From positions 9,418 through 73,417 of the forward strand of contig LNJC01000002.1 in NCBI GenBank assembly GCA_001587575.1: a stretch of DNA of 64,000 bases. Direction: 5' to 3'. The position numbers and the translations under genes were made by a program. Under the pieces are notes generated by a model. The model was given only the letters and a program-made list of their open reading frames with translations. It made no database searches and had not been told where the DNA came from. Of this stretch, positions 1-64,000 are shown in pieces. Numbering within the stretch: position 1 is the first letter of the stretch; each line of letters opens with the position of its first letter. This DNA is from Candidatus Methanofastidiosum methylothiophilum. GTDB lineage: Archaea; Methanobacteriota_B; Thermococci; Methanofastidiosales; Methanofastidiosaceae.

Positions 1-17
1 TCCGAAAAAGGATATGT

Positions 18-722
18 TTGGCACTTGACGTTGATTCACTTGACCTAGCTAGAGAAGTAGTTGAAGAGAGCCATGAATATGTTGGCTTGTATAAAATTGG
101 AAAGGAATTGTTTGTATCTGAGGGAATTTCTTCAATAAAAATTCCACAAAGCTTTGACAGGGATGTTTTCTTAGATCTTAAATTTCACGATATTCCAAAT
201 ACTGTTGAAGCTGCTTCAAAGGCTTTAGTTAAACATAACATCAAAATGTTCACGATTCATTCAATGGGCGGAAAGGATATGATTCAGGCAGCCGCCAGAG
301 GAGTCAATAATGGCTTTACTAAATATGGCAAAATCAAACCAATTATTTTGGGAGTAACTGTACTCACAAGCCACAATGAAAAATCTCTTAGAGATATCCT
401 TATTGATAAATCTCTTGACACTGCCTTAGTTAGCTATGCAAAAATAGCTTCAGAAAATGGATGCGATGGGTTAGTTTGCTCTCCTAACGATATTAGGAAT
501 ATTAGGCCGCATATTAGTAAAGAAATTCTCTATGTAACTCCAGGAGTTAGATTGAGATATGACATAGTTTCTGACCAAAAGAGAGTGTCCACTCCCGAAG
601 AAGCAATTATTAACGGCTCATCACTAATTGTCGTTGGTAGAAGCATATTGAAATCTCATGATAGACTTGAAATCTTAAAAAAGATATACAAAGAAGTTGA
701 AAAAGGATTGGAAAGAAAATAG
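18..722 (+). CDS. pyrF: Orotidine 5'-phosphate decarboxylase. The start may be the TTG at 18, or the gene may begin upstream of the window.
   Basis: Translation has the OMP decarboxylase signature (ALDV...DLKFHDIPNTV...; C-terminal GVR/VVGRSI motifs). Length is ~234 aa. Confidence 0.8.
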   Translation: MALDVDSLDLAREVVEESHEYVGLYKIGKELFVSEGISSIKIPQSFDRDVFLDLKFHDIPNTVEAASKALVKHNIKMFTIHSMGGKDMIQAAARGVNNGFTKYGKIKPIILGVTVLTSHNEKSLRDILIDKSLDTALVSYAKIASENGCDGLVCSPNDIRNIRPHISKEILYVTPGVRLRYDIVSDQKRVSTPEEAIINGSSLIVVGRSILKSHDRLEILKKIYKEVEKGLERK

Positions 723-797
723 CAAGTTACTTATCCATTATAGGAGAAATAATTATAAATTAATCGTAGTTTCATATAGTATAATACCTTTTATAAA

Positions 798-1166
798 GTG
801 ATTATGATGAAATTTAGATTAAGTAAGACCTTCAAATTTGATGCAGCACACAAATTAGTTGATTATGATGGCGCTTGTGCAAATCTCCATGGTCACACAT
901 ACAAGTTGATCGTTACTGTGGAAGGTACTCCAGATGAAACTGGAATGGTTATAGATCTTTTTGGTTTAAAGAAAATAGTTACAGATAAGATAGTAAGTAA
1001 GATGGATCATTGTTTCTTAAATGATTTGTACCCGCAACCAACAGTAGAAAACATGGCAAAGGATATTTTTTTGAAACTTGAAAATGAATTTAAAAAAACT
1101 AAAGTTAATTTGTTTTCTATAAGATTATATGAAGGTGAAGGCTCTTACGTAGAGGTCTTCGCATGA
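798..1166 (+). CDS. queD: 6-carboxy-5,6,7,8-tetrahydropterin synthase (QueD/PTPS family)
   Basis: 122 aa with the CxxxHGH-type zinc motif (ACANLHGHTYKL) typical of the PTPS/QueD family. It heads the queE-folE2-queC operon. Confidence 0.8.
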   Translation: MIMMKFRLSKTFKFDAAHKLVDYDGACANLHGHTYKLIVTVEGTPDETGMVIDLFGLKKIVTDKIVSKMDHCFLNDLYPQPTVENMAKDIFLKLENEFKKTKVNLFSIRLYEGEGSYVEVFA

Positions 1167-1810
1167 AAAATCTACAAGTATCAGAAATATTTTTCTCAAT
1201 CAACGGAGAAGGGCTAGAAATAGGAAAGCCAACTGTTTTTTTAAGACTCTCGGGATGCAATCTTGACTGCAGTTGGTGTGATACGAAATATGCCAGCTAT
1301 AATGCTGTTGAAAAAAGCATTGATGAGATACTAGAAGAAATTGAAAGAAATAACAATGGTATTAAGTCAGTTCTTATTACCGGAGGAGAACCTTTACTTC
1401 AGGATATAGAAGAAATAGTTGATGTTCTGCATGAAAAAGGTTACCATATCTCAATTGAAACAAATGGTTCGATATACAATGATGTTTTATTAAAAATTGA
1501 TTTCATTAGCGTTGATATTAAGACGCCAAGCAGCAAAAATGAAACTTGTGATTTAGATATTTTCAATAAAATTGTAAATGTAATAATGAAAAGAAATGGG
1601 CAGATGAAGGCTGTTATTTCAGATAAAAACGATTACATTTTCTTAAAGAAATTTATTAATGAAAACTCTTTTAATGTGCCTCTTATAATCCAACCATGTT
1701 GGGATACACTTACCTACAAGGAGCTATGTGAATTGTATACAAAAGATCCAATAAATCATAATAATGCTAGGATATTGCTCCAGATACATAAAGTGGGAGA
1801 AATTAAATGA
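1163..1810 (+). CDS. queE: 7-carboxy-7-deazaguanine synthase (radical SAM)
   Basis: Radical-SAM cysteine motif (CNLDCSWCDTKY) and ~215 aa length. The start overlaps the queD stop. Confidence 0.8.
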   Translation: MKNLQVSEIFFSINGEGLEIGKPTVFLRLSGCNLDCSWCDTKYASYNAVEKSIDEILEEIERNNNGIKSVLITGGEPLLQDIEEIVDVLHEKGYHISIETNGSIYNDVLLKIDFISVDIKTPSSKNETCDLDIFNKIVNVIMKRNGQMKAVISDKNDYIFLKKFINENSFNVPLIIQPCWDTLTYKELCELYTKDPINHNNARILLQIHKVGEIK

Positions 1811-2601
1811 TTAACACTCAAGATGAATCACCAAAACATCAATTGAAACTTGAAAGAGTTGGGATTAAAAATCTTAAAACTCTTATCAAAATTGAAAGAA
1901 ATAATAAAGAATATATGCATATCCCAAAGATCAATATTTTCATGGATTTAACTGAAGACAAAAAAGGAGTGCACATGAGTAGATTCATCGAGAGTATTAC
2001 GGAGATACTAGAAGACGAAGTTAGAGGAGAGCATAATTCCTTGGAACAAATAGGTAAACATATCCTTGAAAAATTAAAAGTTAAACACAGTTATATCAGT
2101 GCAGAGATTGAATTTGAATCTGAAATTCCTCTTTTTGAAATAACTCCGGTCAGTAAAAAAGATACAATTGAGATACACGACATAAAAGTAAGTCTCAGAA
2201 ACAATAACGGTTCATGGATAAAAATATTGGAAGTAAGCGTTATTGGAAATACTGCATGCCCGCACGCTTTGGCTGTTAACAAGAAGGGAACTCACATACA
2301 AAGGGCAATAGGGAACTTAAGAATTGAAACAGACTTTGATAATGATATTGACCTTGAAGAGATGATAAGGGTTGTAGATAATTCATTTTCTTCTAGAGTA
2401 TTTACTTTATTAAAAACTGAAGATGAATCTTTTGTTGTTGATAGAATGCATAATAATCCTTTTTTTGTTGAAGATGTTTGCAGAAATATGTTGTCCTTAT
2501 CATTCTCTAAATTTAAAAAATCAAAAATTCATGCAGAATGTTTAAGTCAGGAGTCTATACATAGGCATGATGTTTTTGCCGAGGGGGCAATTGAAACATG
2601 A
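1807..2601 (+). CDS. folE2: GTP cyclohydrolase of the FolE2/MptA (type IB) family
   Basis: 264 aa. N-terminal region resembles FolE2/MptA proteins (KHQLKLERVGIKNLK...GVHMSRF). Its position between queE and queC argues that it supplies H2NTP for preQ0. Confidence 0.65.
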   Translation: MINTQDESPKHQLKLERVGIKNLKTLIKIERNNKEYMHIPKINIFMDLTEDKKGVHMSRFIESITEILEDEVRGEHNSLEQIGKHILEKLKVKHSYISAEIEFESEIPLFEITPVSKKDTIEIHDIKVSLRNNNGSWIKILEVSVIGNTACPHALAVNKKGTHIQRAIGNLRIETDFDNDIDLEEMIRVVDNSFSSRVFTLLKTEDESFVVDRMHNNPFFVEDVCRNMLSLSFSKFKKSKIHAECLSQESIHRHDVFAEGAIET

Positions 2602-3257
2602 AATCTGCAGTTGTATTACTTAGTGGTGGCATGGACTCTGCAGTTTGTGCAGCAATAGCAAAAAATGAAGGATTTAATCTCTTTGTTTTGCATGTTAATT
2701 ATGGACAGAGAACAAAGATAAAAGAGTATAGCTGTGCAAAAGAGTTATCTTTATTTTATAACGCTCTTGATTTCAAAGTTATTAATCTTGATTTCTTAAA
2801 AGAAATAGGAGGAAGTGGCCTAACAGATAATTCTATCGAACTACCAAAAACTGAAACTGAAGGAATACCTCCAAGTTACGTTCCTTTTAGAAATTCCATT
2901 CTTTTATCTTTAGCCACTGCATGGGCTGAAGTAGTTGGTGCAGAAGCTATTTATTATGGTGCAAATTCAATAGATTTTTCAGGGTATCCAGATTGCAGAC
3001 CTCTTTTCTTTGAAGCATTTCAGAAATTAATTGACGCCGGAACAAAAGACGAAACAAAAATTAAACTTAAAACACCTCTTGCATATATGTCAAAATCTGA
3101 CATAGTAAAGAAGGGTGTAGATCTTAATGTTCCTTTTGAAAGAACTTGGAGTTGCTACACAGAGAATGATAAGGCATGTGGCTTATGTGATTCTTGTAGA
3201 TTAAGGCTAAAAGGATTTCAAGAAGCAGGAGAAAAAGATCCAATTAAATATTCGTGA
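2598..3257 (+). CDS. queC: 7-cyano-7-deazaguanine synthase
   Basis: PP-loop ATPase motif (LLSGGMDS) and C-terminal zinc cysteines (CGLCDSCRLR). 219 aa. Confidence 0.85.
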   Translation: MKSAVVLLSGGMDSAVCAAIAKNEGFNLFVLHVNYGQRTKIKEYSCAKELSLFYNALDFKVINLDFLKEIGGSGLTDNSIELPKTETEGIPPSYVPFRNSILLSLATAWAEVVGAEAIYYGANSIDFSGYPDCRPLFFEAFQKLIDAGTKDETKIKLKTPLAYMSKSDIVKKGVDLNVPFERTWSCYTENDKACGLCDSCRLRLKGFQEAGEKDPIKYS

Positions 3258-3949
3258 GGATTCTTATGGACACTCAAAATAATTTAAATATACTGGTGGC
3301 TGAAAAGGCCTTAGAACTTCTTAAGAAAACATTAGAGAGTACAAGATTTGAAGGGGTATGGAAAAAGAAAGATGCATTGCAAATAACGGACTCAATGAAA
3401 TCGGATATCATGGCTATAAAATTCTCATATGCTGAAAAAGAGAATATTGGTGAAATAACAGCTCCGATAAAAGAAAAAATATCAAAACTTCAATCTGCTC
3501 TTGGAGAAGGCTGGAGCTCTAATTTTCTTTCCAACGCAAAAAAAGAAAATAAGACATCTACAAAAATGGGAATTGCTAAAATAATTTTTTCAATGAACAC
3601 TTTGTATTTTTTAGATAGAAGGATCAAGCAAGATAATAGATTTGGAGTGGATACCTTAGTTGGTAAAATTTTATCTGTTTCAAAAGTTTCGGATTCTCTT
3701 CTAATTTGTAATGTTGACATAAAAAGAGCCATCACAGTGTTAACAAATGATATGTCTATCAAAGAGGGAGAGGCTGTTGCTGTTTCTATTCTACCTCCAA
3801 AAGAATTCTATGGACAAGTATCTGAAGGAATGTTTTGTGGTATCAATGGTGTACTAAGGATCCAAGGTGAAGTTGGAAATAGGGCAGAAATACCCCTTGA
3901 GGCATACAAAGAAACAGTTAATATGGTCCAAGATTTCTTAAAGCATTGA
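3254..3949 (+). CDS. tRNA-binding OB-fold (Myf/Trbp111/CsaA-like) domain protein with an N-terminal extension of unknown function. The real start could be the ATG at 3266.
   Basis: The C-terminal ~100 aa match the tRNA-binding domain pattern (VGKILSV...SEGMFCG), as in the MetRS C-terminus and Trbp111. It is translationally coupled to the queC stop. Confidence 0.5.
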   Translation: MRILMDTQNNLNILVAEKALELLKKTLESTRFEGVWKKKDALQITDSMKSDIMAIKFSYAEKENIGEITAPIKEKISKLQSALGEGWSSNFLSNAKKENKTSTKMGIAKIIFSMNTLYFLDRRIKQDNRFGVDTLVGKILSVSKVSDSLLICNVDIKRAITVLTNDMSIKEGEAVAVSILPPKEFYGQVSEGMFCGINGVLRIQGEVGNRAEIPLEAYKETVNMVQDFLKH

Positions 3950-4282
3950 AGGGATAATACAAATTAGTTTTAACTCTTCATTTCCACTGTTTATATAACA
4001 GTGTAATTCATTTGGAGGAATGTATATTACATCTCCTTCTTTAACAGGTATTTTTCCATCTTCAGTTTTTAAAAACCCTTCACCTTTTAGGATATAGTTT
4101 TCATGTTCCCAAGCATGTTTATGATATGGAGAATATCCTCCCTTTTCAATTTTCATAATTCGCATAAAAAAATTTTTTGCCCCTTGAGCTTCTCCAACTA
4201 AGCTAGTTATTGAAACACCTTTGGCATCATCAGCTTCAATCTTATTTTCTTTTATTTCAATTATGTTTTTATGATAAATCAT
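3938..4282 (-). CDS. Cupin-domain protein
   Basis: 114 aa with the cupin two-motif pattern (HKHAWEHENYILKGEG ... GDVIYIPPNELH). Its start overlaps the stop of the upstream histidine kinase. Confidence 0.55.
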   Translation of the reverse strand: MIYHKNIIEIKENKIEADDAKGVSITSLVGEAQGAKNFFMRIMKIEKGGYSPYHKHAWEHENYILKGEGFLKTEDGKIPVKEGDVIYIPPNELHCYINSGNEELKLICIIPSML

Positions 4283-6108
4283 AATACCACATGTCTTTTT
4301 GGTAAGTTTACCGTGAAAGTGCTACCTTTTCCATACTCAGATTGGACATTTATTATACCGTCGTGTTTTGTAACAATATCAAGTGATATTGGAAGCCCAA
4401 GGCCTATGCCCTGCTTTAATGCATCATCTACAGTTGCCCTATAATATTTCTCAAATATTTTTTTGATTTCATCTTTCTTGATTCCAATTCCATTATCTTT
4501 GATTCTTACTTCTATTTTATCTTCTTTGTCCTCTAGCGTTACTTCTATTTTTCCACCATCATTAGAAAAATTGATTGCATTTTCAATTAGATTAATAAAA
4601 ACTTTTGTAAGCTGTTTTTTGTCCCCTTCTAAATAAAAATCTTGGCCAATCGACTTAAGTGATAAATGAATATTTCTTTTATTTGCTAATATATGAAAAT
4701 CATTTGTAATATTAATTAATAATTCTTCAATATTAATATTTTCAATGTTAAGATCTTTATTTTGAATTCCTACAGCCGTAAACTCTTCAATTTCTTTAAC
4801 CAAAGAAATCAATCTTTGAATATTTCTTTGTATGGAGTTTATTCTATTTTTATTATCAGAGTCAATTCTATCCAAATCTATTAATTCACTACTTAGACTG
4901 ATAACGGCAAGCGGATTATATAGTTCATGTGCTATCGCATCAATAAAATCTTTCTTAGCTTTATCTGACTCTTTCATTTGAATATAAGCTTCTTGAAGTT
5001 TTTCAGTTTTATTTTGAACTTCAATTTGGAGTGCTTTATTGAAATTTTCTCTAATTGAAGATGTCTTTTTTAATTTCTCCGTCATTTCATCCATTTGTCT
5101 AGAAAGGATAGCTATCTCATCATCACCTTCAAACCCCAATTTTATATTAAAATTGCCTTTACCAACTTCTTCTGCTTGGCGAGATATTTTTTCTATAGGG
5201 CTAACAATTTTTTCATTAATATAATTTCCCAAAGAATAATTTATACAGTAATCTACCAAAACAATTAGTATTACTGTAATAACAATAGTTTCAACTACAA
5301 CAGAATCAAAAGGATAACCATAGCTGATAAAGATAATTGTTATAATGGTACCTAATCCAATTATAATAATATTTATGATATATAGTATTTTTATTCTTAA
5401 AGAATCAAGTTTTTCTTTTATACTAATATCTATTTTGAAAAAGTTATACCTCAAAACAGCAGACGCGAATAAACCCATCATAAGAGAATTTGTTATTGGA
5501 AGTATTACAGTATTTCCAATTAATTCATCAATACCAAAAATTACTTTTAGTTGCCCAAAAAATATAATTAAGTTTAATAATATACTTGTTGCTATCGGTA
5601 TTAAAGTTCCAATAAATGCAAACAGAAATCTGCGTTTTTCAATAAATGACTCATTTGAGCGATATCCTGAAATAAGGATATAAAGTCCATAAATAAAACA
5701 TATTATGTAATATAAAAAAAATACATTGAATAAAGGCCCATTTACTTGTTCAAGTTTCCCGTTAATTAAATAGGTGTTTCTTATCAATAAATTGGTGATA
5801 AGACTAAGAGAGAAAAAAATGCTAATTAATATCAATATTTCTTTCCTAATTCTTATTTTCATTTTTGTAAGGCCAGAACTCCACATCAAATAAAGAGTTG
5901 GAGTCCAAATAACAAAAAATAGATTTAATTTATTCCACAGCAGAGGATAAGATCTTTCAATAACAAATAAATTTGTTAAAATTATTCCTGCTATTATAAA
6001 AGCTAGAATAGCAAATATTACATTTATTCTTGATTTATAATTAGATTTAAGAGCGTATATGCCCAATGTTAAATTTAAAAAAAAAGTAATAAATATAATA
6101 GAATTCAT
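4279..6108 (-). CDS. Sensor histidine kinase with a multi-pass (~7-8 TM) N-terminal sensor domain
   Basis: Hydrophobic N-terminal ~300 aa, then a HAMP-like linker. HisKA H-box (IAHELYNPLAVI) and HATPase_c N/G boxes (IENAINFS, DNGIGI, GLGLGLPI) are present. Confidence 0.8.
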   Translation of the reverse strand: MNSIIFITFFLNLTLGIYALKSNYKSRINVIFAILAFIIAGIILTNLFVIERSYPLLWNKLNLFFVIWTPTLYLMWSSGLTKMKIRIRKEILILISIFFSLSLITNLLIRNTYLINGKLEQVNGPLFNVFFLYYIICFIYGLYILISGYRSNESFIEKRRFLFAFIGTLIPIATSILLNLIIFFGQLKVIFGIDELIGNTVILPITNSLMMGLFASAVLRYNFFKIDISIKEKLDSLRIKILYIINIIIIGLGTIITIIFISYGYPFDSVVVETIVITVILIVLVDYCINYSLGNYINEKIVSPIEKISRQAEEVGKGNFNIKLGFEGDDEIAILSRQMDEMTEKLKKTSSIRENFNKALQIEVQNKTEKLQEAYIQMKESDKAKKDFIDAIAHELYNPLAVISLSSELIDLDRIDSDNKNRINSIQRNIQRLISLVKEIEEFTAVGIQNKDLNIENINIEELLINITNDFHILANKRNIHLSLKSIGQDFYLEGDKKQLTKVFINLIENAINFSNDGGKIEVTLEDKEDKIEVRIKDNGIGIKKDEIKKIFEKYYRATVDDALKQGIGLGLPISLDIVTKHDGIINVQSEYGKGSTFTVNLPKRHVVL

Positions 6109-6157
6109 ACTACTCGAATCCTATTTTTAGAATTATAAGCTTTGCACTGGCTCTTCA

Positions 6158-6211
6158 AACCAAAAATTTGGTACTGGTCCCTTAAACCAAAAATTTGGTA
6201 CTGGTCCTTTA
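6158..6211. repeat. Perfect-but-one 27-bp tandem direct repeat (2 copies), aaccaaaaatttggtactggtcc(c/t)tta
   Basis: Read directly from the sequence. Copy 1 is 6158-6184, copy 2 is 6185-6211, with a single mismatch. It sits ~50-100 bp upstream of the histidine-kinase start (6108). Confidence 0.9.
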
Positions 6212-6341
6212 ACTTCATTTGTTATTCCATTTTTCATTAAATAGGCCTTTATTAATTCATGTGTAGTTATATCCATAAAATCACCCACAAAACTTTTTTT
6301 AGCAGAATATATAAATTTAACTAAACATACTTGCGATTTTC

Positions 6342-7295
6342 TCAATTAATAATATCTTTTAAGACATTTTCTCTCTTATCTTTAAATTTACTAATATTTA
6401 GTAATATTTTATTTGAAGCATCCGTGAAAAATTCATTTAAGTAATATAAATTATAAGATTTAATTGAATCAATCGCCATTAGTTGGTACTTTAATGATAA
6501 ATTTAGTGTATTTTCTAAAATATCCGTTTCAATAAATCCCGCAGCAATATCCATGATTTCAGCTTTCCCTTTATAAACTAAACTTTCTTTCTCAAGATAT
6601 TGGATAACTTTAACAAGAGGATATGTAATCTGACTAGAATTAAAATCATCTTTCCACCCTAGAACATCATTAAATAACTGCATGGATGTTGCCCAGTACT
6701 CCATCATTAAGAGGAAATCATTTCTTTTACGTTTGTTTGAACCCTCAAGGTATAAGTATGATAAAATTGGGATTCTGAGGTGAAAAGCTTTTCTAGCCAT
6801 AAGTTCATAATCAAAATTTGACATATCTTCTGTAATTTCACCTTTATAATTATATCTTTGTTTTTCATAAAGAACAGCGTTTGAAAATTGTATCAAAGTT
6901 TCTTCTAGATCTTTCATAAAATTCTCATTTCTACCAATAAGACTAAAACATATATCGTACATTTTGAATTCACATATATTAGATAAAAGAAGCAAGTTCC
7001 TATCTATTGTTTCTGGATTGTCAAGTATGTCATCAATAATTCTCAAATGCATTATGCCGTAAACGTCAAGATTTGAAAGCTTCCTTGAAATATCTTTTTT
7101 ATTTTCAATATCAAATCCCTCTGATAACCAATAAGGAAATAGAAGAAAAGTATTGAATCCTGCCATTGAAACTTTGAATCTATCAAGAAAGGAAATTCCT
7201 AGATCAGAAATTGGTTTGTCAAGACCGCCTATAAAAGAATAAACGTCACCAAGTACAAGATTAATTTCTTCACTAAAATCATCAAAAAAAATCAT
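6342..7295 (-). CDS. Hypothetical protein, possibly isoprenoid-synthase (class I terpenoid/prenyl synthase) fold
   Basis: 317 aa. An Asp-rich motif IIDDILD (DDxxD) is followed ~120 aa later by NDVLGWKDD (NSE/second Asp-rich-like). The start overlaps the ksgA stop. There is no other recognisable domain, so the fold assignment is weak. Confidence 0.3.
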   Translation of the reverse strand: MIFFDDFSEEINLVLGDVYSFIGGLDKPISDLGISFLDRFKVSMAGFNTFLLFPYWLSEGFDIENKKDISRKLSNLDVYGIMHLRIIDDILDNPETIDRNLLLLSNICEFKMYDICFSLIGRNENFMKDLEETLIQFSNAVLYEKQRYNYKGEITEDMSNFDYELMARKAFHLRIPILSYLYLEGSNKRKRNDFLLMMEYWATSMQLFNDVLGWKDDFNSSQITYPLVKVIQYLEKESLVYKGKAEIMDIAAGFIETDILENTLNLSLKYQLMAIDSIKSYNLYYLNEFFTDASNKILLNISKFKDKRENVLKDIIN

Positions 7296-8083
7296 AGTAT
7301 TCCTTCAAGCCAATCACTTATATATTTTATCTCAAATATATCTAGCGTGTATACCCGTCTATCTTTATATGGGATATCCTCCAGTGATTGCCTGAATTCT
7401 TTACCTTTTCCAAATATATCTCGTGAATGATATATTGCCTTATGGACAATTTTGTTTCTATGTGTAAAAAGCGCCCTGACAGTATCTTCAAACACTTCGT
7501 TGATTTCAAATTTTTTATCTAGTTTTATATGGGCAATCGATGACCATACCTTTGGTTCTGGGTAGAAAGCTGAAGGTGGGACATCTGTTAGAATTTCAAT
7601 TTCTGAATAGATATTAGACATTACTGACAACCTAGAATATTCATCTTCCCCAGGTTTTGAAATAAATCTCCTCGCAAATTCTTTCTGGTAAAGCAATGTT
7701 GCAGTTTCAAATTTCATTTCAAATAACTTGAATGTAATTTGTGAAGAAATCCCATATGGTATGCTTGAAACAACAGTATCAAAATTTTTATCTTCAAATT
7801 TTAGAAAATCTTCATTTACAATTTCCACGTTTTCAAAATTATACTCCTGTTTTAAGATATTGACAAGATTACTATCCATCTCAACAGCAACAACTTTATC
7901 ACAAACTTTAGACAGTTTCTCAGTCAGAAAACCTAATCCTGGCCCTATCTCAAGGACTTTACCCTTGCCATAAGAAGCCATGAATCTTAAAACTTCATCA
8001 GAAATAAGAAAATTTTGAGAAAATCTTTTGGACGGCCTTATATTATATTTATTCAAAAGATAAAAAAGTTTATTTGGTATCAT
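7292..8083 (-). CDS. rsmA: 16S rRNA (adenine1518/1519-N6)-dimethyltransferase (KsgA/Dim1)
   Basis: SAM-binding motif VLEIGPGLGFLT, FSQNFL N-terminal motif and the IPY catalytic motif. Confidence 0.85.
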   Translation of the reverse strand: MIPNKLFYLLNKYNIRPSKRFSQNFLISDEVLRFMASYGKGKVLEIGPGLGFLTEKLSKVCDKVVAVEMDSNLVNILKQEYNFENVEIVNEDFLKFEDKNFDTVVSSIPYGISSQITFKLFEMKFETATLLYQKEFARRFISKPGEDEYSRLSVMSNIYSEIEILTDVPPSAFYPEPKVWSSIAHIKLDKKFEINEVFEDTVRALFTHRNKIVHKAIYHSRDIFGKGKEFRQSLEDIPYKDRRVYTLDIFEIKYISDWLEGIL

Positions 8084-8667
8084 TCCATCTCTTTAGGCGG
8101 TCTGCTTACAAAAATAGAATATCTATCAACTTCTTGCATCTCGTTAATTATTCTATTTATAATCATCTTCTTTGGATCAGGTATAGATGGAACTCTATCT
8201 TTTATGTCATTAAATGAATTGAAGGGGCCCTTTTTTCTTTCCTCTAGGATTTCATTCATTAATTTTTTCCCAAGACCTGGCAATAGCTCAAGCTTGTGGT
8301 ATCTAATTGATATTGGCCCAGAGGTATTGAAAAATTCAACAAATTTTTGTTCATTTTCAGATACTATCTTTTCAACCATAAATTTTAATTCGCCTTTTGC
8401 AGTTGCACTAAGCTCATTGTAGCGAAGTCTTTTTTTAACTCGGGCTATTTTGTCCCTTTTCCCCTTTCCTATGAAAACTCTTTCATACATTGAGAGATCA
8501 GCTGATGGAACTACCTCTAACAAAGAAAAATAATTTTCACCCATTATATGTGCAATGGGTGTTCTCTTGTGAGGGGGGAGATTTTCACCTGGAAGTCCCT
8601 GTGGCAGGTAATCCAAAACTATTCCGTACTCCTCAAATACTCCAGTTCTCATCATCATAACTTTCAC
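8080..8667 (-). CDS. DUF655-family predicted RNA-binding protein (HhH)
   Basis: 195 aa. It holds the conserved archaeal position between rpoF and ksgA. A helix-hairpin-helix-like LPGLGKKLMNEI segment is present. Confidence 0.6.
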   Translation of the reverse strand: MKVMMMRTGVFEEYGIVLDYLPQGLPGENLPPHKRTPIAHIMGENYFSLLEVVPSADLSMYERVFIGKGKRDKIARVKKRLRYNELSATAKGELKFMVEKIVSENEQKFVEFFNTSGPISIRYHKLELLPGLGKKLMNEILEERKKGPFNSFNDIKDRVPSIPDPKKMIINRIINEMQEVDRYSIFVSRPPKEME

Positions 8668-9009
8668 TTATTTTTTGTATTTGGCCATAATTTCCAATAT
8701 AGAGTTTATTTCTTCATCATCCAATATTAGCCTTTCTTTTGAGAATAGAACCTCAATGTCTTTTTTGTCTTCCGGAACAATGTCTACTATCTTGACTATA
8801 TTTTCTTTTTTTAATCTTGGAACTTTTTCAGTAAGTTCTGCTGTGGCCTTTTCTATATCCTCAATTTCCATTTTACTAAACTTATTTGTATAATCTAGTG
8901 AGATACCTTGTTCGTATCCCAGTTCTATTTTTTCGGCTCTACTGGAAAGTATCTCTTTCACCTTTGCTATTGGAACAATGTCCTCAGAGATTATTTCCTT
9001 TCCTATCAT
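8668..9009 (-). CDS. rpoF: DNA-directed RNA polymerase subunit F (Rpo4)
   Basis: 113 aa, acidic. It holds the conserved position between L21e and DUF655 in the archaeal L21e-rpoF-DUF655-ksgA cluster. Confidence 0.65.
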   Translation of the reverse strand: MIGKEIISEDIVPIAKVKEILSSRAEKIELGYEQGISLDYTNKFSKMEIEDIEKATAELTEKVPRLKKENIVKIVDIVPEDKKDIEVLFSKERLILDDEEINSILEIMAKYKK

Positions 9010-9024
9010 GAAAGAACCTCTATC

Positions 9025-9321
9025 TTAAAAAACCTGTTTTTTCATATGTTCAGGTCTTGAAATAATGGTTTTTTCCTTATTTCCATCCATTATAGAAAGT
9101 AGATAAGCTGAACCTCTCTTTCCAACTACCTTTCCTGTTCTTCCGTGAAATCTTGGGAAGGGCATACCTTTGTGGACAGATGGTTCTAAAATAATGTGTA
9201 CTGAGTCTCCTACATCAAATTCCTGAAGGATTCTTGATACTGGAACTTTTCCTCTTGTTCTCACATCTTTTGTTAGTTTACCTCTTGTCTTGATCCTGAA
9301 ACCATGAGATTTTCTACCCAT
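9025..9321 (-). CDS. rpl21e: 50S ribosomal protein L21e
   Basis: 98 aa, basic, N-terminal [16 protein letters not shown] consistent with L21e. Confidence 0.85.
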
Positions 9322-9323
9322 TA

Positions 9324-10526
9324 TTACACCTTCTCTTCAATACTAATTACATTTAGCAATACGCACTTTACATTCTTACCCAATAATTCTGCAATACTGG
9401 GATTCGTTCTCGCCTCATCCCCTGAGATAAGTTCTTTAATATAAAGTCCACCATCACAGTATATCTCTAGCGATGAGCAATTTTCCTTAGAGGTAAGAAC
9501 TTTATAAACCTTTCTAATTCTAGTTTTATCGGCTCTTCTATGCACAACTCTGTTTGGAGTTTCTTGATATATGTCCCGATCAATAAAAAATTCTTCAATT
9601 TTATTCTTTTCTTCTTCATTTAGACATACATCTATCTCTGCCAAGTATGTTTTTCTTAAGTGGGTGTTCTTTATTTTTTCTACAACTTCTTTTTCAACAA
9701 AACAAAGTTCTGAAATTTTTACTTTTCCTTCGTTCATTTTGTTTATTTCTTGTTCGAGTCTTTGAAGGTCAATATTCCTAATTTTTGGAGATTTTATCTC
9801 TAAAACAAAAGGTCTGCCATTTCCAAGCATCAAAACGTCGATATCTTCTCTACCTGCTCCATGAAAAGAGGAATCACTGCCTTTTGTTTCCTTTAAGAAT
9901 AGTTCAGTTATTAATTCCTCAATGCTCTCATCATACATTTTTCCTGTATTCCCGCATTTTGAGCAACCCTTGCCTTTACATCTTCTGCATAGCCATTTAG
10001 TCTGAGGGAGGCCTCTAACTAGCTTATTATATCGGCCATAAATAAATAATGGATTAATAAAATAATCAATTTTTGATTCATATGGATGAAGAAGTATTGT
10101 AACATCTTCTTTTTCTCTCTTGAACTCTTTTCCAATAATTGATCCTATCTTCTTACCAAGTTCCCTATTAAGTTCTTGTTTAATACTCTCTTGGTATTGA
10201 AGACAATATTTCTCTTTAAGCATCTCCTCTTTTTTCATAATTTCGTCAGGAATTTTAGTACCCGCATGAAAGGTGGCAAATTCAAAATCTGGAGAAATAT
10301 TATTTACAACTTCATCTGTTCTTTCAAAAATGTTGTCGCAAAGAAAACAAGGATTTTGAAGATCTATATCAGAGACTAATTCAGGATTCAAAGAAATCAA
10401 TAGATTCCTTATTATCTTACCTCGCCTTTCATTAGTAGATGTCGAAATTTTGCCGAACTGTCTTCCAAGGCAATGATTACAAAGAATATGTTCTTCTAGA
10501 ATTTCCTTGGATGTTTTTAGTATCAT
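9324..10526 (-). CDS. pus10: tRNA pseudouridine(54/55) synthase Pus10
   Basis: 400 aa. N-terminal Zn-ribbon cysteines (CNHCLGRQ...CFLCDN), a second cluster ([17 protein letters not shown]), and Pus10-type domain order. Confidence 0.7.
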
Positions 10527-10541
10527 GTAATCTTTATCTCT

Positions 10542-13346
10542 TTAAAGACCCTTAAAGGATTTATCAATTAATCCGTAGCAGATCTGCAACTTCTTTACAA
10601 TTTCGTGCTCTGTAGCAGAATCTTTATGGAAGGGTATGCTTTCGAATTTCTGAAGTAGTGCATTGTATTTGTTCTGGGCTTCCCATATCTTTGAAAGAAG
10701 AACTTCTTTGTCTCTATACATCTTAATAAATTCTGTACATCCTTCTTTTATCTCAATGATATCTCTTTCATACTGTATTTCATAGTCTATTTGCTTTATT
10801 AAATTCTGACATTGCTGTATTCTTTCTTTAAGAAGCTCTTGAGATTTCATATCTAATTCATTTTCAAACTGCTTGTAATTAGCAACTATATCTTTGTATT
10901 CACCTATCATCCCCATGACAAGTTCCTTATCTGAAGGCTCAACGTAGGAGTACCTTGTAATAAATCCACCAATCTTGTTCACAATTTTATCTATCTTACT
11001 CTGTACTATTTCTTTTTCAGCGTCTTTTATTCTATTACTAAATTCTGACATCAATGCTTCTATTTCAAGCCTCAACTGTTCGTCGTATTCCATTAATAGG
11101 CCCTGCTTTTCTTTTATCAATGTCTGATACTCGTCTTTTGCTTCTGCAGGATTTCTTAAGACCTGTGCAAAACTATATCTTTCAAGCAATCCTTTAATTT
11201 TTCTAATAAAGTATTGAAGCTCTTCTTCTTTTACTATCTCTGCGTGTTCTACTCTCTTCTTTAATCTTGCAAGTATTTGATCAATATCGTCTCTCTTGTC
11301 TTCGGCTATTATCGATAGAATCTCGTTTCTTGTCTTCATTAGATCTCTGTAAAGGTCACGCACCTCAAATAAGTTAGAATTAATATATCCCTGGTCAAAT
11401 TTTATGTCAAAAGTCTGTGCTCTTCTTAGAAGAATATCTATCTTTTGGAGTTCGTCTTCCTGGACGTCTTTTAATTTAGCGCTTATTTTTTCTATCTTTC
11501 TTTCAATCTCTATTTCTTGTTCTGAATTTGCAAAGACTATTATGTCCTCTTTATCTTTTAGAAGTTTTTGGAATTCTTCCTTTGCTTTTATTATATTATC
11601 CAGTATTTTCTCTTCGGTGAACTCTCCAATTTTCTTATTTAGATATTCTATAAATTCGTCAACGTAGCCTTTCTTGCCATCTTCTATTTCTTTTATTCTA
11701 TTGTCAAAGGCATTAAGATTAATATTGATGGCCTTTTCAAGTTCATAATCAATTCCAACAGGTAGATTTTTTTGCTCTCTTCTAAGGCTGTTGTAAAGTA
11801 CTACCGCTTCTTTTATGTTTGCATCTATATGTTCTTTAGGATATTTTTCCAGTATGGAAATAGTTTTCTGGAGAAAATCCTCTAATATTTTGATCTTAGC
11901 CTCTTCAGTTTTGATTACTTTTTCTTGGATTTCAGATAAATTACTTTCAATTACAATTTCAAGATCTGCAGGTAATTTCTTTTTTTCTTCAAGAAGTTTG
12001 TGATACATCTGCCTTGCTGATTCCAAATCTGTATTAATTTTAGAATAGTCAAATTCTTCCAATGCCTTGTAAGAATTTTCTAAAAAGTTCTCAAGTTCTC
12101 TTTTTTTAATCGCTTCTACATTCTTAACTCTCAAGTAAAGATCGTTTAGATTTTTCTCTATTTTTTTGCTTAATTCATTGGAAAATCTTGGATATAGCCT
12201 TTGCATATCCCTTGACAAAGCAACATAAGTTCTCTCTGCTTCAGATAAATTACCAGCAATATACTCTTCAGTGTATTTTTCAAGAGCCCTTCCAGTTCTA
12301 TCATAAACAAAAGATAAATTTTCAATTTCCCTTTTTTCTACATCCTCTATTCTTGAAAGAAGAGTGTCAATTGAGTTTTTAACTTTCTCTTCAATTTTAG
12401 AGTCAATTGTACCTTTCAAAGAATTATTTATTTTGCTATATTTTTCATAAACTGTTCTAGAATCCAATGGATTTTCTAGGATATACTGTTCAGTAAAAAT
12501 AGGGAGAAGCTTTTCAACTTCATCAAGTATAGTCAAGAGATCCATTCTTTTCTTATCTTCTATTTCCTTTATTCTCTGACTTAAAATTTTAAGATTATTA
12601 TCAATAAGTGTTACCCTTCCACCTTTTAGTTGCTTCTTCTTCTCAATTAAAGAAGCATAAATCTGCCTAGTCTCATCAAAGTTTTCTGTAATGTACTGGT
12701 CATTCAAATACTTATTTTTCTCTTCGATTTCTTTTAAGAATAGTTCGTAATCTTGTTTCAAGACATTCTCAGCTTTTTCTATTTTATCTTCAATATTTAA
12801 CAAATATTTTTTTATCTCTCCTTCAATCTCGGGAGATATATTTTTTGGAAGTTTTTTATTTTCAACATCAAGAAGCGAAAAAATCTCAAGCACTTCAGTG
12901 TAATTGTTAAGTATATACTCTTCGGTAAAAACCTCATCCTTGTTTTTTACTTTTCTTAGGAAATTAAGAAGCGTTAGCTCTTGTTCTTTTTCTGTCTGGT
13001 CTATTCTGTACTTTAGCTCTAATAAGTTTGAGTCAATTTTTTTCTGGATATCCCAGACTATGACTTTTAATTCATCTATCTCGTCATAGATTTTTTGTTC
13101 TTCTATTTCTGTTGTTTCTTTGCCACTAACAGTCTCAACGTTTTCTCTAATCTTTTGGAGTTTCTCTTCAAAATTTTCAATTTCCCACTGTTTAATCGAT
13201 TCAATATTATGTGATTTTAATTTCTCTAGATATTCTTTGTATCCGTCAAGTAACTTTGTTATTTCAAGGATTCTCTCTTCATTAGATGTTTCAACTTGAG
13301 AAATCCTCTCAGCCAATTCATCTATTTTTTTGTTTTCAAATGGCAT
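10542..13346 (-). CDS. Large (934 aa) internal-repeat alpha-helical/coiled-coil protein of unknown function
   Basis: About 12 tandem ~65-aa modules share the pattern ...LEKYt-EEYI-xN--EAxxxYxxLxxEKKxLP...NLxxIxxRIKxIEdxK. The protein is highly charged (E/K-rich), with no TM segment or signal peptide. Confidence 0.6.
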   Translation of the reverse strand: MPFENKKIDELAERISQVETSNEERILEITKLLDGYKEYLEKLKSHNIESIKQWEIENFEEKLQKIRENVETVSGKETTEIEEQKIYDEIDELKVIVWDIQKKIDSNLLELKYRIDQTEKEQELTLLNFLRKVKNKDEVFTEEYILNNYTEVLEIFSLLDVENKKLPKNISPEIEGEIKKYLLNIEDKIEKAENVLKQDYELFLKEIEEKNKYLNDQYITENFDETRQIYASLIEKKKQLKGGRVTLIDNNLKILSQRIKEIEDKKRMDLLTILDEVEKLLPIFTEQYILENPLDSRTVYEKYSKINNSLKGTIDSKIEEKVKNSIDTLLSRIEDVEKREIENLSFVYDRTGRALEKYTEEYIAGNLSEAERTYVALSRDMQRLYPRFSNELSKKIEKNLNDLYLRVKNVEAIKKRELENFLENSYKALEEFDYSKINTDLESARQMYHKLLEEKKKLPADLEIVIESNLSEIQEKVIKTEEAKIKILEDFLQKTISILEKYPKEHIDANIKEAVVLYNSLRREQKNLPVGIDYELEKAININLNAFDNRIKEIEDGKKGYVDEFIEYLNKKIGEFTEEKILDNIIKAKEEFQKLLKDKEDIIVFANSEQEIEIERKIEKISAKLKDVQEDELQKIDILLRRAQTFDIKFDQGYINSNLFEVRDLYRDLMKTRNEILSIIAEDKRDDIDQILARLKKRVEHAEIVKEEELQYFIRKIKGLLERYSFAQVLRNPAEAKDEYQTLIKEKQGLLMEYDEQLRLEIEALMSEFSNRIKDAEKEIVQSKIDKIVNKIGGFITRYSYVEPSDKELVMGMIGEYKDIVANYKQFENELDMKSQELLKERIQQCQNLIKQIDYEIQYERDIIEIKEGCTEFIKMYRDKEVLLSKIWEAQNKYNALLQKFESIPFHKDSATEHEIVKKLQICYGLIDKSFKGL

Positions 13347-13385
13347 AATAATAACACCAAGGCTATTTTATTATAGTAATATTTT

Positions 13386-14153
13386 CTATTTATTTTTGCT
13401 GTTTTTATATATTTCTGCAAGAGTTAGGAGGTATTCCTCCTCTGCAAAGTGCAACTCTGCCGGTATAACTAATGTATGGGGAGGTGGACCATAAAACTCT
13501 TTTTCAAATTTTGCCAATTCTTCCATATCTCCATATATAATTCTTTGATTTTCATGACTAATTCTTGAGATTACCACTATATCTTTAATATTATTATTTT
13601 CATCAAGTCTTTTTAATATATCTATTGCTTCCTTAGGATTCATAAAAAGATTTTTCTCCTTTTTCACATCGAGCAAAAGCATTGTATGTAGATTTCTTTC
13701 TTTATTCTCAATTGTAACATCATAAAAACTCCTTGGAAAGAAGTTTTCTTCAGGGTACGGTATACTTGCAGTTTTCCCAAATCTATAAATGTGGAGGCCT
13801 GTTTCAGCAATGGCGGAATAAATGGAAGATGAATGAAGTACTTTTGTTTGAATTCCTTTTTTATTTGCTCTTAAGAGTATGTCTGTATGAGTTGTTGCAA
13901 CAAGGGGGTCTCCTGAAACTAGAAGTGCAACATCTTCCTTTTTTGCAGTCTCTAGAAATAAAGGATTTTTTTCTATATCTTCTCTTGAAAGAGGCGATAC
14001 TTTTTTGTTCAGCGAATTTTCTAACCACAGAAGATCAAAATCAAAATAATTGGTATAGGTATCCAAGTAAATATTATCGATTTTAGTTAAGAGTTCAAAG
14101 GCTTTAAGTGAAATCTCTTTTTCTGAAAGCCCTAAGCCTATAAGGTATAACAT
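13386..14153 (-). CDS. dphB: Diphthine synthase
   Basis: N-terminal MLYLIGLGL and tetrapyrrole-methylase-like fold pattern. 255 aa. Confidence 0.8.
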   Translation of the reverse strand: MLYLIGLGLSEKEISLKAFELLTKIDNIYLDTYTNYFDFDLLWLENSLNKKVSPLSREDIEKNPLFLETAKKEDVALLVSGDPLVATTHTDILLRANKKGIQTKVLHSSSIYSAIAETGLHIYRFGKTASIPYPEENFFPRSFYDVTIENKERNLHTMLLLDVKKEKNLFMNPKEAIDILKRLDENNNIKDIVVISRISHENQRIIYGDMEELAKFEKEFYGPPPHTLVIPAELHFAEEEYLLTLAEIYKNSKNK

Positions 14154-14279
14154 CTATAAGGTAATTGTGATTTAAATATAAAAGATTTTAGATATGGACC
14201 TAAAGTTTTTTCTAAAATAAATAGAAGTATTCTTGTAAATTTATTTTAAATTGGAAAATATAATAAAAAAAGAATTTAA

Positions 14280-15626
14280 TTAATATCTTAGATATTTCTG
14301 GAACTCCCAGTCGGTAACATACATTGAATATTCTTCCCAAACTTTTTTCTTGTGTTCAATGTATTTTGTGGATATGTGTTTACCTAATGAATCTCTTATC
14401 ACTTTGTCTTTTTCAAGTTCCTTTATAGCTTCACCTAGATTAGCGGGCAAAGTTTCTATTCCTCTTTCCTCTAGCTCTGCTAATGACAATTCGAATAAGT
14501 CATAGTCTACCGGCTCAGGTGGCTCGATTTGATTTTCAATTCCATCCATTCCTGCTTTTAACATTGCTGTAAATGCTAAGTAAGGATTACATGTTGGGTC
14601 AGGTGATCTAAATTCTATTCTCAATGCTTTTTCGTTAGTTGGATCGTATCCAGGTAATCTTACTAAAGCTGTTCTGTTTGCCCATCCCCATGCAATATAT
14701 ACTGGTGCTTCGTATCCTGGAACTAATCTCTTGTAAGAGTTTACGGATGGAGAACAAATAGCAGTAAGCGCTTTGGCATGTTTTAAAATTCCGCCTATGT
14801 ACCATCTACCTTTGTCAGATAAATTCTTTGTCTTTGGATCATAGAATAAGTTTCTTCCGTTTTGGAATACACTTTGGTGGCAGTGCATACCGTTCCCTGC
14901 TTGACCATAGAAGGGCTTCGGCATGTATGTAACTACAAGTCCTTCTTTAGCAGCTATGTTCTTTACGACCTGTTTGTATGTGATTACATCATCAGCTGCT
15001 TCAAGAGCGCTTTCTTTAAATCTGAAGTCAATTTCATGCTGCCCCGCTCCTACTTCGTGGTGAGTAATCTCACTTTTTACCCCCATCATTTGCATGTAGA
15101 GTCCAGCTTTGTTCCTTATTTCTTCTCCTAAGTCGAGAGGTGAGAAATCGGCATAACCTCCCGAATCATGTGGTACAAGTTTCCCATTTTCTTCTTTTAA
15201 TAAGTGGAATTCTATCTCTGGACCAACATAAAACTCCATTTTATCTTCTGCAAGCTTCTGTATTTCTTTTTTCAAAAGACTTCTTGGATCGCCCTCAAAA
15301 GGCTTTAATGTTGTTGGATAACATACATCACAAATTATTCTTGCTTCATCAAGCCAGGGAATTATTTTAAATGTATTAGGATCGGGCATCAATACACTAT
15401 CACTGTGGGATATGTCTGTAAATCCCTTAATAGAAGAACTGTCAAATCCCATTCCAGATTCAAATATAGAGTCTATTAGATCTACCGATGTTGAGAAGTT
15501 CTTGGGTATACCAAGCATGTCCACAAACTGCAATCTTATGTATTTTATGTTCTTTTCCTTAATTATTTTTTTTACCTGCTCTTTGTCCATTTTATTCCTC
15601 CAATAATATTTTTTATATTTACCCAT
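14280..15626 (-). CDS. glnA: Glutamine synthetase type I. The true start is possibly the internal Met (MDKEQV...) at ~15590.
   Basis: GS beta-grasp N-terminal domain and catalytic motifs (e.g. MPKPFYGQAGNGMHCHQS; NPYLAFTAMLKAGMDGI). Confidence 0.9.
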   Translation of the reverse strand: MGKYKKYYWRNKMDKEQVKKIIKEKNIKYIRLQFVDMLGIPKNFSTSVDLIDSIFESGMGFDSSSIKGFTDISHSDSVLMPDPNTFKIIPWLDEARIICDVCYPTTLKPFEGDPRSLLKKEIQKLAEDKMEFYVGPEIEFHLLKEENGKLVPHDSGGYADFSPLDLGEEIRNKAGLYMQMMGVKSEITHHEVGAGQHEIDFRFKESALEAADDVITYKQVVKNIAAKEGLVVTYMPKPFYGQAGNGMHCHQSVFQNGRNLFYDPKTKNLSDKGRWYIGGILKHAKALTAICSPSVNSYKRLVPGYEAPVYIAWGWANRTALVRLPGYDPTNEKALRIEFRSPDPTCNPYLAFTAMLKAGMDGIENQIEPPEPVDYDLFELSLAELEERGIETLPANLGEAIKELEKDKVIRDSLGKHISTKYIEHKKKVWEEYSMYVTDWEFQKYLRY

Positions 15627-15753
15627 TTGTCTAGGTATTTGATAGAAAAGAGAAGTATCATCTACTATTTAATACTTACTGTTTTATAATGGCTAATTTA
15701 GGTCTAATAAGGACTAAAAAAAAGAAAAAGTGGCCTAAAATAATCAAAAAAAA

Positions 15754-16356
15754 TTAGGTAATAAAGAGTAACTCGTCTCTCCAGTCATCCCGGATTCTTC
15801 CATTTTTAATGTTTAACATAGGCATGTAGTTGTGGAAGAATCTTATTGGATCTGAAAGTCTTATTGTTTGTACGTCTTCAATAGAGTCAGGTCCGTGGTT
15901 CTTCTTTAAAGAAGGAACGATGATTTTATTGAAGTTTTCGACGATGTCTTCGTCTCTTTCTCCTTCAAGAATCATTACAAGAGCAACCCTTCCATCAACT
16001 TCTGCAAGGAAAGATTGGTATATATGCTCTGTAAAGACGGTCCTTACGTTGTTTTCTTCATTGATTTCACGAATAAATTGAGTATAAGGTAGACCAAGTT
16101 TAAATTTTATTAGATAGAGATGTCTGGCATTTATTTTCCCAATACCCGATTTGTCTAGGTTAACATTTAGATAATAATGTATTATTCCCTCTTCTTCTAA
16201 TTTTTTCCTTTTCCTGTATACGGTTCTTACAGGAACTCTAGTTGCTTTGCTTATTTGATTATCGCTGCTTCTGGGGTTTCTTATTAAGGCTTTGATGATT
16301 AACTTTTCTTGTTCATCTATAGTTCTTCCCCTTAGAATACATATATCTTTTACCAT
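15754..16356 (-). CDS. Winged-HTH transcriptional regulator (Lrp/AsnC-like N-terminal domain)
   Basis: N-terminal EQEKLIIKALIRNPRSSDNQISKATRVPVRTVYRKRKKLEEEGII fits the AsnC-type HTH. It is divergent from glyA and sits next to glnA. Confidence 0.5.
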   Translation of the reverse strand: MVKDICILRGRTIDEQEKLIIKALIRNPRSSDNQISKATRVPVRTVYRKRKKLEEEGIIHYYLNVNLDKSGIGKINARHLYLIKFKLGLPYTQFIREINEENNVRTVFTEHIYQSFLAEVDGRVALVMILEGERDEDIVENFNKIIVPSLKKNHGPDSIEDVQTIRLSDPIRFFHNYMPMLNIKNGRIRDDWRDELLFIT

Positions 16357-16529
16357 AGTAATTCCTCTATTTCTTGCCAGATTATTATATTATTCTACCT
16401 AATAAGTATATAAAATTATCTATTATGAAATATTATTGCCATAAAAAAGAAATATGCGAATAGCTATAGATAGATTGACAGCAAAATATTTATAAGAGAT
16501 TTAGGATTTGTAGTCATAGTCGTGATTAT

Positions 16530-17762
16530 ATGAAATCTTTGGATCAAGTTGATATTGAAATTTTTAATGCTATTGAGGATGAAAAAACTCGTCAAAACGA
16601 AGGACTTGAACTTATAGCAAGTGAGAATTTTACAAGTAATGCGGTCCTTGAAGCACAAAGATCCGTTATGACAAATAAATATGCCGAAGGATATCCTGGA
16701 AAAAGATATTATGGCGGATGTAAATTTGTTGATGTTGCAGAAACTTTAGCCATTGAAAGAGCAAAAAAACTTTTCAAGGCAGACCATGCAAATGTGCAAG
16801 CACACTCAGGAACACAAGCTAATATGGCAGTTTATTTTGCATGTTTAGAAGTTGGAGACACAGTTCTCGGGATGGACCTTTCATGCGGAGGGCATTTGTC
16901 GCACGGGTCTCCAGTTAATTTTTCTGGTAAATTTTACAACTTTGAATTTTATGGCGTTAATAAGAATACATATAGAATTGATTTGAATGAAGTAAGGCAA
17001 AAGGCTCACGAATTAAAACCCAAACTAATTGTGACTGGAGCAAGCTCTTACCCTAGAGAGATTGATTTCAAAGGATTTAGAGAGATTGCAGACGAAGTAG
17101 GTGCCCTTTTGATGGCCGACATGGCACACATAGCAGGACTTGTAGCATGTGGATTACACAACTCTCCAATTCCTTACTGCGATTTTGTAACATCCACTAC
17201 TCACAAAACTCTAAGGGGACCAAGAGGAGGATTAATTCTTTGCAGAGAAGAGCACAAAAAAGCAGTCGATAAAGCCGTATTTCCATTTGCCCAAGGTGGC
17301 CCTATGATGCACACAATTGCTGCAAAAGCAGTATGTTTCAAAGAAGCTATGGGAGAAGACTTTATCAATTACCAGAGACAAATTGTTAAGAACTGTAAAG
17401 TTCTATCTGATGAACTATTATCTTTGGGATATGAACTTATCACAGGTGGAACTGATAATCATCTGCTATTACTGGATTTAAGAAAAAATAACATAACTGG
17501 TAAAGAAGCCCAGGAATTATTGGAAAGTGCCGGAATCACAGCAAATAGAAACGTAATCCCTTACGATCCAAAACCTCCAAACGTTACATCTGGCCTTAGA
17601 ATCGGAGTTCCCGCAATAACTTCTAGAGGGATGAAGGAACAAGAAATGAAACAGATAGCAGGAATGATTCATAGAGTTCTCCAGAAGAAGGACGATTGCG
17701 CACCGGAAAAAGTAAGGGCGGAGGTAAGGGATCTCTGCAAAAAATTCCCCATTAATCTATGA
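16530..17762 (+). CDS. glyA: Serine hydroxymethyltransferase
   Basis: PLP-lysine motif [14 protein letters not shown] and SHMT-wide conservation (ELIASENF). Confidence 0.9.
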
Positions 17763-18613
17763 CAGCAAAAATCCTCGATGGCAAGGCTTTAGCACTAAAA
17801 GTTACAAATGAACTTTCAGAAATAGTTGCAGACTATAAAAAAAGAGGCCTTTACCCTAAATTGGCAACTGTTTTAGTGGGCAGTGACCCTGCATCTAGAG
17901 TATATGTCAATCTAAAAAAGAAAGATTCAGAGAAGATAGGAATTGATTATGAAGAATTTTATTATGATGATATTTCTGAAGAAGATCTTCTTTTGTTAAT
18001 TGATAAATTAAATAATAGGGCAGACATCCATGGAATTCTTGTTCAGCTACCTTTACCTAAACATATTGATACCAACAAAATATTGGAAAAAATTGATCCA
18101 TTGAAAGATGTCGATGGATTTAATCCACTTAACGTTGGCAGAATTCTTCTAAATATTTCGGATTTATTTCCCTGTACCCCAAAAGGCGTAGTTAAGATAT
18201 TAGACGAATATAATATACCTATAGAAGGCGCTGATATTACTATAATTAACAGAAGTAACATCATTGGAAAACCTTTAGCGGCTATGATGATTAATCGTGG
18301 AGGAACAGTTACTGTAGTTCACACTAAAACAAAGAATTTGAAAGAAAAGGTAAGAAATGCAGACATAGTCATTGTGGGAGTTGGGAAAACAGATTTTTTA
18401 ACTTCTGATATGGTAAAAGAAGGAGCAGTAGTTGTTGACGTTGGCATAACTCGTGAAATAGATGGCATCAAGGGTGATGTAAAATATGACGAGGTCAGTA
18501 AAAAAACATCATATATTACTCCTGTCCCAGGTGGAGTAGGGCCTATGACAAGGGCGATGCTTCTGGAAAACCTTATAATCTGCTTCTTAAAACAGAACGA
18601 CTGTGCAAGATGA
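17759..18613 (+). CDS. folD: Bifunctional 5,10-methylene-THF dehydrogenase / methenyl-THF cyclohydrolase
   Basis: FolD motifs ([10 protein letters not shown]; DVDGF; PCTP; [10 protein letters not shown]). Confidence 0.9.
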
Positions 18614-19916
18614 TTTTTTAGAGTCGTTAAAACTTATTGGTTCTAAACCCGGACTTGAACGATTAAATTCTAAACTTGGCCTAGAAAGAATAAGATATCT
18701 TCTTGAGAAAAGCGGAACAGAATGGGAAGATATCCCGGTAGTTCATATAGCCGGAACCAATGGAAAAGGGTCAGTTGTTACTTTTATTTCAAATATATTG
18801 GCACAATCTAACTACAAAGTAGGATCTTATATTTCACCTCATCTAATTGATATATATGAAAGGATAAAAATCAATGACAATAATATTCCTTCAAAAGATT
18901 TTGATAAAATCCTTTCAGAATTAAAATATTACTGCCAAGAAGCAGAGAAATTAAAGGAAATTGGTAGCCCTACTTTTTTTGAAGTTCTAACAGCTATTTC
19001 AATAATATATTTTGTCCAAAAAAAAGTTGAGGTAATAGTATCTGAAGTCGGCCTTGGAGGTAGACTTGACGCGACTAATGTATTAAATGGCAAAGCAATC
19101 GCAATTACAAATATATCACTTGACCATCAAGAAATATTGGGGAACAGTAAAGAAGAAATATTAACTGAAAAAGCAGGAATAATCAAAAAAGGCTCAGTAG
19201 TTTCTTCTTGTATTGATTTGGATTTGGCAACTCTACTTCAAAATCTCTGCATTGAAAAAGAGGCTAGACTAAAACTATTTACCAAAGATTTTAGGGTAAT
19301 TGAGAAACAAATTAGTTTCGATGGGTCTGTTTTTGACTATTTTTCTGACCACAACAATTTCAAAGATATTAAACTAAAAATGATTGGAAGGCATCAAATA
19401 GCAAACGCTGCATGTGCAATCAGTCTCGCAGAATCTATGTCTTACTTTGGGCTCCATCAAATAACAGAGGAATCAATCAGAAAAGGGCTTGAAAAATCAA
19501 TATGGCCGGGAAGGTTTCAGGTATTGAAAAAAAGTCCAATGATTATGGTGGACGTTGCACATAATGTAGACGGTGCAAAATCTCTTTCAGAAACTTATAA
19601 TAGTTTATTTAAGGATTCAAATACACTTTTACTTGTTGGGATATCTCAAGACAAAGATATTGAAGGAATTCTTAAAGAATTGTCTAAGATATCGAAAAGA
19701 ATAGTATTGACAACTATACCCCCAAGATGTGCCAATATTGGCACTCTTGAAGAAAAAGCAAAGAAATATTTCAAAGATATAAGATCATTTGAAGACCCGC
19801 TTAAAGCTTATGACTATTGTAGGTCAAACCTTAAAAAACATGATAAATTAATCATCACGGGGTCCATATACGTGGCGGGGTATATATTGAAAGGAAGGAA
19901 ATTACTTGGCAGTTGA
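18603..19916 (+). CDS. folC: Folylpolyglutamate synthase / dihydrofolate synthase (Mur-ligase family)
   Basis: Mur-ligase P-loop HIAGTNGKGS, ~437 aa. Context is between folD and fhs. Confidence 0.75.
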   Translation: MQDDFLESLKLIGSKPGLERLNSKLGLERIRYLLEKSGTEWEDIPVVHIAGTNGKGSVVTFISNILAQSNYKVGSYISPHLIDIYERIKINDNNIPSKDFDKILSELKYYCQEAEKLKEIGSPTFFEVLTAISIIYFVQKKVEVIVSEVGLGGRLDATNVLNGKAIAITNISLDHQEILGNSKEEILTEKAGIIKKGSVVSSCIDLDLATLLQNLCIEKEARLKLFTKDFRVIEKQISFDGSVFDYFSDHNNFKDIKLKMIGRHQIANAACAISLAESMSYFGLHQITEESIRKGLEKSIWPGRFQVLKKSPMIMVDVAHNVDGAKSLSETYNSLFKDSNTLLLVGISQDKDIEGILKELSKISKRIVLTTIPPRCANIGTLEEKAKKYFKDIRSFEDPLKAYDYCRSNLKKHDKLIITGSIYVAGYILKGRKLLGS

Positions 19917-21027
19917 AACTAAAAGATTGTTCTTTGGCTCAATGTTGGGATTTTACAAATCATTTTTTCATGGATTCACAATGATCCTTTTTAGTATTTA
20001 TTTTACTAAACTAGGTATATCCCTTTTACCTTATGCTTTGTTATTTGTAATAGGCGATGGCGTTTCATTTTTCCTCAAACCAGTTGTAGGTGTTTTATCT
20101 GACCGGATTGGGGAGAGGTATTTATTGTTAGTTGCTTTGGTATTATCTTCTGTATCTGCTTTATTAATTTCATTTACAAATAATATTTTATATCTCGCAT
20201 TACTTCAAGTTTTAGTTGCAGTATCACTTGCAACTTTTCTCACAGTAGTCATAATATTTTCTCTCAGACCCATAACGCAAAAACCTGAAAAAAAAGTAAG
20301 TATTTTTGGCGGTGTTTCTGGGCTTGGGTGGGTTTTTGGGCTTTTACTTCCCGGAATATTCGTGGATATATTTGGATTGAAAGGTGCTTTTTACTCTCTA
20401 TTTATAATCGGCGCTTCAATTTCGGGCCTTTATATATTTTTCATGAAGGAATTCAAGTTTGAACTAAGAGAAAAGAGCTATCCCTCAATTGAAACACTGA
20501 AAAAAGTATTAGATCCTTTAGTATACAAGACGTTTGACATAGCTGTTTTTACAGCATTTCTAATATTTTTTGTGAGGTTTGCCATTGGAAAATTAGGTAT
20601 GTCAGGTTCGATAATTTCTTTGATAGTGGCGTTTGAGTCCCTAGTCTTTGGAGTTTCTGAGATTCTTATTGGGCGTTATGTTAAAGTTGAAACTAAAAGA
20701 ATGTGGATTAAGTTGGGCGCATTAATTCACATAACAGGGATCTTATTTTTAGTTTTCTCTAATAATATTGCTTTATTCTTTTTAGCATCAGGCCTAATCG
20801 GATTGGCCGGTGCTTTCATAGATGTTTGGTGTTATTCCTTTTTGTGCGAGTCTATAGAAGTTTCAAAAAGAGGAACAATATTTTCCACATTTTCTTTAAG
20901 TCAAGACCTTTCTACAATAACAGGATCTAGTCTTCCTGCAATTGCTTCATTCTTCGCAATTAATCCCTTTGCTTCAATGATTTTATTTCCCGCAATAATT
21001 CTTGCTTATTCAATTAAACGGGGCTAA
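19906..21027 (+). CDS. MFS-type transporter (12 TM), candidate folate/pterin (FBT-like) transporter
   Basis: 373 aa, highly hydrophobic, with two 6-TM halves. It is embedded in the folate one-carbon gene cluster. Substrate assignment is by context only. Confidence 0.5.
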   Translation: MAVETKRLFFGSMLGFYKSFFHGFTMILFSIYFTKLGISLLPYALLFVIGDGVSFFLKPVVGVLSDRIGERYLLLVALVLSSVSALLISFTNNILYLALLQVLVAVSLATFLTVVIIFSLRPITQKPEKKVSIFGGVSGLGWVFGLLLPGIFVDIFGLKGAFYSLFIIGASISGLYIFFMKEFKFELREKSYPSIETLKKVLDPLVYKTFDIAVFTAFLIFFVRFAIGKLGMSGSIISLIVAFESLVFGVSEILIGRYVKVETKRMWIKLGALIHITGILFLVFSNNIALFFLASGLIGLAGAFIDVWCYSFLCESIEVSKRGTIFSTFSLSQDLSTITGSSLPAIASFFAINPFASMILFPAIILAYSIKRG

Positions 21028-21577
21028 TTATTCCTGAATCGGTAATTATCAAGTCCATTTTTACATCGTGTTTTTGAACAGGCAACGATTCAAAAATCTG
21101 AAATTCATAAGCAAGACCAACTTTAAGGCCGGTAGATTCTAATAAGAATCTATCAAAATAACCTCCTCCTCTACCAAGTCTTTCAAATCCAGTTCCAAAT
21201 GCTAGTCCTGGAATGAATAGTATTTCAATTTCTTTAGGATTAATACTTTTGGTATGATCTTTTGGTTCTAGAATATTAAAATTACCAATTTTGAGATCCT
21301 CTAAACTAGTTATTTTTCTAACCTCAAGCGAATTATTCTCTTTTATTGTCAAAGGAACATATACTGATTTCCCAATTTCTATTGATTTATTGATTAAATC
21401 AATTGTATCGACTTCCTTTTCTTTTGATACATAGGAAAAAATATTCTTTGCCCTAGAATAGTCTGGAAGATTATAAATAAAATCTCTTATTTTTTGATCC
21501 ATGATGCCTTTTTTAGTAGAATCTAATCCTTCCATTTTTTCTTTAATTAGCATTCTTATATCAGACTTAGAAAGCAT
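21014..21577 (-). CDS. 5-formyltetrahydrofolate cyclo-ligase
   Basis: 187 aa with the MTHFS family pattern (MLSKSDIR...; C-terminal GxGGGYYDR-like RGGGYFDRF). Confidence 0.75.
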   Translation of the reverse strand: MLSKSDIRMLIKEKMEGLDSTKKGIMDQKIRDFIYNLPDYSRAKNIFSYVSKEKEVDTIDLINKSIEIGKSVYVPLTIKENNSLEVRKITSLEDLKIGNFNILEPKDHTKSINPKEIEILFIPGLAFGTGFERLGRGGGYFDRFLLESTGLKVGLAYEFQIFESLPVQKHDVKMDLIITDSGIISPV

Positions 21578-21640
21578 AAACTAAATAACGAAAACTTTTT
21601 AAAAAGATTTACAATTGAATCTGAAATCAAGATGGTTTAA

Positions 21641-23305
21641 ATGGAAAGTGACTTCGACATCGCAAAAAAAGCAGAAATTTGGCCAATAGAAAAAATAGCT
21701 GAAAAAGCAGGTTTTGGGCCAGAGTATCTTGAGCCTTATGGAAAGCATAAAGCGAAAATAGATCTAGCTATCCTTAAGAAAACAGAAAAAATGGACAATG
21801 GTCACTTAATTCTTGTAACTGCAATGAATCCAACCCCATATGGAGAAGGAAAAACTCTAACAACAATCGGGTTAGGTCAAGCGTTATCCATTCTTGGAAA
21901 GAAAGTCATGATTACTTTAAGGGAACCATCAATGGGCCCAGTATTTGGAGTAAAAGGGGGGGCAACAGGTGGAGGTCTCTCACAAATCCTCCCAATGGAA
22001 GATATTAACTTACATTTCACAGGCGATATTCATGCAGTACAAGCAGCGCATAATCTCTTAGCCGCCATGCTCGATACGCATATCTTGATGGGGAATGAAC
22101 TTGACATTGATATCAATAATATTGTATGGCCAAGAGCTATTGATATGAACGACAGGGCTTTAAGAAATATAGTTATTGGTCTCGGTGGATCGGGAAACGG
22201 GGTGCCGCGTGAATCAAAATTTATTATTACTGCCGCATCTGAAATAATGTCGATAGTATGCCTTTCCAAAGATATAATTGACCTTAAACAAAAACTCTCT
22301 AATATTACAGTTGCATTTGACAGAAAAGGTAATCCAATAAAAGCTGGCGATCTAAAAGTTGAAGGCGCTCTTGCATCAATATTAAAAGACGCACTTAAGC
22401 CAAATCTTGTTCAAACAATTGAGCACACTCCTGCAATTATTCATGGGGGACCATTTGCAAATATATCAATCGGTACAAACTCAATAATTGCTACCAATAT
22501 TGCACTTAAATTGGCCGATTTTGTAATAATTGAAGCAGGTTTCGGTGCAGATTTAGGGGCTGAAAAGTTTCTTAACATTGTTTCAAGAAAAGGTAATTTT
22601 TCTCCTTCTACAGTAGTATTGGTCGTTACATGTAAGGCAATAAAATACCATGGTGGATTAAAGGATATAATCACTTACCATGATGAAGAAGCCTTTTTAA
22701 AAGGGCTAAAAAATGTTGAGAAACATATTGATAATCTCAAACTTTTTGGGATACCCGTTGTTGTTTCAATTAATAAATTTAATTTTGATAGAGATGAAGA
22801 AATAGAAATGATAAAATCTCTTTGTTCAAAGAAGGAAGTGCCTGTAGCGCTATCCAAAATGCATTCTGAAGGAGGCAACGGCGGGATAGAACTTGCAAAT
22901 ATGGTATTAGAATTGTCCAATCAAAAGAACAATTTCAAACCACTTTATGAGCTCAATGATGACATTGAAAAAAAAGTAGAAATAATTGCCAAAAAGATAT
23001 ATGGAGCAAAAAGCGTAATCTTTGAAACAAAGCCCAAAAAGAAAATTGAATTATACAAAAAACTTGGATATGGTAATCTGCCCGTTTGTATAGCTAAAAC
23101 TCAAATGTCTTTATCTGATGATAAGAATTTGATTGGAGTCCCGCTGCCATTTGATCTTGAAGTCACCGATGTTGAGTTAGCAAGTGGTGCAGGGTATATA
23201 GTTATTATTTGTGGAAATATCAACTTGATGCCTGGGCTTTCTAGGTCCCCCGCAGCCGTAAAGATGGATATTGACGACAAGGGAAATATAAAAGGTCTGC
23301 TTTAA
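21641..23305 (+). CDS. fhs: Formate--tetrahydrofolate ligase
   Basis: 554 aa. P-loop-like TPYGEGKTLTTIGL and FTHFS-wide conservation. Confidence 0.9.
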   Translation: MESDFDIAKKAEIWPIEKIAEKAGFGPEYLEPYGKHKAKIDLAILKKTEKMDNGHLILVTAMNPTPYGEGKTLTTIGLGQALSILGKKVMITLREPSMGPVFGVKGGATGGGLSQILPMEDINLHFTGDIHAVQAAHNLLAAMLDTHILMGNELDIDINNIVWPRAIDMNDRALRNIVIGLGGSGNGVPRESKFIITAASEIMSIVCLSKDIIDLKQKLSNITVAFDRKGNPIKAGDLKVEGALASILKDALKPNLVQTIEHTPAIIHGGPFANISIGTNSIIATNIALKLADFVIIEAGFGADLGAEKFLNIVSRKGNFSPSTVVLVVTCKAIKYHGGLKDIITYHDEEAFLKGLKNVEKHIDNLKLFGIPVVVSINKFNFDRDEEIEMIKSLCSKKEVPVALSKMHSEGGNGGIELANMVLELSNQKNNFKPLYELNDDIEKKVEIIAKKIYGAKSVIFETKPKKKIELYKKLGYGNLPVCIAKTQMSLSDDKNLIGVPLPFDLEVTDVELASGAGYIVIICGNINLMPGLSRSPAAVKMDIDDKGNIKGLL

Positions 23306-23419
23306 TCAATTTTACTCTGTTGAATATGTCCTTAATGGGTATTATTATAATATAATTTGGCTCAAAATGGCCATATATTAATAGAAATTAATATATATAT
23401 TTTCTTTTAAGCTTTTATT

Positions 23420-24502
23420 ATGAACAAATTTCCTAGAGAAAAGGATATTTCAGGCTGCTCTATATTCGGATTAATTAACACTGACGGAGAAAAAGTTAGT
23501 GGCAGTGTTATCACAGACGCAATTTCTGTCATGCACGATAGGGCAAATGGCCTTGGTGGAGGATTTTCTGGTTATGGAATATATCCAGATTATCCAGATG
23601 ATTACGCTTTTCATTTATTCTTTGACTCTGTCAAGGCAAAAGAAGAAACTGAAGAGTTAATTAATAAACACTTTTTAATTGAATATGATGAAAAAATAAG
23701 AACTGATAATTCAGTTAATCTTCCTAATAAACCATTGTTATGGAGATATTTTGTCAAAAATAGGAATATTCTGTCCAAAGATTCTGAAAGAGAAGAAACA
23801 TTCAAAGCTGTTATGGACATCAATAACAACATTGAAGGCGCATATGTAATTTCAAGCGGAAAAAATATGGGCGTGTTTAAAGGCGTTGGATACCCTGAAG
23901 ATATCAGTAAATTCTATCGTCTTGAGGACTATAGCGGTTACATATGGACCGCCCATGGCAGATTCCCCACCAATACTCCTGGATGGTGGGGAGGAGCACA
24001 TCCTTTTGGATTGCTTGATTGGACTATAGTCCATAATGGCGAGATATCCTCTTATGATACTAACAGGAGATATCTCGAGATGTACGGTTACAGATGCAAT
24101 CTTGTAACAGATACCGAAGTAATAACTTATCTTTTTGATTTTTTAGTTAGAAAAAATAATCTTCCTCTTCCATTAGCCTCGAAAATACTTGCAAGCCCAA
24201 TGTGGGCCGACATCGATAGAATGGAAGAAAAAAAGAGAGAGCTTCTAAAAGCATTGAGAATGACCTATGCTGGTGCATTACTCACAGGACCGTTTTCTGT
24301 CATCTTAGGATTTGAAAATGGGCTAATGGGTCTTGGAGATAGATTAAAACTCAGGCCACTTCTTGTAGGTAAAAATGACAATACAGTATATATTTCAAGT
24401 GAAGAATGCGCAATAAGAAAAATTTGTCCTGATCTTGATTCTGTTTATAGGCCAAAAGGTGGAGAACCTGCATTATTTATGTTGGATGGTAAATATGTCT
24501 AA
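23420..24502 (+). CDS. Archaeal-type glutamate synthase, glutamine amidotransferase (class II) domain subunit
   Basis: N-terminal Cys nucleophile context (GCSIFGLIN) and GATase-2 fold. It is a separate gene, as in methanogen split GOGAT. Confidence 0.75.
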   Translation: MNKFPREKDISGCSIFGLINTDGEKVSGSVITDAISVMHDRANGLGGGFSGYGIYPDYPDDYAFHLFFDSVKAKEETEELINKHFLIEYDEKIRTDNSVNLPNKPLLWRYFVKNRNILSKDSEREETFKAVMDINNNIEGAYVISSGKNMGVFKGVGYPEDISKFYRLEDYSGYIWTAHGRFPTNTPGWWGGAHPFGLLDWTIVHNGEISSYDTNRRYLEMYGYRCNLVTDTEVITYLFDFLVRKNNLPLPLASKILASPMWADIDRMEEKKRELLKALRMTYAGALLTGPFSVILGFENGLMGLGDRLKLRPLLVGKNDNTVYISSEECAIRKICPDLDSVYRPKGGEPALFMLDGKYV

Positions 24503-26003
24503 TATTATTCCTGAATTCAATGTCGATAAAAATGAAGATAGATGCATAAAATGCAAAGTTTGCGTAAGGCAGTGCTCAGAAGGGGTCTTTAAATACTTTG
24601 ATGAATTTGATTTAATCCGCATTTATAACGATAAATGTATTGGGTGTCATCGGTGTGAAATGATGTGCCCAACAGATGCTTTAACAATTACTAAGAATAC
24701 AGCACTTTACAAAGAAAATTCTCACTGGAGTTCTTACACTATTAATAGTATAAAAAAACAGGCCGAAACTGGAGGAATGATTCTTACTGGCAGCGGCAAT
24801 GACAAGGCATATGTTTCTTACTGGGACAAAATGCTACTTGATGCTTCTCAGGTAACTAATCCACCAATAGATCCATTAAGAGAGCCTATGGAATTAAGGA
24901 CTTATTTGGGTAAAAAACCTGAAAAAGTAATCCTAAAGGAAGAAAATGGAGATATATCGCTTGAAACTAAACTCGCACCACAAATTAAACTTGAAACTCC
25001 AATCATGTTTTCAGCAATGTCATATGGATCTATAAGCCTTAATGCATGTGAATCTCTTGCATCTGCCGCTTCAAAACTTGGTACTTTTTATAATACTGGA
25101 GAAGGAGGCCTTCATAAAAAACTTTACAAATATGGAAAAAACACAATTGGACAAGTTGCTTCCGGCAGGTTTGGTGTCGATACAGAATATCTAGATACAT
25201 GTGCAGCAATTGAAATAAAAATAGGTCAAGGTGCAAAACCTGGTATTGGAGGGCATCTTCCTGGAGAAAAAGTTACAGTAGAAATATCTGAAACAAGAAT
25301 GATACCTTCAGGCACTGATGCTATATCGCCTGCGCCTCACCATGATATATATTCAATTGAAGATTTAAAACAATTAATATGTTTGATTAAGGAAGCCACT
25401 AATTATGAAAAGCCTGTTTTCGTTAAGATAGCTGCAGTACATAATTCTGCCGCAATAGCATCAGGAATTGTCAGGGCAGGTGCAGACGTTATAGTAATTG
25501 ATGGATTTAGAGGGGGTACAGGTGCAGCACCTTCAGTTATTCGTGACAACACAGGCATGCCAATTGAAATTGCTCTTGCAGTTATAGATCAAAGATTGAG
25601 AGATGAAAGTATCAGAAATGAAGTTTCAATAGTTGCCGCAGGCGGAATTAGATCAAGTGCAGATGCTGTTAAAGCAATGGCATTAGGGGCAGATGCCGTA
25701 TACATCGCCACTGCAGCATTAATCGCAATGGGATGCACATTATGTCAAAAATGTTACAAAGGAAAATGTAACTGGGGCCTTACAACTCAAGATCCAGTCT
25801 TAACAAGAAGATTGAATCCTGCAATTGGGTCTGAAAAATTGACAAATCTTGTCACAAGTTGGAATCTAGAAATAAAGGAGATTCTTGGAAGCATGGGAAT
25901 TAATGCGATAGAAGCTCTTAGAGGAAACAGACTCAGATTGAGAGGAATAGGACTTACAGAACTAGAATCTAAAATATTGGGCATAGAGCACGCGGGGATG
26001 TAA
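24495..26003 (+). CDS. Archaeal-type glutamate synthase, FMN-binding central domain subunit with N-terminal 2x[4Fe-4S] motif
   Basis: CIKCKVCVRQC and CIGCHRCEMMCP motifs, then a GltB FMN domain (GEGG...; GGTGAAP; AAGGIRS). I moved the start to the ATG at 24495, which overlaps the upstream stop. Confidence 0.75.
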   Translation: MSNIIPEFNVDKNEDRCIKCKVCVRQCSEGVFKYFDEFDLIRIYNDKCIGCHRCEMMCPTDALTITKNTALYKENSHWSSYTINSIKKQAETGGMILTGSGNDKAYVSYWDKMLLDASQVTNPPIDPLREPMELRTYLGKKPEKVILKEENGDISLETKLAPQIKLETPIMFSAMSYGSISLNACESLASAASKLGTFYNTGEGGLHKKLYKYGKNTIGQVASGRFGVDTEYLDTCAAIEIKIGQGAKPGIGGHLPGEKVTVEISETRMIPSGTDAISPAPHHDIYSIEDLKQLICLIKEATNYEKPVFVKIAAVHNSAAIASGIVRAGADVIVIDGFRGGTGAAPSVIRDNTGMPIEIALAVIDQRLRDESIRNEVSIVAAGGIRSSADAVKAMALGADAVYIATAALIAMGCTLCQKCYKGKCNWGLTTQDPVLTRRLNPAIGSEKLTNLVTSWNLEIKEILGSMGINAIEALRGNRLRLRGIGLTELESKILGIEHAGM

Positions 26004-26005
26004 TC

Positions 26006-26434
26006 ATGAAAAGAAGAATTTTTTGCGACGAGGATTTTTGTATTGGATGTAGACTTTGTGAAGTTCATTGTACTGTTAAACATTCTAAATCAGGAGACAT
26101 TATTCTGGCATATAAGTTTGAGAATGACAAAGAACCCTCAAGAATGACATTCGAACAAAAAGAGTATATATGCGGTTCAATTGTTTGCATGAATTGCAAG
26201 GATCCGCTTTGTATTAAAGCATGCTCTATGGGGGCAATAAAAATAGAGGATGGAACAGTTATACTTGACAATGAAAGATGCGTTGGATGTTGGATGTGCG
26301 TTATGGTCTGCCCATTTGGTGCGATAAAGAGAGGAGACAATAAGGCTTTCAAATGCGATCATTGTCACACTGATGAAATTCCGGTATGCGTTCTCAACTG
26401 TCCAAACAAAGCATTGAAGTATGAGGTAGATTAG
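26006..26434 (+). CDS. 4Fe-4S ferredoxin-domain protein (GOGAT-associated)
   Basis: 142 aa with several CxxCxxCxxxCP-type motifs (CIGCRLCEVHC; CVGCWMCVMVCP; CDHCH...CVLNCP). Confidence 0.7.
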   Translation: MKRRIFCDEDFCIGCRLCEVHCTVKHSKSGDIILAYKFENDKEPSRMTFEQKEYICGSIVCMNCKDPLCIKACSMGAIKIEDGTVILDNERCVGCWMCVMVCPFGAIKRGDNKAFKCDHCHTDEIPVCVLNCPNKALKYEVD

Positions 26435-27691
26435 ATGAGATACGTCATCATAGGTAACGGTGCAGCAGCAATCGGAGCTGTTGAGGGCATAAGAAGCAAT
26501 GATAATGAAAGTGAAATTATATTGATCTCTAAAGAAGATTATAATTCTTATTCCAAACCCCAATTGTATAAAATGCTAAACCAGGATAATATAGAGGGTA
26601 TACTCTATAGAAACAAGGAATTTTATAGCGACAATAATGTATCCACTATATTTGGAAAAAATTTAAAATCTGTTGACTTTAACAAAAAAATTTTGTCATT
26701 AGACGATGAGAATATTAAATACGATAAATTGCTTATTGCAACTGGAGCCAAAGCAAATGTTCCCCAAATAAAAGGATTTGATGGGCAAATTTATTCTTTT
26801 ACAAACATTGAGGAAGCTCTTTCATTAAAACAATCTCTTTCAAATAAAAATAAAATTGCAGTTCTTGGCGGAGGCCTAATTGGAGTCAAGTTGTCTGAAT
26901 ATCTTATTAAAATGGGTAAAGAAGTTTTTCTTATAGTTAGTTCTAAGGGAGTTCTAAGTTCTCTTGGTGATGAGAAGATTTCTGAGATACTGAATAATGA
27001 AATTATGGAGAATGGAATTAATTTGCTTCTCTCAAGTAAAGTTCTAAGCGCCAAGAAAGAAGGCTCAAAAATAGAACTTAAACTCGACAAAGATAAAATA
27101 ACTTGTGATGCAATAGTATCCTGCAAAGGAGTAAGTCCTGAAGTTTCTCCATTTGAGAAAACAGAACTCGAAATTAATAGGGGAATCAAAGTTGACGATC
27201 ATATGAGAACTAATATTGAAGATGTATTTGCTGCAGGAGATGTAACTGAAGTTTATAACTATCTTGAAGATAGTTATTGCAATATTCCAATTCTTCCAAA
27301 CGCATACAGTGGAGGGCATTGTGCAGGAATTAATATGTCTGGTGGTGAAAGCAAGATAGATACTGTTTATCCAATGAACTCTCTTCAAATCTTCAATGTA
27401 CAGATAATTACAATGGGATTGTTAAATTCAACTGAAAAAGATGAAGTTCTATCTTTTTTGGATTCAGAAAAGAAAGTTTATAGAAAACTTGTTATTAGAA
27501 ATGGGAAATTGATTGGTGCAGCACTTCTTGGAGATATTGATCGAGCAGGTATACTAAATAATATTATCCGAAATAACTTAGATATTTCTTCAGTTAAGGA
27601 AGAATTATTATATAATAAAATTAATTTTTACGTTCTCCCAAAAGATATGAGAGAAGACATAGTAAAATCATACACCGAGGTAATTAAATGA
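26435..27691 (+). CDS. FAD/NAD(P)-binding pyridine nucleotide-disulfide oxidoreductase family protein (probable electron-input subunit for GOGAT)
   Basis: Two Rossmann dinucleotide motifs (VIIGNGAAAIGA; AVLGGGLIGVKLSE) and a GD motif (AAGDV). Confidence 0.7.
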   Translation: MRYVIIGNGAAAIGAVEGIRSNDNESEIILISKEDYNSYSKPQLYKMLNQDNIEGILYRNKEFYSDNNVSTIFGKNLKSVDFNKKILSLDDENIKYDKLLIATGAKANVPQIKGFDGQIYSFTNIEEALSLKQSLSNKNKIAVLGGGLIGVKLSEYLIKMGKEVFLIVSSKGVLSSLGDEKISEILNNEIMENGINLLLSSKVLSAKKEGSKIELKLDKDKITCDAIVSCKGVSPEVSPFEKTELEINRGIKVDDHMRTNIEDVFAAGDVTEVYNYLEDSYCNIPILPNAYSGGHCAGINMSGGESKIDTVYPMNSLQIFNVQIITMGLLNSTEKDEVLSFLDSEKKVYRKLVIRNGKLIGAALLGDIDRAGILNNIIRNNLDISSVKEELLYNKINFYVLPKDMREDIVKSYTEVIK

Positions 27692-28410
27692 TTCTTAATT
27701 GTAAGGGACTAAACCACACTGAAATAAACAAGTCAATACGCAAAGCAATACAAAATGGTGAAAAAGAAATAGTGATGAACAATGTAAATGGGCAGGGATA
27801 TCTATTTGCAGGAGTTAAGAATGGGATAAAAGCAATAATAAATGGCGTGCCTGGAAATGATCTTGGTGGTATGATGGACGGCCCAAGTTTATTTGTAAAT
27901 GCAAATATTCAAGATTGTGTTGGTAATACAATGAACAATGGTAAGATCGTTGTTCATGGGGACGCAGGAGATATACTAGGTTACGCTATGAGGGGTGGAA
28001 AGATATTTGTCAAGGGAAAAGTTGGCTACAGATGTGGGATCCACATGAAGGCATTTGGGGAGAAGATACCTGTTATTGTCATAGGGGAAGACGCAGGTGA
28101 CTTTCTTGGGGAGTATATGGCCTCAGGCATAATAGTTGTTCTATGTAAGAATAAATCTACACTTGATAGCAATTACTTAGGCGTTGGAATGCACGGAGGT
28201 GCAATATATATTAGGGGAAATATTGAAGAAAATAATCTAGGTAAAGGTGTTGCAATTTCTTCACTTGATGATTGGGATAAAAATTTTCTAACAAATATCT
28301 TAGATGAATACTCAACAGATATGAACTCTAAGGAGAAGTACGATTTAAATTCATTTGTAAAACTTAGTCCTTTGAATTCAAGACCGTTCCAAAGGCTGTA
28401 TAGCTATTGA
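27688..28410 (+). CDS. Archaeal-type glutamate synthase, C-terminal GXGXG-domain subunit
   Basis: Repeated G-x-G-x-G beta-helix motifs (NGQGYLFAG; VHGDAGDILGYAMRGG; VIGEDAGDFLGEYMASG). Confidence 0.7.
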   Translation: MILNCKGLNHTEINKSIRKAIQNGEKEIVMNNVNGQGYLFAGVKNGIKAIINGVPGNDLGGMMDGPSLFVNANIQDCVGNTMNNGKIVVHGDAGDILGYAMRGGKIFVKGKVGYRCGIHMKAFGEKIPVIVIGEDAGDFLGEYMASGIIVVLCKNKSTLDSNYLGVGMHGGAIYIRGNIEENNLGKGVAISSLDDWDKNFLTNILDEYSTDMNSKEKYDLNSFVKLSPLNSRPFQRLYSY

Positions 28411-28444
28411 AATAGATAATTATTTAAATATTAAATTATCAGAA

Positions 28445-29311
28445 ATGACGATGAAAAAAATATTAATTATTTTTGGATTGATAGTCTTAATAGCATTAGC
28501 ACCTATGTGCTCAACCCCAGGTTCAAGTCAACAACAAACACAAACATCAACTACTACTCAGCAAACCAGTACAACTTCAGGATCAGAGACTTCAAGTAAG
28601 GAAGAAGTTCTAACAAATGAAAAAAATTCTTTAAATGCTAATTCCTATAGGTATTATGCTTTAACTTTGACAAAAGGGAGCAAAGTGAAATTTTCTTATG
28701 AAACCCTAGATAAGGACAATTTTGATGTATATATATTAACAAGCACACAACATAATTATCTGGTTATGAATAACATTAGTAACACTAAGAAGAATAATCA
28801 ATACTTGAGATTTTACTCTGGCCCTAAATCAGAATTCGAATATACTTTTCCGAACGATGGCTTATATTATTTTATAGTCCACAATACAAACAATTTCCAA
28901 GTGCAGTACTATTATTCCGCTATACTTTCTTCCGGCGAAAAATTACAGAAATATCAGTACATTATTTCCGAAGGAACCAATGTCTATTTTAGTAAAGATG
29001 GATGGAGATCTTATGGAACTTACCTTCAGAAAGGGGAAGTTGTAAATATTTACTATAAAGTTAGACAGAACGACTACCGCAATTTATATGCCAGAATGTA
29101 TGTGCTTGATAGTACTGGATACAAGAGTTTTACATTGTCTCCTGAAGATTATTCAGGCAAGATATACCTTAACTCAACTAATGAAAGAGATCGAGATTAC
29201 GAGCAATTAAAATGGACCGCTCCAGAAAAAGGATATTATTACTTTGTATTTAGAAATGTTGATTCGCCTGAAGGATTAAGACTCGACTACAAAATATACA
29301 AACAATATTAA
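28445..29311 (+). CDS. Secreted/lipoprotein with S/T/Q-rich linker and two ~100-aa internal repeat domains; function unknown
   Basis: Signal peptide MTMKKILIIFGLIVLIALAPMCS, with Cys after the h-region consistent with a lipobox. A low-complexity QQQTQTSTTTQQTSTTSGSETSS linker follows. Two repeated modules each end in a ...GLYYFIVHN / ...GYYYFVFRN motif. Confidence 0.5.
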   Translation: MTMKKILIIFGLIVLIALAPMCSTPGSSQQQTQTSTTTQQTSTTSGSETSSKEEVLTNEKNSLNANSYRYYALTLTKGSKVKFSYETLDKDNFDVYILTSTQHNYLVMNNISNTKKNNQYLRFYSGPKSEFEYTFPNDGLYYFIVHNTNNFQVQYYYSAILSSGEKLQKYQYIISEGTNVYFSKDGWRSYGTYLQKGEVVNIYYKVRQNDYRNLYARMYVLDSTGYKSFTLSPEDYSGKIYLNSTNERDRDYEQLKWTAPEKGYYYFVFRNVDSPEGLRLDYKIYKQY

Positions 29312-29335
29312 TTTTTATTTATTTTTTCTTTTTCT
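29312..29335 (+). terminator. Oligo-T tract (archaeal-type intrinsic terminator candidate) after the lipoprotein gene
   Basis: tttttatttattttttctttttcttt immediately follows the stop codon. Confidence 0.4.
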
Positions 29336-29377
29336 TTGCAATAATTTTTTATGCATATATTTATAAGATTATTGCAA
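29336..29377. promoter_or_regulatory. Inverted repeat TTGCAATAAT-N22-ATTATTGCAA upstream of the 29402 ORF; candidate operator
   Basis: Read directly from the sequence. Perfect 10-bp arms, with a spacer containing ATGCATATAT, 25 bp upstream of the ATG at 29402. Confidence 0.4.
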
Positions 29378-29401
29378 TTACTTTAAATCCCGGCGAAATA
29401 T

Positions 29402-30556
29402 ATGAGTCTGATATCAAGGATTTCTAGTTATCTTGATACGTTAAAGTATAGTGTAAATCCCAATAAATTAGAGGATAGTGGATACTTTCTTAGCACATAT
29501 CTAAAATTAAAGAAGGATTATGAAGAATTAATATCAATTAGGCGAAAAATAGAATTCTTAGGATATCAAAATCCATATTTTGTGATTAAGGGAATAAAAG
29601 ACGCTCAAGATCCATATTTTAGGAAAAGAGCAATGGAAAAGAAAATTTGCTTTGATAATATCCAGCATGCGATTGCAGCGCACAGAGTTGCCATAGGTCA
29701 GTTAATAGATGCCATGGGATTTGAAAAAGAAGGAGTAATATATACCGGGCACGAAGCAATAAAATTTATGGAAGAAGGTGGAGAGGGAAAATTCATTTTT
29801 AGTCCTGATGGCGTATATCGGTTAGAAATACTAAGATATCTTTCTTTTTCAGGAGAATATATGAAGACTCTTTTCTCTTTAAATAAAGAAGAGAGAGAAA
29901 ACTATAGAAAGATAATGGACATGCTCGGGGACAAATCAAAGAGCAAATCATCAACAAAAAAGAGAATTCCTCAAGAATATGGAATGATGGGACCAAAAGA
30001 ATACTCCCCATTCAAAAAAGATGCTTCTCAATATAAACGTGATTTTTATGATGAAACTATTGATCTGGGCAGACCTCCAATATATGATAAACACATACGA
30101 AAAGTTTTATCGATTGCATATGCTCCATTTGGAATTGATTCTATTCGTGAAGATATTGCCCTCTTCTACCTGAAAAAAACATATATGGAAAGAAAGATAT
30201 ACGGAGGACCTTTCCCAACAATTGATCCAGAACCAAACGAATCACTTTTAGGCAGATTCTATAAGACTGTCTTATTAAAAGAAGAAATGATGAATACTCT
30301 AAGAGACATGAATTTAAAAGAAAAGAATAGTTTAGTTGCAGCTATTTCTTATTATTTAGTTTCTGAAGATTATGATAAAACATTGCTATTTTTCTCAATA
30401 GATAATAATGAATTTGAATCGGCTTTGATAAGAGCAGGAAATTATGGAGTAATCCCCAAGGAGAGTAAGCATCTTCTTGAAAGAGTGGTGAAGAGTTCTG
30501 AGAAAAAAGACATAACAAAGAAATTTTTACAAGAACTAAAGGGGGCTCAAGATTGA
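29402..30556 (+). CDS. Hypothetical protein (384 aa), no recognisable domain
   Basis: Long ORF with protein-like composition. It is translationally coupled (4-nt overlap) to the downstream HTH-containing ORF. Confidence 0.4.
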   Translation: MSLISRISSYLDTLKYSVNPNKLEDSGYFLSTYLKLKKDYEELISIRRKIEFLGYQNPYFVIKGIKDAQDPYFRKRAMEKKICFDNIQHAIAAHRVAIGQLIDAMGFEKEGVIYTGHEAIKFMEEGGEGKFIFSPDGVYRLEILRYLSFSGEYMKTLFSLNKEERENYRKIMDMLGDKSKSKSSTKKRIPQEYGMMGPKEYSPFKKDASQYKRDFYDETIDLGRPPIYDKHIRKVLSIAYAPFGIDSIREDIALFYLKKTYMERKIYGGPFPTIDPEPNESLLGRFYKTVLLKEEMMNTLRDMNLKEKNSLVAAISYYLVSEDYDKTLLFFSIDNNEFESALIRAGNYGVIPKESKHLLERVVKSSEKKDITKKFLQELKGAQD

Positions 30557-30948
30557 AAAAGATAATTGCAAAGAATAAAAGAGATCTAATTAAAAAATTA
30601 AGGGCTGATCTCTCCAATAAAGATGAGAAAATTTATATTAATATGAGGCCATCAGTTGACATTATGGTTGAAGTTTTAGAACATGCGCCAAATGTGAAAT
30701 ATATTCTATGTCCAAAAAGTCTCTATTCTTTGACTTCTGTTAGAGTCAAAAAAGCATTGGAACGTGTTGGAGTACTCCTTGTTCCTTTTGGTGAGGGCGC
30801 AGGAAGGCCAAACAAATATGATGACGAAACTGTAAGTAAATTAAAAAAAATGTATGAATTGGGCGTTCCTGTAAAGGAGATTTCAAAAAGTTTAAAGATA
30901 CCTCTTAGGACAGTTTACTACATTGCAAATGAAGAAGAAATTAATTAG
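30553..30948 (+). CDS. Hypothetical protein with C-terminal helix-turn-helix-like segment
   Basis: 131 aa. The C-terminus (ETVSKLKKMYELGVPVKEISKSLKIPLRTVYYI) resembles small HTH DNA-binding domains. Confidence 0.4.
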   Translation: MKKIIAKNKRDLIKKLRADLSNKDEKIYINMRPSVDIMVEVLEHAPNVKYILCPKSLYSLTSVRVKKALERVGVLLVPFGEGAGRPNKYDDETVSKLKKMYELGVPVKEISKSLKIPLRTVYYIANEEEIN

Positions 30949-32007
30949 TTATTCTAAATATTTTGAGTAGACTGTATTCTCCTTTAAGAATACAAAATAT
31001 GTGTCATCGACTATATTTATTATTTTAAGTGGAATTTCATCTTTCTTGATTTCTTCTTTTTTTAGGATATCAAAGTAATAGTCAAGTTTTAGGGCATACT
31101 CTTTTCCAGTAAGGATATCCCATAAAATGGCATAATAATAGTTACCGTTTCTTTTAAACTGCTTAACCCAGTCACTCCCTTCTGAAAAATTTTTTCTTGT
31201 AAATGTACTTGCATTGCCTTCTGGAGAGTATATAAAAAAAACTGTGTCAAAGACGTACCAACCTTCATTTCCAGAATAACCAACTGCAATAACATCCTCA
31301 TTGATTAGTTCTAGACAAAGTCCACCATCTTCCCAGTTATCGTTGTCAAAATAATCCACCCAAATAAGTTCAAGATCCTTTGTTAATTTGCACACAAACA
31401 TATCAAAGTTTTTATCTTTTGACTCCCCAGCGATATAGAAATTACCTTCATAATCCTCTATGATTTGGTAAGGTCTTTCATAGGGGCCAATGTCTAGTAT
31501 TTTGCTTGAGATTATACTTCCATTACGGTCAATCTTTACAATAAAACTATCTGATTCTCTCTTGTATGTTGAGTACCCGACAACAGTAACTTCCTGATTA
31601 TCATTTACGGTAAAAGATGAAAAAGCATCCATATCGGAAAATTTAATTTTGACTTCCCATCTTTTACTGAGGCTTGATGTTAGTTTTATTAGATATTTAT
31701 CTCCATCTTTTGAAAGCCCTAATAAGTAAGTATTTGAAAAATTGTCATTTAATATATTTTGAATTTTGAAATCTTCAAGTATCTGCTCTCTTAAGAATTG
31801 GCCGTTATTAGATTTAATAACAAAAGAATTGTTGCTATCTTTAATATTACCTGCAAGATAAATACTGTTTATATGAGGATCAAAGGCTATATCTTTCAGA
31901 ATGTGATCTTCCTCTAAGCTATACAAAACAGCGTCTTCGGATGAAAGAGGGAAAAAATTTGAAAAGACTAGCATAAAAAAAATAAAAATAGAAATTATTT
32001 CTCTCAT
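30949..32007 (-). CDS. Secreted hypothetical protein (predicted N-terminal signal peptide; repetitive beta-rich composition)
   Basis: N-terminal MREIISIFIFFMLVFSNFFPLSSE. The protein is rich in Y/W/D/G/N, with repeated ...Y-x-G... segments suggesting a beta-propeller-like fold. Confidence 0.4.
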   Translation of the reverse strand: MREIISIFIFFMLVFSNFFPLSSEDAVLYSLEEDHILKDIAFDPHINSIYLAGNIKDSNNSFVIKSNNGQFLREQILEDFKIQNILNDNFSNTYLLGLSKDGDKYLIKLTSSLSKRWEVKIKFSDMDAFSSFTVNDNQEVTVVGYSTYKRESDSFIVKIDRNGSIISSKILDIGPYERPYQIIEDYEGNFYIAGESKDKNFDMFVCKLTKDLELIWVDYFDNDNWEDGGLCLELINEDVIAVGYSGNEGWYVFDTVFFIYSPEGNASTFTRKNFSEGSDWVKQFKRNGNYYYAILWDILTGKEYALKLDYYFDILKKEEIKKDEIPLKIINIVDDTYFVFLKENTVYSKYLE

Positions 32008-32045
32008 AGCAATATTTTAGTTTAAGACCTTAAAAATATGCGCTT

Positions 32046-32576
32046 TTAATTAGATTCTGTAGGATCAGTAACTTTGAAATCCTTATTTTTTAAATAATAA
32101 TCCATTAAATAACCAATTGCTATGAATAAAGGCACAGTAATAATGGCCCTTGCAAGGGTAAATTCTATCCCCAGATATCCAGTTTCAATTGTTAGCATCG
32201 GTATTTTGAGAGATGAAAAACATCCGAGAAATATGAATATATTTTTTACAGAAGCACCCTTTTTATAAAGTATGTAAACTATCGGGAAAGCTCCATAAAG
32301 AGGCCCCGCTTGAAACATTGAGAATATGACTGAGAGCAAAGTACCCTTTAAACCAGACTCGGGCCCCATATACTTTTCAAATTTCTTTTTAGGTATCCAT
32401 GCATCAAGTAAACCCACCAAAACAAAGACTATAGGTATAAACGAGATCATTTCAATAAACATATCTAAAAATGTCTTCGATGCCTTAATCCCAAATGCAA
32501 AGCTATAGATATATGAAAGAATTCCAAAAATAACGAAAAGTAAAATGAATCCATATTCTTTAATATATTTTTTCAC
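32046..32576 (-). CDS. Integral membrane protein, putative permease subunit (split COG0701/DUF318-like)
   Basis: 176 aa with ~5 predicted TM helices. It overlaps the upstream 160-aa membrane ORF by 4 nt. Confidence 0.35.
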   Translation of the reverse strand: MKKYIKEYGFILLFVIFGILSYIYSFAFGIKASKTFLDMFIEMISFIPIVFVLVGLLDAWIPKKKFEKYMGPESGLKGTLLSVIFSMFQAGPLYGAFPIVYILYKKGASVKNIFIFLGCFSSLKIPMLTIETGYLGIEFTLARAIITVPLFIAIGYLMDYYLKNKDFKVTDPTESN

Positions 32577-33055
32577 ATTATCGCCCCTATCAATAATCCT
32601 ATAATAATGGCAGCAAAGAAATTGAGTACATTTCTTATCAACGCAACCTTTTTTCCTAAATATTTACTTTCAAGAGGATAGGTCACAACGCCCACCATAA
32701 GTAAGGTTGTTATAAAAGTAGCAATCACCATATAAGAAGCCCCTCTCTTCAAGAGTTCTGAAGCTATAGGGTAAACTATAAATGCAGGTATCAATGTAAC
32801 TGAACCTATTATTGCCGAAAGACCCACACCAAAAAAACCAGAGTCCCCACCTAGGTATTGCTCAATCATTTCTGGCGGAACTAGAACTAAGATTATGCTT
32901 GCTATTATCATAATGTTAACAAAAGGAGAGGATAGGCCTTTGAATATTTTTATTCCTTTATTGACTCCCTGTTTTGTTTTTTCTTTATCAAAATAATAAG
33001 ATATGGAAACAATTGCAATACCTGCTATCCATAATAGAATTATATTTGGAAACAT
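32573..33055 (-). CDS. Integral membrane protein, putative permease subunit (partner of 32046..32576)
   Basis: 160 aa with ~5 TM helices. It is translationally coupled to the downstream membrane ORF. Confidence 0.35.
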   Translation of the reverse strand: MFPNIILLWIAGIAIVSISYYFDKEKTKQGVNKGIKIFKGLSSPFVNIMIIASIILVLVPPEMIEQYLGGDSGFFGVGLSAIIGSVTLIPAFIVYPIASELLKRGASYMVIATFITTLLMVGVVTYPLESKYLGKKVALIRNVLNFFAAIIIGLLIGAIM

Positions 33056-33139
33056 AAATGTAGGATGACAGTCTATTTCTTAAACTTATTGTTATGCTTA
33101 GAAATTTGATTAATGATTTTACTAAAATTATCAAAGAAA

Positions 33140-33440
33140 AAAATGCACAGTTTGTCGCTTCGAAGGAGTAGGTCTTTCATAGCCGGATGCCTCGACTTCT
33201 CGAAGCGGCTATTGTCTTTCGGTGTCCGATAGAGACATTTTTTCAATGTCAAGGACCGGGTACGTTCGAGCCTGACTCAAACACTTTCCGATAAGACTTA
33301 GCCATCCCGGAAATACCCTTGTCCAAGAGCCATGTATGCGGTGGAGCGTGATACTCAAATCCGCCTAAGCGGCTCAGATGCAAGGAATGAAAGACTTTGT
33401 TACCAGCGAAGTTTCGACCTGTGCAACATTATCTATTCAA
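33140..33440. ncRNA. Unidentified structured RNA (GC-rich island). Candidates are RNase P RNA, SRP 7S RNA or a long 5' leader; strand not determined.
   Basis: ~50% GC against a ~32% GC background, with no coding potential. A long-range closing helix joins 33171-33180 (GGTCTTTCAT) to 33387-33396 (ATGAAAGACT), with a local hairpin ATAGCCG...CGGCTAT (33179-33212) directly inside it. A CUUAUCGGAAAG-like segment reminiscent of RNase P P4 occurs on the minus strand, but the canonical GGAAAGUCCGG was not found. Confidence 0.45.
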
Positions 33441-33509
33441 TTTACTTTATTTAAAATTTTCTGTTATCAAATATTTAGAAAAAGATTTATTTTTTATAGA
33501 ATATATTTG

Positions 33510-34271
33510 TCATTTGAATCGTTCCCTGATACGGTAACCGGTGTTGTTAAACGATATGTTCTTTGCGAGTATCAATTCTTTTTCTTTCGTTATCTTTATA
33601 ATATCCTCAAGATCACGATATCTATGGGAGATATGAGTTAAGATAATTATAGTATTTTCTAATTCTTCTTTTAACTCAAGAACATCCTCAATATGAACAT
33701 GCATTCTTTCTTCAGCAATTTCTATTTCGTCTTCAAAGAAATATCTGCACTCAGTGATCAATACATTTGGCATCAATGAAATTATTTTTTGTCTATTTTT
33801 GTAATCTGAGCCTTCCCAGTCCCCCGTCACAAATATGCTTATTTCTGAATTTTTAATGTAATACCCAAAGTTTGGAACTGTATGTTTCAAAGGAACTGGA
33901 ACAACGGTAGTTCCATTAAAACGAAGCTCCTCTCCTTCTTTAATTGGAACTAATTTTCTCCTGGCCTTTGAATGGAAGTTAATCATCTTAGAATGAATAT
34001 CAAAAACATTTTCCACTTCGCCATACTCTTTTCTGTCATCATAGGGAGCATAGATTTTTATTGGATTCTCGGAAAGACTCAGAAAATCTGCTCCGCCTGC
34101 CATACATGACCTCACATGGTCAAAATGAAAATGAGTTAAAAGATATATTTTGTTCTCATTTTTTGCCCCGCAAGGACTATCAATTCTAAAATCTAACTTG
34201 TCAAGTTTAATGACTATAGAAGGGTGGTAAGGTGCATGTAACCTTACAGATCCTAAAAATTTTGAACTCAT
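33510..34271 (-). CDS. Metallo-beta-lactamase-fold hydrolase, RNase Z-like
   Basis: HxHxDH motif (LTHFHFDHV) and C-terminal ILTHISHRY resembling the RNase Z HxSxRY region. 253 aa. Confidence 0.5.
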   Translation of the reverse strand: MSSKFLGSVRLHAPYHPSIVIKLDKLDFRIDSPCGAKNENKIYLLTHFHFDHVRSCMAGGADFLSLSENPIKIYAPYDDRKEYGEVENVFDIHSKMINFHSKARRKLVPIKEGEELRFNGTTVVPVPLKHTVPNFGYYIKNSEISIFVTGDWEGSDYKNRQKIISLMPNVLITECRYFFEDEIEIAEERMHVHIEDVLELKEELENTIIILTHISHRYRDLEDIIKITKEKELILAKNISFNNTGYRIRERFK

Positions 34272-34281
34272 CTTATATCAT

Positions 34282-34653
34282 CTATGACAACTCTACAGGT
34301 ATTTTTGAGAATCTAATTCTCTGGTCTTCGTTCTTTAGCCATATGATAGGTTCGCCTTCTTTACTATCAATGTAGAATGTATATTTGTTATCTTTAATTT
34401 CGTCTGTTGTTATTTCAAGGCCTTCGTAAGCTTCCAAGGTTTTCTTGACTTCTTCACTTATGCTTTTTTCAACATAACAATCAAGAAATGAGATCTCATA
34501 AAAAACAGGATTGACCTTTTCCATGTATTCTTTTACTTCCCTGTTGTTGTTAAGATATCTTGTCAAAACTCTAACTTTTGTACTATTCTTAATAAAAGGC
34601 CTTATTCTCTTCATTAAATTAAAATCATTACATAAATTTATAAATCTTATCAC
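34282..34653 (-). CDS. Hypothetical protein (123 aa)
   Basis: ORF with no recognisable motif. Confidence 0.3.
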   Translation of the reverse strand: MIRFINLCNDFNLMKRIRPFIKNSTKVRVLTRYLNNNREVKEYMEKVNPVFYEISFLDCYVEKSISEEVKKTLEAYEGLEITTDEIKDNKYTFYIDSKEGEPIIWLKNEDQRIRFSKIPVELS

Positions 34654-34818
34654 TTGCCCTCAAAGGAATTTTTTACAGAAATCTTTTTAAGTATTTTAAA
34701 AATATGTAGGCTAATATTAAGTGATGAAAAATGGACGAAGACGATTTATTGGGTCATCGGTCAGAGCGTGGAAGATCTCTGGTCCATAAATTGGCATTTA
34801 AAAGGGGAGTGCATGTAA

Positions 34819-36078
34819 TTGAAAAAGAAAAAGACCTTTCCAATAAAGGTTTCCTCAAACAGGTTTGTAGCATGGCCCCCGAAAATAGACTTTTCTGATT
34901 TTTCTACCATAATTAAACAGAGTATGTTTGCTCTTATCATATGCGCTTTTGCTGATATTTTTGCAGGCATTTACCTTACAAAAATGATTGATATCTTGAT
35001 ATTGTTACCAGGTATATTGACTATGCTCCCGGCGGCGATTGATATGAGGGGGAATATCTATGCCTCAATGGGGTCAAGACTATCAACGGGCCTTCATACT
35101 GGTGAAATAACGCCGAGCCTCAGGGGTTCAAAATTAATTAAAGAAAACGTTTACTCTTCTCTTGTTCAGACTGTTATCATGGCTTCTGTAATAGCATTCT
35201 TTGCCATGATTGGGGGATTTATATTTGGGAATCAAACAATTGGATTTATACATCTTTTTTTTATTTCACTATTTGCCTCTCTTATTGCTGCAATAGGCCT
35301 CATCTTAACTACAATTTTTGTGGCCATAATATCTTTTAAAAAAGGACTTGATCCTGACAACGTATCTTCGCCATTGATTGCTTCCATAGGAGATATCTTA
35401 AATGTAGGGTCTCTTTTTGCAATTGGAATATTATCATTTTCTATAAGTAAAATTTTCATGTTATTTTCCAGCATTGGAATTAGTGCCCTCATAGTCTTTT
35501 TAGCTTTATTTTCTATAAGAAAGAGTTATTATGCAAGAAGAATACTAAAAGAGTCAATGGGATTTTTGGCTATTTGTGCTTTGTTGAGCACTCTTGCCGG
35601 TTCACTACTTGATAAGAATTTAGAGTTCATTGAGATATTTCCTTTACTGCTTGTGTTATCTCCCCTGTTTAATGCAGAGAATGGGAATATTGGCAGTATT
35701 CTCTCTGCAAGAATTTCTACTAGTTTCCATTTAGGACAATCAGAAATAACTTTCATACCTAAATTAAGAATGATTAAAGAATTTTCTTATACCTTTATCA
35801 TTACAATAATTCTATTCCCCCTACTTGCCATACTTGCATTTATTATGTCTGGCATTCTTAAAATACCCCAGATGGGGCTATTTACCCTTTTTGAAATAGC
35901 TATATTAGTAGCCATTATCTCATCAATTGCAGGAATGCTAACTTCATATTATCTAACATACTTTTCAATAAGAACTAACATTGACCCGGACAATGTGGTA
36001 ATACCTTTACTTACAAGTGTTATGGACATTGCAAGTGTAACTATATTGATATTTATTGCTTCAATTGTTCTTTTTTAA
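34819..36078 (+). CDS. Tandem MgtE-domain divalent-cation (Mg2+) transporter (SLC41-like architecture)
   Basis: Two homologous halves, each with MgtE-TM-like motifs (PGILTMLPAAIDMRGNIYASMGSRLST / FPLLLVLSPLFNAENGNIGSILSARIST; D-x-x-x-V...). It lacks the cytosolic MgtE N-domain and CBS domains. Confidence 0.55.
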   Translation: MKKKKTFPIKVSSNRFVAWPPKIDFSDFSTIIKQSMFALIICAFADIFAGIYLTKMIDILILLPGILTMLPAAIDMRGNIYASMGSRLSTGLHTGEITPSLRGSKLIKENVYSSLVQTVIMASVIAFFAMIGGFIFGNQTIGFIHLFFISLFASLIAAIGLILTTIFVAIISFKKGLDPDNVSSPLIASIGDILNVGSLFAIGILSFSISKIFMLFSSIGISALIVFLALFSIRKSYYARRILKESMGFLAICALLSTLAGSLLDKNLEFIEIFPLLLVLSPLFNAENGNIGSILSARISTSFHLGQSEITFIPKLRMIKEFSYTFIITIILFPLLAILAFIMSGILKIPQMGLFTLFEIAILVAIISSIAGMLTSYYLTYFSIRTNIDPDNVVIPLLTSVMDIASVTILIFIASIVLF

Positions 36079-36079
36079 T

Positions 36080-36685
36080 TCAAAAGATGTTCTTTATTCC
36101 AAGAATTATAAACTTGACTCCCCAAGAAAGCGTTACAAGTCCTAAAATTGTAGTTGCAACTTGAGTTGCAGTATCCCCTAATAATTTTTTTACTTTATTA
36201 GACATGAGAAATAATAATACTGTGATTAGAAGAACAATCCCTACTGCAATCCCCGTCAAAAATTTTCCATAGTCATTGCTTGCTATTATAATTGTAAAGA
36301 TTGTGGCAGGGCCTGTAATTAGAGGAGTTGCAATAATAGATGCTAAAGCTTTGGCAGAGTTATCTTTTTTGTCATGAGTATTTATTAGAGGCTCTCCTAG
36401 GACCATCTTTATCCCAAGAATTGTCAATATTATGCCTCCTGCAATCCTGAATTCATCCAAAGTTGTGCTAAATAGCTCTAACAATCGTTGACCCAAGAGG
36501 AGTACCATAAAACATAACAATACAGCAATTAGTATGGCCAGAATTCCAGTTTTTTGCCGCTCCTTTGGAACCATTGTAGAAGAAGTAGAGTAAAAAACGA
36601 GAAAACTTGCAAGAGGATCAATAACAACAAAAAATAGAATGATAAGCTGTAATAATGTTCCAAGCATAGACTTGCCTCTCGGCAT
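36080..36685 (-). CDS. MarC-family (UPF0056) integral membrane protein
   Basis: 201 aa, 6 TM, N-terminal LLQLIILFFVVIDPLASFLVF typical of the MarC family. Confidence 0.5.
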   Translation of the reverse strand: MPRGKSMLGTLLQLIILFFVVIDPLASFLVFYSTSSTMVPKERQKTGILAILIAVLLCFMVLLLGQRLLELFSTTLDEFRIAGGIILTILGIKMVLGEPLINTHDKKDNSAKALASIIATPLITGPATIFTIIIASNDYGKFLTGIAVGIVLLITVLLFLMSNKVKKLLGDTATQVATTILGLVTLSWGVKFIILGIKNIF

Positions 36686-36731
36686 GTCAATACCATACTA
36701 GTATAAATTGATTTCTATAGTTAAATTAAAA

Positions 36732-39563
36732 TTATTTAAAATAGATATGCATACCAGGTTTTCTTGGAATAGCCTTCTTTCTATCATTTCCCGGATCTTC
36801 TTTGGGGTCTATGTTTACTTCGGTTTTGAATTCTTCCATCAAGAATTTCTTTGCTTCGTTTAGTACTTCTTTTTCATCGAATCTTTCTGGGAAATATCTA
36901 TTCTTAAAACATCTTTGGATTATGAGATTTACATCTTTTCCATTTTTCCTGAACTCTTCATTTGACATCGCAGTTTTTATAGCTTCGCCCATATTCTCTT
37001 TTGTTTTAATAATTTCGATAAGATCCCATTTCCAATTCTCAGCAGTATATATTTCAATTTTCTCTAAGGATTTTTGTTCCCCTCTTGACAAAACACTGAT
37101 TATTTCTCTTATATCATTAACAACTTCTTCAATGTAGTACTCACTTTCTTCTGAAATTTTATCAATCATTTCTTCTCTATATTCAGGCCAAGAAGCATTT
37201 GAGATAAAAGGCTCAAATCCCAGTTTCTCCCAAATTTCTTCACAGATATGCGGTGTAAAAGGTGCCAAAATTAGTGTCTGTGTTTTTATAACTTCAGAAA
37301 TAACTTCTTTATTTGGGGAGTTAAGACATCTTTTCAGATACCACTTTAAATCTCTTTGAAGGTCAAAGAATCCTTTTGAGAGAGCAGTTCTGAAATTTGT
37401 ATCGTTCATGGCTTCAGTTGTTTCTTTTATTGCTTTATCTAAAACTGATAAAAACCACCTATCAATGTATAGTTTTTCGGTTCTACCTTTTCCGTAATTT
37501 TCTATACAAAAATCCTGCCAGTTCTTTAATTTATCAGTTATAGTTCTTGCAAATTCACTATCCCAGTTGGGGTCATCAAGGCCTTCTCCTCCGTTCATTA
37601 GAGTAATCCTTGCAGCATCAGCACCATACATCTTTACGATTTGCTTTATGGTGTAGAAATTACCTTTGGATTTGCTCATTTTTTCTCCATCTACTAAAAC
37701 CCATCCATTTACCCCAAACCCTTTAGGCCAGAGTTCTTCTGGGAATATTGCAGCATGATTGAAAATACAGAATGAAAGATGATTTTGTATTAAGTCCTTT
37801 CCACTGTTTCTGAATTCAAAAGGATACCAATACTCAAACTCCTTCTTCATATCTAAAATTAATTCTTTAGATAATCCACTTTTAGCTGAAACTTCTTCTA
37901 AATTACCAAGTTTCAAATAAACATAATCAAAGAAATAATCATCAAGTTTTTGTGGATCTATTTTATATGAAGGATCTTCAAAGAACTTGGCCAGGACATA
38001 ATAGGCCATATAGATTGTAGAGTCTGAAAGTGATTCAATTACCCATTTTTCATCCCATGGAAGTTTTGTTCCAAGACCAAACTCTCTAGTACAAGCCCAG
38101 TCTTTTAACCAGTCAAGAACATACTCAAACTGTTTTCTTGCTTTTTCAGGATAGATGTTCATCTGAGCTAGACATTTTTTTGCTAAACCTTTCCATTCTG
38201 GGCTTCCATAAGCCAAGAACCACTGGTCAGATACAATCTTGACTACACCTTGAGTAAGGCACCTACATACTACTTTTCCAGGTAGCTCGAAAAACAATGA
38301 AGCAACGCCACTATTGACAAAGTCAGTAACAATAATTTTTTTGACGTCTGAAACTTTTATACCCTTATATTTTCCAGTTCTCTCGTTTAGTATTCCTTGG
38401 TGGAACTCTTTCTTATATATAATATTTGTAGCTTCTTCAAGTTTATCTACATCTTCTTGCGACGAAATTCCCATCTTTTCGGAAATTTCTATTGCAGGAT
38501 TTTTTCCAAAGTCTTCAACAACTATCAAAGGGATAGGTGTTATGTTCCTGACAAGAGAATCAGGAACTCCGTATTTTGAAGGATTTGATTGGATATCTTT
38601 TAATGCAATATAATCATAAGGGGCATGTGAAGGAACAGACATTACAACTCCCGTACCTATTTCTGGAGATACAAATGTGGCAGGTAGTATAGGGACCCTA
38701 TCCCCTGTCAAAGGATTTTCACAAGATTTTCCAATCAGTTCTTTAGAATCTAATTCCTTAATAATATTAATCTTATGTTTTTGATTTATTAACTTCTCAG
38801 CGGCAACTGGAGAAATAATCCAGATTTCGCCGTCAACTTCTACTTCTAAGTATTTTGTACCCGGATTCATCCACATATTGGTTACACCAAAAACAGTTTC
38901 AACTCTATACGTAGCAGCTGGGAGTATCTTGTTTTCAAACTTAAATTTAAGTAGTATTATCTCTTCAGGTGTAATGCCCTCTCCTTCAAGTCTTGCATGA
39001 TCTCCTATCGGATTGTTACATTTTGGGCACCAGGTTACCGGATGTTCACCTTTAACTACAAAGTTCTTTTCTTTTAATTTGTTGAATTGCCATCTAATAA
39101 ATTTATCATAAAAGGGATTTAGTGAAGTTGTAATGAAGCTTCGTCTCCAATCTACACATAGGCCTAAGAGTTTTAGATCTTTAATAGACTCTTCGGGGAA
39201 ATATCTCACCCAAAATTCAGGATCTGAAAATTTAGGAATTAATTCTTTTGGAACTTCCATCTTTTCTAAAATATCAATTTGTGATTTTTCACCATCTCGA
39301 ACTCTTTCAGCAGCTGCAACAATTGGTGTGCCAGTTGCATGAAAACCAAAAGGAAACAATGTATTGTATCCACACATTCTTTTGTACCTTGCAAATACTT
39401 CTGCCCGCATAAGAGAAAACGAGTGCCCCAAATGCATGAATCCATTAACGTAAGGATAAGGGAAATTAACAAAAAATTTTTTCATGTCTTTAGGGTCAGA
39501 ATAAAAAATTCTAGCGTCTTCCCATTTTTTCTGCCACTTTTCTTCAATTTCCAAAAGAATCAT
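36732..39563 (-). CDS. leuS: Leucyl-tRNA synthetase (archaeal type)
   Basis: HIGH-type motif (FMHLGHSFS), KMSKS motif and CP1 editing domain. 943 aa. Confidence 0.9.
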   Translation of the reverse strand: MILLEIEEKWQKKWEDARIFYSDPKDMKKFFVNFPYPYVNGFMHLGHSFSLMRAEVFARYKRMCGYNTLFPFGFHATGTPIVAAAERVRDGEKSQIDILEKMEVPKELIPKFSDPEFWVRYFPEESIKDLKLLGLCVDWRRSFITTSLNPFYDKFIRWQFNKLKEKNFVVKGEHPVTWCPKCNNPIGDHARLEGEGITPEEIILLKFKFENKILPAATYRVETVFGVTNMWMNPGTKYLEVEVDGEIWIISPVAAEKLINQKHKINIIKELDSKELIGKSCENPLTGDRVPILPATFVSPEIGTGVVMSVPSHAPYDYIALKDIQSNPSKYGVPDSLVRNITPIPLIVVEDFGKNPAIEISEKMGISSQEDVDKLEEATNIIYKKEFHQGILNERTGKYKGIKVSDVKKIIVTDFVNSGVASLFFELPGKVVCRCLTQGVVKIVSDQWFLAYGSPEWKGLAKKCLAQMNIYPEKARKQFEYVLDWLKDWACTREFGLGTKLPWDEKWVIESLSDSTIYMAYYVLAKFFEDPSYKIDPQKLDDYFFDYVYLKLGNLEEVSAKSGLSKELILDMKKEFEYWYPFEFRNSGKDLIQNHLSFCIFNHAAIFPEELWPKGFGVNGWVLVDGEKMSKSKGNFYTIKQIVKMYGADAARITLMNGGEGLDDPNWDSEFARTITDKLKNWQDFCIENYGKGRTEKLYIDRWFLSVLDKAIKETTEAMNDTNFRTALSKGFFDLQRDLKWYLKRCLNSPNKEVISEVIKTQTLILAPFTPHICEEIWEKLGFEPFISNASWPEYREEMIDKISEESEYYIEEVVNDIREIISVLSRGEQKSLEKIEIYTAENWKWDLIEIIKTKENMGEAIKTAMSNEEFRKNGKDVNLIIQRCFKNRYFPERFDEKEVLNEAKKFLMEEFKTEVNIDPKEDPGNDRKKAIPRKPGMHIYFK

Positions 39564-39668
39564 CTGCCTTCATTTAAAACACGTTTTTTAAACTATATTT
39601 AAAGGTTTTTATTGTTCATATGTTTAATATTAAATATATTTTTTAGAATTATTATCGCTAATTAGCGA

Positions 39669-40046
39669 TTGACGAAACATTTATATACTATAAATAAACC
39701 TTTTACTCAAATTCCTGAAGGTGTAAAAATGAGCAAAGCTATGAGACCATTTTGGGGTATTGTCTACTTTATAGGGTTGGTATATTATATTATTGTTTCT
39801 GCAAGAGATGTTTTTATTCAATGTATCAACGGTAAAATCGATCCACAAGTCATGGAAATAGATACAATTCTTAACAGGCCTGTATCGATGACTATTCTTG
39901 CAAACAGTATCACTCTTACTCCTGGAACTCTTACTATTGACATATTCCCCGAAAAGCAGAAATTACTTGTAGCAGTTATTTCTCCAAGAAGTCAAAAAGA
40001 TGTTATTCCCTTTGAGGGGTGGATAAAAAAGATGGTGGAGGATTAA
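39669..40046 (+). CDS. Ehb/Mbh-type hydrogenase membrane subunit, MrpE/MnhE-like. The likely true start is the ATG at 39729 (MSKAMRPF).
   Basis: MrpE-family signature TLTPGTLTID. It is the first gene of the hydrogenase operon. Confidence 0.55.
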   Translation: MTKHLYTINKPFTQIPEGVKMSKAMRPFWGIVYFIGLVYYIIVSARDVFIQCINGKIDPQVMEIDTILNRPVSMTILANSITLTPGTLTIDIFPEKQKLLVAVISPRSQKDVIPFEGWIKKMVED

Positions 40047-40379
40047 ATGAATAAAAATAATATTTTATTAGTTATTATTTTAGCCGTTATATTGGTGGCT
40101 GGCCATTATCTAAATCTTAAAGAGTACTATGTTTACGTTATGTTAATAGGACTTGCTGTAGCTATTGTTTCTGGTCTTAGAGTTACTACTTTTAGGGGAG
40201 TATGTAATTCCTTAGCTGGTGCAAGTGCTGCTGAAATTGGAGTGGCCACAGGTTTCATGATAGTAGGAAAAATGTATGAAATTCCTTATTTTTCTGATAT
40301 CGCAATTTATTTGCTCTTACTTGGTCCAGTAGGAACATTGGTCATATCACGGTTCTTTAGAGGAGGGATTGCCGAATGA
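40047..40379 (+). CDS. Hydrogenase-associated small membrane subunit (Mrp-like)
   Basis: 110 aa, 3 TM, operon position. Confidence 0.45.
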   Translation: MNKNNILLVIILAVILVAGHYLNLKEYYVYVMLIGLAVAIVSGLRVTTFRGVCNSLAGASAAEIGVATGFMIVGKMYEIPYFSDIAIYLLLLGPVGTLVISRFFRGGIAE

Positions 40380-40663
40380 ACATATATTCTTTTATGGAGC
40401 TAATACTTCCTTATTTCTATCTAATCGCAGGAATAGGACTTATTGGAGTTGCTTTAGGACTTTTTAGATTTGGACAGAGAAAAAACATAGTATATGCAAG
40501 ACTTCATATCTTAGGTGTTATGGATGTCGTATGCATACTTGTCATCATTTTCCTTGGAAATCCAGTAGCTATTCTAGCTGCTTTAGCTCACTTTTTCCTG
40601 ATGCCCTTTGCAGTCCATTCTATATCTTGGGCAGATTTAACGGAGGCAGATGATTATGTTTGA
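40376..40663 (+). CDS. Hydrogenase-associated small membrane subunit (Mrp-like)
   Basis: 95 aa, 3 TM, overlapping start/stop. Confidence 0.45.
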   Translation: MNIYSFMELILPYFYLIAGIGLIGVALGLFRFGQRKNIVYARLHILGVMDVVCILVIIFLGNPVAILAALAHFFLMPFAVHSISWADLTEADDYV

Positions 40664-40892
40664 TTATATATTGTTATTTGCGGTGGCTTTGTCAGCCTTA
40701 ATGGCAATAATACAGGAAAATTTATACAAAAGTATTATTATCCTTACATTTGAAAGCTTTTCCTTAGCAGCAATATTCCATTTCTTACTCGCCACAGATG
40801 TAGCCGCTGTACAAGCAATTTTAGGTGCAGCACTACTACCCGGTCTATTCATAGTAGCGTTATACAAAACAACCCAGGGGAGGGATGAGTAA
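40650..40892 (+). CDS. Hydrogenase-associated small membrane subunit (Mrp/NuoK-like)
   Basis: 80 aa, 2-3 TM. Confidence 0.45.
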   Translation: MIMFDYILLFAVALSALMAIIQENLYKSIIILTFESFSLAAIFHFLLATDVAAVQAILGAALLPGLFIVALYKTTQGRDE

Positions 40893-41297
40893 ATGGAGCC
40901 ATTTCAAGTAGGTTCTTTCCTTACGGCAGGAGTACTAATAGTAACAGGTCTATGGGCCCTATTAATGATGGACAATATTCTAAAGAAAATAATCGGTGCA
41001 AACTTAATTGGTGACGGAGTTAATCTGGTCTTGATTACAATTGGGTACAGACCTGGAGGATTCATACCTGAAGTCATGCACCATTTCCATGCCACTGCAA
41101 CACCTTCTTCCTATTCACATCTATTAGAATTTGGTGAATTTGCAAGCAACGCTTCTTACTCTCTTCCTTTTGCGTTAGTTCTTACAAACATTGTAATCGG
41201 TGCATCTACACTTTCTGTAATGTTAGCACTTGCAGTTGTCTTGTATAATAAATACCATACACTTAGTGTTCATAAAATGTTTGAGGGGGAAGACTAA
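40893..41297 (+). CDS. Hydrogenase-associated membrane subunit
   Basis: 134 aa, 3-4 TM. Confidence 0.45.
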   Translation: MEPFQVGSFLTAGVLIVTGLWALLMMDNILKKIIGANLIGDGVNLVLITIGYRPGGFIPEVMHHFHATATPSSYSHLLEFGEFASNASYSLPFALVLTNIVIGASTLSVMLALAVVLYNKYHTLSVHKMFEGED

Positions 41298-42767
41298 ATG
41301 TTAAACAATAGCACTTTGATTCCATTAATGGTTGTGCTTCCACTAATAATGGCAATATTGGTGAACTTTCTTCATCAAAAAGACAAGTCAGTTAAATTTA
41401 TCTCAATAGTATCTTTGATTGTCTTTGTCTTTATTCCTGTAGTTACTCTTTATGGAGTACATTTATTTAGTGGCCATCTTAGAACTGGAAGCTTCCCTGA
41501 AGTGTCGAAAATACTAATTCCTGAAGTATATATGGGAATTGTATATTCTTACGGGGCTGTTCAGAAAATATTAATGGTAGTTCTTACAATACTAACAGGA
41601 TTTAGCGTTTTGGCTGTTATTAACAAGAAGATGATTTCGGGAGTCTACATGGCCATGATTTTCATAAGCTTAGCTGCATCTAGCGCCATAATTTTAGCCG
41701 ATGATATATTCAACTTCTTCGTTTTCACTGAAATTCTTGTAGTTGCTCAAGCAGCACTCGTGATTGCAGTTCAAGAAGCAAAAAGTTTCAAAGCTGCTTT
41801 CAAATACATGATATTTGGGACAATATCTGGAGCTTCAATTCTATTGGGAATAGCACTTCTTTTGGGATCATATGGACTTTTGAACATAACAGACTTATCT
41901 CACGCTATACAGGCTGGAGGAGCATTAACTCCAATAGGGCTAGTTGCTGTAGCATTATTGACTTTAGGATGGCTATACGAATCCGGTCTTTTCCCATTTC
42001 ACATAATTAAATCTAATATTTATGAAAATGCAAGGCCAGAAATATCTGCTTTGTTACAAGTGCAGTCAAAGTTTGTTCTAGTCGCAATGGCCCTAATCCT
42101 CTTCAGGGTTTTCTCAGGATATGCACTGTTAAAATCTGTGATTCTAGGATTTGCAATTTTTACAGTTGTCATAGGTTCAGTAATGGCCTTACAACAGGTA
42201 GAACTTAGAAAACTTTTGTCTTTTGTGGCCGTATCTCAAGCAGGTCTTGTAGCAGTAGGATTTGGATTGGGCACTCCTTTTGGTATTGCCGCAGGTATCT
42301 TCCATGCAATTAACGATGTTTTGAGTATGGCAATACTGTTCTTTATTGCAAGCTTTGTTTACGATAAATTCAAAACAACAAAACTTGACGAACTTGGAGA
42401 AGGATTGCAAGTTGTTCCTTTAGTTGGATTTGTAATGTTATTGGCAACTCTAGCTATCTCTGGAGTTCCACCATTTAACTCTTATCAGAGTGAATGGAGG
42501 TTAATACAAGCTTCCGCTCAAGCAGGAGTACCTGAACTTGGTATACTTGTGATATTATTGAGCGTAGCAACTTTTGTGGCAATAATAAAGGCATTCTATA
42601 TGATATTCATGAAGCCAGGTTCAAAAGTAGAAGTGAACAAAGAAGTCCGTGGAAACTTGACAAAAGCCATAATCGTAATTTTAATATTAGCGTGTCTTCT
42701 AATAGGATTATTCCCGAATATGGTATACGATCCAATATACAATTTTGTTGTTTCCTTGGGGGTGTGA
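41298..42767 (+). CDS. Proton/cation-translocating antiporter-like subunit (MrpD/NuoL/NuoN family; EhbF-like)
   Basis: 489 aa, ~14 TM. Conserved NuoN/MrpD core (LSFVAVSQAGLVAVGFGLGTP...AGIFHAINDVLSMAILFFIAS). Confidence 0.65.
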   Translation: MLNNSTLIPLMVVLPLIMAILVNFLHQKDKSVKFISIVSLIVFVFIPVVTLYGVHLFSGHLRTGSFPEVSKILIPEVYMGIVYSYGAVQKILMVVLTILTGFSVLAVINKKMISGVYMAMIFISLAASSAIILADDIFNFFVFTEILVVAQAALVIAVQEAKSFKAAFKYMIFGTISGASILLGIALLLGSYGLLNITDLSHAIQAGGALTPIGLVAVALLTLGWLYESGLFPFHIIKSNIYENARPEISALLQVQSKFVLVAMALILFRVFSGYALLKSVILGFAIFTVVIGSVMALQQVELRKLLSFVAVSQAGLVAVGFGLGTPFGIAAGIFHAINDVLSMAILFFIASFVYDKFKTTKLDELGEGLQVVPLVGFVMLLATLAISGVPPFNSYQSEWRLIQASAQAGVPELGILVILLSVATFVAIIKAFYMIFMKPGSKVEVNKEVRGNLTKAIIVILILACLLIGLFPNMVYDPIYNFVVSLGV

Positions 42768-42770
42768 TAA

Positions 42771-43082
42771 TTGTTAGATAGAGTATACGAAATATTTCAT
42801 GAAAAGATGAAAGATAAAGGACAAGGAATGGGTATTGGTAGTGCCCTTACATCAGAGTTCCTAATGTTGTCATTCCTTCTAATAGGAACAATATTGGTTC
42901 TAAGAACAGCAAATTCAACTATTTTAGGTTTTGGAGCGTTAATAATATTAGCAGGGGTACTATTTACAGTTCCAACAGTATTCAAAGTAGAAAAAGAAAA
43001 TACTGATTCCATAAACTTATCTTCGTTTTATGTCGCTCTTACACTTGCACTTCTACTTATTATATTCCTAGGGGGGATCTAA
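42771..43082 (+). CDS. Hydrogenase-associated small membrane subunit
   Basis: 103 aa, 2-3 TM. Confidence 0.4.
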   Translation: MLDRVYEIFHEKMKDKGQGMGIGSALTSEFLMLSFLLIGTILVLRTANSTILGFGALIILAGVLFTVPTVFKVEKENTDSINLSSFYVALTLALLLIIFLGGI

Positions 43083-43880
43083 GTGAAAACAAGTGATTAT
43101 CAACAGGGAAGAAACATCATTGCAGGCGTGTCATTAGTAATTGCTTCATTTGTAATACTTAGAACACTTTTCCAGTTTAGCGACTACTTGATACCAGGTA
43201 TGAGCTACCTTTACAATTTATACAGTGGTAATATCGCCCCTAATGTCATTACAGTAATCCTATTTGACTTTAGAGGTTACGATACTTTAGGAGAAACTTT
43301 TATCTTAATAACTGCAGTAATAACAACTACAATTGTATTTGGTTGGGGATCTCTAAAAGGATACAAGAAAAAAGAAACTCCAGAAATGACAGAAAAATCA
43401 ACAGTCATTCAGAGGTTGATGGCATTTCCTTTAGCAATATTTCTAGTAGCTTTTGGAGTTACAATAGTACTTGGTGGGCACATATCCCCTGGAGGAGGTT
43501 TCCCGGGGGGAGCAGTAATAGCTACAGGATACTTCTTGACAGTTGTTATCTACGGTCTTAAGAAAACACCTCTAAGATTCACCCACAGATATCTTGTTAA
43601 TCTCTCTACAATTGGAGCTTTAATATTCTTATTAACTGGGGTATTAGGACTTGTAGCCACTACATATTATTACGGAACAGGTTACTATCTTTACAATACA
43701 GGTGTTGATCCGTACGATATTATCCATGTTGGGGCATTTGGATGGGATAATTTACTTGATTACCCAGATCCAACTCATCCCGGAATTTTACCATATCTCA
43801 ACATTGGGGTTGGATTAAACGTTTTAGCGGGTCTTTCGCTAATAGCTATGTTCTTAATGGAGGCGAGAAAAGATGAGTAG
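43083..43880 (+). CDS. Hydrogenase-associated membrane subunit (MrpB/MbhG-like)
   Basis: 265 aa, multi-TM. Confidence 0.4.
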   Translation: MKTSDYQQGRNIIAGVSLVIASFVILRTLFQFSDYLIPGMSYLYNLYSGNIAPNVITVILFDFRGYDTLGETFILITAVITTTIVFGWGSLKGYKKKETPEMTEKSTVIQRLMAFPLAIFLVAFGVTIVLGGHISPGGGFPGGAVIATGYFLTVVIYGLKKTPLRFTHRYLVNLSTIGALIFLLTGVLGLVATTYYYGTGYYLYNTGVDPYDIIHVGAFGWDNLLDYPDPTHPGILPYLNIGVGLNVLAGLSLIAMFLMEARKDE

Positions 43881-44154
43881 CGAAGTTGCAGCTTTAGGAC
43901 TCGCAAATCAATGGGGTCCAATTTTATTTGGGCTTGTCTATGGAATTATCATTGGATACAAAGTAAACTCTGAAGAAATAAAGAGTAAAGCAAATTACAT
44001 TATAGTATTAGTTGTAGCTCTATTAATTGCATCAGCACTTGGTACGTATCCAGATTATCAATGGACCTTATTTGGCTATATAATTAGGTTCTCTGAAGCA
44101 TTCTTTTCAACTGTGATTGGAGTCTTCATTGCAATGATCATTAGGAGGCAATAA
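43873..44154 (+). CDS. Hydrogenase-associated small membrane subunit
   Basis: 93 aa, 3 TM. Confidence 0.4.
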   Translation: MSSEVAALGLANQWGPILFGLVYGIIIGYKVNSEEIKSKANYIIVLVVALLIASALGTYPDYQWTLFGYIIRFSEAFFSTVIGVFIAMIIRRQ

Positions 44155-44155
44155 G

Positions 44156-44545
44156 ATGTATATTACCAATGATAAATGTAACACTGCAAAGAAATGTGTT
44201 GAAGCATGCCCTACTAACAGTATTAGAATAATTAATGAAAAAGCTTTCAGCTGTGTCACGTGTGGCAAATGCATGGAAGTATGTCCAGTAGATGCTATCT
44301 TCAAAAACAGATATGGCGGCTATATTGTAGACAAGGAAAAATGCATTGGATGCGCTATATGTGAAAAGAACTGTCCCGTTAGTGTAATTAAGATGATTAA
44401 GTACAAGGACAAGAAAGTCCCAGAAGGCATATGTGCTATGTGCAATGTATGTAGGGATGTATGTCCAATGGGTGCAAGAGTTAATGTCGAAGGGAAGCTT
44501 AGGTTTAATCTTGAGTCAATGACAATAGAAGAGGTGAAGAGATAA
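44156..44545 (+). CDS. Ferredoxin with ~4 [4Fe-4S]-type Cys motifs (EhbK-like)
   Basis: CxxCxxCxxxCP repeats (CVEACP; CVTCGKCMEVCP; CIGCAICEKNCP; CAMCNVCRDVCP). Confidence 0.7.
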   Translation: MYITNDKCNTAKKCVEACPTNSIRIINEKAFSCVTCGKCMEVCPVDAIFKNRYGGYIVDKEKCIGCAICEKNCPVSVIKMIKYKDKKVPEGICAMCNVCRDVCPMGARVNVEGKLRFNLESMTIEEVKR

Positions 44546-45525
44546 TGCCAAAGCAGAAAGAAAGAGATGGCGGACCAATTCAATCTAAAGGAAAAGCTAA
44601 ACTCTTAAGCATAGCCATAGATGAAAAAAGATGTGATAAGGGTGGCAGATGTACCTACTATTGTCCTGCAAATGCAATAAAATATGAAGCAACACCTGGG
44701 ATATGCACACATTGTGATGTATGTATGGATGTATGTCCTGTTGGAGCAATAAAAAATTCCTTTATTGATTATGGAAAATGTGTTTCTTGTTATACATGTG
44801 TTAGAGAATGTATTAATAAAGCAATAGTAATTGAAAATCACAGACCCAAGATAAACAAGGGAGAATCAAAAAGAAAACTCTATTACTGTAATCAATGTGG
44901 ATTATGTGTTGAAGCATGCCCAACTGATGCTTTAAAGTGGGAAGGTGGAAGGATAAGATTTGATACAGTAACATGTATTAATTGCAATCTTTGTGTAAAA
45001 GCCTGCCCAACAAAAATCAAGGTAAACGAAAGAGAGAAGATGTTTACAGGACACTGTATCTTATGTGGTATTTGCACTACAGTTTGTAAAAAAGATGCAA
45101 TTAAACTAAATTACAGAGAATGGCAAGGAGAACACGAAGGATGTGTACAATGTGGCATCTGTAAAGAAGTCTGTCCAACTAAATGCATAGAGGTCGATTT
45201 GAACGGATTTAGGGTTAATCTTGAAAAGTGCGTAATGTGTGAAACATGTGGAGCATATTGCCCAATGAATTGCCTTCCAAGAAAGACTAGAGATCACAAA
45301 GAAATCAAAGGTGGTACCTTAACTTACAATGATGATTTATGTATAATGTGTGAGCAGTGTGTCAAAATATGCCCTGCAGATGCAATCTCTGTCAAGTCAA
45401 AGAAGCTTGTCTTTGACATGGATAAGTGTATCAGATGTGGTGCTTGTGATAACATTTGCCCAGCTTATGCAATAAATGTGCAGACAGATTTTGAAGACAG
45501 AACCATCAACGGGAGGTCAAAATAA
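44545..45525 (+). CDS. Polyferredoxin (~10 [4Fe-4S] motifs; EhbL-like)
   Basis: Ten CxxCxxCxxxC(P) motifs read directly from the translation. Confidence 0.75.
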   Translation: MPKQKERDGGPIQSKGKAKLLSIAIDEKRCDKGGRCTYYCPANAIKYEATPGICTHCDVCMDVCPVGAIKNSFIDYGKCVSCYTCVRECINKAIVIENHRPKINKGESKRKLYYCNQCGLCVEACPTDALKWEGGRIRFDTVTCINCNLCVKACPTKIKVNEREKMFTGHCILCGICTTVCKKDAIKLNYREWQGEHEGCVQCGICKEVCPTKCIEVDLNGFRVNLEKCVMCETCGAYCPMNCLPRKTRDHKEIKGGTLTYNDDLCIMCEQCVKICPADAISVKSKKLVFDMDKCIRCGACDNICPAYAINVQTDFEDRTINGRSK

Positions 45526-46010
45526 TGAAAAGTATTTTTTTAATATTTCTTAAGGGTATATATGTGAACATCCTTAGAATACTTTTTGCCGCTGATAGGG
45601 TAACAAGTAAGGATATTAGAAACTCAATACTTCAAGGAAAAGTAAAATACCCTCAAGCAATAAATGATGAATCTTGTATAGGATGCGGTGGATGTGCCAA
45701 TATCTGTCCAGTAGAAGCAATTGAAATGGTACCTATCGAAAAACCAATCGAGATAGTCAAAGGATACACAAAAACACAAACTCCTAAATATGATCCTTTA
45801 AAATGCCTTTACTGTTTTTGGTGTCATGATAACTGCCCAATTTATGCATTCTACGGAAAACCGGGTGCAATTCATCCAAGAGAAGTTGGAGAATTCAAGG
45901 CAGATCCTTCAAAACTATTAAAAGAACCAATTAAACTAAAAGAAGCTCAGATAAAAGAAATCATTGAGATAATGGCTAAGGATTCCTCAAAATATTTTGA
46001 AGAGGTGTAA
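45525..46010 (+). CDS. 2x[4Fe-4S] ferredoxin-like subunit (NuoI-like)
   Basis: CIGCGGCANICP and CLYCFWCHDNCP motifs. Confidence 0.6.
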   Translation: MKSIFLIFLKGIYVNILRILFAADRVTSKDIRNSILQGKVKYPQAINDESCIGCGGCANICPVEAIEMVPIEKPIEIVKGYTKTQTPKYDPLKCLYCFWCHDNCPIYAFYGKPGAIHPREVGEFKADPSKLLKEPIKLKEAQIKEIIEIMAKDSSKYFEEV

Positions 46011-46013
46011 AAA

Positions 46014-46457
46014 ATGTTAAAGAAAATATCTAGAAAAAATGCAATTCATGTCATGTTGTTTTACACAGGTGGATGTAATGGCTGCGATATCGAAGTTGCT
46101 AACGTTGCTTGGTCACCAAGATACGATCTTGAACAGTATAAAGTTATCTTAACATGGAATCCAAGAGAAGCTGATGTGCTAGCAGTAACTGGTCCTGTAT
46201 TAAGAAGGACTATTGAACCTTTAAAGAAACTTTATGAGGCAATCCCTGAACCAAAGATTGTTGCCGCTGTAGGATCTTGTGGAGTTAGATGCGGTATATT
46301 CAAAGATTTTGGCGGAGAACTTGGAGATAGTGACGAAGTTCTTTGCAGAGTGGACGAAGTAATACCAGTTGATGCTTATATTCCTGGGTGTCCGGCAAGG
46401 CCTGAAGACATTATTGCAGGTATTGCAGCAGGTATACCCTTATTATTGGAGAGGTGA
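46014..46457 (+). CDS. [NiFe] hydrogenase small subunit, NuoB-like (EhbM-like)
   Basis: 147 aa. Proximal-cluster cysteines GGCNGCDIE ... GSCGVRCG ... GCPARP. Confidence 0.75.
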   Translation: MLKKISRKNAIHVMLFYTGGCNGCDIEVANVAWSPRYDLEQYKVILTWNPREADVLAVTGPVLRRTIEPLKKLYEAIPEPKIVAAVGSCGVRCGIFKDFGGELGDSDEVLCRVDEVIPVDAYIPGCPARPEDIIAGIAAGIPLLLER

Positions 46458-47644
46458 TAAGAGTGGGGGAAAATGCTAGAAAAGATAAGGCAGAAGTAGA
46501 AGTTCCAGTTGGTCTTTTACATCCTGCAATGCTTGAGCCATATAGAGCAAGATTCTTTGTTGAAGATGAAGTAATTGTAGATTGTGAACTTACTCTTGAT
46601 CCTTACCATAAAGGTATTGAAAGAATCATGGAAGGAATGCCTGTTCACAAAGGACTTATAATCACTGAGAGAATTTGCGGTATATGTTCTCACATACATC
46701 TTTGGAACGGTACAAGAGCCGTTGAAAGAGGGCTAAAAATTAAAGTTCCAGAGAGAGCAGATTATATAAGAGTTATAATGGCTGAGCTTGAGAGGCTTCA
46801 CAGCCACTTGATTTACTTAGCTCATGCAACAGAAGTGTTGGGCCACGAAACAATGTGTATGAGGGCCTTTACTTTGAGGGAAGACATAATGGATCTTTTA
46901 TATATAATCTCAGGTAACAGAGTTCACTATGCAGTTCCTATATTGGGCGGTGTAAGACCTAGATGCGACATTGATGAATACAGATTATCAGAGCTAGAGA
47001 CAAGATTAGCAAAATTAAAAATAAAAATAGGGGATTACGCAAATAGGGTCGTTAATGATTCAATGATTATGTCAAGGATCAAAGGAAGTGGCGTATTAAC
47101 TAAAGAAGAAGCTATAAAATATGCAGCACCCGGGCCAACAGGAAGAGCAAGTGGATGGGGAGTTGACCTTAGAAAGAAAATGAAAGAATACAAGAATTTT
47201 GATTTCAATGTTATAGTTCTTGATGATGGGGATAATAAAGACAGAGTTGTAGCAAGAGCCCTAGAATCAATTGAAGCTATCAAGATTATTGAGCAAGCAC
47301 TCGAATCATTACCCGAGGGACCTATATCAAACAGAAGTTTTGAATTAAAAGAAATGAAATTTTCAACTTCTTACATTGAAGCTCCAAGAGGAGAAATATA
47401 CGATTCTCTTGCACTAGATGAAACTGGTAGAATACGAAACTACCAAAACAGAACTCCAACTTTAACTGCTTTAGCCGCAATGGAAGTCGCATGTATAGGG
47501 GATCAATTAACCGATGGCATGCTTACGATGGCAAGCTGTGATCCATGTCTTGCATGTACTAACAGGGCAATTGTAGTAGAAAATGGAAAGGAGAGGATCT
47601 TTACAGAGGAAGATGTGAAAAGTCTAATTAGGAGGGGTCTATAA
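46454..47644 (+). CDS. Group-4 energy-converting [NiFe] hydrogenase large subunit (EhbN-like)
   Basis: N-terminal Ni-binding motif RICGICSHIH and C-terminal DPCLACTNR (DPCxxCxx[H/R]). 396 aa. Confidence 0.8.
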   Translation: MIRVGENARKDKAEVEVPVGLLHPAMLEPYRARFFVEDEVIVDCELTLDPYHKGIERIMEGMPVHKGLIITERICGICSHIHLWNGTRAVERGLKIKVPERADYIRVIMAELERLHSHLIYLAHATEVLGHETMCMRAFTLREDIMDLLYIISGNRVHYAVPILGGVRPRCDIDEYRLSELETRLAKLKIKIGDYANRVVNDSMIMSRIKGSGVLTKEEAIKYAAPGPTGRASGWGVDLRKKMKEYKNFDFNVIVLDDGDNKDRVVARALESIEAIKIIEQALESLPEGPISNRSFELKEMKFSTSYIEAPRGEIYDSLALDETGRIRNYQNRTPTLTALAAMEVACIGDQLTDGMLTMASCDPCLACTNRAIVVENGKERIFTEEDVKSLIRRGL

Positions 47645-48696
47645 TGATTGAACTTATACTTGCTACTATAATTATACCCTTGGCAGCATTGATTACTGGA
47701 TTTCTCATTCCCGGAGTAGAAAGAAAAGTTCAGGCTAGAATACAACAGAGAATAGGCCCGCCTTTACTAACTCCAGGTTTTTGGGCAATTCTTAAGTTCT
47801 TCTATAAAGAAAAAATTAAACCAAATTCACCAATGCCAAGACTATTTCATAGCTTACCTATAATAGGCATATTTGTAATGTTCTTTGCAGTACTATTCAC
47901 TACTCCAGAATGGTGGAGTTTAAACGCATTAGGGACTGTTGTCGCTGTAGTAGGACTCCTTAAAGTGATAGAATTCTTGTTCATGGCAATTGGTAGCTTT
48001 TCAAGATCTATTCTTTCCGTTTCCATGCCATATGCAGATCAGATTAAAGGGGCCGTAATGAAAGGAGATTATAGGAGATTCTTTGAGCAGCAGAGTGTAC
48101 TTAGGGCATTTAAAATGATAACAGTAGGTTCATTCCCACTTTACCTTGCAATGTTTGTGCCAGTAGTTCTAGTAAAATCTATTAATTTTTCCGACATAGT
48201 TCAATTCCAAGGATTTGACGCATCATTTATCTATCCTGGCGGATTAATTGATTTAATGTATCTAGAAAAGATCTTAAGTCTTAAACCAATTTTATTCACA
48301 TTTCCTGGAATGTTAGCTGGATTTGTGTTCTTTGTCGGATATATAATGTTATTAAATGAATATCCGTTCAGCATTGAAAAAGCTAAGTCAGATGTAATCG
48401 AAGGGCCATCACTTGAATACGCAGCTTGGGCAAGAGGCGGTTACTACTTAATGAGAGAATCTATACTCTTTGCATTGTCTAGCGTATTTATAACAATGTT
48501 CATTGGGCTTCCACCAACTCTTAACTTACCCCTGCTCCTTGTACATTGCTTACTATGTTTGATAATGCCAATATTATTCTCAATAGTATCTGCATTTTCA
48601 CCCATATTCACATTTAAGCAGATTTATCCTGTTTCAATGGGATTCACAGCACTTGGATTCCTAGCAATGATAGTATCTTTATTGGCGGTGATGTAA
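47644..48696 (+). CDS. NuoH-like integral membrane subunit (EhbO/MbhM-like)
   Basis: 350 aa, ~8 TM. Operon position immediately after the large subunit. Confidence 0.6.
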   Translation: MIELILATIIIPLAALITGFLIPGVERKVQARIQQRIGPPLLTPGFWAILKFFYKEKIKPNSPMPRLFHSLPIIGIFVMFFAVLFTTPEWWSLNALGTVVAVVGLLKVIEFLFMAIGSFSRSILSVSMPYADQIKGAVMKGDYRRFFEQQSVLRAFKMITVGSFPLYLAMFVPVVLVKSINFSDIVQFQGFDASFIYPGGLIDLMYLEKILSLKPILFTFPGMLAGFVFFVGYIMLLNEYPFSIEKAKSDVIEGPSLEYAAWARGGYYLMRESILFALSSVFITMFIGLPPTLNLPLLLVHCLLCLIMPILFSIVSAFSPIFTFKQIYPVSMGFTALGFLAMIVSLLAVM

Positions 48697-48697
48697 A

Positions 48698-49009
48698 ATG
48701 GCTAAATTCATACTTTTTCCAAAAGATGTACAGAACATGGGCGGATATATCGTTGAAAATGTTGCAAAACTAGGATATAGAGACATAATCGTAGGAAATC
48801 CAACAGATGAACCAATTAAAATTGAAATTCCAGTTTACAATGAAGATATTGTTAAGAGCTACGAGCAGCTTGGAGTAATTGTTTACAGAATGAAATCTGA
48901 CGAATCATTAATCTCTGCCCTTGACAAAGTAAAGGCAATTGTAAAAACAGACACCCTAAAAGACTTGAGCTACGATATTCCAAAAAAGAAAAAAACAGCA
49001 AAGAAATAA
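48698..49009 (+). CDS. Small soluble protein of the hydrogenase operon (EhbP-like?)
   Basis: 103 aa hydrophilic ORF translationally coupled to the preceding gene. Confidence 0.35.
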   Translation: MAKFILFPKDVQNMGGYIVENVAKLGYRDIIVGNPTDEPIKIEIPVYNEDIVKSYEQLGVIVYRMKSDESLISALDKVKAIVKTDTLKDLSYDIPKKKKTAKK

Positions 49010-49023
49010 TATTTTATTTTTTA

Positions 49024-49587
49024 TTACATTTCTCTTAAATTTTCATTAAGAGTCTCAATCTTCTTTTTTATTCTATCAATTAGTTGATTTGCTATTTCTA
49101 CTAACATCATTACGTATTCTTCACTAGGATAGATTTTACCATCTTTAACAATCGGAACATCCATCTTCTCAGTTGACCGTATTTCAACAATAATTTTATC
49201 AGTAAAAGAAAAAATTGAAGAATATTTAAATCCTGACTCCTTAGAAATATTGATTAATCTCTTCGCGGATTCAAGATCCTTGCAAACAACGTGGATTATG
49301 GACGAATTTACTATTAAAAAGAGCATCTTATTTCCAGTATACTCATTAATAATTCTCCATATATTTTTATAATCTACTTTCTCATGACTCTTAAAAATAA
49401 AATTAGATTCCTTCTTACCGCCTATTTCTTCTAGCTCAATAAGGATTATCCGTCCTGCACAGCTTGAGGTAGTATAATAATTCTCTTTAGAGTTTAGAAT
49501 ATTTAAAGTATCAATTATCCTTAGGTCTACTTCCCCTTCTTGGATGACTCTTTTCAAATCTTCAAGGTATCTTGATTTATCTTTCAT
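49024..49587 (-). CDS. taw3: tRNA wybutosine/wyosine-synthesizing protein Taw3 (TYW3 family methyltransferase)
   Basis: Conserved TYW3 motif SSCAGRI. 187 aa. Confidence 0.65.
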   Translation of the reverse strand: MKDKSRYLEDLKRVIQEGEVDLRIIDTLNILNSKENYYTTSSCAGRIILIELEEIGGKKESNFIFKSHEKVDYKNIWRIINEYTGNKMLFLIVNSSIIHVVCKDLESAKRLINISKESGFKYSSIFSFTDKIIVEIRSTEKMDVPIVKDGKIYPSEEYVMMLVEIANQLIDRIKKKIETLNENLREM

Positions 49588-49589
49588 AC

Positions 49590-50120
49590 TTACCGATACA
49601 TTATTTTATCTAAACTTTTTTTAAGTCTTTCAGTTATAACAATTGCAATTATTCCACCGACTACAAACTGCAGTATATTGAATGGAACTTCTACAAGTGC
49701 AACTGGAGGAGGTATCAAAAATACCAATATTTCAACTATAAAATATCCAATAACCATTATACTACCGCCAACAAATATCCCCATTAATTTATTTGTTGTT
49801 TTTTGATTACTATAAGATATTTTACCTACTACCCATCCTTCAATACCTTTTATGATAAATGTAAAAGGAGCAAAGGCAGCATAAGGAGATGTTAAATCTG
49901 CAAGAGCCGGACCAATAGCACCAACAAGCCCTCCAACAAATGGCCCGAATAATATCGCTGCAATATAAATAATAGCTTCTCCAAAGTTAAGATACCCTCC
50001 TGTCTGAAGAATCGGTATCTGGATAAATCTAGTTGCAACAAATGCAAGTGCAGAGAATACGGCAACTATCCCTATGTTTTTAGGATCTTTTATTTTTGCC
50101 AAAATTATCACATCCAACAA
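49590..50120 (-). CDS. ECF-type substrate-capture (S) component, BioY-like membrane protein
   Basis: 176 aa, 5-6 TM, BioY-like GGYLNFGEAIIYIAAILFGP segment. Confidence 0.45.
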   Translation of the reverse strand: MLDVIILAKIKDPKNIGIVAVFSALAFVATRFIQIPILQTGGYLNFGEAIIYIAAILFGPFVGGLVGAIGPALADLTSPYAAFAPFTFIIKGIEGWVVGKISYSNQKTTNKLMGIFVGGSIMVIGYFIVEILVFLIPPPVALVEVPFNILQFVVGGIIAIVITERLKKSLDKIMYR

Positions 50121-51534
50121 GATAATCTAACAAGGCTTCAAGCATACCTAGAAGGGTATGATTGTCAGCTTCAATTGTGGGATAAATTCCATTTTTGATT
50201 AATCCATTACTTGTTTCAGGTCCGATTGAAACAATAATTTCTGCGTTCAATCCCATCTTTTTAAATGCGTCAGCATTTGAAGAGCTCGAAATAAATGCAA
50301 TGTCAAAATTCTTTTTGCCAGGAATATCTCTTCTCATATTAACTTTATATACGTCAACTCTTGTAACATCATGAAACTCTTTTAGTCTTTCTTCTAGATA
50401 TCCTGGTGCTTCCTGCGATCTTAAAGTCAAAATTCTTTTTCTCTCTTTAAATTCCGATATCATGAATTTTGCAAGTTCCTTTGAATTGTATTTTTCAGGC
50501 CTTCTTGAGTAAATTCCTTTTTCAATTAGTTTTTCTTCAGTTTTAGGCCCAATAGTATAGTATTCTATATCTTTAGGTAAATCAATATTTTCAAGCCTAT
50601 CAACACCTTTAGCACTTGTAAGGACTACCACATCATAATCAGACAAATTAGGAACTTTGAAATCGATATTTATTATCTCAATAAGCGAGTATGCATAGAC
50701 CTTTGCACCCATTTTTTTCATGATTTCTAGTTCTTCTCCGCTTTCTCTGGAAACAAATATTTCTTTTCCTTTAATCAAGGATAATTTTTTCTCGAAGAAG
50801 TCAAGTTTATCCCTAAATAAAACGTTTTTACCTACAAATATAACAGAAGGCGGTTCTGCAGGGGTCTTGCCTAGTGTACTTAAATCACAAATTGTTGTTT
50901 CTTGTAATAGAGAAGTTCCATTTTTGATTATGGCAACTGGCGTCTTTGGATCGAATCCTGCTTTTATAAGATTTTGAGCTATTGCTTCTCTATTTTTTAT
51001 CCCCATTACTATAACTAAAGTATCTGGAAGCTTATTCCAATTAATACTGAATGACTTATTTTCAGCTTCGTGGCCAGTTAGAAATGCAAAAACTGAGTTT
51101 GATTCTCTATAAGAAAGAGGAATTCCTGAATACATAGGGCACGAGACAGTGGACGAAATTCCTGGAATAACTTCAAAAGGTATACCCCTTTCATAAAGAT
51201 ACATTGCCTCCTCTGCACCCCTTCCAAAAATATATGGATCTCCTCCTTTTAGTCTAACGACTATCTTGTAATCTTTTCCATAGTCGTAAAGTTCTCTATT
51301 AATGTCCTCTTGAAATTGACTAGAGCCTTCTGACTTCTTTCCAACGTATACTTTAATACATTCTTTTTTAGAATATGAGAGTAGGTCCTTACTTACAAGT
51401 TTGTCGTATAGGATAACATCAGCTTTCTTAATCAATTCTAGGGCTTTAACCGTGATTAATTTTGGGTCACCCGGACCTGCCCCTACTATATAAACAACCA
51501 AAAGATCACTCTCTAATATTGACTCTCTTAGCAA
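50080..51534 (-). CDS. Uroporphyrinogen-III C-methyltransferase fused to uroporphyrinogen-III synthase (CobA/HemD)
   Basis: N-terminal SUMT motifs (VYIVGAGPGDPKLITVKA...ADVILYD) and a C-terminal HemD-like half. 484 aa. Confidence 0.75.
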   Translation of the reverse strand: MLRESILESDLLVVYIVGAGPGDPKLITVKALELIKKADVILYDKLVSKDLLSYSKKECIKVYVGKKSEGSSQFQEDINRELYDYGKDYKIVVRLKGGDPYIFGRGAEEAMYLYERGIPFEVIPGISSTVSCPMYSGIPLSYRESNSVFAFLTGHEAENKSFSINWNKLPDTLVIVMGIKNREAIAQNLIKAGFDPKTPVAIIKNGTSLLQETTICDLSTLGKTPAEPPSVIFVGKNVLFRDKLDFFEKKLSLIKGKEIFVSRESGEELEIMKKMGAKVYAYSLIEIINIDFKVPNLSDYDVVVLTSAKGVDRLENIDLPKDIEYYTIGPKTEEKLIEKGIYSRRPEKYNSKELAKFMISEFKERKRILTLRSQEAPGYLEERLKEFHDVTRVDVYKVNMRRDIPGKKNFDIAFISSSSNADAFKKMGLNAEIIVSIGPETSNGLIKNGIYPTIEADNHTLLGMLEALLDYLVGCDNFGKNKRS

Positions 51535-52402
51535 GGTCTTTTGCTAACTTTATATAATCTTCCTTATTTCCTTTTATTTCGCCTCTAACAGACTTAGTGC
51601 CCTCAAAATTACCCACAAATGCTTTGAGTTCTATTTCATCTCTATTAATAAAAGAAAGAGCACCTACCGGTAAGTTACATCCTCCGCCTACATCAATCAT
51701 GAATTGCCTCTCACACATTGTTTCAATTCTAGTTTTTCCATCATCGATATTTTTTAATATTTTTTTTATCTTAGAATCCTCTTTTCTACATACAATAGCC
51801 AAAGCTCCTTGTCCTGGAGCAGGAATAATAATCTCTGGGCTTATTCGAGAAAAATTATATCCTTCAATTTGATTTATCTCTCCATACAATCTTCTGAATC
51901 CAGATTCAGCAACTATTATTGCATCATACTGTCCTTCCTTTAGTTTTCTTATTCTTGTATCTAAATTTCCTCTAATGTCTTTTAGATCTAGATCTGGACG
52001 AATTCTTGATATTTCAGATTTTCTTCTTAAGGAGGATGTGCCAACCGAAGCCTGTTCTGGAAGTTCTTCTATAGATTCTTCAATACTTATTATGGCGTCG
52101 TATGGAGGCCTTCTTTTTGTAATAGCGCAAATTTCAAGTTCTGGTAAAATATCAGTTGGATAATCTTTAAGTGAATGAATGGCAAAATCAATTTGATTAT
52201 TAATAAGGGCATCATCTATTTCTTTTATAAATAGGCCTTTACTTCCTATCTTGTGTAATGGAAGATCAAGAATCTGGTCACCTTTAGTTTTTATTATCTT
52301 TTTTTCAACTTCTATTCCAGTTATACTAGATAACTCCACGATAGCTTCATCAGTTTGAGTCAAAGCTAACTTAGATCCTCTTGTACCGCAAATAAGTTTC
52401 AT
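51506..52402 (-). CDS. hemC: Porphobilinogen deaminase (hydroxymethylbilane synthase)
   Basis: N-terminal ICGTRGSKLALTQT and dipyrromethane cofactor Cys context (GGGCNLP). Confidence 0.85.
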   Translation of the reverse strand: MKLICGTRGSKLALTQTDEAIVELSSITGIEVEKKIIKTKGDQILDLPLHKIGSKGLFIKEIDDALINNQIDFAIHSLKDYPTDILPELEICAITKRRPPYDAIISIEESIEELPEQASVGTSSLRRKSEISRIRPDLDLKDIRGNLDTRIRKLKEGQYDAIIVAESGFRRLYGEINQIEGYNFSRISPEIIIPAPGQGALAIVCRKEDSKIKKILKNIDDGKTRIETMCERQFMIDVGGGCNLPVGALSFINRDEIELKAFVGNFEGTKSVRGEIKGNKEDYIKLAKDLAKRVNIRE

Positions 52403-52409
52403 TTTATCC

Positions 52410-53672
52410 TCATTTTTTAATTGTCTTTAGTGCAGCGCCCATATTCTCTAAAGTCTTATCAATGATATCCGCATCATGGCTTATAGATAAGAAATTACAT
52501 TCAAATTGAGAGGGGGGTAAAAATACTCCTCTTTTTAATAGCTCTTTATGAAATTTTTTAAACATTTCTGTATCAGATTTCTTAGCGTCTTCGTAATTTT
52601 TTACTTTATCTACGCCAAAATACAAGCAAAACATTCCTGGAGCTCCATATAGAGCAGTTTTCATTTTTGAAGTCATGTCAGATATTCCATCCATAATCTT
52701 ATCTGTCATCTCCTTTATGTTTGCATAAGTTTCTTTTCTCTCCAGGATGTCTAATGTTTTCAATCCCGCCGCAATAGAAATAGGATTTCCATTAAAGGTA
52801 CCCGCGTTATATACATGTCCCTCTGGGGATACTTCATTCATTATCTTCTTTTTTCCACCAAAAGCTGCAAGTGGAAATCCTCCACCTATTATTTTCCCCA
52901 TTGTGATAATGTCACCATTTACTTTGAAATATTCTTGAGCTCCACCCAAGCTAACTCTAAATCCAGTGATAACTTCATCCATAATTAATAATGTTCCGTT
53001 CTGTTTTGCTACCCTTTTTACTTCTTTTAGATAACCTTTTTCTGGCATAATACAGCCGGCATTTGCCACTATAGGCTCTATTATTACCCCAGCAACATCA
53101 CCCTTCTCTAGAACAGATGACAATGCTTCTATGTTATTAAATTGGACAGAAATAGTATTTTTTATTGAAGCCTCTGGAATTCCTTTTGATCCAGGAATTG
53201 CAGTAGTCATTACACCAGAACCTGCTTTTACTAAAACTGTGTCATGAGCCCCATGGAATCCACCATCAAATTTTACTATCTTTTGTCTTTCAGTTATCCC
53301 TCTTGCAAGCCTTATAGCATTCATAGTTGCTTCAGTACCTGTGCTAACACATCTTACCTTTTCTACATTAGGCACAACTTGGGCCAATCTTTTAGCAAAA
53401 ATAATCTCATTTTCGGTAGGGGTGCCATATGCAGTTCCTTTCTCAAGTTGATGTTTAATAGCATCAAGAATCTCTGGATTTTTATGGCCTAACATCATTG
53501 GGCCATAACATAAGCAGTAGTCTATGTAACTGTTCCCTTCGACATCTAATAACATTGCACCTTTTGCTCTTTCCGTAAAAAATGGATAAGGTTTCATTGC
53601 CCTAACAGGACTATTAACTCCACCACAAAGATATTTTTTAGATTCTTCAAAGAGATCTTTATTGTTTCTCAT
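52410..53672 (-). CDS. hemL: Glutamate-1-semialdehyde 2,1-aminomutase
   Basis: Class-III aminotransferase with PLP-lysine region (LIMDEVITGFR ... TMGKIIGGG). 420 aa. Confidence 0.85.
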   Translation of the reverse strand: MRNNKDLFEESKKYLCGGVNSPVRAMKPYPFFTERAKGAMLLDVEGNSYIDYCLCYGPMMLGHKNPEILDAIKHQLEKGTAYGTPTENEIIFAKRLAQVVPNVEKVRCVSTGTEATMNAIRLARGITERQKIVKFDGGFHGAHDTVLVKAGSGVMTTAIPGSKGIPEASIKNTISVQFNNIEALSSVLEKGDVAGVIIEPIVANAGCIMPEKGYLKEVKRVAKQNGTLLIMDEVITGFRVSLGGAQEYFKVNGDIITMGKIIGGGFPLAAFGGKKKIMNEVSPEGHVYNAGTFNGNPISIAAGLKTLDILERKETYANIKEMTDKIMDGISDMTSKMKTALYGAPGMFCLYFGVDKVKNYEDAKKSDTEMFKKFHKELLKRGVFLPPSQFECNFLSISHDADIIDKTLENMGAALKTIKK

Positions 53673-53700
53673 AAATATTCTTTAAAATAGAAACTTATAA

Positions 53701-54360
53701 CTATTTCGAATCTTCGTCTATTCTCTTTAGAAGAAGTATAGCATCTTCTCTCTTTATGTCGACTTTATTATCTTTGATGAACATAGTAAATTCAGAAAAA
53801 GATTTGTTCAATTTTCTTTCAGAATCATGAATTATTTTTTCCCATCTTCTTTCTGGGAAATAGATACTTTTTGCAGAGTTAAATATGGTTTCAGAATCTT
53901 GTTTAGTTATAATATTTTTATTAATAGCCTTATTTATTGTTTCCCTTATGTTTACAAGAGGTTCGGATATTGGAATAAATTCTTCACTGTCAAATGACAA
54001 TGCAACTTCATCATCAGAATTTAAAGTTCCATTCCTGTACCATTGATATATTTTTCCAACACCTATCATACCATACTTATCAAGTTCTGAAGCTCTCAAT
54101 GCACCCATACTCGATGCACCATATAGTTTTACATTTGTCTTAAGAATTTCCATTAACTCTCTTGGGGAGACAGCACTTTCTCTAAAGAAAATTCCATCAA
54201 TAATACCGATTATATTAAAGCCTTCAGAAACTGCTTTTGGGATATCGCCTCTTTTTATTGGAGGGGCATATCTAACTTCTCTATTCTCATTTGAGTCCAA
54301 TATTTTTTTTGCTTCATCTATGGGAAGGCTTGGGCCCAAATAGATAATAATTCTTATCAA
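53701..54360 (-). CDS. tfuA: TfuA-like protein (partner of YcaO in peptide thioamidation)
   Basis: 219 aa, TfuA-domain pattern (IIIYLGPSL...YAPPIKRGDI...IIGIIDGIF). It overlaps the ycaO stop. Confidence 0.65.
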   Translation of the reverse strand: MIRIIIYLGPSLPIDEAKKILDSNENREVRYAPPIKRGDIPKAVSEGFNIIGIIDGIFFRESAVSPRELMEILKTNVKLYGASSMGALRASELDKYGMIGVGKIYQWYRNGTLNSDDEVALSFDSEEFIPISEPLVNIRETINKAINKNIITKQDSETIFNSAKSIYFPERRWEKIIHDSERKLNKSFSEFTMFIKDNKVDIKREDAILLLKRIDEDSK

Positions 54361-55597
54361 CTTCTCTCATCCTTCCTCTCGACCCTATCCTTGAATTATC
54401 AATCCCATACTGTTCAAGTTGAGGAACAAGAACTCTTACTACCGGTATCCCTAATTCACTTCTTGTAAGATCAACAACTATGGCCCTATTAATTCCGTTT
54501 TTAATTAAACTATCAAGAACGGTATTAATATCTTCGAGTATATCATCTGAGGCTTTTTCTGTGAAATCAGAAGTTTTTGTTTCTACTCCAAACTGATTTA
54601 AATAATACCAATTCAATCTTCTGATACGGTCATAACCTATTCTTCTTTTAATGTCTGCTTTCTGTGTGTCTTCTCTAGCCCCATGAATTTGAGTCAATCT
54701 TGATTGTGCAGCTTCAGTTATTGCTCGGTACAAAGCAACCTTTGGATCGATATGTGTTCCCATCCCCATTACCATCAATGTAGGATCTTTTAATTTCAAA
54801 TCATCTATTGCAGCAAGAATTGTTGGGATTTTTATATCCGAAGTTATATCTTTAAATACGAGTTCTATTTGATTTTCTTTAAATCTATTAAGAAAATCTT
54901 CAAGCAGAGGATCTTTAATTTCAATTACTAGATCTTTTGGAAATGTTCTTTTCATTTCAACTAGGGACCAGGCATCTCTTTCAATAACCTCACACAATCC
55001 ATGAAATATTGCCTCTTCTAGAGTATTCCCAGAAGCCAAACCATTTGTATTTGTCCTGAAAAGTGGGTAGTCCCTTTTTAGAGGATATGGGTGAAATACA
55101 GAGTTTGCAGGTACGTAAATATCTTCTTTTCTGATAAGGTCATAACCCTTAACCCAACCAATTCTTATATATTCATTATACATTTCAGGAGCCGGTAATA
55201 TCAGTTCATAAGGAGACAAATAATTTACTTTTCCATCCAACTCTGCTTGAGAAGAATCAATAATTATTCTTTCATCTAATTCAGAAGAGTATCTTTCAAT
55301 ACCTTCCATTATGGCCGAAACTTCAGCCTCTGTTTTTGAAACGCCTTTACCATTATAGACAGAAACGGATCCTATAGATGCATCCGGTCTTACTGCCGAA
55401 AATACAGGAATCCCAAGTCTGTCTAGGTCAGTTATATCTGCAACTCTTGTTATTCCACATATCTCAAGTTTTTCTTTTACAATTTTCAAAGTTTCTTCTG
55501 GGGGAATAGCTCTGTGGGTATCCTTCATATATTGTTTTTTACAACTTCTTAATTCCATTTTATCTCCCGAATATTGAACTGTCCAAAAAGATGTCAA
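54314..55597 (-). CDS. ycaO: YcaO-domain protein (ATP-dependent amide-backbone activating enzyme; thioamidation-type)
   Basis: 427 aa, YcaO core (GKGVSKTEAEVSAIMEGIERYS...). The immediately downstream tfuA is diagnostic of the thioamide-forming subclass. Confidence 0.7.
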   Translation of the reverse strand: MTSFWTVQYSGDKMELRSCKKQYMKDTHRAIPPEETLKIVKEKLEICGITRVADITDLDRLGIPVFSAVRPDASIGSVSVYNGKGVSKTEAEVSAIMEGIERYSSELDERIIIDSSQAELDGKVNYLSPYELILPAPEMYNEYIRIGWVKGYDLIRKEDIYVPANSVFHPYPLKRDYPLFRTNTNGLASGNTLEEAIFHGLCEVIERDAWSLVEMKRTFPKDLVIEIKDPLLEDFLNRFKENQIELVFKDITSDIKIPTILAAIDDLKLKDPTLMVMGMGTHIDPKVALYRAITEAAQSRLTQIHGAREDTQKADIKRRIGYDRIRRLNWYYLNQFGVETKTSDFTEKASDDILEDINTVLDSLIKNGINRAIVVDLTRSELGIPVVRVLVPQLEQYGIDNSRIGSRGRMREVDKNYYLFGPKPSHR

Positions 55598-56048
55598 TCA
55601 TATAATCAAATGGGATAATGTTAAGCCATCCTGCCTTTTCAAATACGCTCATGAAACAAATCCCAATTACTTTTTTATCTTTATTTCCTATACCTTCTAT
55701 AAATTTTTTCATCGAATTAACTTCTGGCCCTCCTTTCATCGCAAGTCCACCCATTATTATCAATAAATCGGGGCTGTAAGGATCTCCTCCGCTGATAAAA
55801 TCACAATCAACACTTGATAAAATAACTTTATATGGATTATCAAGATTTATAGACGGGACATAAATAATCTCTTTATTCATCGATCTAATTACATAGGTTA
55901 AAAGTTCAATAAAAGGTGTACAAGTAAAATTATTTCCTGTAAATACTATCTTCTTAATTTCTTTTTCTTTGTTAAGGTCTTCCACGATCTGCTTAAAAGT
56001 TCTTAAAAATCCGGTAAGCCCTTTAGATTCAATTTCGATCTTTTTCAA
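55560..56048 (-). CDS. Hypothetical protein (162 aa) between the Nog1-like GTPase and ycaO
   Basis: ORF overlapping both neighbours (operonic), with no recognisable motif. Confidence 0.35.
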   Translation of the reverse strand: MKKIEIESKGLTGFLRTFKQIVEDLNKEKEIKKIVFTGNNFTCTPFIELLTYVIRSMNKEIIYVPSINLDNPYKVILSSVDCDFISGGDPYSPDLLIIMGGLAMKGGPEVNSMKKFIEGIGNKDKKVIGICFMSVFEKAGWLNIIPFDYMIDIFLDSSIFGR

Positions 56049-57036
56049 AATAATCTACCTCTTCTTCAAAATAATTGAATAAGATCTCTTGGATATTATT
56101 CTTCAAAGCGTCAATATTAGCGCCTTCTTGGGCGGATATTTCTATACCCTTAATATTTTCTTTAAAGCCCCACTCTTTTAAGTCTGCTTTATTTAAAACT
56201 TTTATAAAAGGAATACCTATAAACCTATCAGATATTTCATTGTACAAATTCATTTGGTCTTCCATACTATAACCACAGGATTCAGTTGGGTCAAAAACAA
56301 ATACTATTAATTTTGCTAGATACTTTAATGCAGATATAGCCTGTAGTTCAATAGGGTTTCTATAACTAAGCTCTCTGTCTAGAAGGCCAGGAGTATCTAC
56401 AATCTGTATCTTTCTTTTATTATACTCAAAAGAGGAAACATTTATCCCCTTTGTAGTAAATGGATAAGAATTGATTTCAGGCTCAGAATTTGTAAGAGCC
56501 TTTAGTAGTGAAGATTTTCCTACATTTGGAAATCCTGCAATTACAATCGTGTATAAATCAGGATTTATTGAAGGAAGATTTTTTAGCTTCTCCCTTGCGT
56601 TATTCAAGAATTTTATATTTTTTTCTACCTGTTTTAATATGGATATATATCTACCATAGCACTGTTTTCTTAGAAATGAAGCATCCTGGGGAGAACTTGC
56701 TCTCCTGATATTTTTTATATATTCTATCTTAACTGAGTTAATCGTATTTATTGCAAACGAAAGAGCGCCGAGATTATGTCTCAATTTATCTATGTCTGCA
56801 ATTATATCTATTAATTCTCTTGTGAAAGGGGGCAATCTATCAAAAGAGGGATATCTGTCTACAACCTTGAAAAGTGATTCTGCTAAAGTCTCTCCTGCAA
56901 CTGTAACTCTTATTGATTCTTTCTCTTTGACAATCTCATTAATATTTTTCTTACTGGAAAGGGCTTTTTTCTTAGCATTTCTAAAGGCCTTGTCCACTAT
57001 TTCATCTATGTCTATACGGGGTATTTCTTTGAACAT
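56029..57036 (-). CDS. Nog1-family GTP-binding protein
   Basis: G1 IAGFPNVGKSS, G3 DTPGLLD and G4 NKAD motifs, plus the Nog1-like N-terminal domain. Confidence 0.7.
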   Translation of the reverse strand: MFKEIPRIDIDEIVDKAFRNAKKKALSSKKNINEIVKEKESIRVTVAGETLAESLFKVVDRYPSFDRLPPFTRELIDIIADIDKLRHNLGALSFAINTINSVKIEYIKNIRRASSPQDASFLRKQCYGRYISILKQVEKNIKFLNNAREKLKNLPSINPDLYTIVIAGFPNVGKSSLLKALTNSEPEINSYPFTTKGINVSSFEYNKRKIQIVDTPGLLDRELSYRNPIELQAISALKYLAKLIVFVFDPTESCGYSMEDQMNLYNEISDRFIGIPFIKVLNKADLKEWGFKENIKGIEISAQEGANIDALKNNIQEILFNYFEEEVDYFEKDRN

Positions 57037-57051
57037 GTAAATGATCCTTGG

Positions 57052-57486
57052 TTATATTTTTGGGTCTCCCTTACCAGTATCTAATGTATACACTTTTAAA
57101 AATCTCTTCTTAAGTTCACTTGAACTATACGGTAATCTTTTATCGAGTCTCATTATCTTTGTATTAAGCCCACTTTTATTAATACGTTCTTCAATCCAGG
57201 AAGAATACTGGTCTGGCCCAAGAAAAATTATATCTGGATTTTCATTTATGACTGGGGCAAAAAAATCCTTTTGGTCTCCGAGTATAACCTTTTCAACCAT
57301 CTTAAGATTTTCAAGAATCAACTTACGTTCATTCTCATTAAATATTGGAGTTCGGCCTTTGAACTTTTTTATAGTTTCATCTCTTGCTACAACAACTATG
57401 ACTTTCCCTAACTTTGAAGCCTCTGTTAAAAAATAGATGTGTCCAGGATGAATAACATCAAAATTACCAGCAATAAGAACCTTCAA
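57052..57486 (-). CDS. ribL: Cytidylyl/adenylyltransferase-fold protein, probable archaeal FAD synthase RibL
   Basis: 144 aa. Nucleotidyltransferase (H/T)xGH motif LIAGNFDVIHPGHIYFL. The size and pattern resemble archaeal RibL. Confidence 0.55.
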   Translation of the reverse strand: MKVLIAGNFDVIHPGHIYFLTEASKLGKVIVVVARDETIKKFKGRTPIFNENERKLILENLKMVEKVILGDQKDFFAPVINENPDIIFLGPDQYSSWIEERINKSGLNTKIMRLDKRLPYSSSELKKRFLKVYTLDTGKGDPKI

Positions 57487-57529
57487 AGGAGCACCTTTAC
57501 TAATTTAAAAAGGTTATTTTATAAATATT

Positions 57530-59998
57530 GTGGAAAAGGGTTCTTTAATGCTTATAGCTGTCAGGAACAAAAAGAAAAAAGATGAAGTCGAGATTCTAGA
57601 AGTTCGTACTGGTAAGATAATTGTAAAATATATTCTTGTTTTAGCTCAAGACGGAGAAAGATTTGTTCCTAAAAAATTTAGAAAGATTGAAGATGAAAAA
57701 GAAATTACTTTGATGCCAAAAGAATCTCTTAAACTATTAAGAAGCGATACGATATATATTTCAAAAGATCACTTCGTGGAAGATATTTTGAATTTATTCA
57801 TTAACATGTTAAAATCTTATGGTGCCAAATTTGACTTTATTTCTTTATGCAAGTTCTGTCTGATTGATAATAGAATCAATACCAAAGGAACTCCCTACAC
57901 ATATCGATCTGAACCAATATGTGAAATATGTGCAAAATCTGAAATTACAAAAGATTTGACCTATAAAGGTATCAAAGATACAAAACTTGCCGAAAAACTA
58001 CTAAAAAGGTATTCCGATGTCGATAGAGTACTGATGGTTTTTGATCCAAAGTTTGACCCAACAAAAGATTCTTCAATCACAATGTATGACAGAATCGATT
58101 CATCTCCTCTTGACATTAAAATTTACAAAATATCTGATCTTGACATATTTGATGAATTCAAAGATAGATTTGCTTCACGAGGAATCAATGAACTCACTCC
58201 AGTTCAGTCTATTGCAATAGATAAGGGGCTATTCAAAGGTAACAATTTTCTTGTAATGAGTGAAACTGCTTCAGGTAAGACACTGATTGGGGAGCTATCT
58301 TTTTTTTCAAGGTACAAAAAGGGAGATAAATTGCTTTACTTGTCCCCCCTAGTTTCACTTTCTTTACAGAAGTATGAAGATTTCAGGGACAATTATCCAA
58401 ATAATAGTGTGTCTTTAAGAGTTGGATTATCAAGAATAGCTGAAAATCCTAAAGACATAAACAGGTCCTTAGATTCAGACATAATAATAGGAACATATGA
58501 GGGCATTGATCAGATTTTTAGATCTGGGGGGTCTATCAATGGTATTTCTACTATCGTAATAGATGAAATTCATATGCTTCAAGACAAAGAAAGAGGGCCA
58601 CTTTTAGATAGCTTAATATCAAGACTTTATGTTCTTTATCCAAATGCCCAGTTCATTGGGCTCTCTGCAACAGTTGGAAATCCAAAAGAGCTCTCGGATA
58701 TACTAAAAATGGAATTAGTCAGTTATGACAAGAGGCCAGTACCTTTAGAAAGACACGTTATTTTTTGTACTGGCCACGGTGGAAAACTTTATACTATCTC
58801 TAGATTAATAAGAAAAGAAAATTCAGAAATCTCTTCTAAAGGCCATAGAGGCCAAGTCATCGTTTTTTCTAATTCTCGGAAGAATTGCCATTCACTCGCT
58901 GAACATTTTAAGACAAGAGGGATAAATGCAGCGGCTTACCATTCAGGCCTTCCTTTTAAAGATAGACGGGAAATAGAAACTAAATTTTGGAAAGGAAAGC
59001 TTGATGCAGTAGTAACTACAGCAGCTCTTGCAGCAGGTGTTGATTTTCCAGCATCAGCAGTTACTTTTGAAACGCTTTCAATGGGAATCGAACCTCTTAA
59101 AATATTCGAATTTCAGCAGATGATAGGAAGGGCTGGAAGACCAACTTTTCATGACAAAGGCAAAGCTTATCTTTTGATAGATCCCCAAGAAAAGTATGGT
59201 GAAGTTTCTGAAGAAGAGCATTGTTTTTATCTTTTAGATAATAAATCTGAAAAGGTAGATATCCAGTACGATAGAGATATTTCATTAGAGAGAACACTAT
59301 CAATTATATCAACCTTTTCAAATTTATCAGTTGGAGACATTAAAAATAATTTTGAAATGGGATTTGCCCCAACTTTCGATACTGAATTTATTGATTTTTT
59401 AAGAAAAGAGGGATTAATTGAAATTAAATCAGATAAGGTAAATATTACTAAATTTGGTAGAATTGTCTCCTCAAATTTTCTTAATATACCCCACGCACTT
59501 TTCATGAAAAAATTCAATGGAGAAGATGTTAGAGAGATTATTTTCCAAACTTTACCTTTTCCAAATACGTACCTTACTAGTAAACTTCAAGCCATTCTAA
59601 AAATTGATTCCTCCTCTCTTTTTTCCGGTACAACCTTAGAAAAAATTTACTTCCAAAATAGAAAGCAAGCTTTATCGAAACATGGTGAAGAAGTTCTGAT
59701 TAACTTATTAACTGAATTTTTTGCTTGTGGATGTAAAGATGCACCATATTGTAATTGTCCAAAAATTGAGATTGGGAAAAGATTATTGGAGTTAAGAAAA
59801 GCAAAATTATCTCCAAATAGGATTAGTGAAGAGTTTAGAAAAGAATACGGATTAAAGATTTTTTCTGCCGATTTAATCAATTGGCTAGATTCTGCAATAA
59901 GAACCCTTGAAACAGCAGAGAAGATATTTGGACTTTATGGTAAAGATAAACAGAGAAGAGCTACGATAAAAGAAATAGAGTATATCGTAGGAAGATAA
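57530..59998 (+). CDS. Superfamily-2 DEAD/DEAH-box helicase (Ski2/Hel308-like core) with ~190-aa N-terminal extension and C-terminal Cys-rich region
   Basis: Motif I (SETASGKT), motif II (DEIHM), motif III (SAT) and motif VI (QMIGRAGR). C-terminal CGCKDAPYCNCP; N-terminal CKFC...CEIC cysteine pairs. Confidence 0.7.
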   Translation: MEKGSLMLIAVRNKKKKDEVEILEVRTGKIIVKYILVLAQDGERFVPKKFRKIEDEKEITLMPKESLKLLRSDTIYISKDHFVEDILNLFINMLKSYGAKFDFISLCKFCLIDNRINTKGTPYTYRSEPICEICAKSEITKDLTYKGIKDTKLAEKLLKRYSDVDRVLMVFDPKFDPTKDSSITMYDRIDSSPLDIKIYKISDLDIFDEFKDRFASRGINELTPVQSIAIDKGLFKGNNFLVMSETASGKTLIGELSFFSRYKKGDKLLYLSPLVSLSLQKYEDFRDNYPNNSVSLRVGLSRIAENPKDINRSLDSDIIIGTYEGIDQIFRSGGSINGISTIVIDEIHMLQDKERGPLLDSLISRLYVLYPNAQFIGLSATVGNPKELSDILKMELVSYDKRPVPLERHVIFCTGHGGKLYTISRLIRKENSEISSKGHRGQVIVFSNSRKNCHSLAEHFKTRGINAAAYHSGLPFKDRREIETKFWKGKLDAVVTTAALAAGVDFPASAVTFETLSMGIEPLKIFEFQQMIGRAGRPTFHDKGKAYLLIDPQEKYGEVSEEEHCFYLLDNKSEKVDIQYDRDISLERTLSIISTFSNLSVGDIKNNFEMGFAPTFDTEFIDFLRKEGLIEIKSDKVNITKFGRIVSSNFLNIPHALFMKKFNGEDVREIIFQTLPFPNTYLTSKLQAILKIDSSSLFSGTTLEKIYFQNRKQALSKHGEEVLINLLTEFFACGCKDAPYCNCPKIEIGKRLLELRKAKLSPNRISEEFRKEYGLKIFSADLINWLDSAIRTLETAEKIFGLYGKDKQRRATIKEIEYIVGR

Positions 59999-60139
59999 TT
60001 ATTAAGTAAGTCACTTATATACTACCTAAATAATAAATATATTATATATTTTTTATATTAATCTAATTTAACTTCAAACTATATTGAACCATATCGCTAT
60101 ATTTAAAAATCTAAATCATGTATTACATGCATCAAGAAG

Positions 60140-60547
60140 GTGATAGATATGGAAAAGAATATAAAAATATTGGCTGGAGGCATAATAATTCTCCTGCTAG
60201 CAATAGCCGGATATTTTGCTTTCTTTACTAGTGACGAAAAGATCTACAACGAGGATTCAACTGGAGTAATTGTAGTCAAAAAAGGGGATACATTTAAGAT
60301 TATCCTTAAATCTAACCCAACTACAGGTTATCAATGGAATGAAAGTTTTGATGAGAATCTAATCCAATTAATCAATAAAACATACAACGCAGATGAACCC
60401 CAGCTTATGGGAAGTGGCGGAATGGAAACATTTGAATTCAAAGTAATTGGGCATAATTCAAATACAACTATTAACTTTGCATATTCAAGAGTCTGGGAAA
60501 GCGTTCCACCAATCGAAGAAAAGTCTTTTCAAATTAAAATAAAATAA
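60140..60547 (+). CDS. Chagasin-family (MEROPS I42) cysteine-peptidase inhibitor with N-terminal membrane anchor/signal
   Basis: Chagasin signature NPTTGYQW plus downstream aromatic motifs. N-terminal hydrophobic segment ILAGGIIILLLAIAGYFAFF. Confidence 0.6.
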   Translation: MIDMEKNIKILAGGIIILLLAIAGYFAFFTSDEKIYNEDSTGVIVVKKGDTFKIILKSNPTTGYQWNESFDENLIQLINKTYNADEPQLMGSGGMETFEFKVIGHNSNTTINFAYSRVWESVPPIEEKSFQIKIK

Positions 60548-60552
60548 TTTTT

Positions 60553-61674
60553 TTATTTTATTAAATTTTCAGAAATATATTCTTCAAATTTCTTTAGTAC
60601 TTCTTTTGTATTTAGCTTCCCAAAGCCTATCCTAAAGTTCTTATTATAATCTCCAAATACGTATCCAGGCAATATTAAAACTCCCTTCTTTTCCAAAAGA
60701 TCATTTGAAAAATCTTTTATGTCCATATCAAATTTTATTTTGGGGAATCCTATTGCAGTAGCTTTAGGCCTAACCCATTCAAGTAGGTGATTGTATTTTT
60801 TAAAAAAATCATCTAGTAAATCAAGATTAGCTTTTATAATATGCATATTTCTTTTAATTATTTGATTTCTATTTCTTATTGCAAGGGCTGAAATCATTTC
60901 ACTTGTTGAACTACAGCAGATTGTGGTATAATCTTTAAATGAAATAACTTTTCTCATAACTTCTTTATCTTTAATTGATGCCCATCCTATTCTAAGACCA
61001 CCTAAACCAAATACTTTTGACATTGCACCCAATGAGATACCTTTATCATATATGTCTGAAATTGCGGAAGTTCTATTTTTTTCGTCGTACTCAGAAAACC
61101 TATACACCTCGTCAGAAAAAATCCAGATATTTTTTTCTTTGGCTATATTTACTAATTGAGTCACGAACTCAGTTGAAAAAAGATATCCAGTCGGATTGTG
61201 TGGATTATTAATAATTACCATTTTCGTATTATTTTTTATATTATCCCTGAAAAAATCTAGGTCTAATTCCCATTTTGAGTTTTCTTCCATTTCCCACTTT
61301 GTAACTTGACAACCTATAGCCGCGGGGATTTCGTATAGGGGCTGGTAACACGGCCACTGAACAATAACATGGTCTCCTTTTTCGAGAAGAGCATTCATTA
61401 TCACAAATATGCCTTCAGCCGCACCAGAAAGAATAACTATTTCCTCACTTGACACATTAGAATAAAGGCTAGAAATTTCTTCTCTAAGGTATTCGCTGCC
61501 TTGAGGATCAACATAGCTAAGTTTTAATTTTTTTAATTTTTCAGAATATTCTACATCCATCTCTAATAATTGATTTATTTCAAATGACTCTGAATCAGAG
61601 GTACAGAAAATATAAGGTGCTAGAAATTCATATTTGGCGAGGTATCTTTCAAGTTCTAACTCTCTTATTTTCAT
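60553..61674 (-). CDS. Class I/II pyridoxal-phosphate-dependent aminotransferase
   Basis: NNPHNPTGY and PLP-lysine SKVFGLGGLRIGW motifs. 373 aa. Confidence 0.75.
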   Translation of the reverse strand: MKIRELELERYLAKYEFLAPYIFCTSDSESFEINQLLEMDVEYSEKLKKLKLSYVDPQGSEYLREEISSLYSNVSSEEIVILSGAAEGIFVIMNALLEKGDHVIVQWPCYQPLYEIPAAIGCQVTKWEMEENSKWELDLDFFRDNIKNNTKMVIINNPHNPTGYLFSTEFVTQLVNIAKEKNIWIFSDEVYRFSEYDEKNRTSAISDIYDKGISLGAMSKVFGLGGLRIGWASIKDKEVMRKVISFKDYTTICCSSTSEMISALAIRNRNQIIKRNMHIIKANLDLLDDFFKKYNHLLEWVRPKATAIGFPKIKFDMDIKDFSNDLLEKKGVLILPGYVFGDYNKNFRIGFGKLNTKEVLKKFEEYISENLIK

Positions 61675-62025
61675 AAAACAACTATAGCTCCACTAGCTAT
61701 ATAATTTTCCATAAAGTCAAAAAACTATTATGCTAGTATACTAATTTAGCTTTCTTTAATAGAATACTCTAAATTTTATTTGTCATAATGTTATTACTTT
61801 TTTGATTTATAGAACAGTATCCAAATAAATAACATTAAATTAGAAAACCTTATAAATATCCTTTTTGTTTTTATTATGAGGGATTCAATGAGGGAGAATT
61901 TATTCAAACCTACTTATGTTCTTTTTGAGAACTCTCTCTCTACAGTTTATTGCTATTATTATGGCTATTGAATTCCCTCGTGAAAATTAATCCCTAAGTT
62001 AGGGAAATTTAAACGGGGTGTTTTT

Positions 62026-63327
62026 TTGGAGTTCAAATCCAGAGAGGAGATAATAGAATATCAGAATAAAAAACTAAGATCTTGCGTAGAGTACGCTTCG
62101 AAAAACTCTCGATTTTTTAAGGATACCTTAAAAAAATGCAATTTAAAGCCTGACGACATTAAAAATATCGATGATCTTCATAAACTTCCATTCACAACAA
62201 AAAATGACCTGAGAGATAACTACCCCTTTGGTCTAATGGCAGTTCCGATGGAGGAAATAGTAAGATTCCATGCTTCATCTGGAACTACGGGAAAATCTAC
62301 AGTAGTTTACTACACAAAAAATGATCTTGACACATGGTCTAATCTAATGGCGAGAGTTCTTGCAACGACAGGACTAACAAAAAAAGATTCTATGCAGATT
62401 ATCTACAACTATGGCTTTTTTACAGGAGGATTTGGTTTTCATTACGGTGCTGAGAGACTTGGCATTTCTGTTATTCCAACAGGGTCTGGCAATACCAAGA
62501 AACAGATAGAAATAATGCGTGATTTTGGTACAACCTCCTTTACAAGTACACCCTCATATGCAATATATCTTGGGGAAGCCATTGAAGAAATAGGAATCAA
62601 TCCCGAAAAAGATCTGAAACTAAAGATTGGAGTCTTTGGAGCAGAACCTTGGGGAGAAGGCATGAGGCAGAGAATTGAAGAGCTGTTTAATATTAATGCC
62701 TACGATAACTACGGAATATCAGAGCTGTGCGGTCCAGGGGTAGCTGTTGAATGCAAAGAAAAAGATGGGCTTCATGTATGGGAAGATCATTTCATAATGG
62801 AAGTAATCAATCCAAAAACTGGAGAAATTCTTGGAGAAGGTGAAAGGGGAGAGCTAGTTTTCACACCATTATGGAAGGAAGCAATGCCCCTGTTTAGATA
62901 TCGAACCAAGGATATTTCTGTAATCTATGAAGACAAATGTAATTGTGGCCTTCCTTTTAGAAAAATTGAAAGACTTCATGGAAGAAGTGACGATATGCTC
63001 ATCATAAGAGGCGTCAACGTTTTCCCAAGTCAGATTGAGGAGGTAATTCTGAAAAATTCAGCCTTTAAGGGACATTATGCCATAATTGTTGAAAGAAAAG
63101 GCCCTCTTGATCATTTAACAATTGAGATAGAGGTAACAAAAGATCTTTTCACAGGAAATCTAAAAGATTTGATTCAACTTAAAGATAAAGTCGAAGATGA
63201 TCTTAAGAGCGTTCTTTTAGTAAAAGCAAACGTTAAACTCGTTGAAGAAGGAACTATACCAAGATCTCAAGGTAAGGCTCAACGAGTAATAGATAAAAGA
63301 AATATAGACATAGGAGGAATTAAATGA
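62026..63327 (+). CDS. Phenylacetate-CoA ligase (PaaK) family adenylate-forming enzyme (coenzyme F390 synthetase-like)
   Basis: AMP-binding motif SSGTTGKSTVVYYT, ~430 aa PaaK-like size and motif order. Confidence 0.7.
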   Translation: MEFKSREEIIEYQNKKLRSCVEYASKNSRFFKDTLKKCNLKPDDIKNIDDLHKLPFTTKNDLRDNYPFGLMAVPMEEIVRFHASSGTTGKSTVVYYTKNDLDTWSNLMARVLATTGLTKKDSMQIIYNYGFFTGGFGFHYGAERLGISVIPTGSGNTKKQIEIMRDFGTTSFTSTPSYAIYLGEAIEEIGINPEKDLKLKIGVFGAEPWGEGMRQRIEELFNINAYDNYGISELCGPGVAVECKEKDGLHVWEDHFIMEVINPKTGEILGEGERGELVFTPLWKEAMPLFRYRTKDISVIYEDKCNCGLPFRKIERLHGRSDDMLIIRGVNVFPSQIEEVILKNSAFKGHYAIIVERKGPLDHLTIEIEVTKDLFTGNLKDLIQLKDKVEDDLKSVLLVKANVKLVEEGTIPRSQGKAQRVIDKRNIDIGGIK

Positions 63328-63437
63328 TATTTGGTCTACCGGAAACAACGTTTTATGTTGTTCTAATAGTTCCGATAGTAATAGCCCTTTTACTTTTGTT
63401 TTGGGGATTTAAATACAATCCGGAGGAGGAGGAATAA
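63324..63437 (+). CDS. Small (37 aa) membrane peptide translationally coupled to the downstream symporter (symporter-associated small subunit candidate)
   Basis: ATG overlaps the stop of the upstream gene, and its stop overlaps the symporter ATG (TAATG). One TM helix followed by an acidic EEEE tail. Confidence 0.3.
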   Translation: MIFGLPETTFYVVLIVPIVIALLLLFWGFKYNPEEEE

Positions 63438-64000
63438 TGGCATCAATAATGACGACATCTCTAGTTGTAATCTATTTTTTGATAATACTGATTATAGGTG
63501 CATGGGCATCTAAAAAAGTTAAGAGCAGTGCAGATTACATAATAGCAGGAAGGAGTCTTGGATTTTGGTTCTTTGTTATACTTATAGTCTCCTCTGCAAC
63601 TAGTGGTATGAGTATACTTGGTGTAGCAGGACTTGGATACACTGCTGGATGGCCCAGTATTTGGGAGCAGATATTTGTGCCCCTAACAACAGCAATATGT
63701 ATATTGTTCTACGGAACAAAATTACACAAAATCTCTGAAAAAATGGGGTACATGACAGTCCAAGACTACTTTGCCAACAGATTCTACAGTCCAAGGCTAA
63801 TGAGAGCGCTCTCAGGTTTAGCTGTAGTAGTTACAAGTAGCATATACCTTGTTGGTCAATACACAGCAATAAGTATAGTTCTTGTATGGCTTTTTGGAAT
63901 AACTCATACTGAAGCTCTCCTGATAGCAGGTATAATAGTTCTATTGTATGTGGTTTTAGGTGGGCTGTATGCAGTTGCATGGGTAAATCTAGTCCAAGGG
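63437..64000 (+). CDS. Solute:sodium symporter (SSS) family transporter, 5' part; continues beyond the window
   Basis: The open frame runs to the window end. The N-terminal TM pattern has SSS-family features (DYIIAGRSLG...). Confidence 0.6.
   Translation, partial: MASIMTTSLVVIYFLIILIIGAWASKKVKSSADYIIAGRSLGFWFFVILIVSSATSGMSILGVAGLGYTAGWPSIWEQIFVPLTTAICILFYGTKLHKISEKMGYMTVQDYFANRFYSPRLMRALSGLAVVVTSSIYLVGQYTAISIVLVWLFGITHTEALLIAGIIVLLYVVLGGLYAVAWVNLVQG

Follow-up and report, generated by a model that had tools for sequence, protein, structure and literature searches.

What is a protein that resembles an isoprenoid synthase doing at the end of a ribosome-biogenesis operon in an archaeon? The question is raised by a 317 aa ORF, here called Q, in a 64,000 nt stretch of contig LNJC01000002.1 from Candidatus Methanofastidiosum methylothiophilum (the window). 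Methanofastidiosum is an uncultured methyl-reducing methanogenic archaeon of anaerobic digesters, and the data compared here come mostly from metagenome assemblies. The window sequence confirmed the ORF on the minus strand (6342..7295, ATG start codon). As the original prediction had noted, its start overlaps the stop codon of ksgA, here through a 4 nt ATGA (7292..7295). ksgA (7292..8083; Pfam RrnaAD, E 7.8e-47) belongs to a housekeeping operon, assigned by Pfam, that spans 7292..10526 and also contains DUF655 (8080..8667), RpoF/Rpb4 (8668..9009), L21e (9025..9321), and Pus10 (9324..10526), all on the minus strand. We treat this operon as context that lies outside the function discussed below. 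Directly downstream of Q are a small gene, X, and a kinase gene, P, which had been overlooked in the original prediction. It is these two genes that explain the Q ORF.

Through this overlap the translation of Q is coupled to that of the ksgA operon, and Q expression is for this reason probably constitutive. The same 4 nt overlap is found at loci L001-L003 of other Methanofastidiosum genomes, and its conservation throughout the clade would suit a role at the ribosome or on RNA, e.g., the prenylation of rRNA, tRNA, or a ribosomal component. We consider such a role extremely unlikely. Compared between genomes, Q changes more rapidly than its operon neighbors do (identity of 75-79% for Q, 82-97% for the operon, and 40-50% for X), and it carries no RNA-binding feature. 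The linkage is also absent in all distant relatives examined and in a 39% identical homolog from another Methanofastidiosia lineage (L004), which adjoins a response regulator and not ksgA. The ribosomal context was initially given weight, but no functional meaning is visible in it, and from these comparisons the attachment of Q to the operon looks incidental.

The two Asp-rich motifs of Q are placed as first described, about 120 residues apart: residues 86-92 read IIDDILD, residues 209-217 read NDVLGWKDD, and N209 comes 121 residues after D88. The first is the FARM (D88-D89-I-L-D92; 7020..7034, minus strand), a predicted Mg2+/prenyl-diphosphate binding site that aligns with the FARM of the FPPS 5h9d. 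The second falls within Q206-L-F-N209-D210-V-L-G213-W214-K-D-D217 (6645..6680, minus strand). In 15 Q orthologs (70-81% identity), D88, D89, D92, N209, D210, K215, D216, and D217 are invariant, and so is Q206; the motifs are thus conserved, a point on which the original prediction could have failed. Retention is also high across 75 distant representatives of the family (D88 in 74, D92 and D217 in all 75, D210 in 73), with Gln at position 206 in 63/75 and W214 in 66/75. Judged from the sequences, the two motifs are not a product of chance. At position 209, 59 of these 75 proteins have D and 15 have N; at position 213, 65 have D and 8 have G. Q does not show the full D-D-x-x-D, and its own N209...G213 state is a minority one within the family.

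An AF2 model of Q has an all-alpha class I isoprenoid-synthase/trans-isoprenyl-diphosphate-synthase fold (pLDDT 95.4, pTM 0.91), which bears out the fold originally proposed. The input for this model was a 45-sequence alignment that included distant relatives; close orthologs alone gave a pLDDT of 51.9. Every top Foldseek match of the model is a trans-IPPS (TM 0.75). As a single sequence Q had no match to Pfam, NCBIfam, or PDB sequences, consistent with the earlier remark that it bears no other family signature.

The fold by itself would allow Q to be a divergent chain-elongating trans-prenyl diphosphate synthase, e.g., a GGPP synthase for archaeal lipids. Archaea need GGPP, and FPP, GGPP, and polyprenyl synthases are the best structural and PDB-profile matches of Q. 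However, Q has lost the SARM needed to position IPP (it reads N-D-V-L-G), and it matches neither PF00348, the family of canonical trans-IPPS with both DDxxD motifs, nor the NCBIfam IdsA and GGPP_syn models. The family is patchy and clade-restricted, unlike a universal lipid enzyme, and Ord1, which has the same motif pattern, works without IPP elongation (PMC12510300). We therefore regard chain elongation as very unlikely. Similarly small is the chance of a class I terpene synthase or cyclase, the idea favored in the original prediction, in which NDVLGWKDD would be an NSE/DTE-like partner of the DDxxD motif. Formally, N209-D-x-x-G213-x-x-x-D217 fits (N/D)Dxx(S/T/G)xxx(E/D), and there are weak Terpene_syn_C_2 matches in three distant relatives and one fusion protein. 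Q does not, however, combine the features of a class I terpene cyclase, namely the alpha-domain fold as best match, DDxxD, and an NSE/DTE triad. The second motif, first taken as a second metal site, is better described as a pseudo-SARM, N-D-x-x-G after an invariant Gln, which corresponds to what has been described for the Trp prenyltransferases ComQ, PalQ, and Ord1.

A phmmer search of 1.84 billion proteins returned 94 relatives, with members of the published PalQ cluster from Paenibacillus among them. E values for proteins of this cluster are 4.3e-7 (P0065), 1.7e-6 (P0073), and 2.5e-4 (P0109, i.e., QAV21050.1 of P. chitinolyticus, a species in Table S1 of PMC10853753). A profile search of a 5.8-billion-protein database gave, among the matches listed, only the known close orthologs. 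With hhalign, the archaeal Q clade aligned to the PalQ cluster over 288 columns (99.4%, E 2e-21), the cluster members having been picked from Q's own relatives by organism, accession, and N-terminus, and to the remaining subgroups of the family at 98-99.9%. Fusions to geranylgeranyl-reductase, squalene-hopene-cyclase-like, or radical-SAM domains occur in some relatives. The neighbors conserved within the family are histidine kinases, precursor peptides, and radical-SAM enzymes, and distant relatives adjoin Trp-containing NHLP or Frankia-type precursors.

The conserved residues of Q agree with the catalytic roles published for this class (PMC10853753, PMC12510300, PMC5331326, PMC13290415). The FARM pair D88/D92 has its counterparts in D89/D93 of PalQ and D85/D89 of Ord1 (PMC10853753, PMC12510300), and the catalytic Gln/Asp pair is Q197/D201 in PalQ and Q216/D219 in Ord1 (PMC12510300), in line with a predicted role of the pseudo-SARM in indole recognition and of Q206/D210 in catalysis. 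As for the degenerate second motif, ComQ requires NDxxx or GDxxx at the SARM (PMC5331326) and a PalQ D200A/D204A mutant is still active (PMC10853753). Trp is what every characterized enzyme of the class modifies (PMC13290415). Q is best read as a putative member of the PalQ/ComQ functional class, i.e., a PalQ-type (trans-IDS-like) peptide tryptophan prenyltransferase, and not as a terpene synthase or an enzyme of chain elongation. The original wording, a divergent prenyl-diphosphate-binding protein or repurposed fold, was in essence correct.

The likely substrate is encoded by X (6133..6276, minus strand), which immediately follows Q in 21 orthologous loci, just as a precursor gene is adjacent to PalQ-type enzymes. 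Each core of X contains one Trp. X encodes a 47 aa peptide, MDITTHELIKAYLMKNGITNEVK-GPVPNFWFK-GPVPNFWFEEPVQSL, made up of a conserved leader and two Trp cores. The two identical GPVPNFWF cores arose from a 27 bp tandem duplication (6157..6212, minus strand; TRF period 27, 2.1 copies, 96% matches). Across loci X is 42-49 aa long, with a conserved 23 aa leader and variable cores in 2-3 repeats that share P-x-[F/L]-W-[F/I/M]; GPVPNFWFK and LSQPNFWFEASRLHCWFAQ are examples. The peptide is under coding constraint: pN/pS of the leader is 0.42, and synonymous substitutions are present within conserved cores. The last Trp is fourth from the C-terminus in every variant but the window's, and ComX precursors mostly carry their modified Trp third or fourth from the end (PMC5331326). 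Since the Trp residues of X are internal or fourth from the end, X does not have the strictly C-terminal Trp of PalQ-type precursors. X had no Pfam match; NHase_alpha, NHLP, and Frankia_peptide were all absent, and the leader matches no peptide family.

For X and the kinase there seem to be a TATA box and a Shine-Dalgarno sequence separate from those of Q. A TATA-box-like TTTATATA lies 5′ of X (6308..6315, minus strand) and may be an archaeal promoter serving these two genes separately; TTTATA(T/A)AT is found at the matching place in 10 loci. The Shine-Dalgarno sequence GGTGAT (6280..6285, minus strand) is 3 nt 5′ of the start codon, and AGGTGAT(T/A)(T/A)ATG is present at the start of X in 10/10 loci. 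At L010 the in-frame codon further upstream reads ATA, and we therefore place the start at the ATG at 6276. A 70 aa TTG-initiated ORF (6133..6345) was also considered as X and was dropped given the conservation of this ATG and of GGTGAT and the ATA codon in L010.

The peptide bears on whether Q might be Ord1-like, with indole, free tryptophan, or a different small aromatic as its acceptor and with the small ORF unrelated. A gene for a Trp-core peptide is kept beside Q in 21 loci and is also near the 39% identical homolog (L004, 3070..3207), and Trp precursors adjoin distant relatives, including the proven PalQ/PalX pair (PMC10853753). An Ord1-like activity is thus improbable, and Q is predicted to prenylate Trp of X in a Mg2+-dependent reaction.

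The third gene, P (4279..6108, minus strand), encodes a 609 aa sensor histidine kinase, the predicted receptor, with a 7-TM N-domain, HAMP, HisKA, and HATPase_c (Pfam HisKA_7TM, E 7e-11; HAMP; HisKA, PF00512; HATPase_c). It starts 24 nt past the X stop codon in the window and 12-25 nt past it across orthologous loci, and it is 3′ of X in all loci long enough to show it. The order Q, X, P is conserved with all three genes on the minus strand, the one-strand adjacency of ComQXPA-type loci. The 7-TM sensor domain (5431..6096, minus strand; a Pfam stretch of residues 5-226) is hypervariable and co-varies with the X core. In genomes that share 91-100% identity in KsgA, HK_N identity falls to 51-64%. 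In one such pair (L026 and L012) KsgA and DUF655 are 100% and Q 95% identical, yet the X cores are unrelated and HK_N identity is 64%. At the DNA level, identity is 96-100% in the flanks and drops, with sharp bounds, to 48-72% only over the X core and the 7-TM region at the 5′ end of the kinase gene. In near-identical genomes only the X core and the kinase sensor diverge together, which resembles the co-polymorphism of Bacillus pherotypes, and Q is little polymorphic between these variants (91-95%). The C-terminal domain of the kinase, too, differs appreciably between species, at 65-71% identity to the window. Joint divergence of X core and sensor is what one would expect from a ligand and its receptor.

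ComP carries a NarL-type HisKA_3 domain, whereas P is of the HisKA type. The match of P to a Paenibacillus PalP-like kinase is confined to the catalytic core. For these two reasons the assignment of P as receptor draws on linkage and co-variation only; P may be regarded as an analog rather than a proven ortholog of ComP. Next to P comes a cupin gene, and after it genes for tRNA binding and preQ0. Neither a protease nor an exporter is encoded in the locus. Pfam searches of 20 neighboring ORFs and tblastn with the L004 regulator detected no receiver-domain match and hence no response regulator, adjacent or elsewhere in the 64 kb window. A ComA-like neighbor is absent in the window; a response regulator is adjacent only at the distant L004 locus. 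It is an AF_0136_C + REC protein, and a protein of this type is a candidate partner of P.

This absence is one reason to consider that Q prenylates X to yield an antimicrobial or membrane-active lipopeptide (RiPP), the kinase being unrelated or a regulator of induction or immunity. Prenylated Trp peptides may be membrane active (PMC13290415), and the majority of distant Q relatives sit in RiPP-type clusters with radical-SAM/SPASM proteins, transporters, methyltransferases, or WelO5-like enzymes, not kinases. The Q-X-P locus, however, contains no gene for immunity or export; the kinase follows X within the same short distance in every orthologous locus; and its sensor varies together with the X core between nearly identical flanks. 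We judge a lipopeptide of this kind to be unlikely, though it deserves consideration.

We think that Q-X-P is probably a prenylated-peptide signaling cassette like ComQXP and PalQXP, and apparently the first of its kind to be predicted in Archaea. Soluble Q would bind an allylic prenyl diphosphate via one Mg2+ at the FARM (D88/D92), and the Gln206/Asp210 pair of the pseudo-SARM would position and activate the tryptophan indole. Q would move the prenyl group onto the Trp residues of X, and the lipidated X peptide(s) would be released and sensed by the 7-TM domain of P. The result would be a strain-specific ('pherotype') cell-cell signal, as with Bacillus ComQXP(A) and Paenibacillus PalQ-PalX-PalP. 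In this scheme we infer the prenylation of X, the chain length of the donor, processing, export, kinase binding, and the output. More tentatively, Methanofastidiosum may use Trp-prenylated ribosomal peptides as strain-specific pheromones, made from a multi-core precursor, possibly with archaeal-type C20 donors, and recognized by a 7-TM histidine kinase that evolves along with them. Archaea would thereby gain their first peptide quorum sensing, prenylated RiPP, and pherotype system, a proposal that we find plausible but slightly less likely than not.

The cell-cell signals reported from Archaea are acyl-homoserine-lactone-like compounds and diketopiperazines, and we know of no peptide pheromone system in this domain. 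Our literature search found no description of a Q-X-P cassette. Prenylated-tryptophan pheromones were regarded as a speciality of Firmicutes, and a 2014 census found comQXPA-like loci only in that phylum (PMC4008528). The locus offers a compact three-gene archaeal candidate in which natural 'pherotype' variants predict peptide/receptor pairing. If confirmed, it would carry the trans-IDS-like peptide prenyltransferases, a class recognized only lately, into a new domain of life and add a precursor type with a short leader, repeated cores, and internal Trp that is of interest for peptide-lipidation biocatalysis. It would also give a handle on social behavior in uncultured members of anaerobic-digester communities. 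For annotation, the lesson is that when a 'hypothetical protein' is attached to an operon for ribosome biogenesis that is universal, its functional partners can be its downstream neighbors.

Among known systems, canonical trans-IPPS (FPPS, GGPPS, and long-chain enzymes; PF00348) keep the SARM DDxxD that Q has lost and serve lipid or quinone synthesis, whereas Q is found with a peptide and a kinase. ChrPC-type fusions of P and C domains (cited in PMC13290415) may be represented among the relatives of Q by P0068, P0072, P0106, and P0107, which have C-terminal squalene-hopene-cyclase-like domains, are similar in architecture to the P + C enzyme, and align to the archaeal clade at 99.0% in hhalign; we infer their ChrPC identity. 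In contrast to these, Q consists of the P domain alone, and the locus encodes no cyclase partner. Ord1, an all-alpha-helical indole/tryptophan farnesyltransferase (PDB 9v4g; PMC12510300), is ~10-15% identical to Q and belongs to an indolosesquiterpene pathway, where its substrate is free indole or Trp and there is no precursor peptide or kinase.

PalQ-PalX-PalP of Paenibacillus alvei comprises a C-terminal Trp prenyltransferase, an NHLP precursor, and a histidine kinase (PMC10853753). Q is a full-length homolog of PalQ, with the FARM at near-identical residue numbers and both the Gln upstream of the SARM and the second Asp conserved. The precursor gene comes right after Q and a kinase is adjacent (L031), and in both systems the likely acceptor Trp follows aromatics (...RRFFW at the end of PalX, ...NFWF and CWF here). 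Q differs in being only ~21-25% identical to PalQ, which would put it outside the published SSN cluster (~32% threshold, PMC13290415), in the replacement of the first and fifth Asp of the SARM (N209, G213), in its archaeal host, and in its attachment to a ribosome-biogenesis operon. Unlike PalX, X has a 23 aa leader that is not of the NHLP type, 2-3 repeated cores, and a Trp that is not C-terminal. Unlike PalP, P is on the same strand, with a HisKA_7TM sensor that has no BLAST similarity to the N-terminal part of the Paenibacillus kinase.

The remaining comparison is to ComQXPA of Bacillus subtilis and its relatives (PMC5331326, PMC4008528). Q falls outside the ComQ sequence family (IPR033965, within PF00348), as it lacks a PF00348 match. 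The archaeal clade reached only 0.4% in hhalign against 10 genuine ComQ sequences, all retrieved with a bait that was 100% identical to a database ComQ, and the wider Q family aligned weakly but in register (22.6%, E 9e-4). The locus also differs in the 91-95% identity of Q between variants, the multi-core precursor, and the lack of an adjacent ComA-like regulator. The likenesses lie in organization and motif. Both systems place an isoprenyl transferase, a Trp-containing pre-peptide of ~50 aa, and a multi-TM histidine kinase in the same order on one strand, with no dedicated exporter or protease. Q keeps the FARM and has the SARM reduced to NDxxx, the form that ComQ requires, and the last Trp of X is placed like the modified Trp of ComX. 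In both, the peptide and the N-terminus of the receptor are strongly polymorphic at the level of strains.

The 317-aa ORF (6342-7295, minus strand, ATG start; hereafter Q) shares an ATGA at 7292-7295 with the preceding ksgA, a 4-nt overlap between its start codon and the ksgA stop codon. The operon context described in the original prediction was borne out. By Pfam, KsgA (RrnaAD, E-value 7.8e-47), DUF655, RpoF/Rpb4 and L21e precede Q on its own strand, with Pus10 farther upstream. The next gene upstream of Pus10, conserved at 87-93% in every Methanofastidiosum locus, encodes a highly charged, coiled-coil-like protein of 934 aa (10542-13346, minus strand), apparently with internal repeats and with no Pfam match on record. 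Searches with the single Q sequence against Pfam, NCBIfam and PDB sequences returned no match, in line with the claim that no other family signature is present. A database entry 100% identical to Q, from Candidatus Methanofastidiosum methylothiophilum, is annotated as a hypothetical protein. The two Asp-rich motifs, IIDDILD (residues 86-92) and NDVLGWKDD (residues 209-217), persist together with the ksgA overlap in 32 close homologs of 70-81% identity, every one of them from Methanofastidiosa or a metagenome.

Among 1.84 billion cluster representatives we found 94 relatives of Q; most share 19-27% identity with it and are about 300-330 aa in length. Adding distant relatives to the alignment raised the AlphaFold model from a pLDDT of 51.9 to 95.4 (pTM 0.91). 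The top Foldseek matches of this model in the PDB were exclusively trans-isoprenyl diphosphate synthases (TM 0.75). A family profile matched the sequences of FPP and hexaprenyl synthases in the PDB (E-value 1e-6), placing the Asp motifs on the first and second Asp-rich motifs (FARM and SARM). The predicted class I fold was therefore upheld, with Q on the prenyl-synthase branch rather than the terpene-synthase branch.

Across the family the consensus reads LPFWL ... QD(D)xxD ... QLxDDxxDWxxDL. The relatives include Paenibacillus PalQ-cluster proteins, among them P. chitinolyticus QAV21050.1, assigned to that cluster because the PalQ paper (PMC10853753) shows the species and the N-terminus (MKWFTDYKEEL) in its Table S1 and Fig. 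S6. By hhalign, the archaeal clade matched 11 PalQ-cluster proteins over their full length (99.4%, E-value 2e-21) and other family subgroups at 98.3-99.9%, with no match to genuine ComQ sequences; the wider family matched ComQ weakly, yet in register. The Q clade forms a subfamily of its own, at about 21-25% identity to PalQ and without a curated model.

ComQ, PalQ, the ChrPC P domain and the related Ord1 form the class of "trans-IDS-like prenyltransferases," and tryptophan is the prenylation target of all characterized members (PMC13290415). In these enzymes the FARM binds the diphosphate and one Mg2+, and a Gln immediately upstream of the SARM joins with the motif's second Asp to handle the indole N-H (Q197/D201 in PalQ, Q216/D219 in Ord1; PMC10853753, PMC12510300). 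ComQ keeps only the second Asp of the SARM and requires NDxxx or GDxxx there (PMC5331326). At the corresponding positions Q has D88/D92, Q206 and N209-D210-V-L-G213, which make up the complete catalytic set with a ComQ-like reduced SARM. NDVLGWKDD had been read as the second metal-binding motif of a class I terpenoid/prenyl synthase. Because Q206/D210 fit the PalQ, Ord1 and ComQ pattern, we predict that it serves as an acceptor-side motif, as in Trp prenyltransferases, and not as a terpene-synthase metal site.

The ribosomal context appears to be a poor guide to function. A 39% homolog from another Methanofastidiosia lineage (locus L004) does not adjoin ksgA; it is preceded by a response regulator and followed by an X-like peptide, MERKEFEKIKEYVKENREILEKVVLIGPPIVIYSWY. 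Distant relatives adjoin NHLP-type or Frankia-type precursors whose C-terminal part contains Trp, and their other neighbors are methyltransferases, transporters and radical-SAM/SPASM enzymes; one locus has a 7-TM kinase plus regulators. In six relatives (P0063, P0068, P0072, P0081, P0106, P0107) the prenyltransferase is fused to a geranylgeranyl-reductase, a squalene-hopene-cyclase-like (in one case also GldB-like) or a radical-SAM/SPASM domain, which suggests prenyl-group reduction, cyclization or other tailoring on peptides. Neighbors and fusions alike link the family to isoprenoid chemistry and the modification of peptides; in no case do they link it to ribosome biogenesis. Proteins with an AF_0136_C domain adjoin two different archaeal members (L004 99-1526, a receiver-domain fusion; L029 2183-2749) and may be output regulators of archaeal cassettes. 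The cluster of a bacterial relative (L030 4142-6411) seems to be a more elaborate form of such a cassette. It contains a pair of 97-aa paralogous peptides (…SEWKVSAEWKN…) and, following the prenyltransferase, an NHLP-like peptide of 131 aa in which an NWWW motif occurs, along with two response regulators, a 7TMR-DISM kinase and a radical-SAM/SPASM enzyme.

The putative partners of Q lie downstream. A small gene, X (6133-6276, minus strand), starts 65 nt past the Q stop codon and encodes a 47-aa precursor, MDITTHELIKAYLMKNGITNEVK-GPVPNFWFK-GPVPNFWFEEPVQSL, whose two cores arose by a 27-bp tandem duplication. Upstream of it are a TATA-like box, TTTATATA, and a Shine-Dalgarno sequence in the form of a perfect GGTGAT, both of them conserved across loci. 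X follows Q in 21 orthologous loci. The leader, MDKTTHELIK(A/M)YIKENEG..., is conserved (pN/pS 0.42) and matched no known leader family. Core variants in individual genomes include PNFWFEA + RLHCWFAQ, APEFWIQ / AKPEFWIE / AKPAFWISE, APVLWMD / APVKYYFWMTE and TPDLWIE / AKPALWIYE, and P-x-[F/L]-W-[F/I/M] is common to all. The last Trp is fourth from the C-terminus in every variant but the window's; most ComX precursors have their modified Trp at the third or fourth position from the end (PMC5331326). X would represent a new precursor type with a short leader, multiple cores and an internal Trp. Coupling of Q translation to ksgA would give a constitutive supply of the modifying enzyme, with X and the kinase on their own promoter.

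The kinase, a histidine kinase of the 7-TM type (4279-6108, minus strand; HisKA_7TM, HAMP, HisKA and HATPase_c by Pfam), starts 12-25 nt past X in every orthologous locus. No response regulator adjoins the cassette or was detectable within the 64-kb window. A 114-aa Cupin_2 protein (3938-4282, minus strand) overlaps the kinase stop codon with its start, and is probably outside the cassette core since it is absent after the kinase in L001-type genomes. Beyond it, a preQ0/archaeosine-type set (1163-3949, plus strand) comprises a QueE-like radical SAM protein, FolE2 and QueC, then a tRNA-binding-domain protein. Elsewhere (16530-23305) is a tetrahydrofolate-type C1 cluster (SHMT, FolD, Mur-ligase/FPGS-like, MFS transporter, 5-FTHF cyclo-ligase, formate-THF ligase), notable because the lineage is described as methanogenic and methanogens usually use H4MPT.

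Between the window and related genomes, identity is 82-97% for the housekeeping operon, 75-79% for Q, 40-50% for X and 50-74% for the 7-TM part of the kinase. Genomes of nearly the same organism are more informative. Two of their loci, L026 and L012, are 100% identical in KsgA and DUF655, 95% in Q and 97% in the kinase linker; their X cores are unrelated and their kinase sensors only 64% identical. Their DNA matches at 96-100% as far as the X leader, at 48-72% across the X core and first ~240 kinase codons, and at 90-97% thereafter. The same block diverges in L026/L015 and L009/L015, and the L012 variant recurs in an independent assembly (L025). In L012/L025 against L026 the block (locus coordinates ~6100-6870) is sharply bounded and recombination-like in genomes otherwise 96-100% identical, and its right-hand boundary falls where the Pfam 7-TM domain ends. 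A peptide core and a sensor domain that diversify in concert, and within sharp limits, are the hallmark of pherotype systems, e.g., comQXP (PMC4008528). A purely antimicrobial role was also considered; mainly because core and sensor diversify together, we prefer a signaling role as the more plausible reading of these sequences.

In the literature searched, we found neither this locus nor any archaeal peptide pheromone or prenylated RiPP described, and a 2014 census placed comQXPA-like loci in Firmicutes only (PMC4008528). New here are the archaeal host, the separate Q subfamily, the short-leader, multi-core X with internal Trp, the different sensor kinase and the pherotype evidence, and the compact cassette lends itself to direct testing. 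Firmicutes already provide precedents for the enzyme class and for the Q-X-P logic: the gene order is that of Bacillus comQXP and Paenibacillus PalQ-PalX-PalP, the latter arrangement seen again in L031, and the kinase is no more than an analog of ComP or PalP.

What the first reader, a model, noticed from the sequence alone, without database searches (positions are those of the whole stretch)
10542..13346. 934-aa cytoplasmic protein built from ~12 tandem ~65-aa helical repeats
The translation shows a clearly periodic module, repeated about a dozen times with its own conserved anchor residues: ...LEKY(T/P)-EEYI-x-N---EAxxxYxxLxxEKKxLP...NLxxIxxRIKxIEdxK.... It has no signal peptide, TM segment or enzymatic motif. 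This looks like a spectrin- or apolipoprotein-like repeat scaffold, a protein class poorly described in archaea. The size and the degree of repeat conservation suggest a structural or cytoskeletal role, or a molecular ruler.
Basis: seen in the sequence. Interest (0 to 1): 0.6.

Follow-up and report, generated by a model that had tools for sequence, protein, structure and literature searches.

The report
Orphan archaeal spectrin-like helical repeat rod
A 934-residue cytoplasmic protein found only in the uncultured methanogen genus Methanofastidiosum is predicted to fold into a long rod of about a dozen short three-helix bundles, an architecture like spectrin but with no sequence relative in any annotated family; its function is untested.

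Summary
ORF 10542-13346 (-) encodes a 934-aa, 111-kDa, acidic, E/K/I/L-rich protein with no TM segment or signal peptide. It is internally periodic (BLOSUM autocorrelation z = 11.6), but the period is 70-75 aa, not ~65. There are 9 canonical repeats (aa 130-787), 2 recognisable degenerate ones (aa 66-129, 862-934) and 2 helical repeat-length segments with no detectable repeat signal.

The gene is real and tightly constrained. dN/dS is about 0.03, lower than its neighbours pus10 and dphB. Length is 934-935 aa in 37 orthologues, and the SD/start block is invariant.

There are no Pfam, NCBIfam, PHROG, PADLOC or PDB sequence matches. An exhaustive HMMER search of 1.84 billion representatives found the full-length protein only in Methanofastidiosum. 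It also found two remote relatives: a 3-repeat protein and a TM-anchored single-repeat protein from another Methanofastidiosia MAG.

Best reading: a lineage-specific spectrin-like rod or scaffold of roughly 40 nm (my estimate). It is a new sequence family of a known architectural kind, and the function is inferred, not shown.

The parts
10542..13346 (-). Complete ORF, 934 aa plus stop. 111 kDa, pI 5.0, 15% E, 12.6% K, 11% I, 11% L.
   Evidence: 100% identical to KYC46243.1, hypothetical protein APG12_00166 of Ca. Methanofastidiosum methylothiophilum.
13344..13361 (-). Translation-initiation block CTTGGTGTTATTATTATG: a GGTG Shine-Dalgarno-like motif at 13355-13358, an 8-nt spacer, then ATG.
   Evidence: Invariant in 9 lineages whose synonymous sites are otherwise saturated.
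13152..13346 (-). aa 1-65: N-terminal helical segment of repeat length with no significant repeat signal.
   Evidence: 22/300 shuffles reach its score.
12960..13151 (-). aa 66-129: degenerate repeat.
   Evidence: 16.7 bits against the 9-repeat HMM; 0/300 shuffles reach it.
12735..12959 (-). Repeat 1 (aa 130-204)
12528..12734 (-). Repeat 2 (aa 205-273; 4-residue shorter B-C loop)
12306..12527 (-). Repeat 3 (aa 274-347)
12084..12305 (-). Repeat 4 (aa 348-421), used as the seed: ...LEKYTEEYIAGNLSEAERTYVALSRDMQRLYPRFSNELSKKIEKNLNDLYLRVKNVEAIKK...
11874..12083 (-). Repeat 5 (aa 422-491)
11652..11873 (-). Repeat 6 (aa 492-565). This is the stretch best matched by the remote relatives P0045 and P0046 in the full-length profile search.
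11430..11651 (-). Repeat 7 (aa 566-639)
11208..11429 (-). Repeat 8 (aa 640-713)
10986..11207 (-). Repeat 9 (aa 714-787)
10545..10985 (-). aa 788-934: C-terminal module, the part most conserved among orthologues (81% and 74% invariant columns). aa 862-934 is a degenerate repeat. aa 788-861 is helical with no significant repeat signal. It contains the protein's only 3 Cys and 2 of its 5 His.
13386..14153 (-). Upstream neighbour dphB/dph5 (diphthine synthase), 39 nt from the repeat gene.
   Evidence: TIGR00522, 237.6 bits
9324..10526 (-). Downstream neighbour pus10 (tRNA pseudouridine synthase), 15 nt after the stop codon. It is followed tightly by rpl21e, rpoF, DUF655 and ksgA.

Best explanation
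This is a genuine, strongly constrained protein specific to the genus Methanofastidiosum. It is cytoplasmic and predicted to fold into an elongated rod of about 11-13 tandem three-helix bundles of ~74 aa each.

In each unit, the second half of a long helix acts as helix A. A capped turn (Y-T/P/D) follows, then a kinked 6+17-residue helix B (EEYI-x-N-L-x-EA...Y..L). Next comes a Leu-Pro loop. The first half of the next long helix (..LE..I..NL.....RIK.IE) acts as helix C. Helix C continues without a break into helix A of the next unit, which is the spectrin way of joining repeats.

The residues conserved between repeats are helix caps and core hydrophobics, so they hold the fold rather than forming a catalytic site. 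By contrast, each individual repeat is highly conserved between orthologues, most of all the C-terminal 150 residues. This suggests that each position along the rod has its own partner or packing contact.

The most likely role is a passive structural scaffold or spacer. From ~20-residue helices at 1.5 A per residue I estimate roughly 3 nm per unit and about 35-40 nm in total. I infer that the rod docks or self-associates through its C-terminal end.

Shown here: the repeat anatomy, purifying selection, taxonomic restriction and the predicted fold. Inferred: rod length, scaffold function and C-terminal docking.
For: - Periodicity and repeat boundaries.
- Real gene under strong purifying selection. 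dN 0.06-0.10 with saturated dS. dN/dS is 0.031-0.034, against 0.08-0.12 for pus10 and dphB in the same genome pairs.
- Length is 934-935 aa in 37 orthologues at 82-100% identity. The SD/start block is invariant.
- All-helical full-length model with a regular long/short/medium helix pattern.
- Fragment aa 172-355 modelled at pLDDT 91.2 and pTM 0.71.
- No TM segment and no coherent heptad signal across the repeats.
- No hit to an enzymatic or any other family.
- The C-terminal module is the most conserved part.
Against: - The fold is a prediction from a shallow alignment (24 rows). I had no coordinates, so bundle packing, handedness and straightness could not be inspected.
- The full-length model has pTM 0.29, so the overall shape is undefined.
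- Nothing here bears directly on function: no expression data, no partner, no localisation.
- Very high surface conservation is unusual for a purely passive spacer.
- The gene sits in a translation/transcription operon, which may point to a more specific role.
Confidence: 0.55

Rival explanations
1. It is an adaptor dedicated to translation or tRNA modification. The rod would tether or organise the products of its operon neighbours (DphB, Pus10, L21e, RpoF, DUF655, KsgA), or ribosomes and tRNA.
For: The gene is embedded on one strand with 39-nt and 15-nt gaps between dphB and pus10, followed by tightly packed rpl21e-rpoF-DUF655-ksgA. This arrangement is kept in all 13 Methanofastidiosum loci retrieved and in L001/L002.
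Against: More distant Methanofastidiosia keep pus10-rpl21e-rpoF-DUF655-ksgA without this gene and without dphB upstream. The cluster therefore functions without it. No RNA-binding or enzyme-binding domain was detected, and the protein is acidic (pI 5.0). The remote relatives P0045 and P0046 lie in unrelated contexts.
Confidence: 0.15
2. It is a long two-stranded coiled-coil protein (SMC/Rad50-like, intermediate-filament-like or crescentin-like) that forms filaments by dimerising in parallel.
For: E/K/L/I-rich all-helical sequence. Hydrophobic residues are spaced 3-4 apart within helices.
Against: The helices are interrupted every 20-40 residues by conserved Pro/Gly/Asn-containing loops. There is no coherent heptad signal over aa 130-787 (power 0.04 at period 7, 0.02 at 3.5). 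A monomeric fragment folds back on itself at pLDDT 91. No ATPase head or any SMC/Rad50 Pfam hit was found.
Confidence: 0.1
3. It is an amphipathic-helix repeat protein that binds membranes or lipids, or protects against stress (apolipoprotein-, perilipin- or LEA-like).
For: The helices are highly charged and amphipathic. One remote relative, P0046, carries the module behind an N-terminal TM helix.
Against: The prediction is a confident, defined tertiary fold rather than disorder. The period is 74 aa with fixed loops. There is no Pfam apolipoprotein or LEA match, and apolipoprotein A-IV appears only at E 0.9-4.4 in the PDB profile search. An 11/22-mer periodicity was not specifically examined.
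Confidence: 0.1
4. It is not a functional gene: a spurious long ORF or a decaying low-complexity sequence.
For: No detectable homologue outside one genus, and no annotation.
Against: dN/dS is about 0.03 with saturated synonymous sites. There are no frameshifts or stops in 37 orthologues, length is fixed at 934-935 aa, and the ribosome-binding block is invariant.
Confidence: 0.01

Closest known systems
Eukaryotic spectrin repeats (spectrin, alpha-actinin, plakin domains of plectin and desmoplakin; Pfam PF00435)
   Different: The repeat is 70-75 aa, not ~100-106. There is no sequence match to PF00435 or to any spectrin chain in the PDB. The rmsd over tandem units is high (6.8-9.8 A). There is no helix-A tryptophan: the whole protein has ~3 Trp. 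There are no actin-binding, EF-hand, SH3 or PH accessory domains. Handedness was not determined.
Bacterial EzrA (spectrin-like regulator of FtsZ; PMC4243239)
   Same: A prokaryotic protein made of linear triple-helical bundles joined by continuous helices, with no sequence homology to spectrin. It acts as a scaffold.
Single three-helix-bundle domains (GAT domain of Tom1, BAG domains, ribosomal protein bS20)
   Different: They are stand-alone domains with specific ligands (ubiquitin, Hsp70, rRNA). Sequence identity is 8-15%, with no tandem array. The similarity is generic to the fold.
P0045 (434 aa, metagenomic archaeon) and P0046 (MFQ6088966.1, Ca. Methanofastidiosia archaeon)
   Same: These are the only proteins outside the genus that share the repeat by sequence. 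They match the 9-repeat HMM at 31 bits (twice, plus a 13-bit third repeat) for P0045 and at 45 bits for P0046. They carry the same anchors: L..yT..yI..nL.eA...y..L.....LP....LE..I..NL..l..RI.
   Different: P0045 has 2-3 repeats after an acidic N-terminal region. P0046 has a single repeat behind a TM helix and a Pro-rich linker. Both are uncharacterised. P0046 is a singleton, and only two near-identical loci were found for P0045. Their genomic contexts are unrelated.

Membership tests
Spectrin repeat (Pfam PF00435) | Sequence match to the family profile | tested here: not met
   Pfam scan at E<=10 lists no spectrin model. PDB sequence searches with the protein and with the repeat profile find no spectrin chain.
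Spectrin repeat (Pfam PF00435) | Repeat unit of ~100-106 residues | tested here: not met
   Period is 70-75 aa. The ~100-aa figure is from PMC4243239.
Spectrin repeat (Pfam PF00435) | Antiparallel three-helix bundle whose last helix is continuous with the first helix of the next repeat | tested here: met
Spectrin repeat (Pfam PF00435) | Left-handed connectivity of helices A-B-C | not testable with these tools
Only DSSP strings and search tables were returned.
EzrA (septation ring formation regulator) | N-terminal TM anchor, five ~100-aa triple-helical repeats, C-terminal four-helix bundle | tested here: not met
   No TM segment, 74-aa repeats and no EzrA Pfam hit. EzrA architecture is taken from PMC4243239.
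SMC / Rad50-like coiled-coil ATPases | Walker A/B ATPase head halves at the termini, flanking a long antiparallel coiled coil | tested here: not met
   No SMC_N, AAA or Rad50 Pfam or NCBIfam hit. The termini are helical repeats. There is no coherent heptad signal.
Exchangeable apolipoproteins (PF01442) / LEA-type amphipathic repeats | 11/22-residue amphipathic repeat periodicity and a profile match | tested here: not met
   No Pfam hit. The dominant period is 74 aa. ApoA-IV appears only at E 0.9-4.4 with the repeat profile. The 11/22-residue periodicity itself was not specifically examined.
Phage or defence-system proteins | Match to PHROGs or PADLOC models | tested here: not met
   No PHROG hit. 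PADLOC gives only a 16-bit spurious REase_II hit with no passing stretch.

The most novel reading that the evidence does not exclude
Methanofastidiosum may have evolved its own spectrin analogue independently of eukaryotes and of bacterial EzrA. This would be a ~40-nm cytoplasmic rod of 13 mini three-helix bundles, built by amplifying a 74-aa module. That module still exists as a single membrane-anchored copy in a sister Methanofastidiosia lineage. The rod would work as a cytoskeletal strut or molecular ruler, for example spacing or organising membrane or envelope components. Its C-terminal end, which is the most conserved part, would be the docking site.
Probability: 0.25. Interest if true: 0.65.

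Novelty: new variant of a known kind. Interest (0 to 1): 0.42.

Why it matters
Linear arrays of interconnected triple-helical bundles have been described as a hallmark of spectrins and of bacterial EzrA (PMC4243239). I found no description of an archaeal counterpart in the literature searched.

This would be a third, independently evolved sequence family with that architecture, with an unusually short 74-aa unit. It occurs in an uncultured methyl-reducing methanogen lineage whose cell biology is unknown.

The combination is unusual and means the protein does something this genus depends on. It is strictly restricted to one genus, yet purifying selection on it is stronger than on Pus10 or diphthine synthase. 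The compact, confidently predicted repeat could also interest protein designers as a modular rod.

The practical limits are that the organism is uncultured and the function is unknown.

Tried and rejected
- **Self-BLASTP** returned only the identity hit. I replaced it with autocorrelation and an iterated HMM.
- **Autocorrelation script**: the first version timed out. It was rewritten.
- **Repeat-profile search of the 5.8-billion word-indexed database** returned only two fragments. The word index is unsuited to 22%-identical repeats.
- **Search seeded with P0046** found only P0046 itself.
- **Full-length model against the PDB with Foldseek**: best E 0.09 (dynein tail), uninformative because pTM was 0.29.
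- **Fragment against the PDB with Foldseek**: nothing below E 0.49.
- **afdb50 library** was unavailable.
- **In-register alignment of overlapping 2.5-repeat windows** (A3): MAFFT aligned the overlaps by identity, so I discarded it. I used non-overlapping windows instead (A4).
- **Sigma-70 promoter and terminator scan** is at background level and not applicable to an archaeon.
- **Rfam scan of the whole window** found no RNA family.
- **Literature searches** for the accession numbers and for archaeal spectrin-like proteins found nothing relevant.
- **Explanations considered and rejected:** SMC-like protein, phage or defence protein, secreted or S-layer protein (no signal peptide or TM segment), and spurious ORF.
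Full report
**1. Observation**

The minus-strand ORF 10542-13346 encodes 934 aa. The composition is 15% E, 12.6% K, 11% I and 11% L. It has 1.3% P and 0.3% each of W and C. Molecular weight is 111 kDa and pI is 5.0.

BLOSUM62 autocorrelation against 300 shuffles peaks sharply at lag 74 (z 11.6) and at its multiples: 144/148, 218, 292 and 362/366. One repeat used as a phmmer seed recovers eight further copies at regular spacing.

Nine canonical repeats begin at aa 130, 205, 274, 348, 422, 492, 566, 640 and 714. Their lengths are 69-75 aa and their mean pairwise identity is 22%.

I tested the flanking segments against an HMM built only from those nine repeats:
- aa 66-129 and aa 862-934 are still significantly related (0/300 and 1/300 shuffles reach their scores).
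- aa 1-65 and aa 788-861 are not.

'About a dozen' is therefore right, but the period is ~74 aa rather than ~65. There is no DNA-level tandem repeat, so the copies are ancient. No 19-residue window exceeds a Kyte-Doolittle mean of 0.66, so there is no TM helix or signal peptide.

**2. Is it a real gene?**

The protein is 100% identical to KYC46243.1, hypothetical protein APG12_00166 of Candidatus Methanofastidiosum methylothiophilum. Thirty-seven full-length orthologues at 82-100% identity are all 934 or 935 aa long.

Against four other Methanofastidiosum lineages, dN is 0.06-0.10 while synonymous sites are saturated. Where dS can be computed, dN/dS is 0.031-0.034. That is lower than for the neighbours pus10 (0.08-0.12) and dphB (0.08-0.12), and similar to glnA.

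The 18-nt block CTTGGTGTTATTATTATG (GGTG, spacer, ATG) is invariant in nine lineages. This is a translated gene under strong purifying selection.

**3. Distribution**

There is no significant Pfam, NCBIfam, PHROG or PDB sequence match; PADLOC gave only one 16-bit hit with no passing stretch, which I treat as spurious.

An exhaustive hmmsearch with the family profile against 1.84 billion 50%-identity representatives gave only nine hits:
- The family's own representative.
- Six fragments. The three I inspected (P0039, P0041, P0042) are joined to unrelated sequence and look like assembly chimeras.
- Two genuine remote relatives, P0045 and P0046.

P0045 (434 aa) has two clear repeats and one weak one after an acidic N-terminal region. 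P0046 (150 aa, MFQ6088966.1, from a 'Candidatus Methanofastidiosia archaeon') has an N-terminal TM helix, a Pro-rich linker and a single repeat that scores 45 bits against the nine-repeat HMM. P0046 is a singleton. P0045 has two near-identical metagenomic loci next to a divergently oriented DEAD-box helicase carrying DUF5814.

A scan of GTDB species genomes with Pus10 retrieved two groups of loci. Thirteen loci have Pus10 at 74-87% identity, and each shows this gene immediately upstream of pus10, cut off by the contig end in L005 and L015. Five loci come from more distant Methanofastidiosia (Pus10 45-49%). I examined two of these in detail, L020 and L021. In both, the pus10-rpl21e-rpoF-DUF655-ksgA cluster is intact but is preceded by an oppositely oriented MATE transporter gene. 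Neither has the repeat gene or dphB at that position.

The 13-unit protein is thus a genus-level feature. The 74-aa module is older and occurs, rarely, elsewhere in the same class.

**4. Structure**

*Full-length model.* AlphaFold2 gives an all-helical chain with mean pLDDT 72.8 and pTM 0.29, so the global shape is undefined. The local pattern is strictly repeating: a 38-44-residue helix crossing each repeat border, a 6-residue helix, a one-residue break at the conserved Asn, a 16-20-residue helix, and a 3-7-residue loop containing the conserved Leu-Pro.

*Fragment model.* A 184-residue fragment (aa 172-355) was modelled with orthologues plus two non-overlapping in-register windows of the same protein. 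It reaches pLDDT 91.2 and pTM 0.71 with the same pattern.

Foldseek gave nothing significant for either model.

I read this as follows. Each 74-aa unit is a short three-helix bundle, and adjacent units share a continuous helix. That is the spectrin/EzrA way of building a rod (PMC4243239), but there is no evidence of homology.

The residues conserved between repeats are helix caps (T/P/D after Tyr, Asn before helix B, Pro at the start of helix C) and hydrophobics spaced 3-4 apart. They are structural, not catalytic.

There is no coherent heptad signal across aa 130-787. That, and the fold-back of a monomeric fragment, argue against a continuous two-stranded coiled coil.

**5. Context**

The gene lies on one strand between dphB (diphthine synthase, TIGR00522; 39-nt gap) and pus10 (15-nt gap). 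Downstream follow rpl21e, rpoF, DUF655, ksgA and an unannotated 317-aa ORF, with gaps of 2 nt and 15 nt, a direct abutment, and two 4-nt overlaps. This looks like one housekeeping operon.

The rest of the cluster exists without this gene in sister lineages. I therefore take the context as evidence for constitutive co-expression rather than for a shared pathway. A translation-linked adaptor role remains a rival.

**6. Mechanism proposed**

*Shown here:*
- Repeat anatomy.
- Strong constraint.
- Restriction to the genus.
- A confident predicted fold of tandem three-helix bundles.

*Inferred:*
- The protein is an elongated cytoplasmic rod. With ~20-residue helices at 1.5 A per residue I estimate about 3 nm per unit and 35-40 nm overall if it is straight.
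- It serves as a scaffold or spacer.

Conservation between orthologues is uneven along the chain. Invariant columns make up 35-54% of the segments covering aa 1-421. They make up 47-69% of the segments covering aa 422-787. In the C-terminal two units they reach 74-81%. The whole surface, not only the core, is conserved. I infer position-specific partner contacts or lateral self-packing, with the C-terminal ~150 residues as the main docking or oligomerisation element. That region also holds all three Cys of the protein.

The TM-anchored single-repeat relative P0046 hints that the ancestral module may have worked at the membrane. This is speculation.

**7. Comparison and novelty**

Architecturally the closest known systems are spectrin-family rods and bacterial EzrA. 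Membership in either family fails on sequence match, repeat length and accessory domains, and for EzrA also on the TM anchor. SMC-like, phage and defence families are excluded by the tests run. Apolipoprotein/LEA-type families have no profile match, but their 11/22-mer periodicity was not examined.

It is best described as a new sequence family (an orphan at genus level) that realises a known architectural principle with an unusually short unit: a new variant of a known kind. No paper in the searchable library mentions the protein.

**8. Verdict**

The 'spectrin-like repeat scaffold' reading is supported at the level of predicted architecture. The apolipoprotein alternative is disfavoured, and the functional guesses remain untested.

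Interest is moderate. The protein is a well-behaved, strongly conserved and taxonomically very narrow structural-looking protein in an uncultured methanogen. It is intriguing for archaeal cell biology and for the evolution of repeat proteins, but it has no experimental handle yet.

Noticed in passing
window 6342-7295 (-): A 317-aa ORF that overlaps the end of ksgA by 4 nt and closes the same gene string. It has no Pfam, NCBIfam or PDB sequence hit, yet it is kept in the same position in relatives at 82% identity (L001 14051-15004). It contains an 'RIIDDILD' stretch that recalls the DDxxD motif of isoprenoid synthases. That resemblance comes from memory only and was not tested.
   Followed up: partly
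L004 15-455 (+) (JBHIDS010000112.1, Ca. Methanofastidiosia archaeon): A small protein (P0046) with an N-terminal TM helix, a Pro-rich linker and a single copy of the 74-aa repeat. It is probably complete from the ATG at nt 15, although it is annotated as partial. It sits next to a triple-HTH protein and a 1502-aa protein rich in CarboxypepD_reg domains, which may be a surface protein. It could represent the ancestral, membrane-anchored form of the module.
   Followed up: partly
L003 2178-3482 (+); L023 8001-9302; L024 1721-3022: A 434-aa protein (P0045) with an acidic N-terminal region and 2-3 copies of the repeat. It is transcribed divergently from a 799-aa DEAD-box helicase with a C-terminal DUF5814 domain. 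Its taxonomic origin was not determined, beyond my recollection (not checked) that DUF5814 is an archaeal family.
   Followed up: partly
proteins P0039, P0041, P0042: Metagenome-predicted proteins in which pieces of this gene are joined to unrelated sequence. The partners are an IF2-like N-terminus, an SMC/AAA N-terminus with a Walker A motif, and one other. They are most likely assembly chimeras. They could mislead automated domain-architecture surveys into linking the repeat with ATPase heads.
   Followed up: no
L020 5478-6857 (-) and L021 5416-6978 (-): In more distant Methanofastidiosia (Pus10 45-47% identical), the conserved pus10-rpl21e-rpoF-DUF655-ksgA string is preceded by an oppositely oriented MATE-type efflux gene instead of dphB plus the repeat gene. 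The MATE assignment is from reading the sequence and was not scanned. A conserved 185-aa ORF follows ksgA there, instead of the 317-aa ORF seen in the window.
   Followed up: no
window 1-64000: No Rfam family reaches its gathering score anywhere in the 64-kb window on either strand, so no tRNA, rRNA or other known RNA family was detected. No separate tRNA scan was run.
   Followed up: no

Follow-up and report, generated by a model that had tools for sequence, protein, structure and literature searches.

What does a block of tetrahydrofolate (THF) genes with an embedded major facilitator superfamily (MFS) permease do in a methanogen, and what does the permease carry? The original prediction described a complete THF island serving as a second one-carbon (C1) system in an H4MPT-based hydrogenotroph, with the permease and FolC acting as a folate uptake and retention pair. 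We analyzed the block together with the rest of the window, that is, the whole 64-kb stretch of DNA in which it lies, and with its relatives in other archaea.

The block is the THF C1 module of its host

The six ORFs of 16530-23305 were located where the original prediction had placed them (Table 1), and their assignment to glyA, folD, folC, MFS, MTHFS, and fhs was correct throughout, the five enzymes matching their families strongly. Together the six genes make up the tetrahydrofolate C1 module of Ca. Methanofastidiosum methylothiophilum. Serine supplies C1 units, which GlyA places on THF as methylene-THF, and formate is loaded by Fhs to give 10-formyl-THF; FolD converts these two forms and methenyl-THF into one another, and 5-formyl-THF re-enters the pool as methenyl-THF through MTHFS. 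To call the pathway complete was an overstatement: the scan of the window ORFs turned up no MetF, PurN, PurH, ThyA/ThyX, or Fmt, which leaves the window without MetF, PurN/PurH, and thymidylate synthase.

Table 1. Features of the THF gene block and its upstream region (window coordinates)
Feature	Position	Strand	Description
HTH_24 (winged-helix) regulator	15754-16356	-	divergent from glyA; Pfam HTH_24 2.8e-08
glyA operon promoter region	16357-16529	+	shared with the divergent HTH regulator gene
glyA	16530-17762	+	ATG start; serine hydroxymethyltransferase of the bacterial, THF-dependent type
folD	17759-18613	+	bifunctional methylene-THF dehydrogenase / methenyl-THF cyclohydrolase
folC	18603-19916	+	GTG start; folylpolyglutamate synthase
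MFS permease, candidate folate transporter	19906-21027	+	TTG start; 373 aa, 12-TM
MTHFS (5-formyl-THF cyclo-ligase)	21014-21577	-	convergent with the MFS gene
fhs (formate--tetrahydrofolate ligase)	21641-23305	+	separate from the glyA operon

As proteins the THF enzymes are unremarkable, and the public MAG already carries their annotation; Fhs is 100% identical to a deposited Ca. Methanofastidiosum methylothiophilum MAG protein (Pfam FTHFS, 2.8e-242; NF010030, 809 bits versus a cut-off of 652). GlyA matches Pfam SHMT (2.6e-164) and NCBIfam NF000586 (633 bits, cut-off 335). Both FolD domains, THF_DHG_CYH (8e-38) and THF_DHG_CYH_C (6.3e-60), lie above the Pfam gathering score, and no single NCBIfam FolD equivalog cut-off was reached (best 352 versus 423). 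MTHFS matches Pfam 5-FTHF_cyc-lig (2.2e-36) and TIGR02727 (150 bits, cut-off 85) and shows the weakest constraint among the genes of the block, with 58-72% amino acid identity across the genus and dN/dS of 0.15-0.24. FolC matches the Pfam families Mur_ligase_M and Mur_ligase_C (~1e-13) and TIGR01499 (346 bits, cut-off 163); among solved structures, T. maritima FolC (1o5z, 279 bits) is closest, followed by L. casei FPGS. Whether it is an FPGS only or has an added dihydrofolate synthase (DHFS) activity cannot be told from its sequence, and no motif separating FPGS-only from bifunctional DHFS/FPGS proteins is known (PMC1971073).

Because glyA, folD, folC, and the MFS gene overlap stop to start (by 4 nt at glyA/folD and by 11 nt at folD/folC and folC/MFS), they form one translationally coupled operon. 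The MTHFS gene overlaps the 3′ end of the MFS gene by 14 nt on the opposite strand, and fhs has a promoter of its own in the 63-nt gap to the divergent MTHFS gene. When the glyA promoter regions of nine Methanofastidiosum loci were aligned, the mean column identity was 85%, TGCCAGA / TGCCA repeats were invariant, and a TATA-like box, AAAATATTTATAAGA, was conserved ~40 nt 5′ of the glyA ATG. Riboswitch control of the operon was rejected: no Rfam family reached its gathering score in a scan of the whole window, the THF and THF-II riboswitches included, and the leader is too short, since the position of the TATA box leaves no room for an aptamer. The HTH_24 regulator, 94-98.5% identical in amino acid sequence across Methanofastidiosum and thus above every neighboring gene, may control the glyA operon or glnA. 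The surrounding genes named in the original prediction were also found: YcaO and TfuA, HemC/HemL/CobA-HemD, a [NiFe] hydrogenase of the Ehb/Mbh type, and a GOGAT split by domain.

The block is native to a methyl-reducing methanogen

The five enzymes are bacterial in type, and the six genes might thus be a recently acquired bacterial island added onto an H4MPT-based methanogen. GlyA has Geobacillus SHMT as its best solved relative (549 bits), the best Fhs matches outside Methanofastidiosum are 56-59% identical and one of them lies in a bacterial context, and the best solved relatives of Fhs (585-641 bits) have PDB entries that we take to be bacterial proteins. The context of another Fhs homologue from outside Methanofastidiosum is ambiguous. 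However, the GC and codon-usage comparison suggested along with the original prediction showed the block to be native in composition: the GC content of the genes is 0.30-0.39 versus 0.336 +/- 0.027 for the window, GC3 is native too, and the codon-usage likelihood z ranges from -0.9 to +0.9, apart from the value of -2.2 for the MFS gene, which is attributed to membrane-protein composition. In every locus of Methanofastidiosum, synteny extends over the block and both of its flanks (glnA-HTH and GOGAT), and the gene order of the block is identical in 26/26 loci examined. The window contains no tRNA, and neither an integrase nor a transposase was seen among the flanking ORFs. Moreover, there is no close donor, Fhs identity falling from 85% to 58%, and the FolC-MFS-MTHFS core is common to other archaeal lineages. 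With composition matching the rest of the window and flanks conserved across the genus, a recent acquisition is very improbable; an ancient bacterial origin of individual enzymes is possible.

The host is indeed a methanogen, Ca. Methanofastidiosum methylothiophilum; MFS homologues at 80-91% identity and all matching genome loci are from Methanofastidiosum. It is not the CO2-reducing, H4MPT-based hydrogenotroph originally supposed but an H2-dependent methyl reducer: the Wood-Ljungdahl/Mtr route is reported to be missing from the lineage (PMC4943185), which is described as a methyl-reducing methanogen without it (PMC10477309). The reported lack of the H4MPT methyl branch, which likewise speaks against an island added onto H4MPT metabolism, means that THF is better read as a replacement C1 carrier than as a second carrier beside H4MPT. 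THF is most likely the sole biosynthetic C1 carrier of Methanofastidiosum. In 2004 work by Buchenau and Thauer, Methanosarcina barkeri is said to use THF-dependent FolD and GlyA biosynthetically and to need folate or pABA; in Methanosarcina, energy metabolism and carbon assimilation still run on H4MPT, a branch that Methanofastidiosum reportedly lacks. A parallel in logic is offered by the Methanomassiliicoccales, which the passages of PMC6147122 that we examined present as H2-dependent methyl-reducing methanogens with no known H4MPT role and with C1-THF enzymes (Fhs, FolD, and others), THF being the replacement C1 carrier. They belong to a different archaeal class, no embedded MFS-FolC-MTHFS unit appears in those passages, and some of them have a methylene-THF reductase, unlike the Methanofastidiosum window. 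In the examined passages of literature matching Methanofastidiosa names and folate terms, the THF genes and the MFS permease are not discussed.

The permease founds a small archaeal MFS subfamily

Judged by sequence and model, the transporter is a member of the MFS. It matches Pfam MFS_1 with 75.6 bits (gathering score 33.4; E 4.3e-21), as do 37/37 family members; its AF2 model has 12 TM helices (pLDDT 89, pTM 0.88), and motif A (G62-x3-D66-x2-G69-E70-R/K) is invariant in the family. Sequence searches place it as the founder of a very small, archaea-only, previously undescribed subfamily. An exhaustive HMMER search of 1.84 billion representatives returned only five proteins with E<=1e-30, the scores of full-length proteins dropping from 341 to 84 bits after the family, and a profile search recovered ~40 MFS clusters before a gap from E=1e-129 to 1e-13. 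The gene is under strong purifying selection, its dN/dS in Methanofastidiosum (0.035-0.066) being as low as those of GlyA (0.035-0.049) and Fhs. Cross-clade divergence of the MFS protein (38%) is in step with that of FolC (35-36%) and MTHFS (33-40%).

The suggestion that the permease is FBT-like failed, and so did membership in the reduced folate carriers: Pfam BT1 (PF03092) and Folate_carrier (PF01770) were each matched by 0/37 family members even at E<=10. The FBT proteins (Synechocystis slr0642, Arabidopsis At2g32040; BT1) are MFS-fold carriers shown to take up folates, and slr0642 was predicted by comparative genomics (PMC1971073). The route taken here is alike, but the window MFS has no BT1 signature and stands outside that family. 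Two further candidates were rejected. In a phmmer search of all PDB chains at E<=1, MdfA was the sole match (E=0.0014), with neither PCFT nor OxlT retrieved. PCFT/SLC46A1 (7bc6), which imports monoglutamyl folates, shares its 12-TM MFS fold with the window protein (TM-score 0.73, 15% identity) but ranks 47th among its Foldseek matches, after many drug and amine antiporters. OxlT ranks 43rd, and no model of its family (OFA, TIGR00890) was among the NCBIfam matches at E<=0.001.

The top Foldseek matches are VMAT1/2, NorA, and MdfA (TM 0.74-0.83). Together with the MdfA match in the PDB and the resemblance of the closest distant sequence relatives to DHA1/DHA2 efflux proteins, they would fit an efflux pump or antiporter of the general DHA1 type, acting for example on antifolates, products of folate breakdown, or unrelated toxic compounds, whose place in the operon would be historical and would not serve folate acquisition. 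Identity to these proteins is just 14-18%, however, no curated family cut-off is reached, and the dN/dS of the MFS gene equals that of the core enzymes. For the substrate, the structure was uninformative, the confident model yielding a generic MFS fold only, and so were the nearest sequence relatives, the ten examined of the closest full-length distant matches all being unclassified DHA1/DHA2-like proteins below every curated cut-off.

Distant relatives keep a glutamyl ligase beside the permease

Distant members of the subfamily, 36-46% identical to the window MFS, were compared in nine interpretable loci. A cofactor gamma-glutamyl ligase (FolC or CofE-like) is encoded directly upstream of the MFS gene in 8/9 of them, usually with MTHFS, FolD, GlyA, and purine genes nearby, and a FolC-MFS junction (overlapping or <=47 nt apart) with a nearby MTHFS recurs at 36-41% identity. 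L046 and L048 have the order PurF-PurD-GlyA-...-FolD-PurN-like-PurH-FolC-MFS-x-<MTHFS-PurS-PurL-PurQ, in which the MFS start overlaps the FolC stop, and L055 has MTHFS-GlyA-FolD-PurN-FolC-MFS. Four loci (L001/L031/L034/L056) carry FolD-PurN-like-PurH-...-<CofE-like|MFS>, followed by <MTHFS downstream of MFS in L001 and L056. L052 has the <CofE-like|MFS> pair and no other THF genes nearby, and L050 has neither a ligase nor THF genes beside the MFS gene. Just two near-identical neighbors carry a label, 'Ca. Methylarchaceae' for L050 and 'Ca. Aenigmarchaeota' for L048; as these labels disagree, the second MFS clade was placed no closer than 'uncultured archaea'.

The persistence of the FolC/CofE-like and MTHFS linkage at 36-46% identity and in many rearranged contexts is not expected of a hitch-hiking drug pump, and the overlap of the MFS start with the folC stop is conserved. 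An efflux pump is therefore improbable. The contexts bear as well on whether the permease carries some other pathway-linked substrate, such as formate, pABA, pABA-glutamate, a pterin or pteroate precursor, serine/glycine, or a purine base or nucleoside. Formate/oxalate carriers of the OxlT type belong to the MFS, OxlT is among the structural matches, and fhs lies two genes from the MFS gene in Methanofastidiosum; yet Fhs is linked to the MFS gene in no other locus, which argues against a formate carrier, and OxlT and OFA were missing from the sequence matches given above. The MFS of the second clade sits inside a purine biosynthesis cluster, but purine genes are missing from the surroundings of the Methanofastidiosum loci and of L052. 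The FolC sequence does not mark it as FPGS-only (PMC1971073); in the pterin/pteroate variant, FolC would act as a DHFS and complete the precursor. A cofactor that can be glutamylated is a better match to the near-constant gamma-glutamyl ligase partner than are formate, amino acids, or purines. One of these other substrates is on balance unlikely, though less so than efflux.

A CofE-like gene takes the position of FolC in related loci whose synteny is otherwise alike and whose MFS proteins are 71-83% identical. This recalls chlamydial FolC2 (CT611), a CofE-family gamma-glutamyl ligase standing in for FolC (PMC1971073; PMC4161248), although the likeness concerns the related loci and not the window. 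The archaeal CofE-like proteins, whose function is putative, score better against CofE (TIGR01916, 177-195 bits, cut-off 180.65) than against the FolC2-type model (TIGR04132, 136-154 bits, cut-off 350). As they score like genuine CofE, an F420-related role in those loci is possible.

A predicted folate uptake-and-trap module

The reading that we prefer, at a probability of roughly 0.55, is a THF C1 module in which the MFS protein imports folate, FolC traps it, and MTHFS activates it. What the permease imports would be a monoglutamyl folate, perhaps 5-formyl-THF, which is stable and reduced; polyglutamylation by FolC would retain it in the cell, and any 5-formyl-THF brought in would enter the active pool through MTHFS. 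The folate would probably be made by neighboring microbes, the host being a putative folate auxotroph. No FolP, FolK, FolB, or DHFR was found among the ORFs scanned in the 64-kb window, and with no DHFR seen there, a reduced folate such as 5-formyl-THF would be the more useful substrate. Polyglutamylation retains folates, transporters prefer monoglutamates, and salvage combines a transporter with FPGS; in salvage of the Lactobacillus casei type, monoglutamyl folate is imported, polyglutamylated, and retained, and auxotrophy is marked by the absence of FolK and FolP, alongside FPGS and some way to reduce imported folate or to do without reducing it (PMC1971073). The window, 64 kb of the genome, encodes FPGS/FolC, and neither FolK nor FolP was seen among its scanned ORFs. 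The logic of carrier plus FPGS is alike in the two cases, but the carrier here belongs to an unrelated MFS subfamily and the auxotrophy is putative. Thus, of the pair originally proposed, uptake by the MFS protein and retention by FolC gains from the recurrence of the FolC-MFS junction and MTHFS in distant members, whereas the FBT identity is lost.

Some observations stand against uptake. Exporters and antiporters predominate among the nearest structural (VMAT, NorA, MdfA) and sequence neighbors, no known folate carrier is matched by the family in sequence, MTHFS and FolC are expected beside THF genes regardless of uptake, and L050 and L052 are contexts without other THF genes. The window also encodes a GCYH-IB (FolE2), though as part of a preQ0 cluster (QueD-QueE-QueC). 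A vitamin uptake component of the RibU type is encoded in the window as well, which fits a scavenging lifestyle.

Extended to the whole subfamily, the proposal becomes more tentative and falls somewhat short of even odds: these permeases may be unrecognized archaeal folate (possibly folinate) importers, in which case Methanofastidiosum and several other uncultured archaeal groups with such a permease would be folate auxotrophs fed by neighboring bacteria, and in the sister loci a CofE-family ligase would have taken the place of FolC repeatedly. If so, the CofE-family trap enzyme would be an archaeal counterpart of chlamydial FolC2. Folate carriers of many folate-requiring microbes were still unidentified as of 2007 (PMC1971073), and a sharply delimited archaeal MFS family so strongly linked to FolC, MTHFS, and the enzymes of THF metabolism makes a good candidate.

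To our knowledge, Ca. Methanofastidiosum has never been isolated. Among the methanogen families of anaerobic digesters, it can rank first in abundance (PMC10477309). If all of its biosynthetic C1 chemistry runs on scavenged folate, then folinate or folate would be a testable cultivation supplement, and a metabolic dependence on bacterial partners would be identified. Should the importer reading be true, folate auxotrophy would be one concrete cause of the 'fastidious', uncultured state of this lineage.

Block structure and native character

Six open reading frames in the window were predicted to encode GlyA, FolD, FolC, an MFS transporter, MTHFS (5-formyl-THF cyclo-ligase) and Fhs. All six lie where the original prediction had placed them, and Pfam and NCBIfam confirmed the five enzymes with very strong scores, GlyA, FolC, MTHFS and Fhs exceeding curated cut-offs. 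Since the genes from glyA to MFS overlap stop to start by 4 nt (glyA/folD), 11 nt (folD/folC) and 11 nt (folC/MFS), they are predicted to form one tightly coupled operon. The 3′ end of the MFS gene is overlapped by 14 nt by the convergent MTHFS gene, and fhs has its own upstream region of 63 nt. GlyA, which scored 549 bits against the Geobacillus SHMT and whose 60 best solved relatives are all listed as serine hydroxymethyltransferase, is of the bacterial, THF-dependent type. Context genes named with the block are also present (YcaO, TfuA, tetrapyrrole genes, an Ehb/Mbh-type hydrogenase and a domain-split GOGAT), but calling the THF set complete was an overstatement: MetF, PurN/PurH, thymidylate synthase and Fmt were not found within the 64-kb window. 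The cluster is real, its enzymes are ordinary and its annotation is already in a public MAG; the MFS protein is its sole unusual element.

Features of the window and of contigs carrying distant MFS relatives
Feature	Location	Strand	Remarks
QueD-QueE-GCYH-IB/FolE2-QueC	798-3257	+	QueD, PTPS; QueE, radical SAM
Histidine kinase	4279-6108	-	N-terminal 7TM, HAMP, HisKA/HATPase domains
Pfam-less ORF	6342-7295	-	317 aa
Pfam-less ORF	10542-13346	-	934 aa
HTH_24 regulator	15754-16356	-	between glnA and glyA
HTH_24/glyA intergenic region	16357-16529		invariant TGCCAGA / TGCCA repeats
glyA	16530-17762	+	Pfam/NCBIfam, above curated cut-off
folD	17759-18613	+	Pfam/NCBIfam, very strong scores
folC	18603-19916	+	GTG start; above curated cut-off
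MFS gene	19906-21027	+	TTG start; generic MFS_1 profile
MTHFS gene	21014-21577	-	above curated cut-off
fhs	21641-23305	+	above curated cut-off
Pfam-less ORF	28445-29311	+	288 aa
Pfam-less ORF	30949-32007	-	352 aa
RibU-type ECF S component	49590-50120	-	riboflavin; 148 bits
FolC beside MFS	L048:8667-11131
CofE-like beside MFS	L056:9148-11137
Small ORF, MFS-MTHFS gap	L032:1264-1704
Small ORF, MFS-MTHFS gap	L033:1228-1695
Small ORF, MFS-MTHFS gap	L046:11213-11602
Small ORF, MFS-MTHFS gap	L048:11180-11617
Small ORF, MFS-MTHFS gap	L056:11183-11848
Long Formyl_trans_N	L034:3947-4744
Long Formyl_trans_N	L046:6036-6842
Long Formyl_trans_N	L048:6279-7073
Long Formyl_trans_N	L056:5846-6631

The block had been described as an island, which its composition and synteny do not bear out. 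For all six genes, GC (0.30-0.39) and GC3 fall inside the window background (0.336 ± 0.027 and 0.261 ± 0.037, respectively), and codon-usage likelihood z scores range from -0.9 to +0.9 except for the MFS gene (-2.2), a deviation attributed to membrane-protein composition. The order glnA-HTH / glyA-folD-folC-MFS-<MTHFS-fhs / GOGAT is the same in 26 of 26 Methanofastidiosum loci from genomes and metagenomes. Fhs identity falls from 85% within the genus to 56-59% beyond it and therefore indicates no recent donor. A recent bacterial island is thus very improbable; an ancient bacterial origin of single enzymes is possible because the nearest foreign Fhs among those with context examined is bacterial.

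The HTH_24 regulator is 94-98.5% identical across Methanofastidiosum species, better conserved than every adjoining enzyme, and the repeats in the intergenic region shared with glyA could be its operator; its candidate targets are glnA, the THF operon or both. Four sizeable window ORFs had no Pfam match at E ≤ 1e-6, and the scanned ORFs adjoining the histidine kinase included no response regulator.

A small archaeal transporter family

The window MFS matched generic MFS_1 as its sole Pfam profile, and a search of all PDB sequences returned nothing meaningful (MdfA at E = 0.0014). It had been suggested to be FBT-like; neither the BT1 nor the reduced folate carrier profile matched any of 37 family members even at E ≤ 10, and both identities were rejected. 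From its confident AlphaFold model (pLDDT 89, 12 TM helices), the neighbours that Foldseek retrieved were all generic MFS proteins sharing 14-18% identity; VMAT, NorA and MdfA led the list, and OxlT and PCFT ranked 43rd and 47th, respectively. All ten proteins examined among the nearest full-length distant relatives were unclassified DHA-like proteins. We judge an exporter of the DHA type quite improbable.

A profile search of a 5.8-billion-sequence collection yielded about 40 clusters, after which E jumped from 1e-129 to 1e-13 with nothing in between. Among 1.84 billion representatives, exhaustive HMMER found five proteins with E ≤ 1e-30 to the family, and scores of full-length proteins fell from 341 to 84 bits past it. 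The MFS protein of the block marks out a small family of archaeal transporters that had not been described before. The dN/dS of its gene (0.035-0.066) reflects purifying selection equal in strength to that on GlyA and Fhs, compared with about 0.10-0.13 for FolC and 0.15-0.24 for MTHFS, all ratios being approximate because dS is saturated. The family appears to extend past the Methanofastidiosum lineage, because near-identical (≥90%) relatives of neighbouring proteins on two contigs carry other, mutually conflicting labels: PurQ of L048 clusters with a 'Ca. Aenigmarchaeota' MAG, and topoisomerase I of L050 with 'Ca. Methylarchaceae archaeon HK02M2'.

Linkage to folate polyglutamylation

The key evidence on the role of the MFS is comparative gene context in 12 distinct contigs carrying members 36-46% identical to it. 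L046 and L048 share the order PurF-PurD-GlyA-PhoU-PHO4-YggS-FolD-PurN-like-PurH-FolC-MFS-x-<MTHFS-PurS-PurL-PurQ, the MFS start overlapping the FolC stop, and L055 has PurL-PurQ-PurF-PurD-MTHFS-GlyA-FolD-PurN-FolC-MFS. L001, L031, L034 and L056 are arranged much alike (FolD-PurN-like-PurH...MFS(...<MTHFS)), except that the place of FolC is occupied by a divergently transcribed gamma-glutamyl ligase of CofE-like type; L052 has only the CofE-like/MFS pair, and L050 has neither ligase. A gamma-glutamyl ligase is the upstream neighbour of MFS in 8 of 9 loci where that neighbour can be interpreted (3 FolC, 5 CofE-like), and MTHFS follows within two genes in six loci. Linkage of Fhs to MFS is confined to Methanofastidiosum. 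Across clades, MFS (38%), FolC (35-36%) and MTHFS (33-40%) diverge in step. Judged by gene order, the linkage of the family to folate polyglutamylation and THF/purine genes is unusually consistent.

The ligases are exchanged between otherwise syntenic flanks (L048 versus L056, L046 versus L034), with the MFS proteins 83% and 71% identical, respectively. The CofE-like proteins reached 177-195 bits with the CofE model TIGR01916, whose cut-off is 180.65, and 136-154 bits with the model named 'putative folate metabolism gamma-glutamate ligase' (TIGR04132), which suggests an archaeal FolC2-type non-orthologous replacement of FolC. The putative swap resembles that of Chlamydia CT611, where such a replacement has been shown.

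A small ORF (129-221 aa, either strand) recurs between MFS and MTHFS in second-clade loci; Pfam or NCBIfam scans of four of them gave no match, and the window has no counterpart. Four loci carry a long Formyl_trans_N protein (261-268 aa) between FolD and PurH; that of L034, the one scored, reached 79 bits against PurN (cut-off 150), and these proteins may be divergent GAR transformylases or other formyltransferases. The L055 protein is of normal length (207 aa).

A proposed folate salvage unit

By enzyme family membership, GlyA produces methylene-THF from serine and Fhs 10-formyl-THF from formate, FolD interconverts the methylene, methenyl and 10-formyl forms, and MTHFS returns 5-formyl-THF to the THF pool. 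Folate carriers favour monoglutamates, and polyglutamylation keeps folate in the cell (PMC1971073); an MFS constantly paired with a gamma-glutamyl-adding ligase matches the layout of a classical folate salvage unit. Because of this constant pairing and the salvage logic, we favour the MFS as a credible candidate for an archaeal importer of monoglutamyl folate, with FolC acting as the trap. The originally proposed pairing of putative uptake and retention thereby gains support from conserved synteny rather than adjacency in one genome. The THF/purine neighbours leave some room for another pathway-linked substrate (formate, pABA-Glu, pterin or purines), which we consider unlikely.

For the favoured folate importer, 5-formyl-THF is an attractive candidate substrate because MTHFS is the next gene, the window has no DHFR and archaeal DHFR is reported chiefly in Halobacteria and Nanohaloarchaea (PMC11459464); this detail is doubtful, since MTHFS would be expected for housekeeping too. 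FolK, FolP and FolB were likewise not found within the 64-kb window, which covers part of the genome. GCYH-IB/FolE2 is the only pterin-pathway enzyme seen there, and because it sits in a cluster predicted to serve the preQ0/archaeosine precursor pathway, GTP cyclohydrolase alone is not a sign of folate synthesis. The RibU-type component, with no adjoining ECF A/T genes, is a further sign of vitamin scavenging.

THF as the probable C1 carrier in the host

The host had been taken for a CO2-reducing, H4MPT-based hydrogenotroph. This was wrong: MFS homologues at 80-91% identity carry the Methanofastidiosum label, as do the 11 full-length genome loci found with MFS, and the window Fhs is 100% identical to a deposited Ca. 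Methanofastidiosum methylothiophilum protein. This methyl-reducing methanogen is reported to be without the Wood-Ljungdahl/Mtr route (PMC4943185). One study describes several canonical methanogenesis components as missing from Methanofastidiosum (PMC10477309), and another describes Methanomassiliicoccales as encoding a C1-THF pathway, with H4MPT having no known role (PMC6147122). As has been described for Methanomassiliicoccales, THF in Methanofastidiosum is better regarded as a replacement C1 carrier.

What the first reader, a model, noticed from the sequence alone, without database searches (positions are those of the whole stretch)
28445..32007. Cluster of uncharacterised secreted and unknown proteins
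Four ORFs here have no assignable function, which is unusual in an otherwise well-annotated window. The first is a lipoprotein with an S/T/Q linker and two internal ~100-aa repeat domains. After an oligo-T terminator and a 10-bp inverted-repeat operator comes an operonic pair: a 384-aa unknown coupled to a 131-aa protein with a C-terminal HTH. On the opposite strand is a 352-aa signal-peptide protein with beta-propeller-like repeats. Together they look like a cell-surface/regulatory module. The coupled 384-aa/HTH pair could be a novel regulatory or toxin-antitoxin-like unit.
Basis: seen in the sequence. Interest (0 to 1): 0.5.

Follow-up and report, generated by a model that had tools for sequence, protein, structure and literature searches.

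The report
Conserved archaeal DNA-binding pair, topoisomerase-VI-linked
Two of the four "unknown" genes form an old, widely conserved archaeal pair (a DUF530 protein plus a small DNA-binding protein) that in many other archaea sits directly behind the topoisomerase VI genes, while the two secreted proteins beside it are only genus-specific neighbours.

Summary
The window comes from Candidatus Methanofastidiosum. All four ORFs, the oligo-T tract, the 10-bp inverted repeat and the start/stop overlap are real.

There is no evidence for a four-gene module. ORF1 (lipoprotein-like) and ORF4 (secreted, propeller-like) evolve fast and were found only in Methanofastidiosum loci. ORF1 is missing or truncated in some genomes.

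ORF2 is a Pfam DUF530 protein. ORF3 is a DUF1699_N domain joined to a Hin/resolvase-type HTH with an invariant GRP arm.

ORF2 and ORF3 are adjacent or overlapping in all 11 Methanofastidiosum genome loci, in 18 of 27 Hydrothermarchaeota-type loci, and in Pyrococcus and Methanothermobacter. One lineage has them fused into a single 578-aa protein.

Among 144 loci (29 lineages at 70% identity), the HTH gene lies directly after Top6B-Top6A, with or without DUF530, in 14 lineages. Top6 genes are in the locus in 16. The full string aIF1A-Rio1-KH-Top6B-Top6A-DUF530-HTH recurs.

In Methanofastidiosum the pair has moved away from this string. It has its own promoter, with a conserved palindrome flanking the TATA box.

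A toxin-antitoxin or defence reading is not supported. The best reading is a housekeeping two-protein DNA-binding unit, possibly linked to topoisomerase VI. That link rests on gene order only. I found no paper on either family.

The parts
28445..29311 (+). ORF1, 288 aa. Secreted, lipoprotein-like protein: signal peptide, invariant Cys22, S/T/Q linker, two weakly similar ~100-aa beta-rich repeats. A genus-specific neighbour, not part of the conserved pair.
   Evidence: Absent in L009, truncated in L004, 44-88% identity among relatives.
29312..29335 (+). T-rich tract after ORF1, an archaeal-type oligo-T terminator candidate.
   Evidence: Read from the sequence. T-rich in all relatives.
29336..29345 (+). 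Left arm of the inverted repeat (TTGCAATAAT). The 8-bp core TTGCAATA is conserved.
29360..29367 (+). TATA-box-like TTTATAAG. The 7-nt core TTATAAG is invariant in 11 genomes.
29368..29377 (+). Right arm of the inverted repeat (ATTATTGCAA). It abuts the TATA box and lies between the TATA box and the predicted transcription start, so it is a candidate operator.
   Evidence: It is part of an invariant 20-nt block, TTATAAGATTATTGCAATTA.
29386..29396 (+). Invariant GC-rich block AATCCCGGCGA at the predicted start site or short leader. Function unknown.
29402..30556 (+). ORF2, 384 aa. DUF530 (PF04409) family protein in a short form that lacks the Zn-ribbon cysteines and two insertions of the ~550-aa forms. 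All-helical with a long helical hairpin, a small beta unit and a basic disordered segment (residues 179-223).
30539..30545 (+). Shine-Dalgarno-like AAGGGGG inside the end of ORF2, 7 nt before the ORF3 start.
30553..30948 (+). ORF3, 131 aa, TTG start overlapping the ORF2 stop. N-terminal four-stranded alpha/beta DUF1699_N domain (1-80), invariant G84-R85-P86 arm, and a C-terminal three-helix HTH_7 (Hin/resolvase/Cbp2-like).
30949..32007 (-). ORF4, 352 aa. Convergent, with its stop codon abutting that of ORF3. Acidic secreted or anchored protein with SBBP-like propeller repeats. Fast evolving and genus-specific.

Best explanation
ORF2 (DUF530) and ORF3 (DUF1699_N + HTH_7) encode a two-protein, sequence-specific DNA-binding unit that is old and housekeeping in archaea.

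Shown:
- The two genes are translationally coupled here (TTGA overlap with an internal Shine-Dalgarno sequence).
- They are adjacent in Methanofastidiosa, Hydrothermarchaeota, Thermococcales and Methanobacteriales, and fused into one polypeptide in one lineage.
- In many lineages the HTH gene, alone or preceded by DUF530, is the last gene of the string aIF1A-Rio1-KH-Top6B-Top6A.

Inferred:
- ORF3 binds DNA through its Hin-type HTH and GRP minor-groove arm. Its small alpha/beta domain is an interaction or oligomerisation module, because it has no invariant catalytic residues.
- DUF530 is a helical scaffold partner that binds ORF3.
- The pair acts on the chromosome together with, or in the same process as, topoisomerase VI (targeting, loading or modulation).

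In Methanofastidiosum the pair has been moved out of that string. It is now transcribed from its own promoter, where a conserved palindrome (TTGCAATA-N26-TATTGCAA) brackets the TATA box. This is a plausible site for autorepression by ORF3.

ORF1 and ORF4 are unrelated, genus-specific surface proteins.
For: Family assignments: DUF530 105.6 bits (cut-off 27) and HTH_7 25.9 bits (cut-off 23.8). All 18 aligned ORF3 relatives hit DUF1699, and PF28505 DUF1699_N is recorded on homologues.

Coupling: the TTGA or GTGA overlap and the Shine-Dalgarno sequence are conserved in 11 genomes.

Adjacency: 11 of 11 Methanofastidiosum loci and 18 of 27 Hydrothermarchaeota-type loci, with gaps of -4 to +48 nt; four of the rest are cut by the contig end. 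Also Pyrococcus sp. ST04, Methanothermobacter wolfeii and a divergent Methanofastidiosia.

Fusion: P0069 is a 578-aa DUF530-DUF1699_N/HTH protein (Pfam; hhalign 98.8%; locus).

Topo VI linkage: the HTH gene follows Top6B-Top6A directly in L043, L044, L045 and L047. In 144 loci and 29 lineages at 70% identity, 4 lineages are Top6A-DUF530-HTH, 10 are Top6A-HTH, and 16 have Top6 genes in the locus. A different arrangement, PcrB-HTH-...-Top6B-Top6A without Rio/KH, also keeps the HTH gene near Top6.

Promoter: the palindrome is unique in the window. Both arms are conserved in 11 genomes while the spacer varies.

Against: The Topo VI link rests on gene order only. The same string also carries aIF1A, Rio1 and KH/Pno1, which have nothing to do with topology, so position in it need not mean shared function.

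In Hydrothermarchaeota the pair follows KH with no Top6 genes between. In Methanothermobacter and Methanofastidiosum it is next to neither, and the 64-kb window has no Top6, Rio or KH gene.

I could not test whether Methanofastidiosum has Topo VI at all.

DUF530 has no structural relative in the PDB beyond generic helical hairpins, so its role is unconstrained.

No comparable palindromes were found upstream of the HTH gene in other lineages.

The fusion was seen in one lineage only.

The metagenome sample was drawn with a motif pattern that favours some lineages.
Confidence: 0.55

Rival explanations
1. A plain transcription-factor pair. ORF3 is a repressor or activator and DUF530 is its co-regulator or sensor. 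Together they control their own operon and perhaps the information-processing gene string. Lying next to Top6A is operon hitch-hiking with no mechanistic link to topoisomerase VI.
For: An HTH with a conserved palindrome over the promoter. The pair stays with Rio-KH when Top6 is absent, and stands alone in Methanofastidiosum and Methanothermobacter. In lineages with only the HTH gene there is a 50-150-nt spacer after Top6A that could hold its own promoter.
Against: Ordinary regulators rarely keep one genomic position across classes. A second, independent arrangement keeps the HTH gene near Top6BA without Rio/KH. No shared palindromes were found in other lineages. A 384-550-aa coiled-coil partner, sometimes fused, is unusual for a simple repressor.
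Confidence: 0.27
2. A function in ribosome biogenesis or translation, shared with the neighbouring Rio1, KH/Pno1, aIF1A, Tsr3 and aminoacyl-tRNA synthetase genes.
For: The neighbours include Rio1-KH-aIF1A, Tsr3, MetRS, TyrRS and NOG1.
Against: The conserved core of ORF3 is a Hin/resolvase-type double-stranded-DNA-binding HTH with a minor-groove arm. In 14 lineages the immediate upstream neighbour of the HTH gene, or of the DUF530-HTH pair, is Top6A, not a translation gene.
Confidence: 0.08
3. One reading: either a four-gene cell-surface/regulatory module, or a toxin-antitoxin, defence or mobile-element remnant (HTH_7 being typical of recombinases and transposases).
For: The genes are tightly packed, the ORF2/ORF3 pair overlaps, and ORF3 has a resolvase-type HTH. 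The four-gene order is kept within the genus.
Against: ORF1 and ORF4 are absent outside the genus, and ORF1 is dispensable. PADLOC shows nothing meaningful. The N-terminal domain does not superpose on the resolvase catalytic domain and has no invariant Ser/Arg. Every context examined is housekeeping, and there are no repeats or tRNA genes nearby.
Confidence: 0.04

Closest known systems
Pfam DUF530 (PF04409), archaeal protein of unknown function
   Same: ORF2 scores 105.6 bits against a cut-off of 27. It shares the conserved residues G151, R165, Y240, D251, R264, P272, K293 and G349 with 33 diverse members.
   Different: It is a short form, 384 aa against a 521-position profile. It lacks the CxC...CxxC Zn-ribbon cysteines and two insertions seen in the ~550-aa Hydrothermarchaeota and Methanothermobacter forms. 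The family itself has no known function or solved fold.
DUF1699 / DUF1699_N (PF08004, PF28505) 'DUF1699 family protein'
   Same: All aligned relatives hit DUF1699. Homologues carry PF28505. NCBI names the Pyrococcus, Methanothermobacter and Hydrothermarchaeota orthologues 'DUF1699 family protein'.
   Different: ORF3 itself scores 26.4 bits, below the PF08004 cut-off of 33.4. The family is uncharacterised.
Hin / gamma-delta / Tn3 resolvase C-terminal DNA-binding domain (HTH_7)
   Same: A three-helix HTH preceded by a G-R-P arm. This matches by sequence and by structure.
   Different: There is no serine-recombinase catalytic domain. The N-terminal domain is an 80-aa four-stranded alpha/beta unit without invariant catalytic residues.
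Cbp1/Cbp2 archaeal CRISPR-repeat-binding proteins (PDB 2lvs)
   Same: This is the best solved-structure sequence match to the HTH (E 2.4e-8).
   Different: The Cbp2 chain matched in two HTH repeats and no match extended into the DUF1699_N region. ORF3 scores 15 bits against the NCBIfam Cbp1 cut-off of 140. No repeat array was found in the window.
Plant Topo VI accessory proteins RHL1 and BIN4
   Same: Analogy only. They are small DNA-binding partners of a type IIB topoisomerase, and they are reported absent from archaea (PMC11302465).
   Different: No homology was tested or claimed. The link here is gene order, not a demonstrated complex.

Membership tests
Pfam DUF530 (PF04409) | Score above the curated gathering cut-off (27 bits) | tested here: met
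   ORF2 scores 105.6 bits, E 2.9e-30. Database homologues carry PF04409.
Pfam DUF530 (PF04409) | Zn-ribbon cysteines (CxC...CxxC) of the long forms, which JGI annotates as 'Zn-finger domain-containing protein' | tested here: not met
   The cysteines are absent from ORF2 and all Methanofastidiosum forms (alignment). This is not a Pfam criterion; it marks a short subfamily.
Pfam DUF1699 (PF08004) / DUF1699_N (PF28505) | Score above the gathering cut-off (33.4 bits for PF08004) | tested here: inconclusive
   ORF3 scores 26.4 bits, below the cut-off. All 18 relatives match at E <= 0.01 with a best of 3.5e-9. PF28505 is recorded for homologues that are 85-97% identical. The PF28505 model is not in the local library.
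HTH_7 (PF02796), resolvase-type HTH | Score above the cut-off (23.8 bits), and a three-helix fold with an N-terminal arm | tested here: met
Serine recombinase (resolvase/invertase) | N-terminal catalytic domain with a nucleophilic Ser and conserved Arg residues | tested here: not met
Type II toxin-antitoxin or defence system | A recognisable toxin or defence domain, with a patchy, mobile distribution | tested here: not met
   PADLOC gives no hit for ORF2 and only noise for ORF3. All contexts examined are housekeeping.
Lipoprotein (ORF1) | Lipobox [LVI][ASTVI][GAS]C at the end of the signal peptide (motif as quoted in PMC12462473) | tested here: inconclusive
   The Cys is invariant, but the preceding residues are (A/S/V)(A/P)M, so positions -1 and -3 do not fit. 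No lipoprotein predictor was available.
SBBP beta-propeller repeat (PF06739) (ORF4) | Score above the cut-off (20.5 bits), with several repeats | tested here: inconclusive
   19.1 bits. A regex found three repeats of the motif and a fourth was seen by eye. No structure was predicted.
Topoisomerase VI accessory factor (hypothetical class) | Physical or functional association with Top6A/Top6B | not testable with these tools
   Gene order only: 14 of 29 lineages have the HTH gene, or the DUF530-HTH pair, directly after Top6A, and 16 of 29 have Top6 genes in the locus.

The most novel reading that the evidence does not exclude
The DUF1699_N-HTH protein, with DUF530 where it is present, is an unrecognised accessory or targeting subunit of archaeal topoisomerase VI. 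It would be a functional counterpart of plant RHL1/BIN4 or of the Spo11 partner proteins. This would explain why it is encoded directly after Top6B-Top6A in many archaeal lineages.
Probability: 0.25. Interest if true: 0.85.

Novelty: new member of a known kind. Interest (0 to 1): 0.55.

Why it matters

A small DNA-binding protein that is repeatedly encoded right after Top6A, often with a DUF530 partner to which it can be fused, is a concrete and testable candidate for a missing archaeal partner or regulator.

Even if that link fails, the result ties two orphan Pfam families (DUF530 and DUF1699) together as one unit. It also gives them a likely activity, sequence-specific DNA binding, in a housekeeping context. 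For annotating this window, it removes the idea of a surface/regulatory or toxin-antitoxin module.

Tried and rejected
- PADLOC found nothing meaningful. Rfam found no family, no tRNA genes were found, and there is no repeat array. The bacterial promoter/terminator scan is irrelevant for an archaeon.
- The search for related loci on metagenomes with the family alignments failed because no stretch was conserved enough. My first typed DNA pattern had two extra N. The corrected pattern worked; 4 of its 111 matches were chance hits with no family member.
- In L043 the 231-aa and 440-aa genes after the HTH gene are not diverged DUF530.
- A search for palindromes upstream of the HTH gene in other lineages found nothing consistent.
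- Taxon names for the Top6-linked metagenome lineages could not be obtained.
- Literature searches for DUF530, DUF1699, PF04409 and PF08004 found nothing relevant. Searches on Topo VI gene neighbourhoods found no prior description.
Full report
**Origin and observation**

The 384-aa ORF is 100% identical to a hypothetical protein of Candidatus Methanofastidiosum methylothiophilum. The window therefore comes from this uncultured methanogen lineage.

Against a related genome they differ mainly at third codon positions, so they are real genes. ORF4 evolves fastest, at 64% amino-acid identity against 86-92% for the others.

The intergenic features are real. There is a T-rich tract at 29312-29335, followed by a perfect 10-bp inverted repeat, TTGCAATAAT (29336-29345) / ATTATTGCAA (29368-29377). 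The repeat brackets a TATA-like TTTATAAG (29360-29367). It is unique in the window, with 0 matches in 100 shuffles.

ORF3 starts at a TTG that overlaps the ORF2 stop (TTGA), 7 nt after AAGGGGG. In 11 related genomes this is conserved. One genome has GTGA with AAGGAGG, which supports this as the true start and supports translational coupling.

**The two secreted proteins**

ORF1 has a signal peptide, a Cys that is invariant in homologues, an S/T/Q linker and two weakly similar halves (24% identity, E 2e-4). The residues before the Cys, (A/S/V)(A/P)M, do not fit the canonical lipobox. ORF1 is missing in L009 and truncated in L004.

ORF4 has a signal-like N-terminus and SBBP-like repeats just under the Pfam cut-off.

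Neither protein has a PDB sequence relative.

In 29 Methanofastidiosum loci the order GXGXG gene - ORF1 - ORF2 - ORF3 - ORF4 - (permeases) - MBL gene is kept. Neither ORF1 nor ORF4 has a homologue in any of the 129 other loci that carry the ORF2/ORF3 family. The four-gene arrangement is therefore genus-level synteny, not evidence of a module.

**What ORF2 and ORF3 are**

ORF2 is a member of Pfam DUF530 (105.6 bits against a cut-off of 27).
- It is a short form. It lacks the CxC...CxxC cysteines and two insertions of the ~550-aa Hydrothermarchaeota proteins.
- Its AF2 model (pLDDT 77.7, pTM 0.76) is helical. It has a long hairpin (helices 26-52 and 71-104), a small beta unit (105-133), a basic disordered segment (179-223) and a C-terminal helical domain.
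- Across 33 diverse members the invariant residues are G151, R165, Y240, D251, R264, P272, K293 and G349.

ORF3 has HTH_7 above the cut-off and a sub-threshold DUF1699 match.
- All 18 aligned relatives match DUF1699.
- Close homologues carry PF28505, which is DUF1699_N.
- Its model (pLDDT 84.5) is a four-stranded parallel alpha/beta domain (1-80), a flexible arm, and a three-helix HTH.
- The HTH matches a CRISPR-repeat-binding HTH (PDB 2lvs, E 2.4e-8) and the gamma-delta, Tn3, Hin, Tc3 and IstA HTHs.
- Across 30 diverse members only G84, R85, P86 and P117 are invariant. The conserved function is therefore Hin-type DNA binding. The N-domain shows no catalytic signature, and I rejected a serine-recombinase reading.

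**The pair is conserved and can be fused**

A genome scan with a DUF530 alignment gave 38 loci. An ORF3 homologue follows DUF530 directly in all 11 Methanofastidiosum loci and in 18 of 27 Hydrothermarchaeota-type loci, at 33-39% identity with gaps of -4 to +48 nt. Four of the other nine are cut by the contig end.

A search of 1.84 billion representative proteins with ORF3 found only 100 hits at E <= 0.001, so the family is small. Named members come from Pyrococcus, Methanothermobacter, Methanobacterium, Hydrothermarchaeota, Diapherotrites and Methanomethylicia.

One hit, P0069 (578 aa), is DUF530 fused to DUF1699_N/HTH. The pair is also adjacent in Pyrococcus sp. ST04, Methanothermobacter wolfeii and a divergent Methanofastidiosia.

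**Link to topoisomerase VI**

In Pyrococcus the order is Rio1 - KH/Pno1 - Top6B - Top6A - DUF530 - HTH, with gaps under 10 nt.

In four other lineages, including a Diapherotrites MAG, the HTH gene follows Top6B-Top6A directly with no DUF530.

In Hydrothermarchaeum the order is TyrRS - aIF1A - Rio1 - KH - DUF530 - HTH.

To get counts I scanned metagenome contigs with a back-translated GRPxKY...[ILVMF]PxRTxY pattern, which gave 111 loci. I classified the neighbours with home-made HMMs. The results cover 144 loci with the HTH gene, forming 29 clusters at 70% identity:

| Arrangement | Loci | Clusters |
|---|---|---|
| Top6A-DUF530-HTH | 29 | 4 |
| Top6A-HTH | 27 | 10 |
| DUF530-HTH with another upstream gene | 36 | 5 |
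| DUF530-HTH with the upstream side cut | 29 | 7 |
| Other upstream gene, no DUF530 | 9 | 6 |
| HTH with the upstream side cut | 14 | 6 |

Sixteen of the 29 clusters have Top6 genes in the locus, and only 6 have neither Top6 nor DUF530. The full string aIF1A-Rio1-KH-Top6B-Top6A-DUF530-HTH occurs in at least eight loci.

A separate arrangement, Tsr3 - PcrB - HTH - ... - Top6B - Top6A without Rio/KH, also keeps the HTH gene near Top6.

The window itself has no Top6, Rio, KH or aIF1A gene.

**The Methanofastidiosum promoter**

The 90 nt upstream of ORF2 are strongly conserved in 11 genomes. The conserved blocks are the left arm TTGCAATA, an invariant 20-nt block TTATAAGATTATTGCAATTA (TATA box plus right arm), and AATCCCGGCGA. 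The spacer between the arms varies.

The right arm lies between the TATA box and the predicted transcription start, which is a classic archaeal repressor position. No similar palindromes were found in other lineages, so autoregulation is an inference that applies to this genus only.

**Interpretation**

Shown: ORF2 and ORF3 are a coupled, widely conserved and occasionally fused gene pair. One partner is a Hin-type DNA binder, and the pair has a recurrent position after Top6B-Top6A.

Inferred: the two proteins form a complex on DNA that works with or near topoisomerase VI.

The main rival is a plain regulator pair whose position is operon hitch-hiking. This is credible, because the same string carries unrelated translation and ribosome-biogenesis genes, and because the pair stays with KH when Top6 is absent.

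Toxin-antitoxin, defence and mobile-element readings are not supported.

**Literature**

I found no paper on DUF530 or archaeal DUF1699. [quoted passage not shown]

**Verdict**

The four-gene module and toxin-antitoxin ideas are not supported. The ORF2/ORF3 pair belongs to catalogued but uncharacterised families. Its conserved pairing, the fusion and the Topo VI neighbourhood make it a useful, testable lead. I rate the interest as moderate (0.55).

Noticed in passing
window 32046-33055 (-): Two adjacent half-size ArsP_1-type permease genes (176 and 160 aa) overlap by 4 nt and are about 28% identical to each other. They are present in only some Methanofastidiosum genomes: absent in L003, L006, L007, L009 and L010, and partial in L005.
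   Followed up: partly
window 24435-28410 (+): Directly upstream lies a split, archaeal-type glutamate-synthase-like cluster: an Fer4 + Glu_synthase FMN domain protein, a 4Fe-4S protein, a Pyr_redox_2 oxidoreductase and a GXGXG-domain protein. In L009 the DUF530 promoter follows the GXGXG gene directly, with no ORF1.
   Followed up: partly
L030, L039, L044, L081, L105, L106, L112 and others: Rio1 - KH/Pno1 - Top6B - Top6A, often preceded by aIF1A, is itself a strongly conserved gene string in many archaeal lineages. It joins ribosome-biogenesis or translation genes to topoisomerase VI. I found no discussion of this in the papers searched.
   Followed up: partly
L040:5001-6737, with neighbours: The lineage with the fused DUF530-HTH protein has a 1091-aa gene with no Pfam hit directly downstream, followed by Orc1/Cdc6. 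Upstream are a NOG1-like GTPase, RtcA and a MutS-like gene.
   Followed up: no
L050, L054, L093 (and L042): An alternative context: MBL-fold protein - Tsr3-like - PcrB - (DUF530) - a shortened HTH protein (97-107 aa, truncated N-domain), then Top6B-Top6A 0.35-1.5 kb downstream.
   Followed up: partly
L041:6001-6465; P0089, P0091: In Methanobacteriales the family has lineage-specific architectures: a shortened N-domain followed by two to four tandem HTH repeats (154-288 aa).
   Followed up: no
window 56179-56934 (-): A NOG1-like GTPase gene, 46% identical to the NOG1 gene next to the fused DUF530-HTH gene in L040.
   Followed up: no
window 14280-16356 (-): A glutamine synthetase gene is followed by a 200-aa HTH_24 (Lrp/AsnC-like) regulator. 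The regulator gave a weak chance-level hit to the ORF3-family HMM through its HTH.
   Followed up: partly
window 1-64000: There are no tRNA genes and no Rfam family at gathering score in 64 kb. The only tandem repeats are a 27-nt x 2.1 repeat at 6157-6212 and a 16-nt x 2.2 repeat at 56775-56811.
   Followed up: no
window 29386-29396: An invariant GC-rich block, AATCCCGGCGA, lies between the promoter and the ORF2 start codon in an otherwise AT-rich region. It is conserved in all 11 related genomes and its role is unexplained.
   Followed up: no
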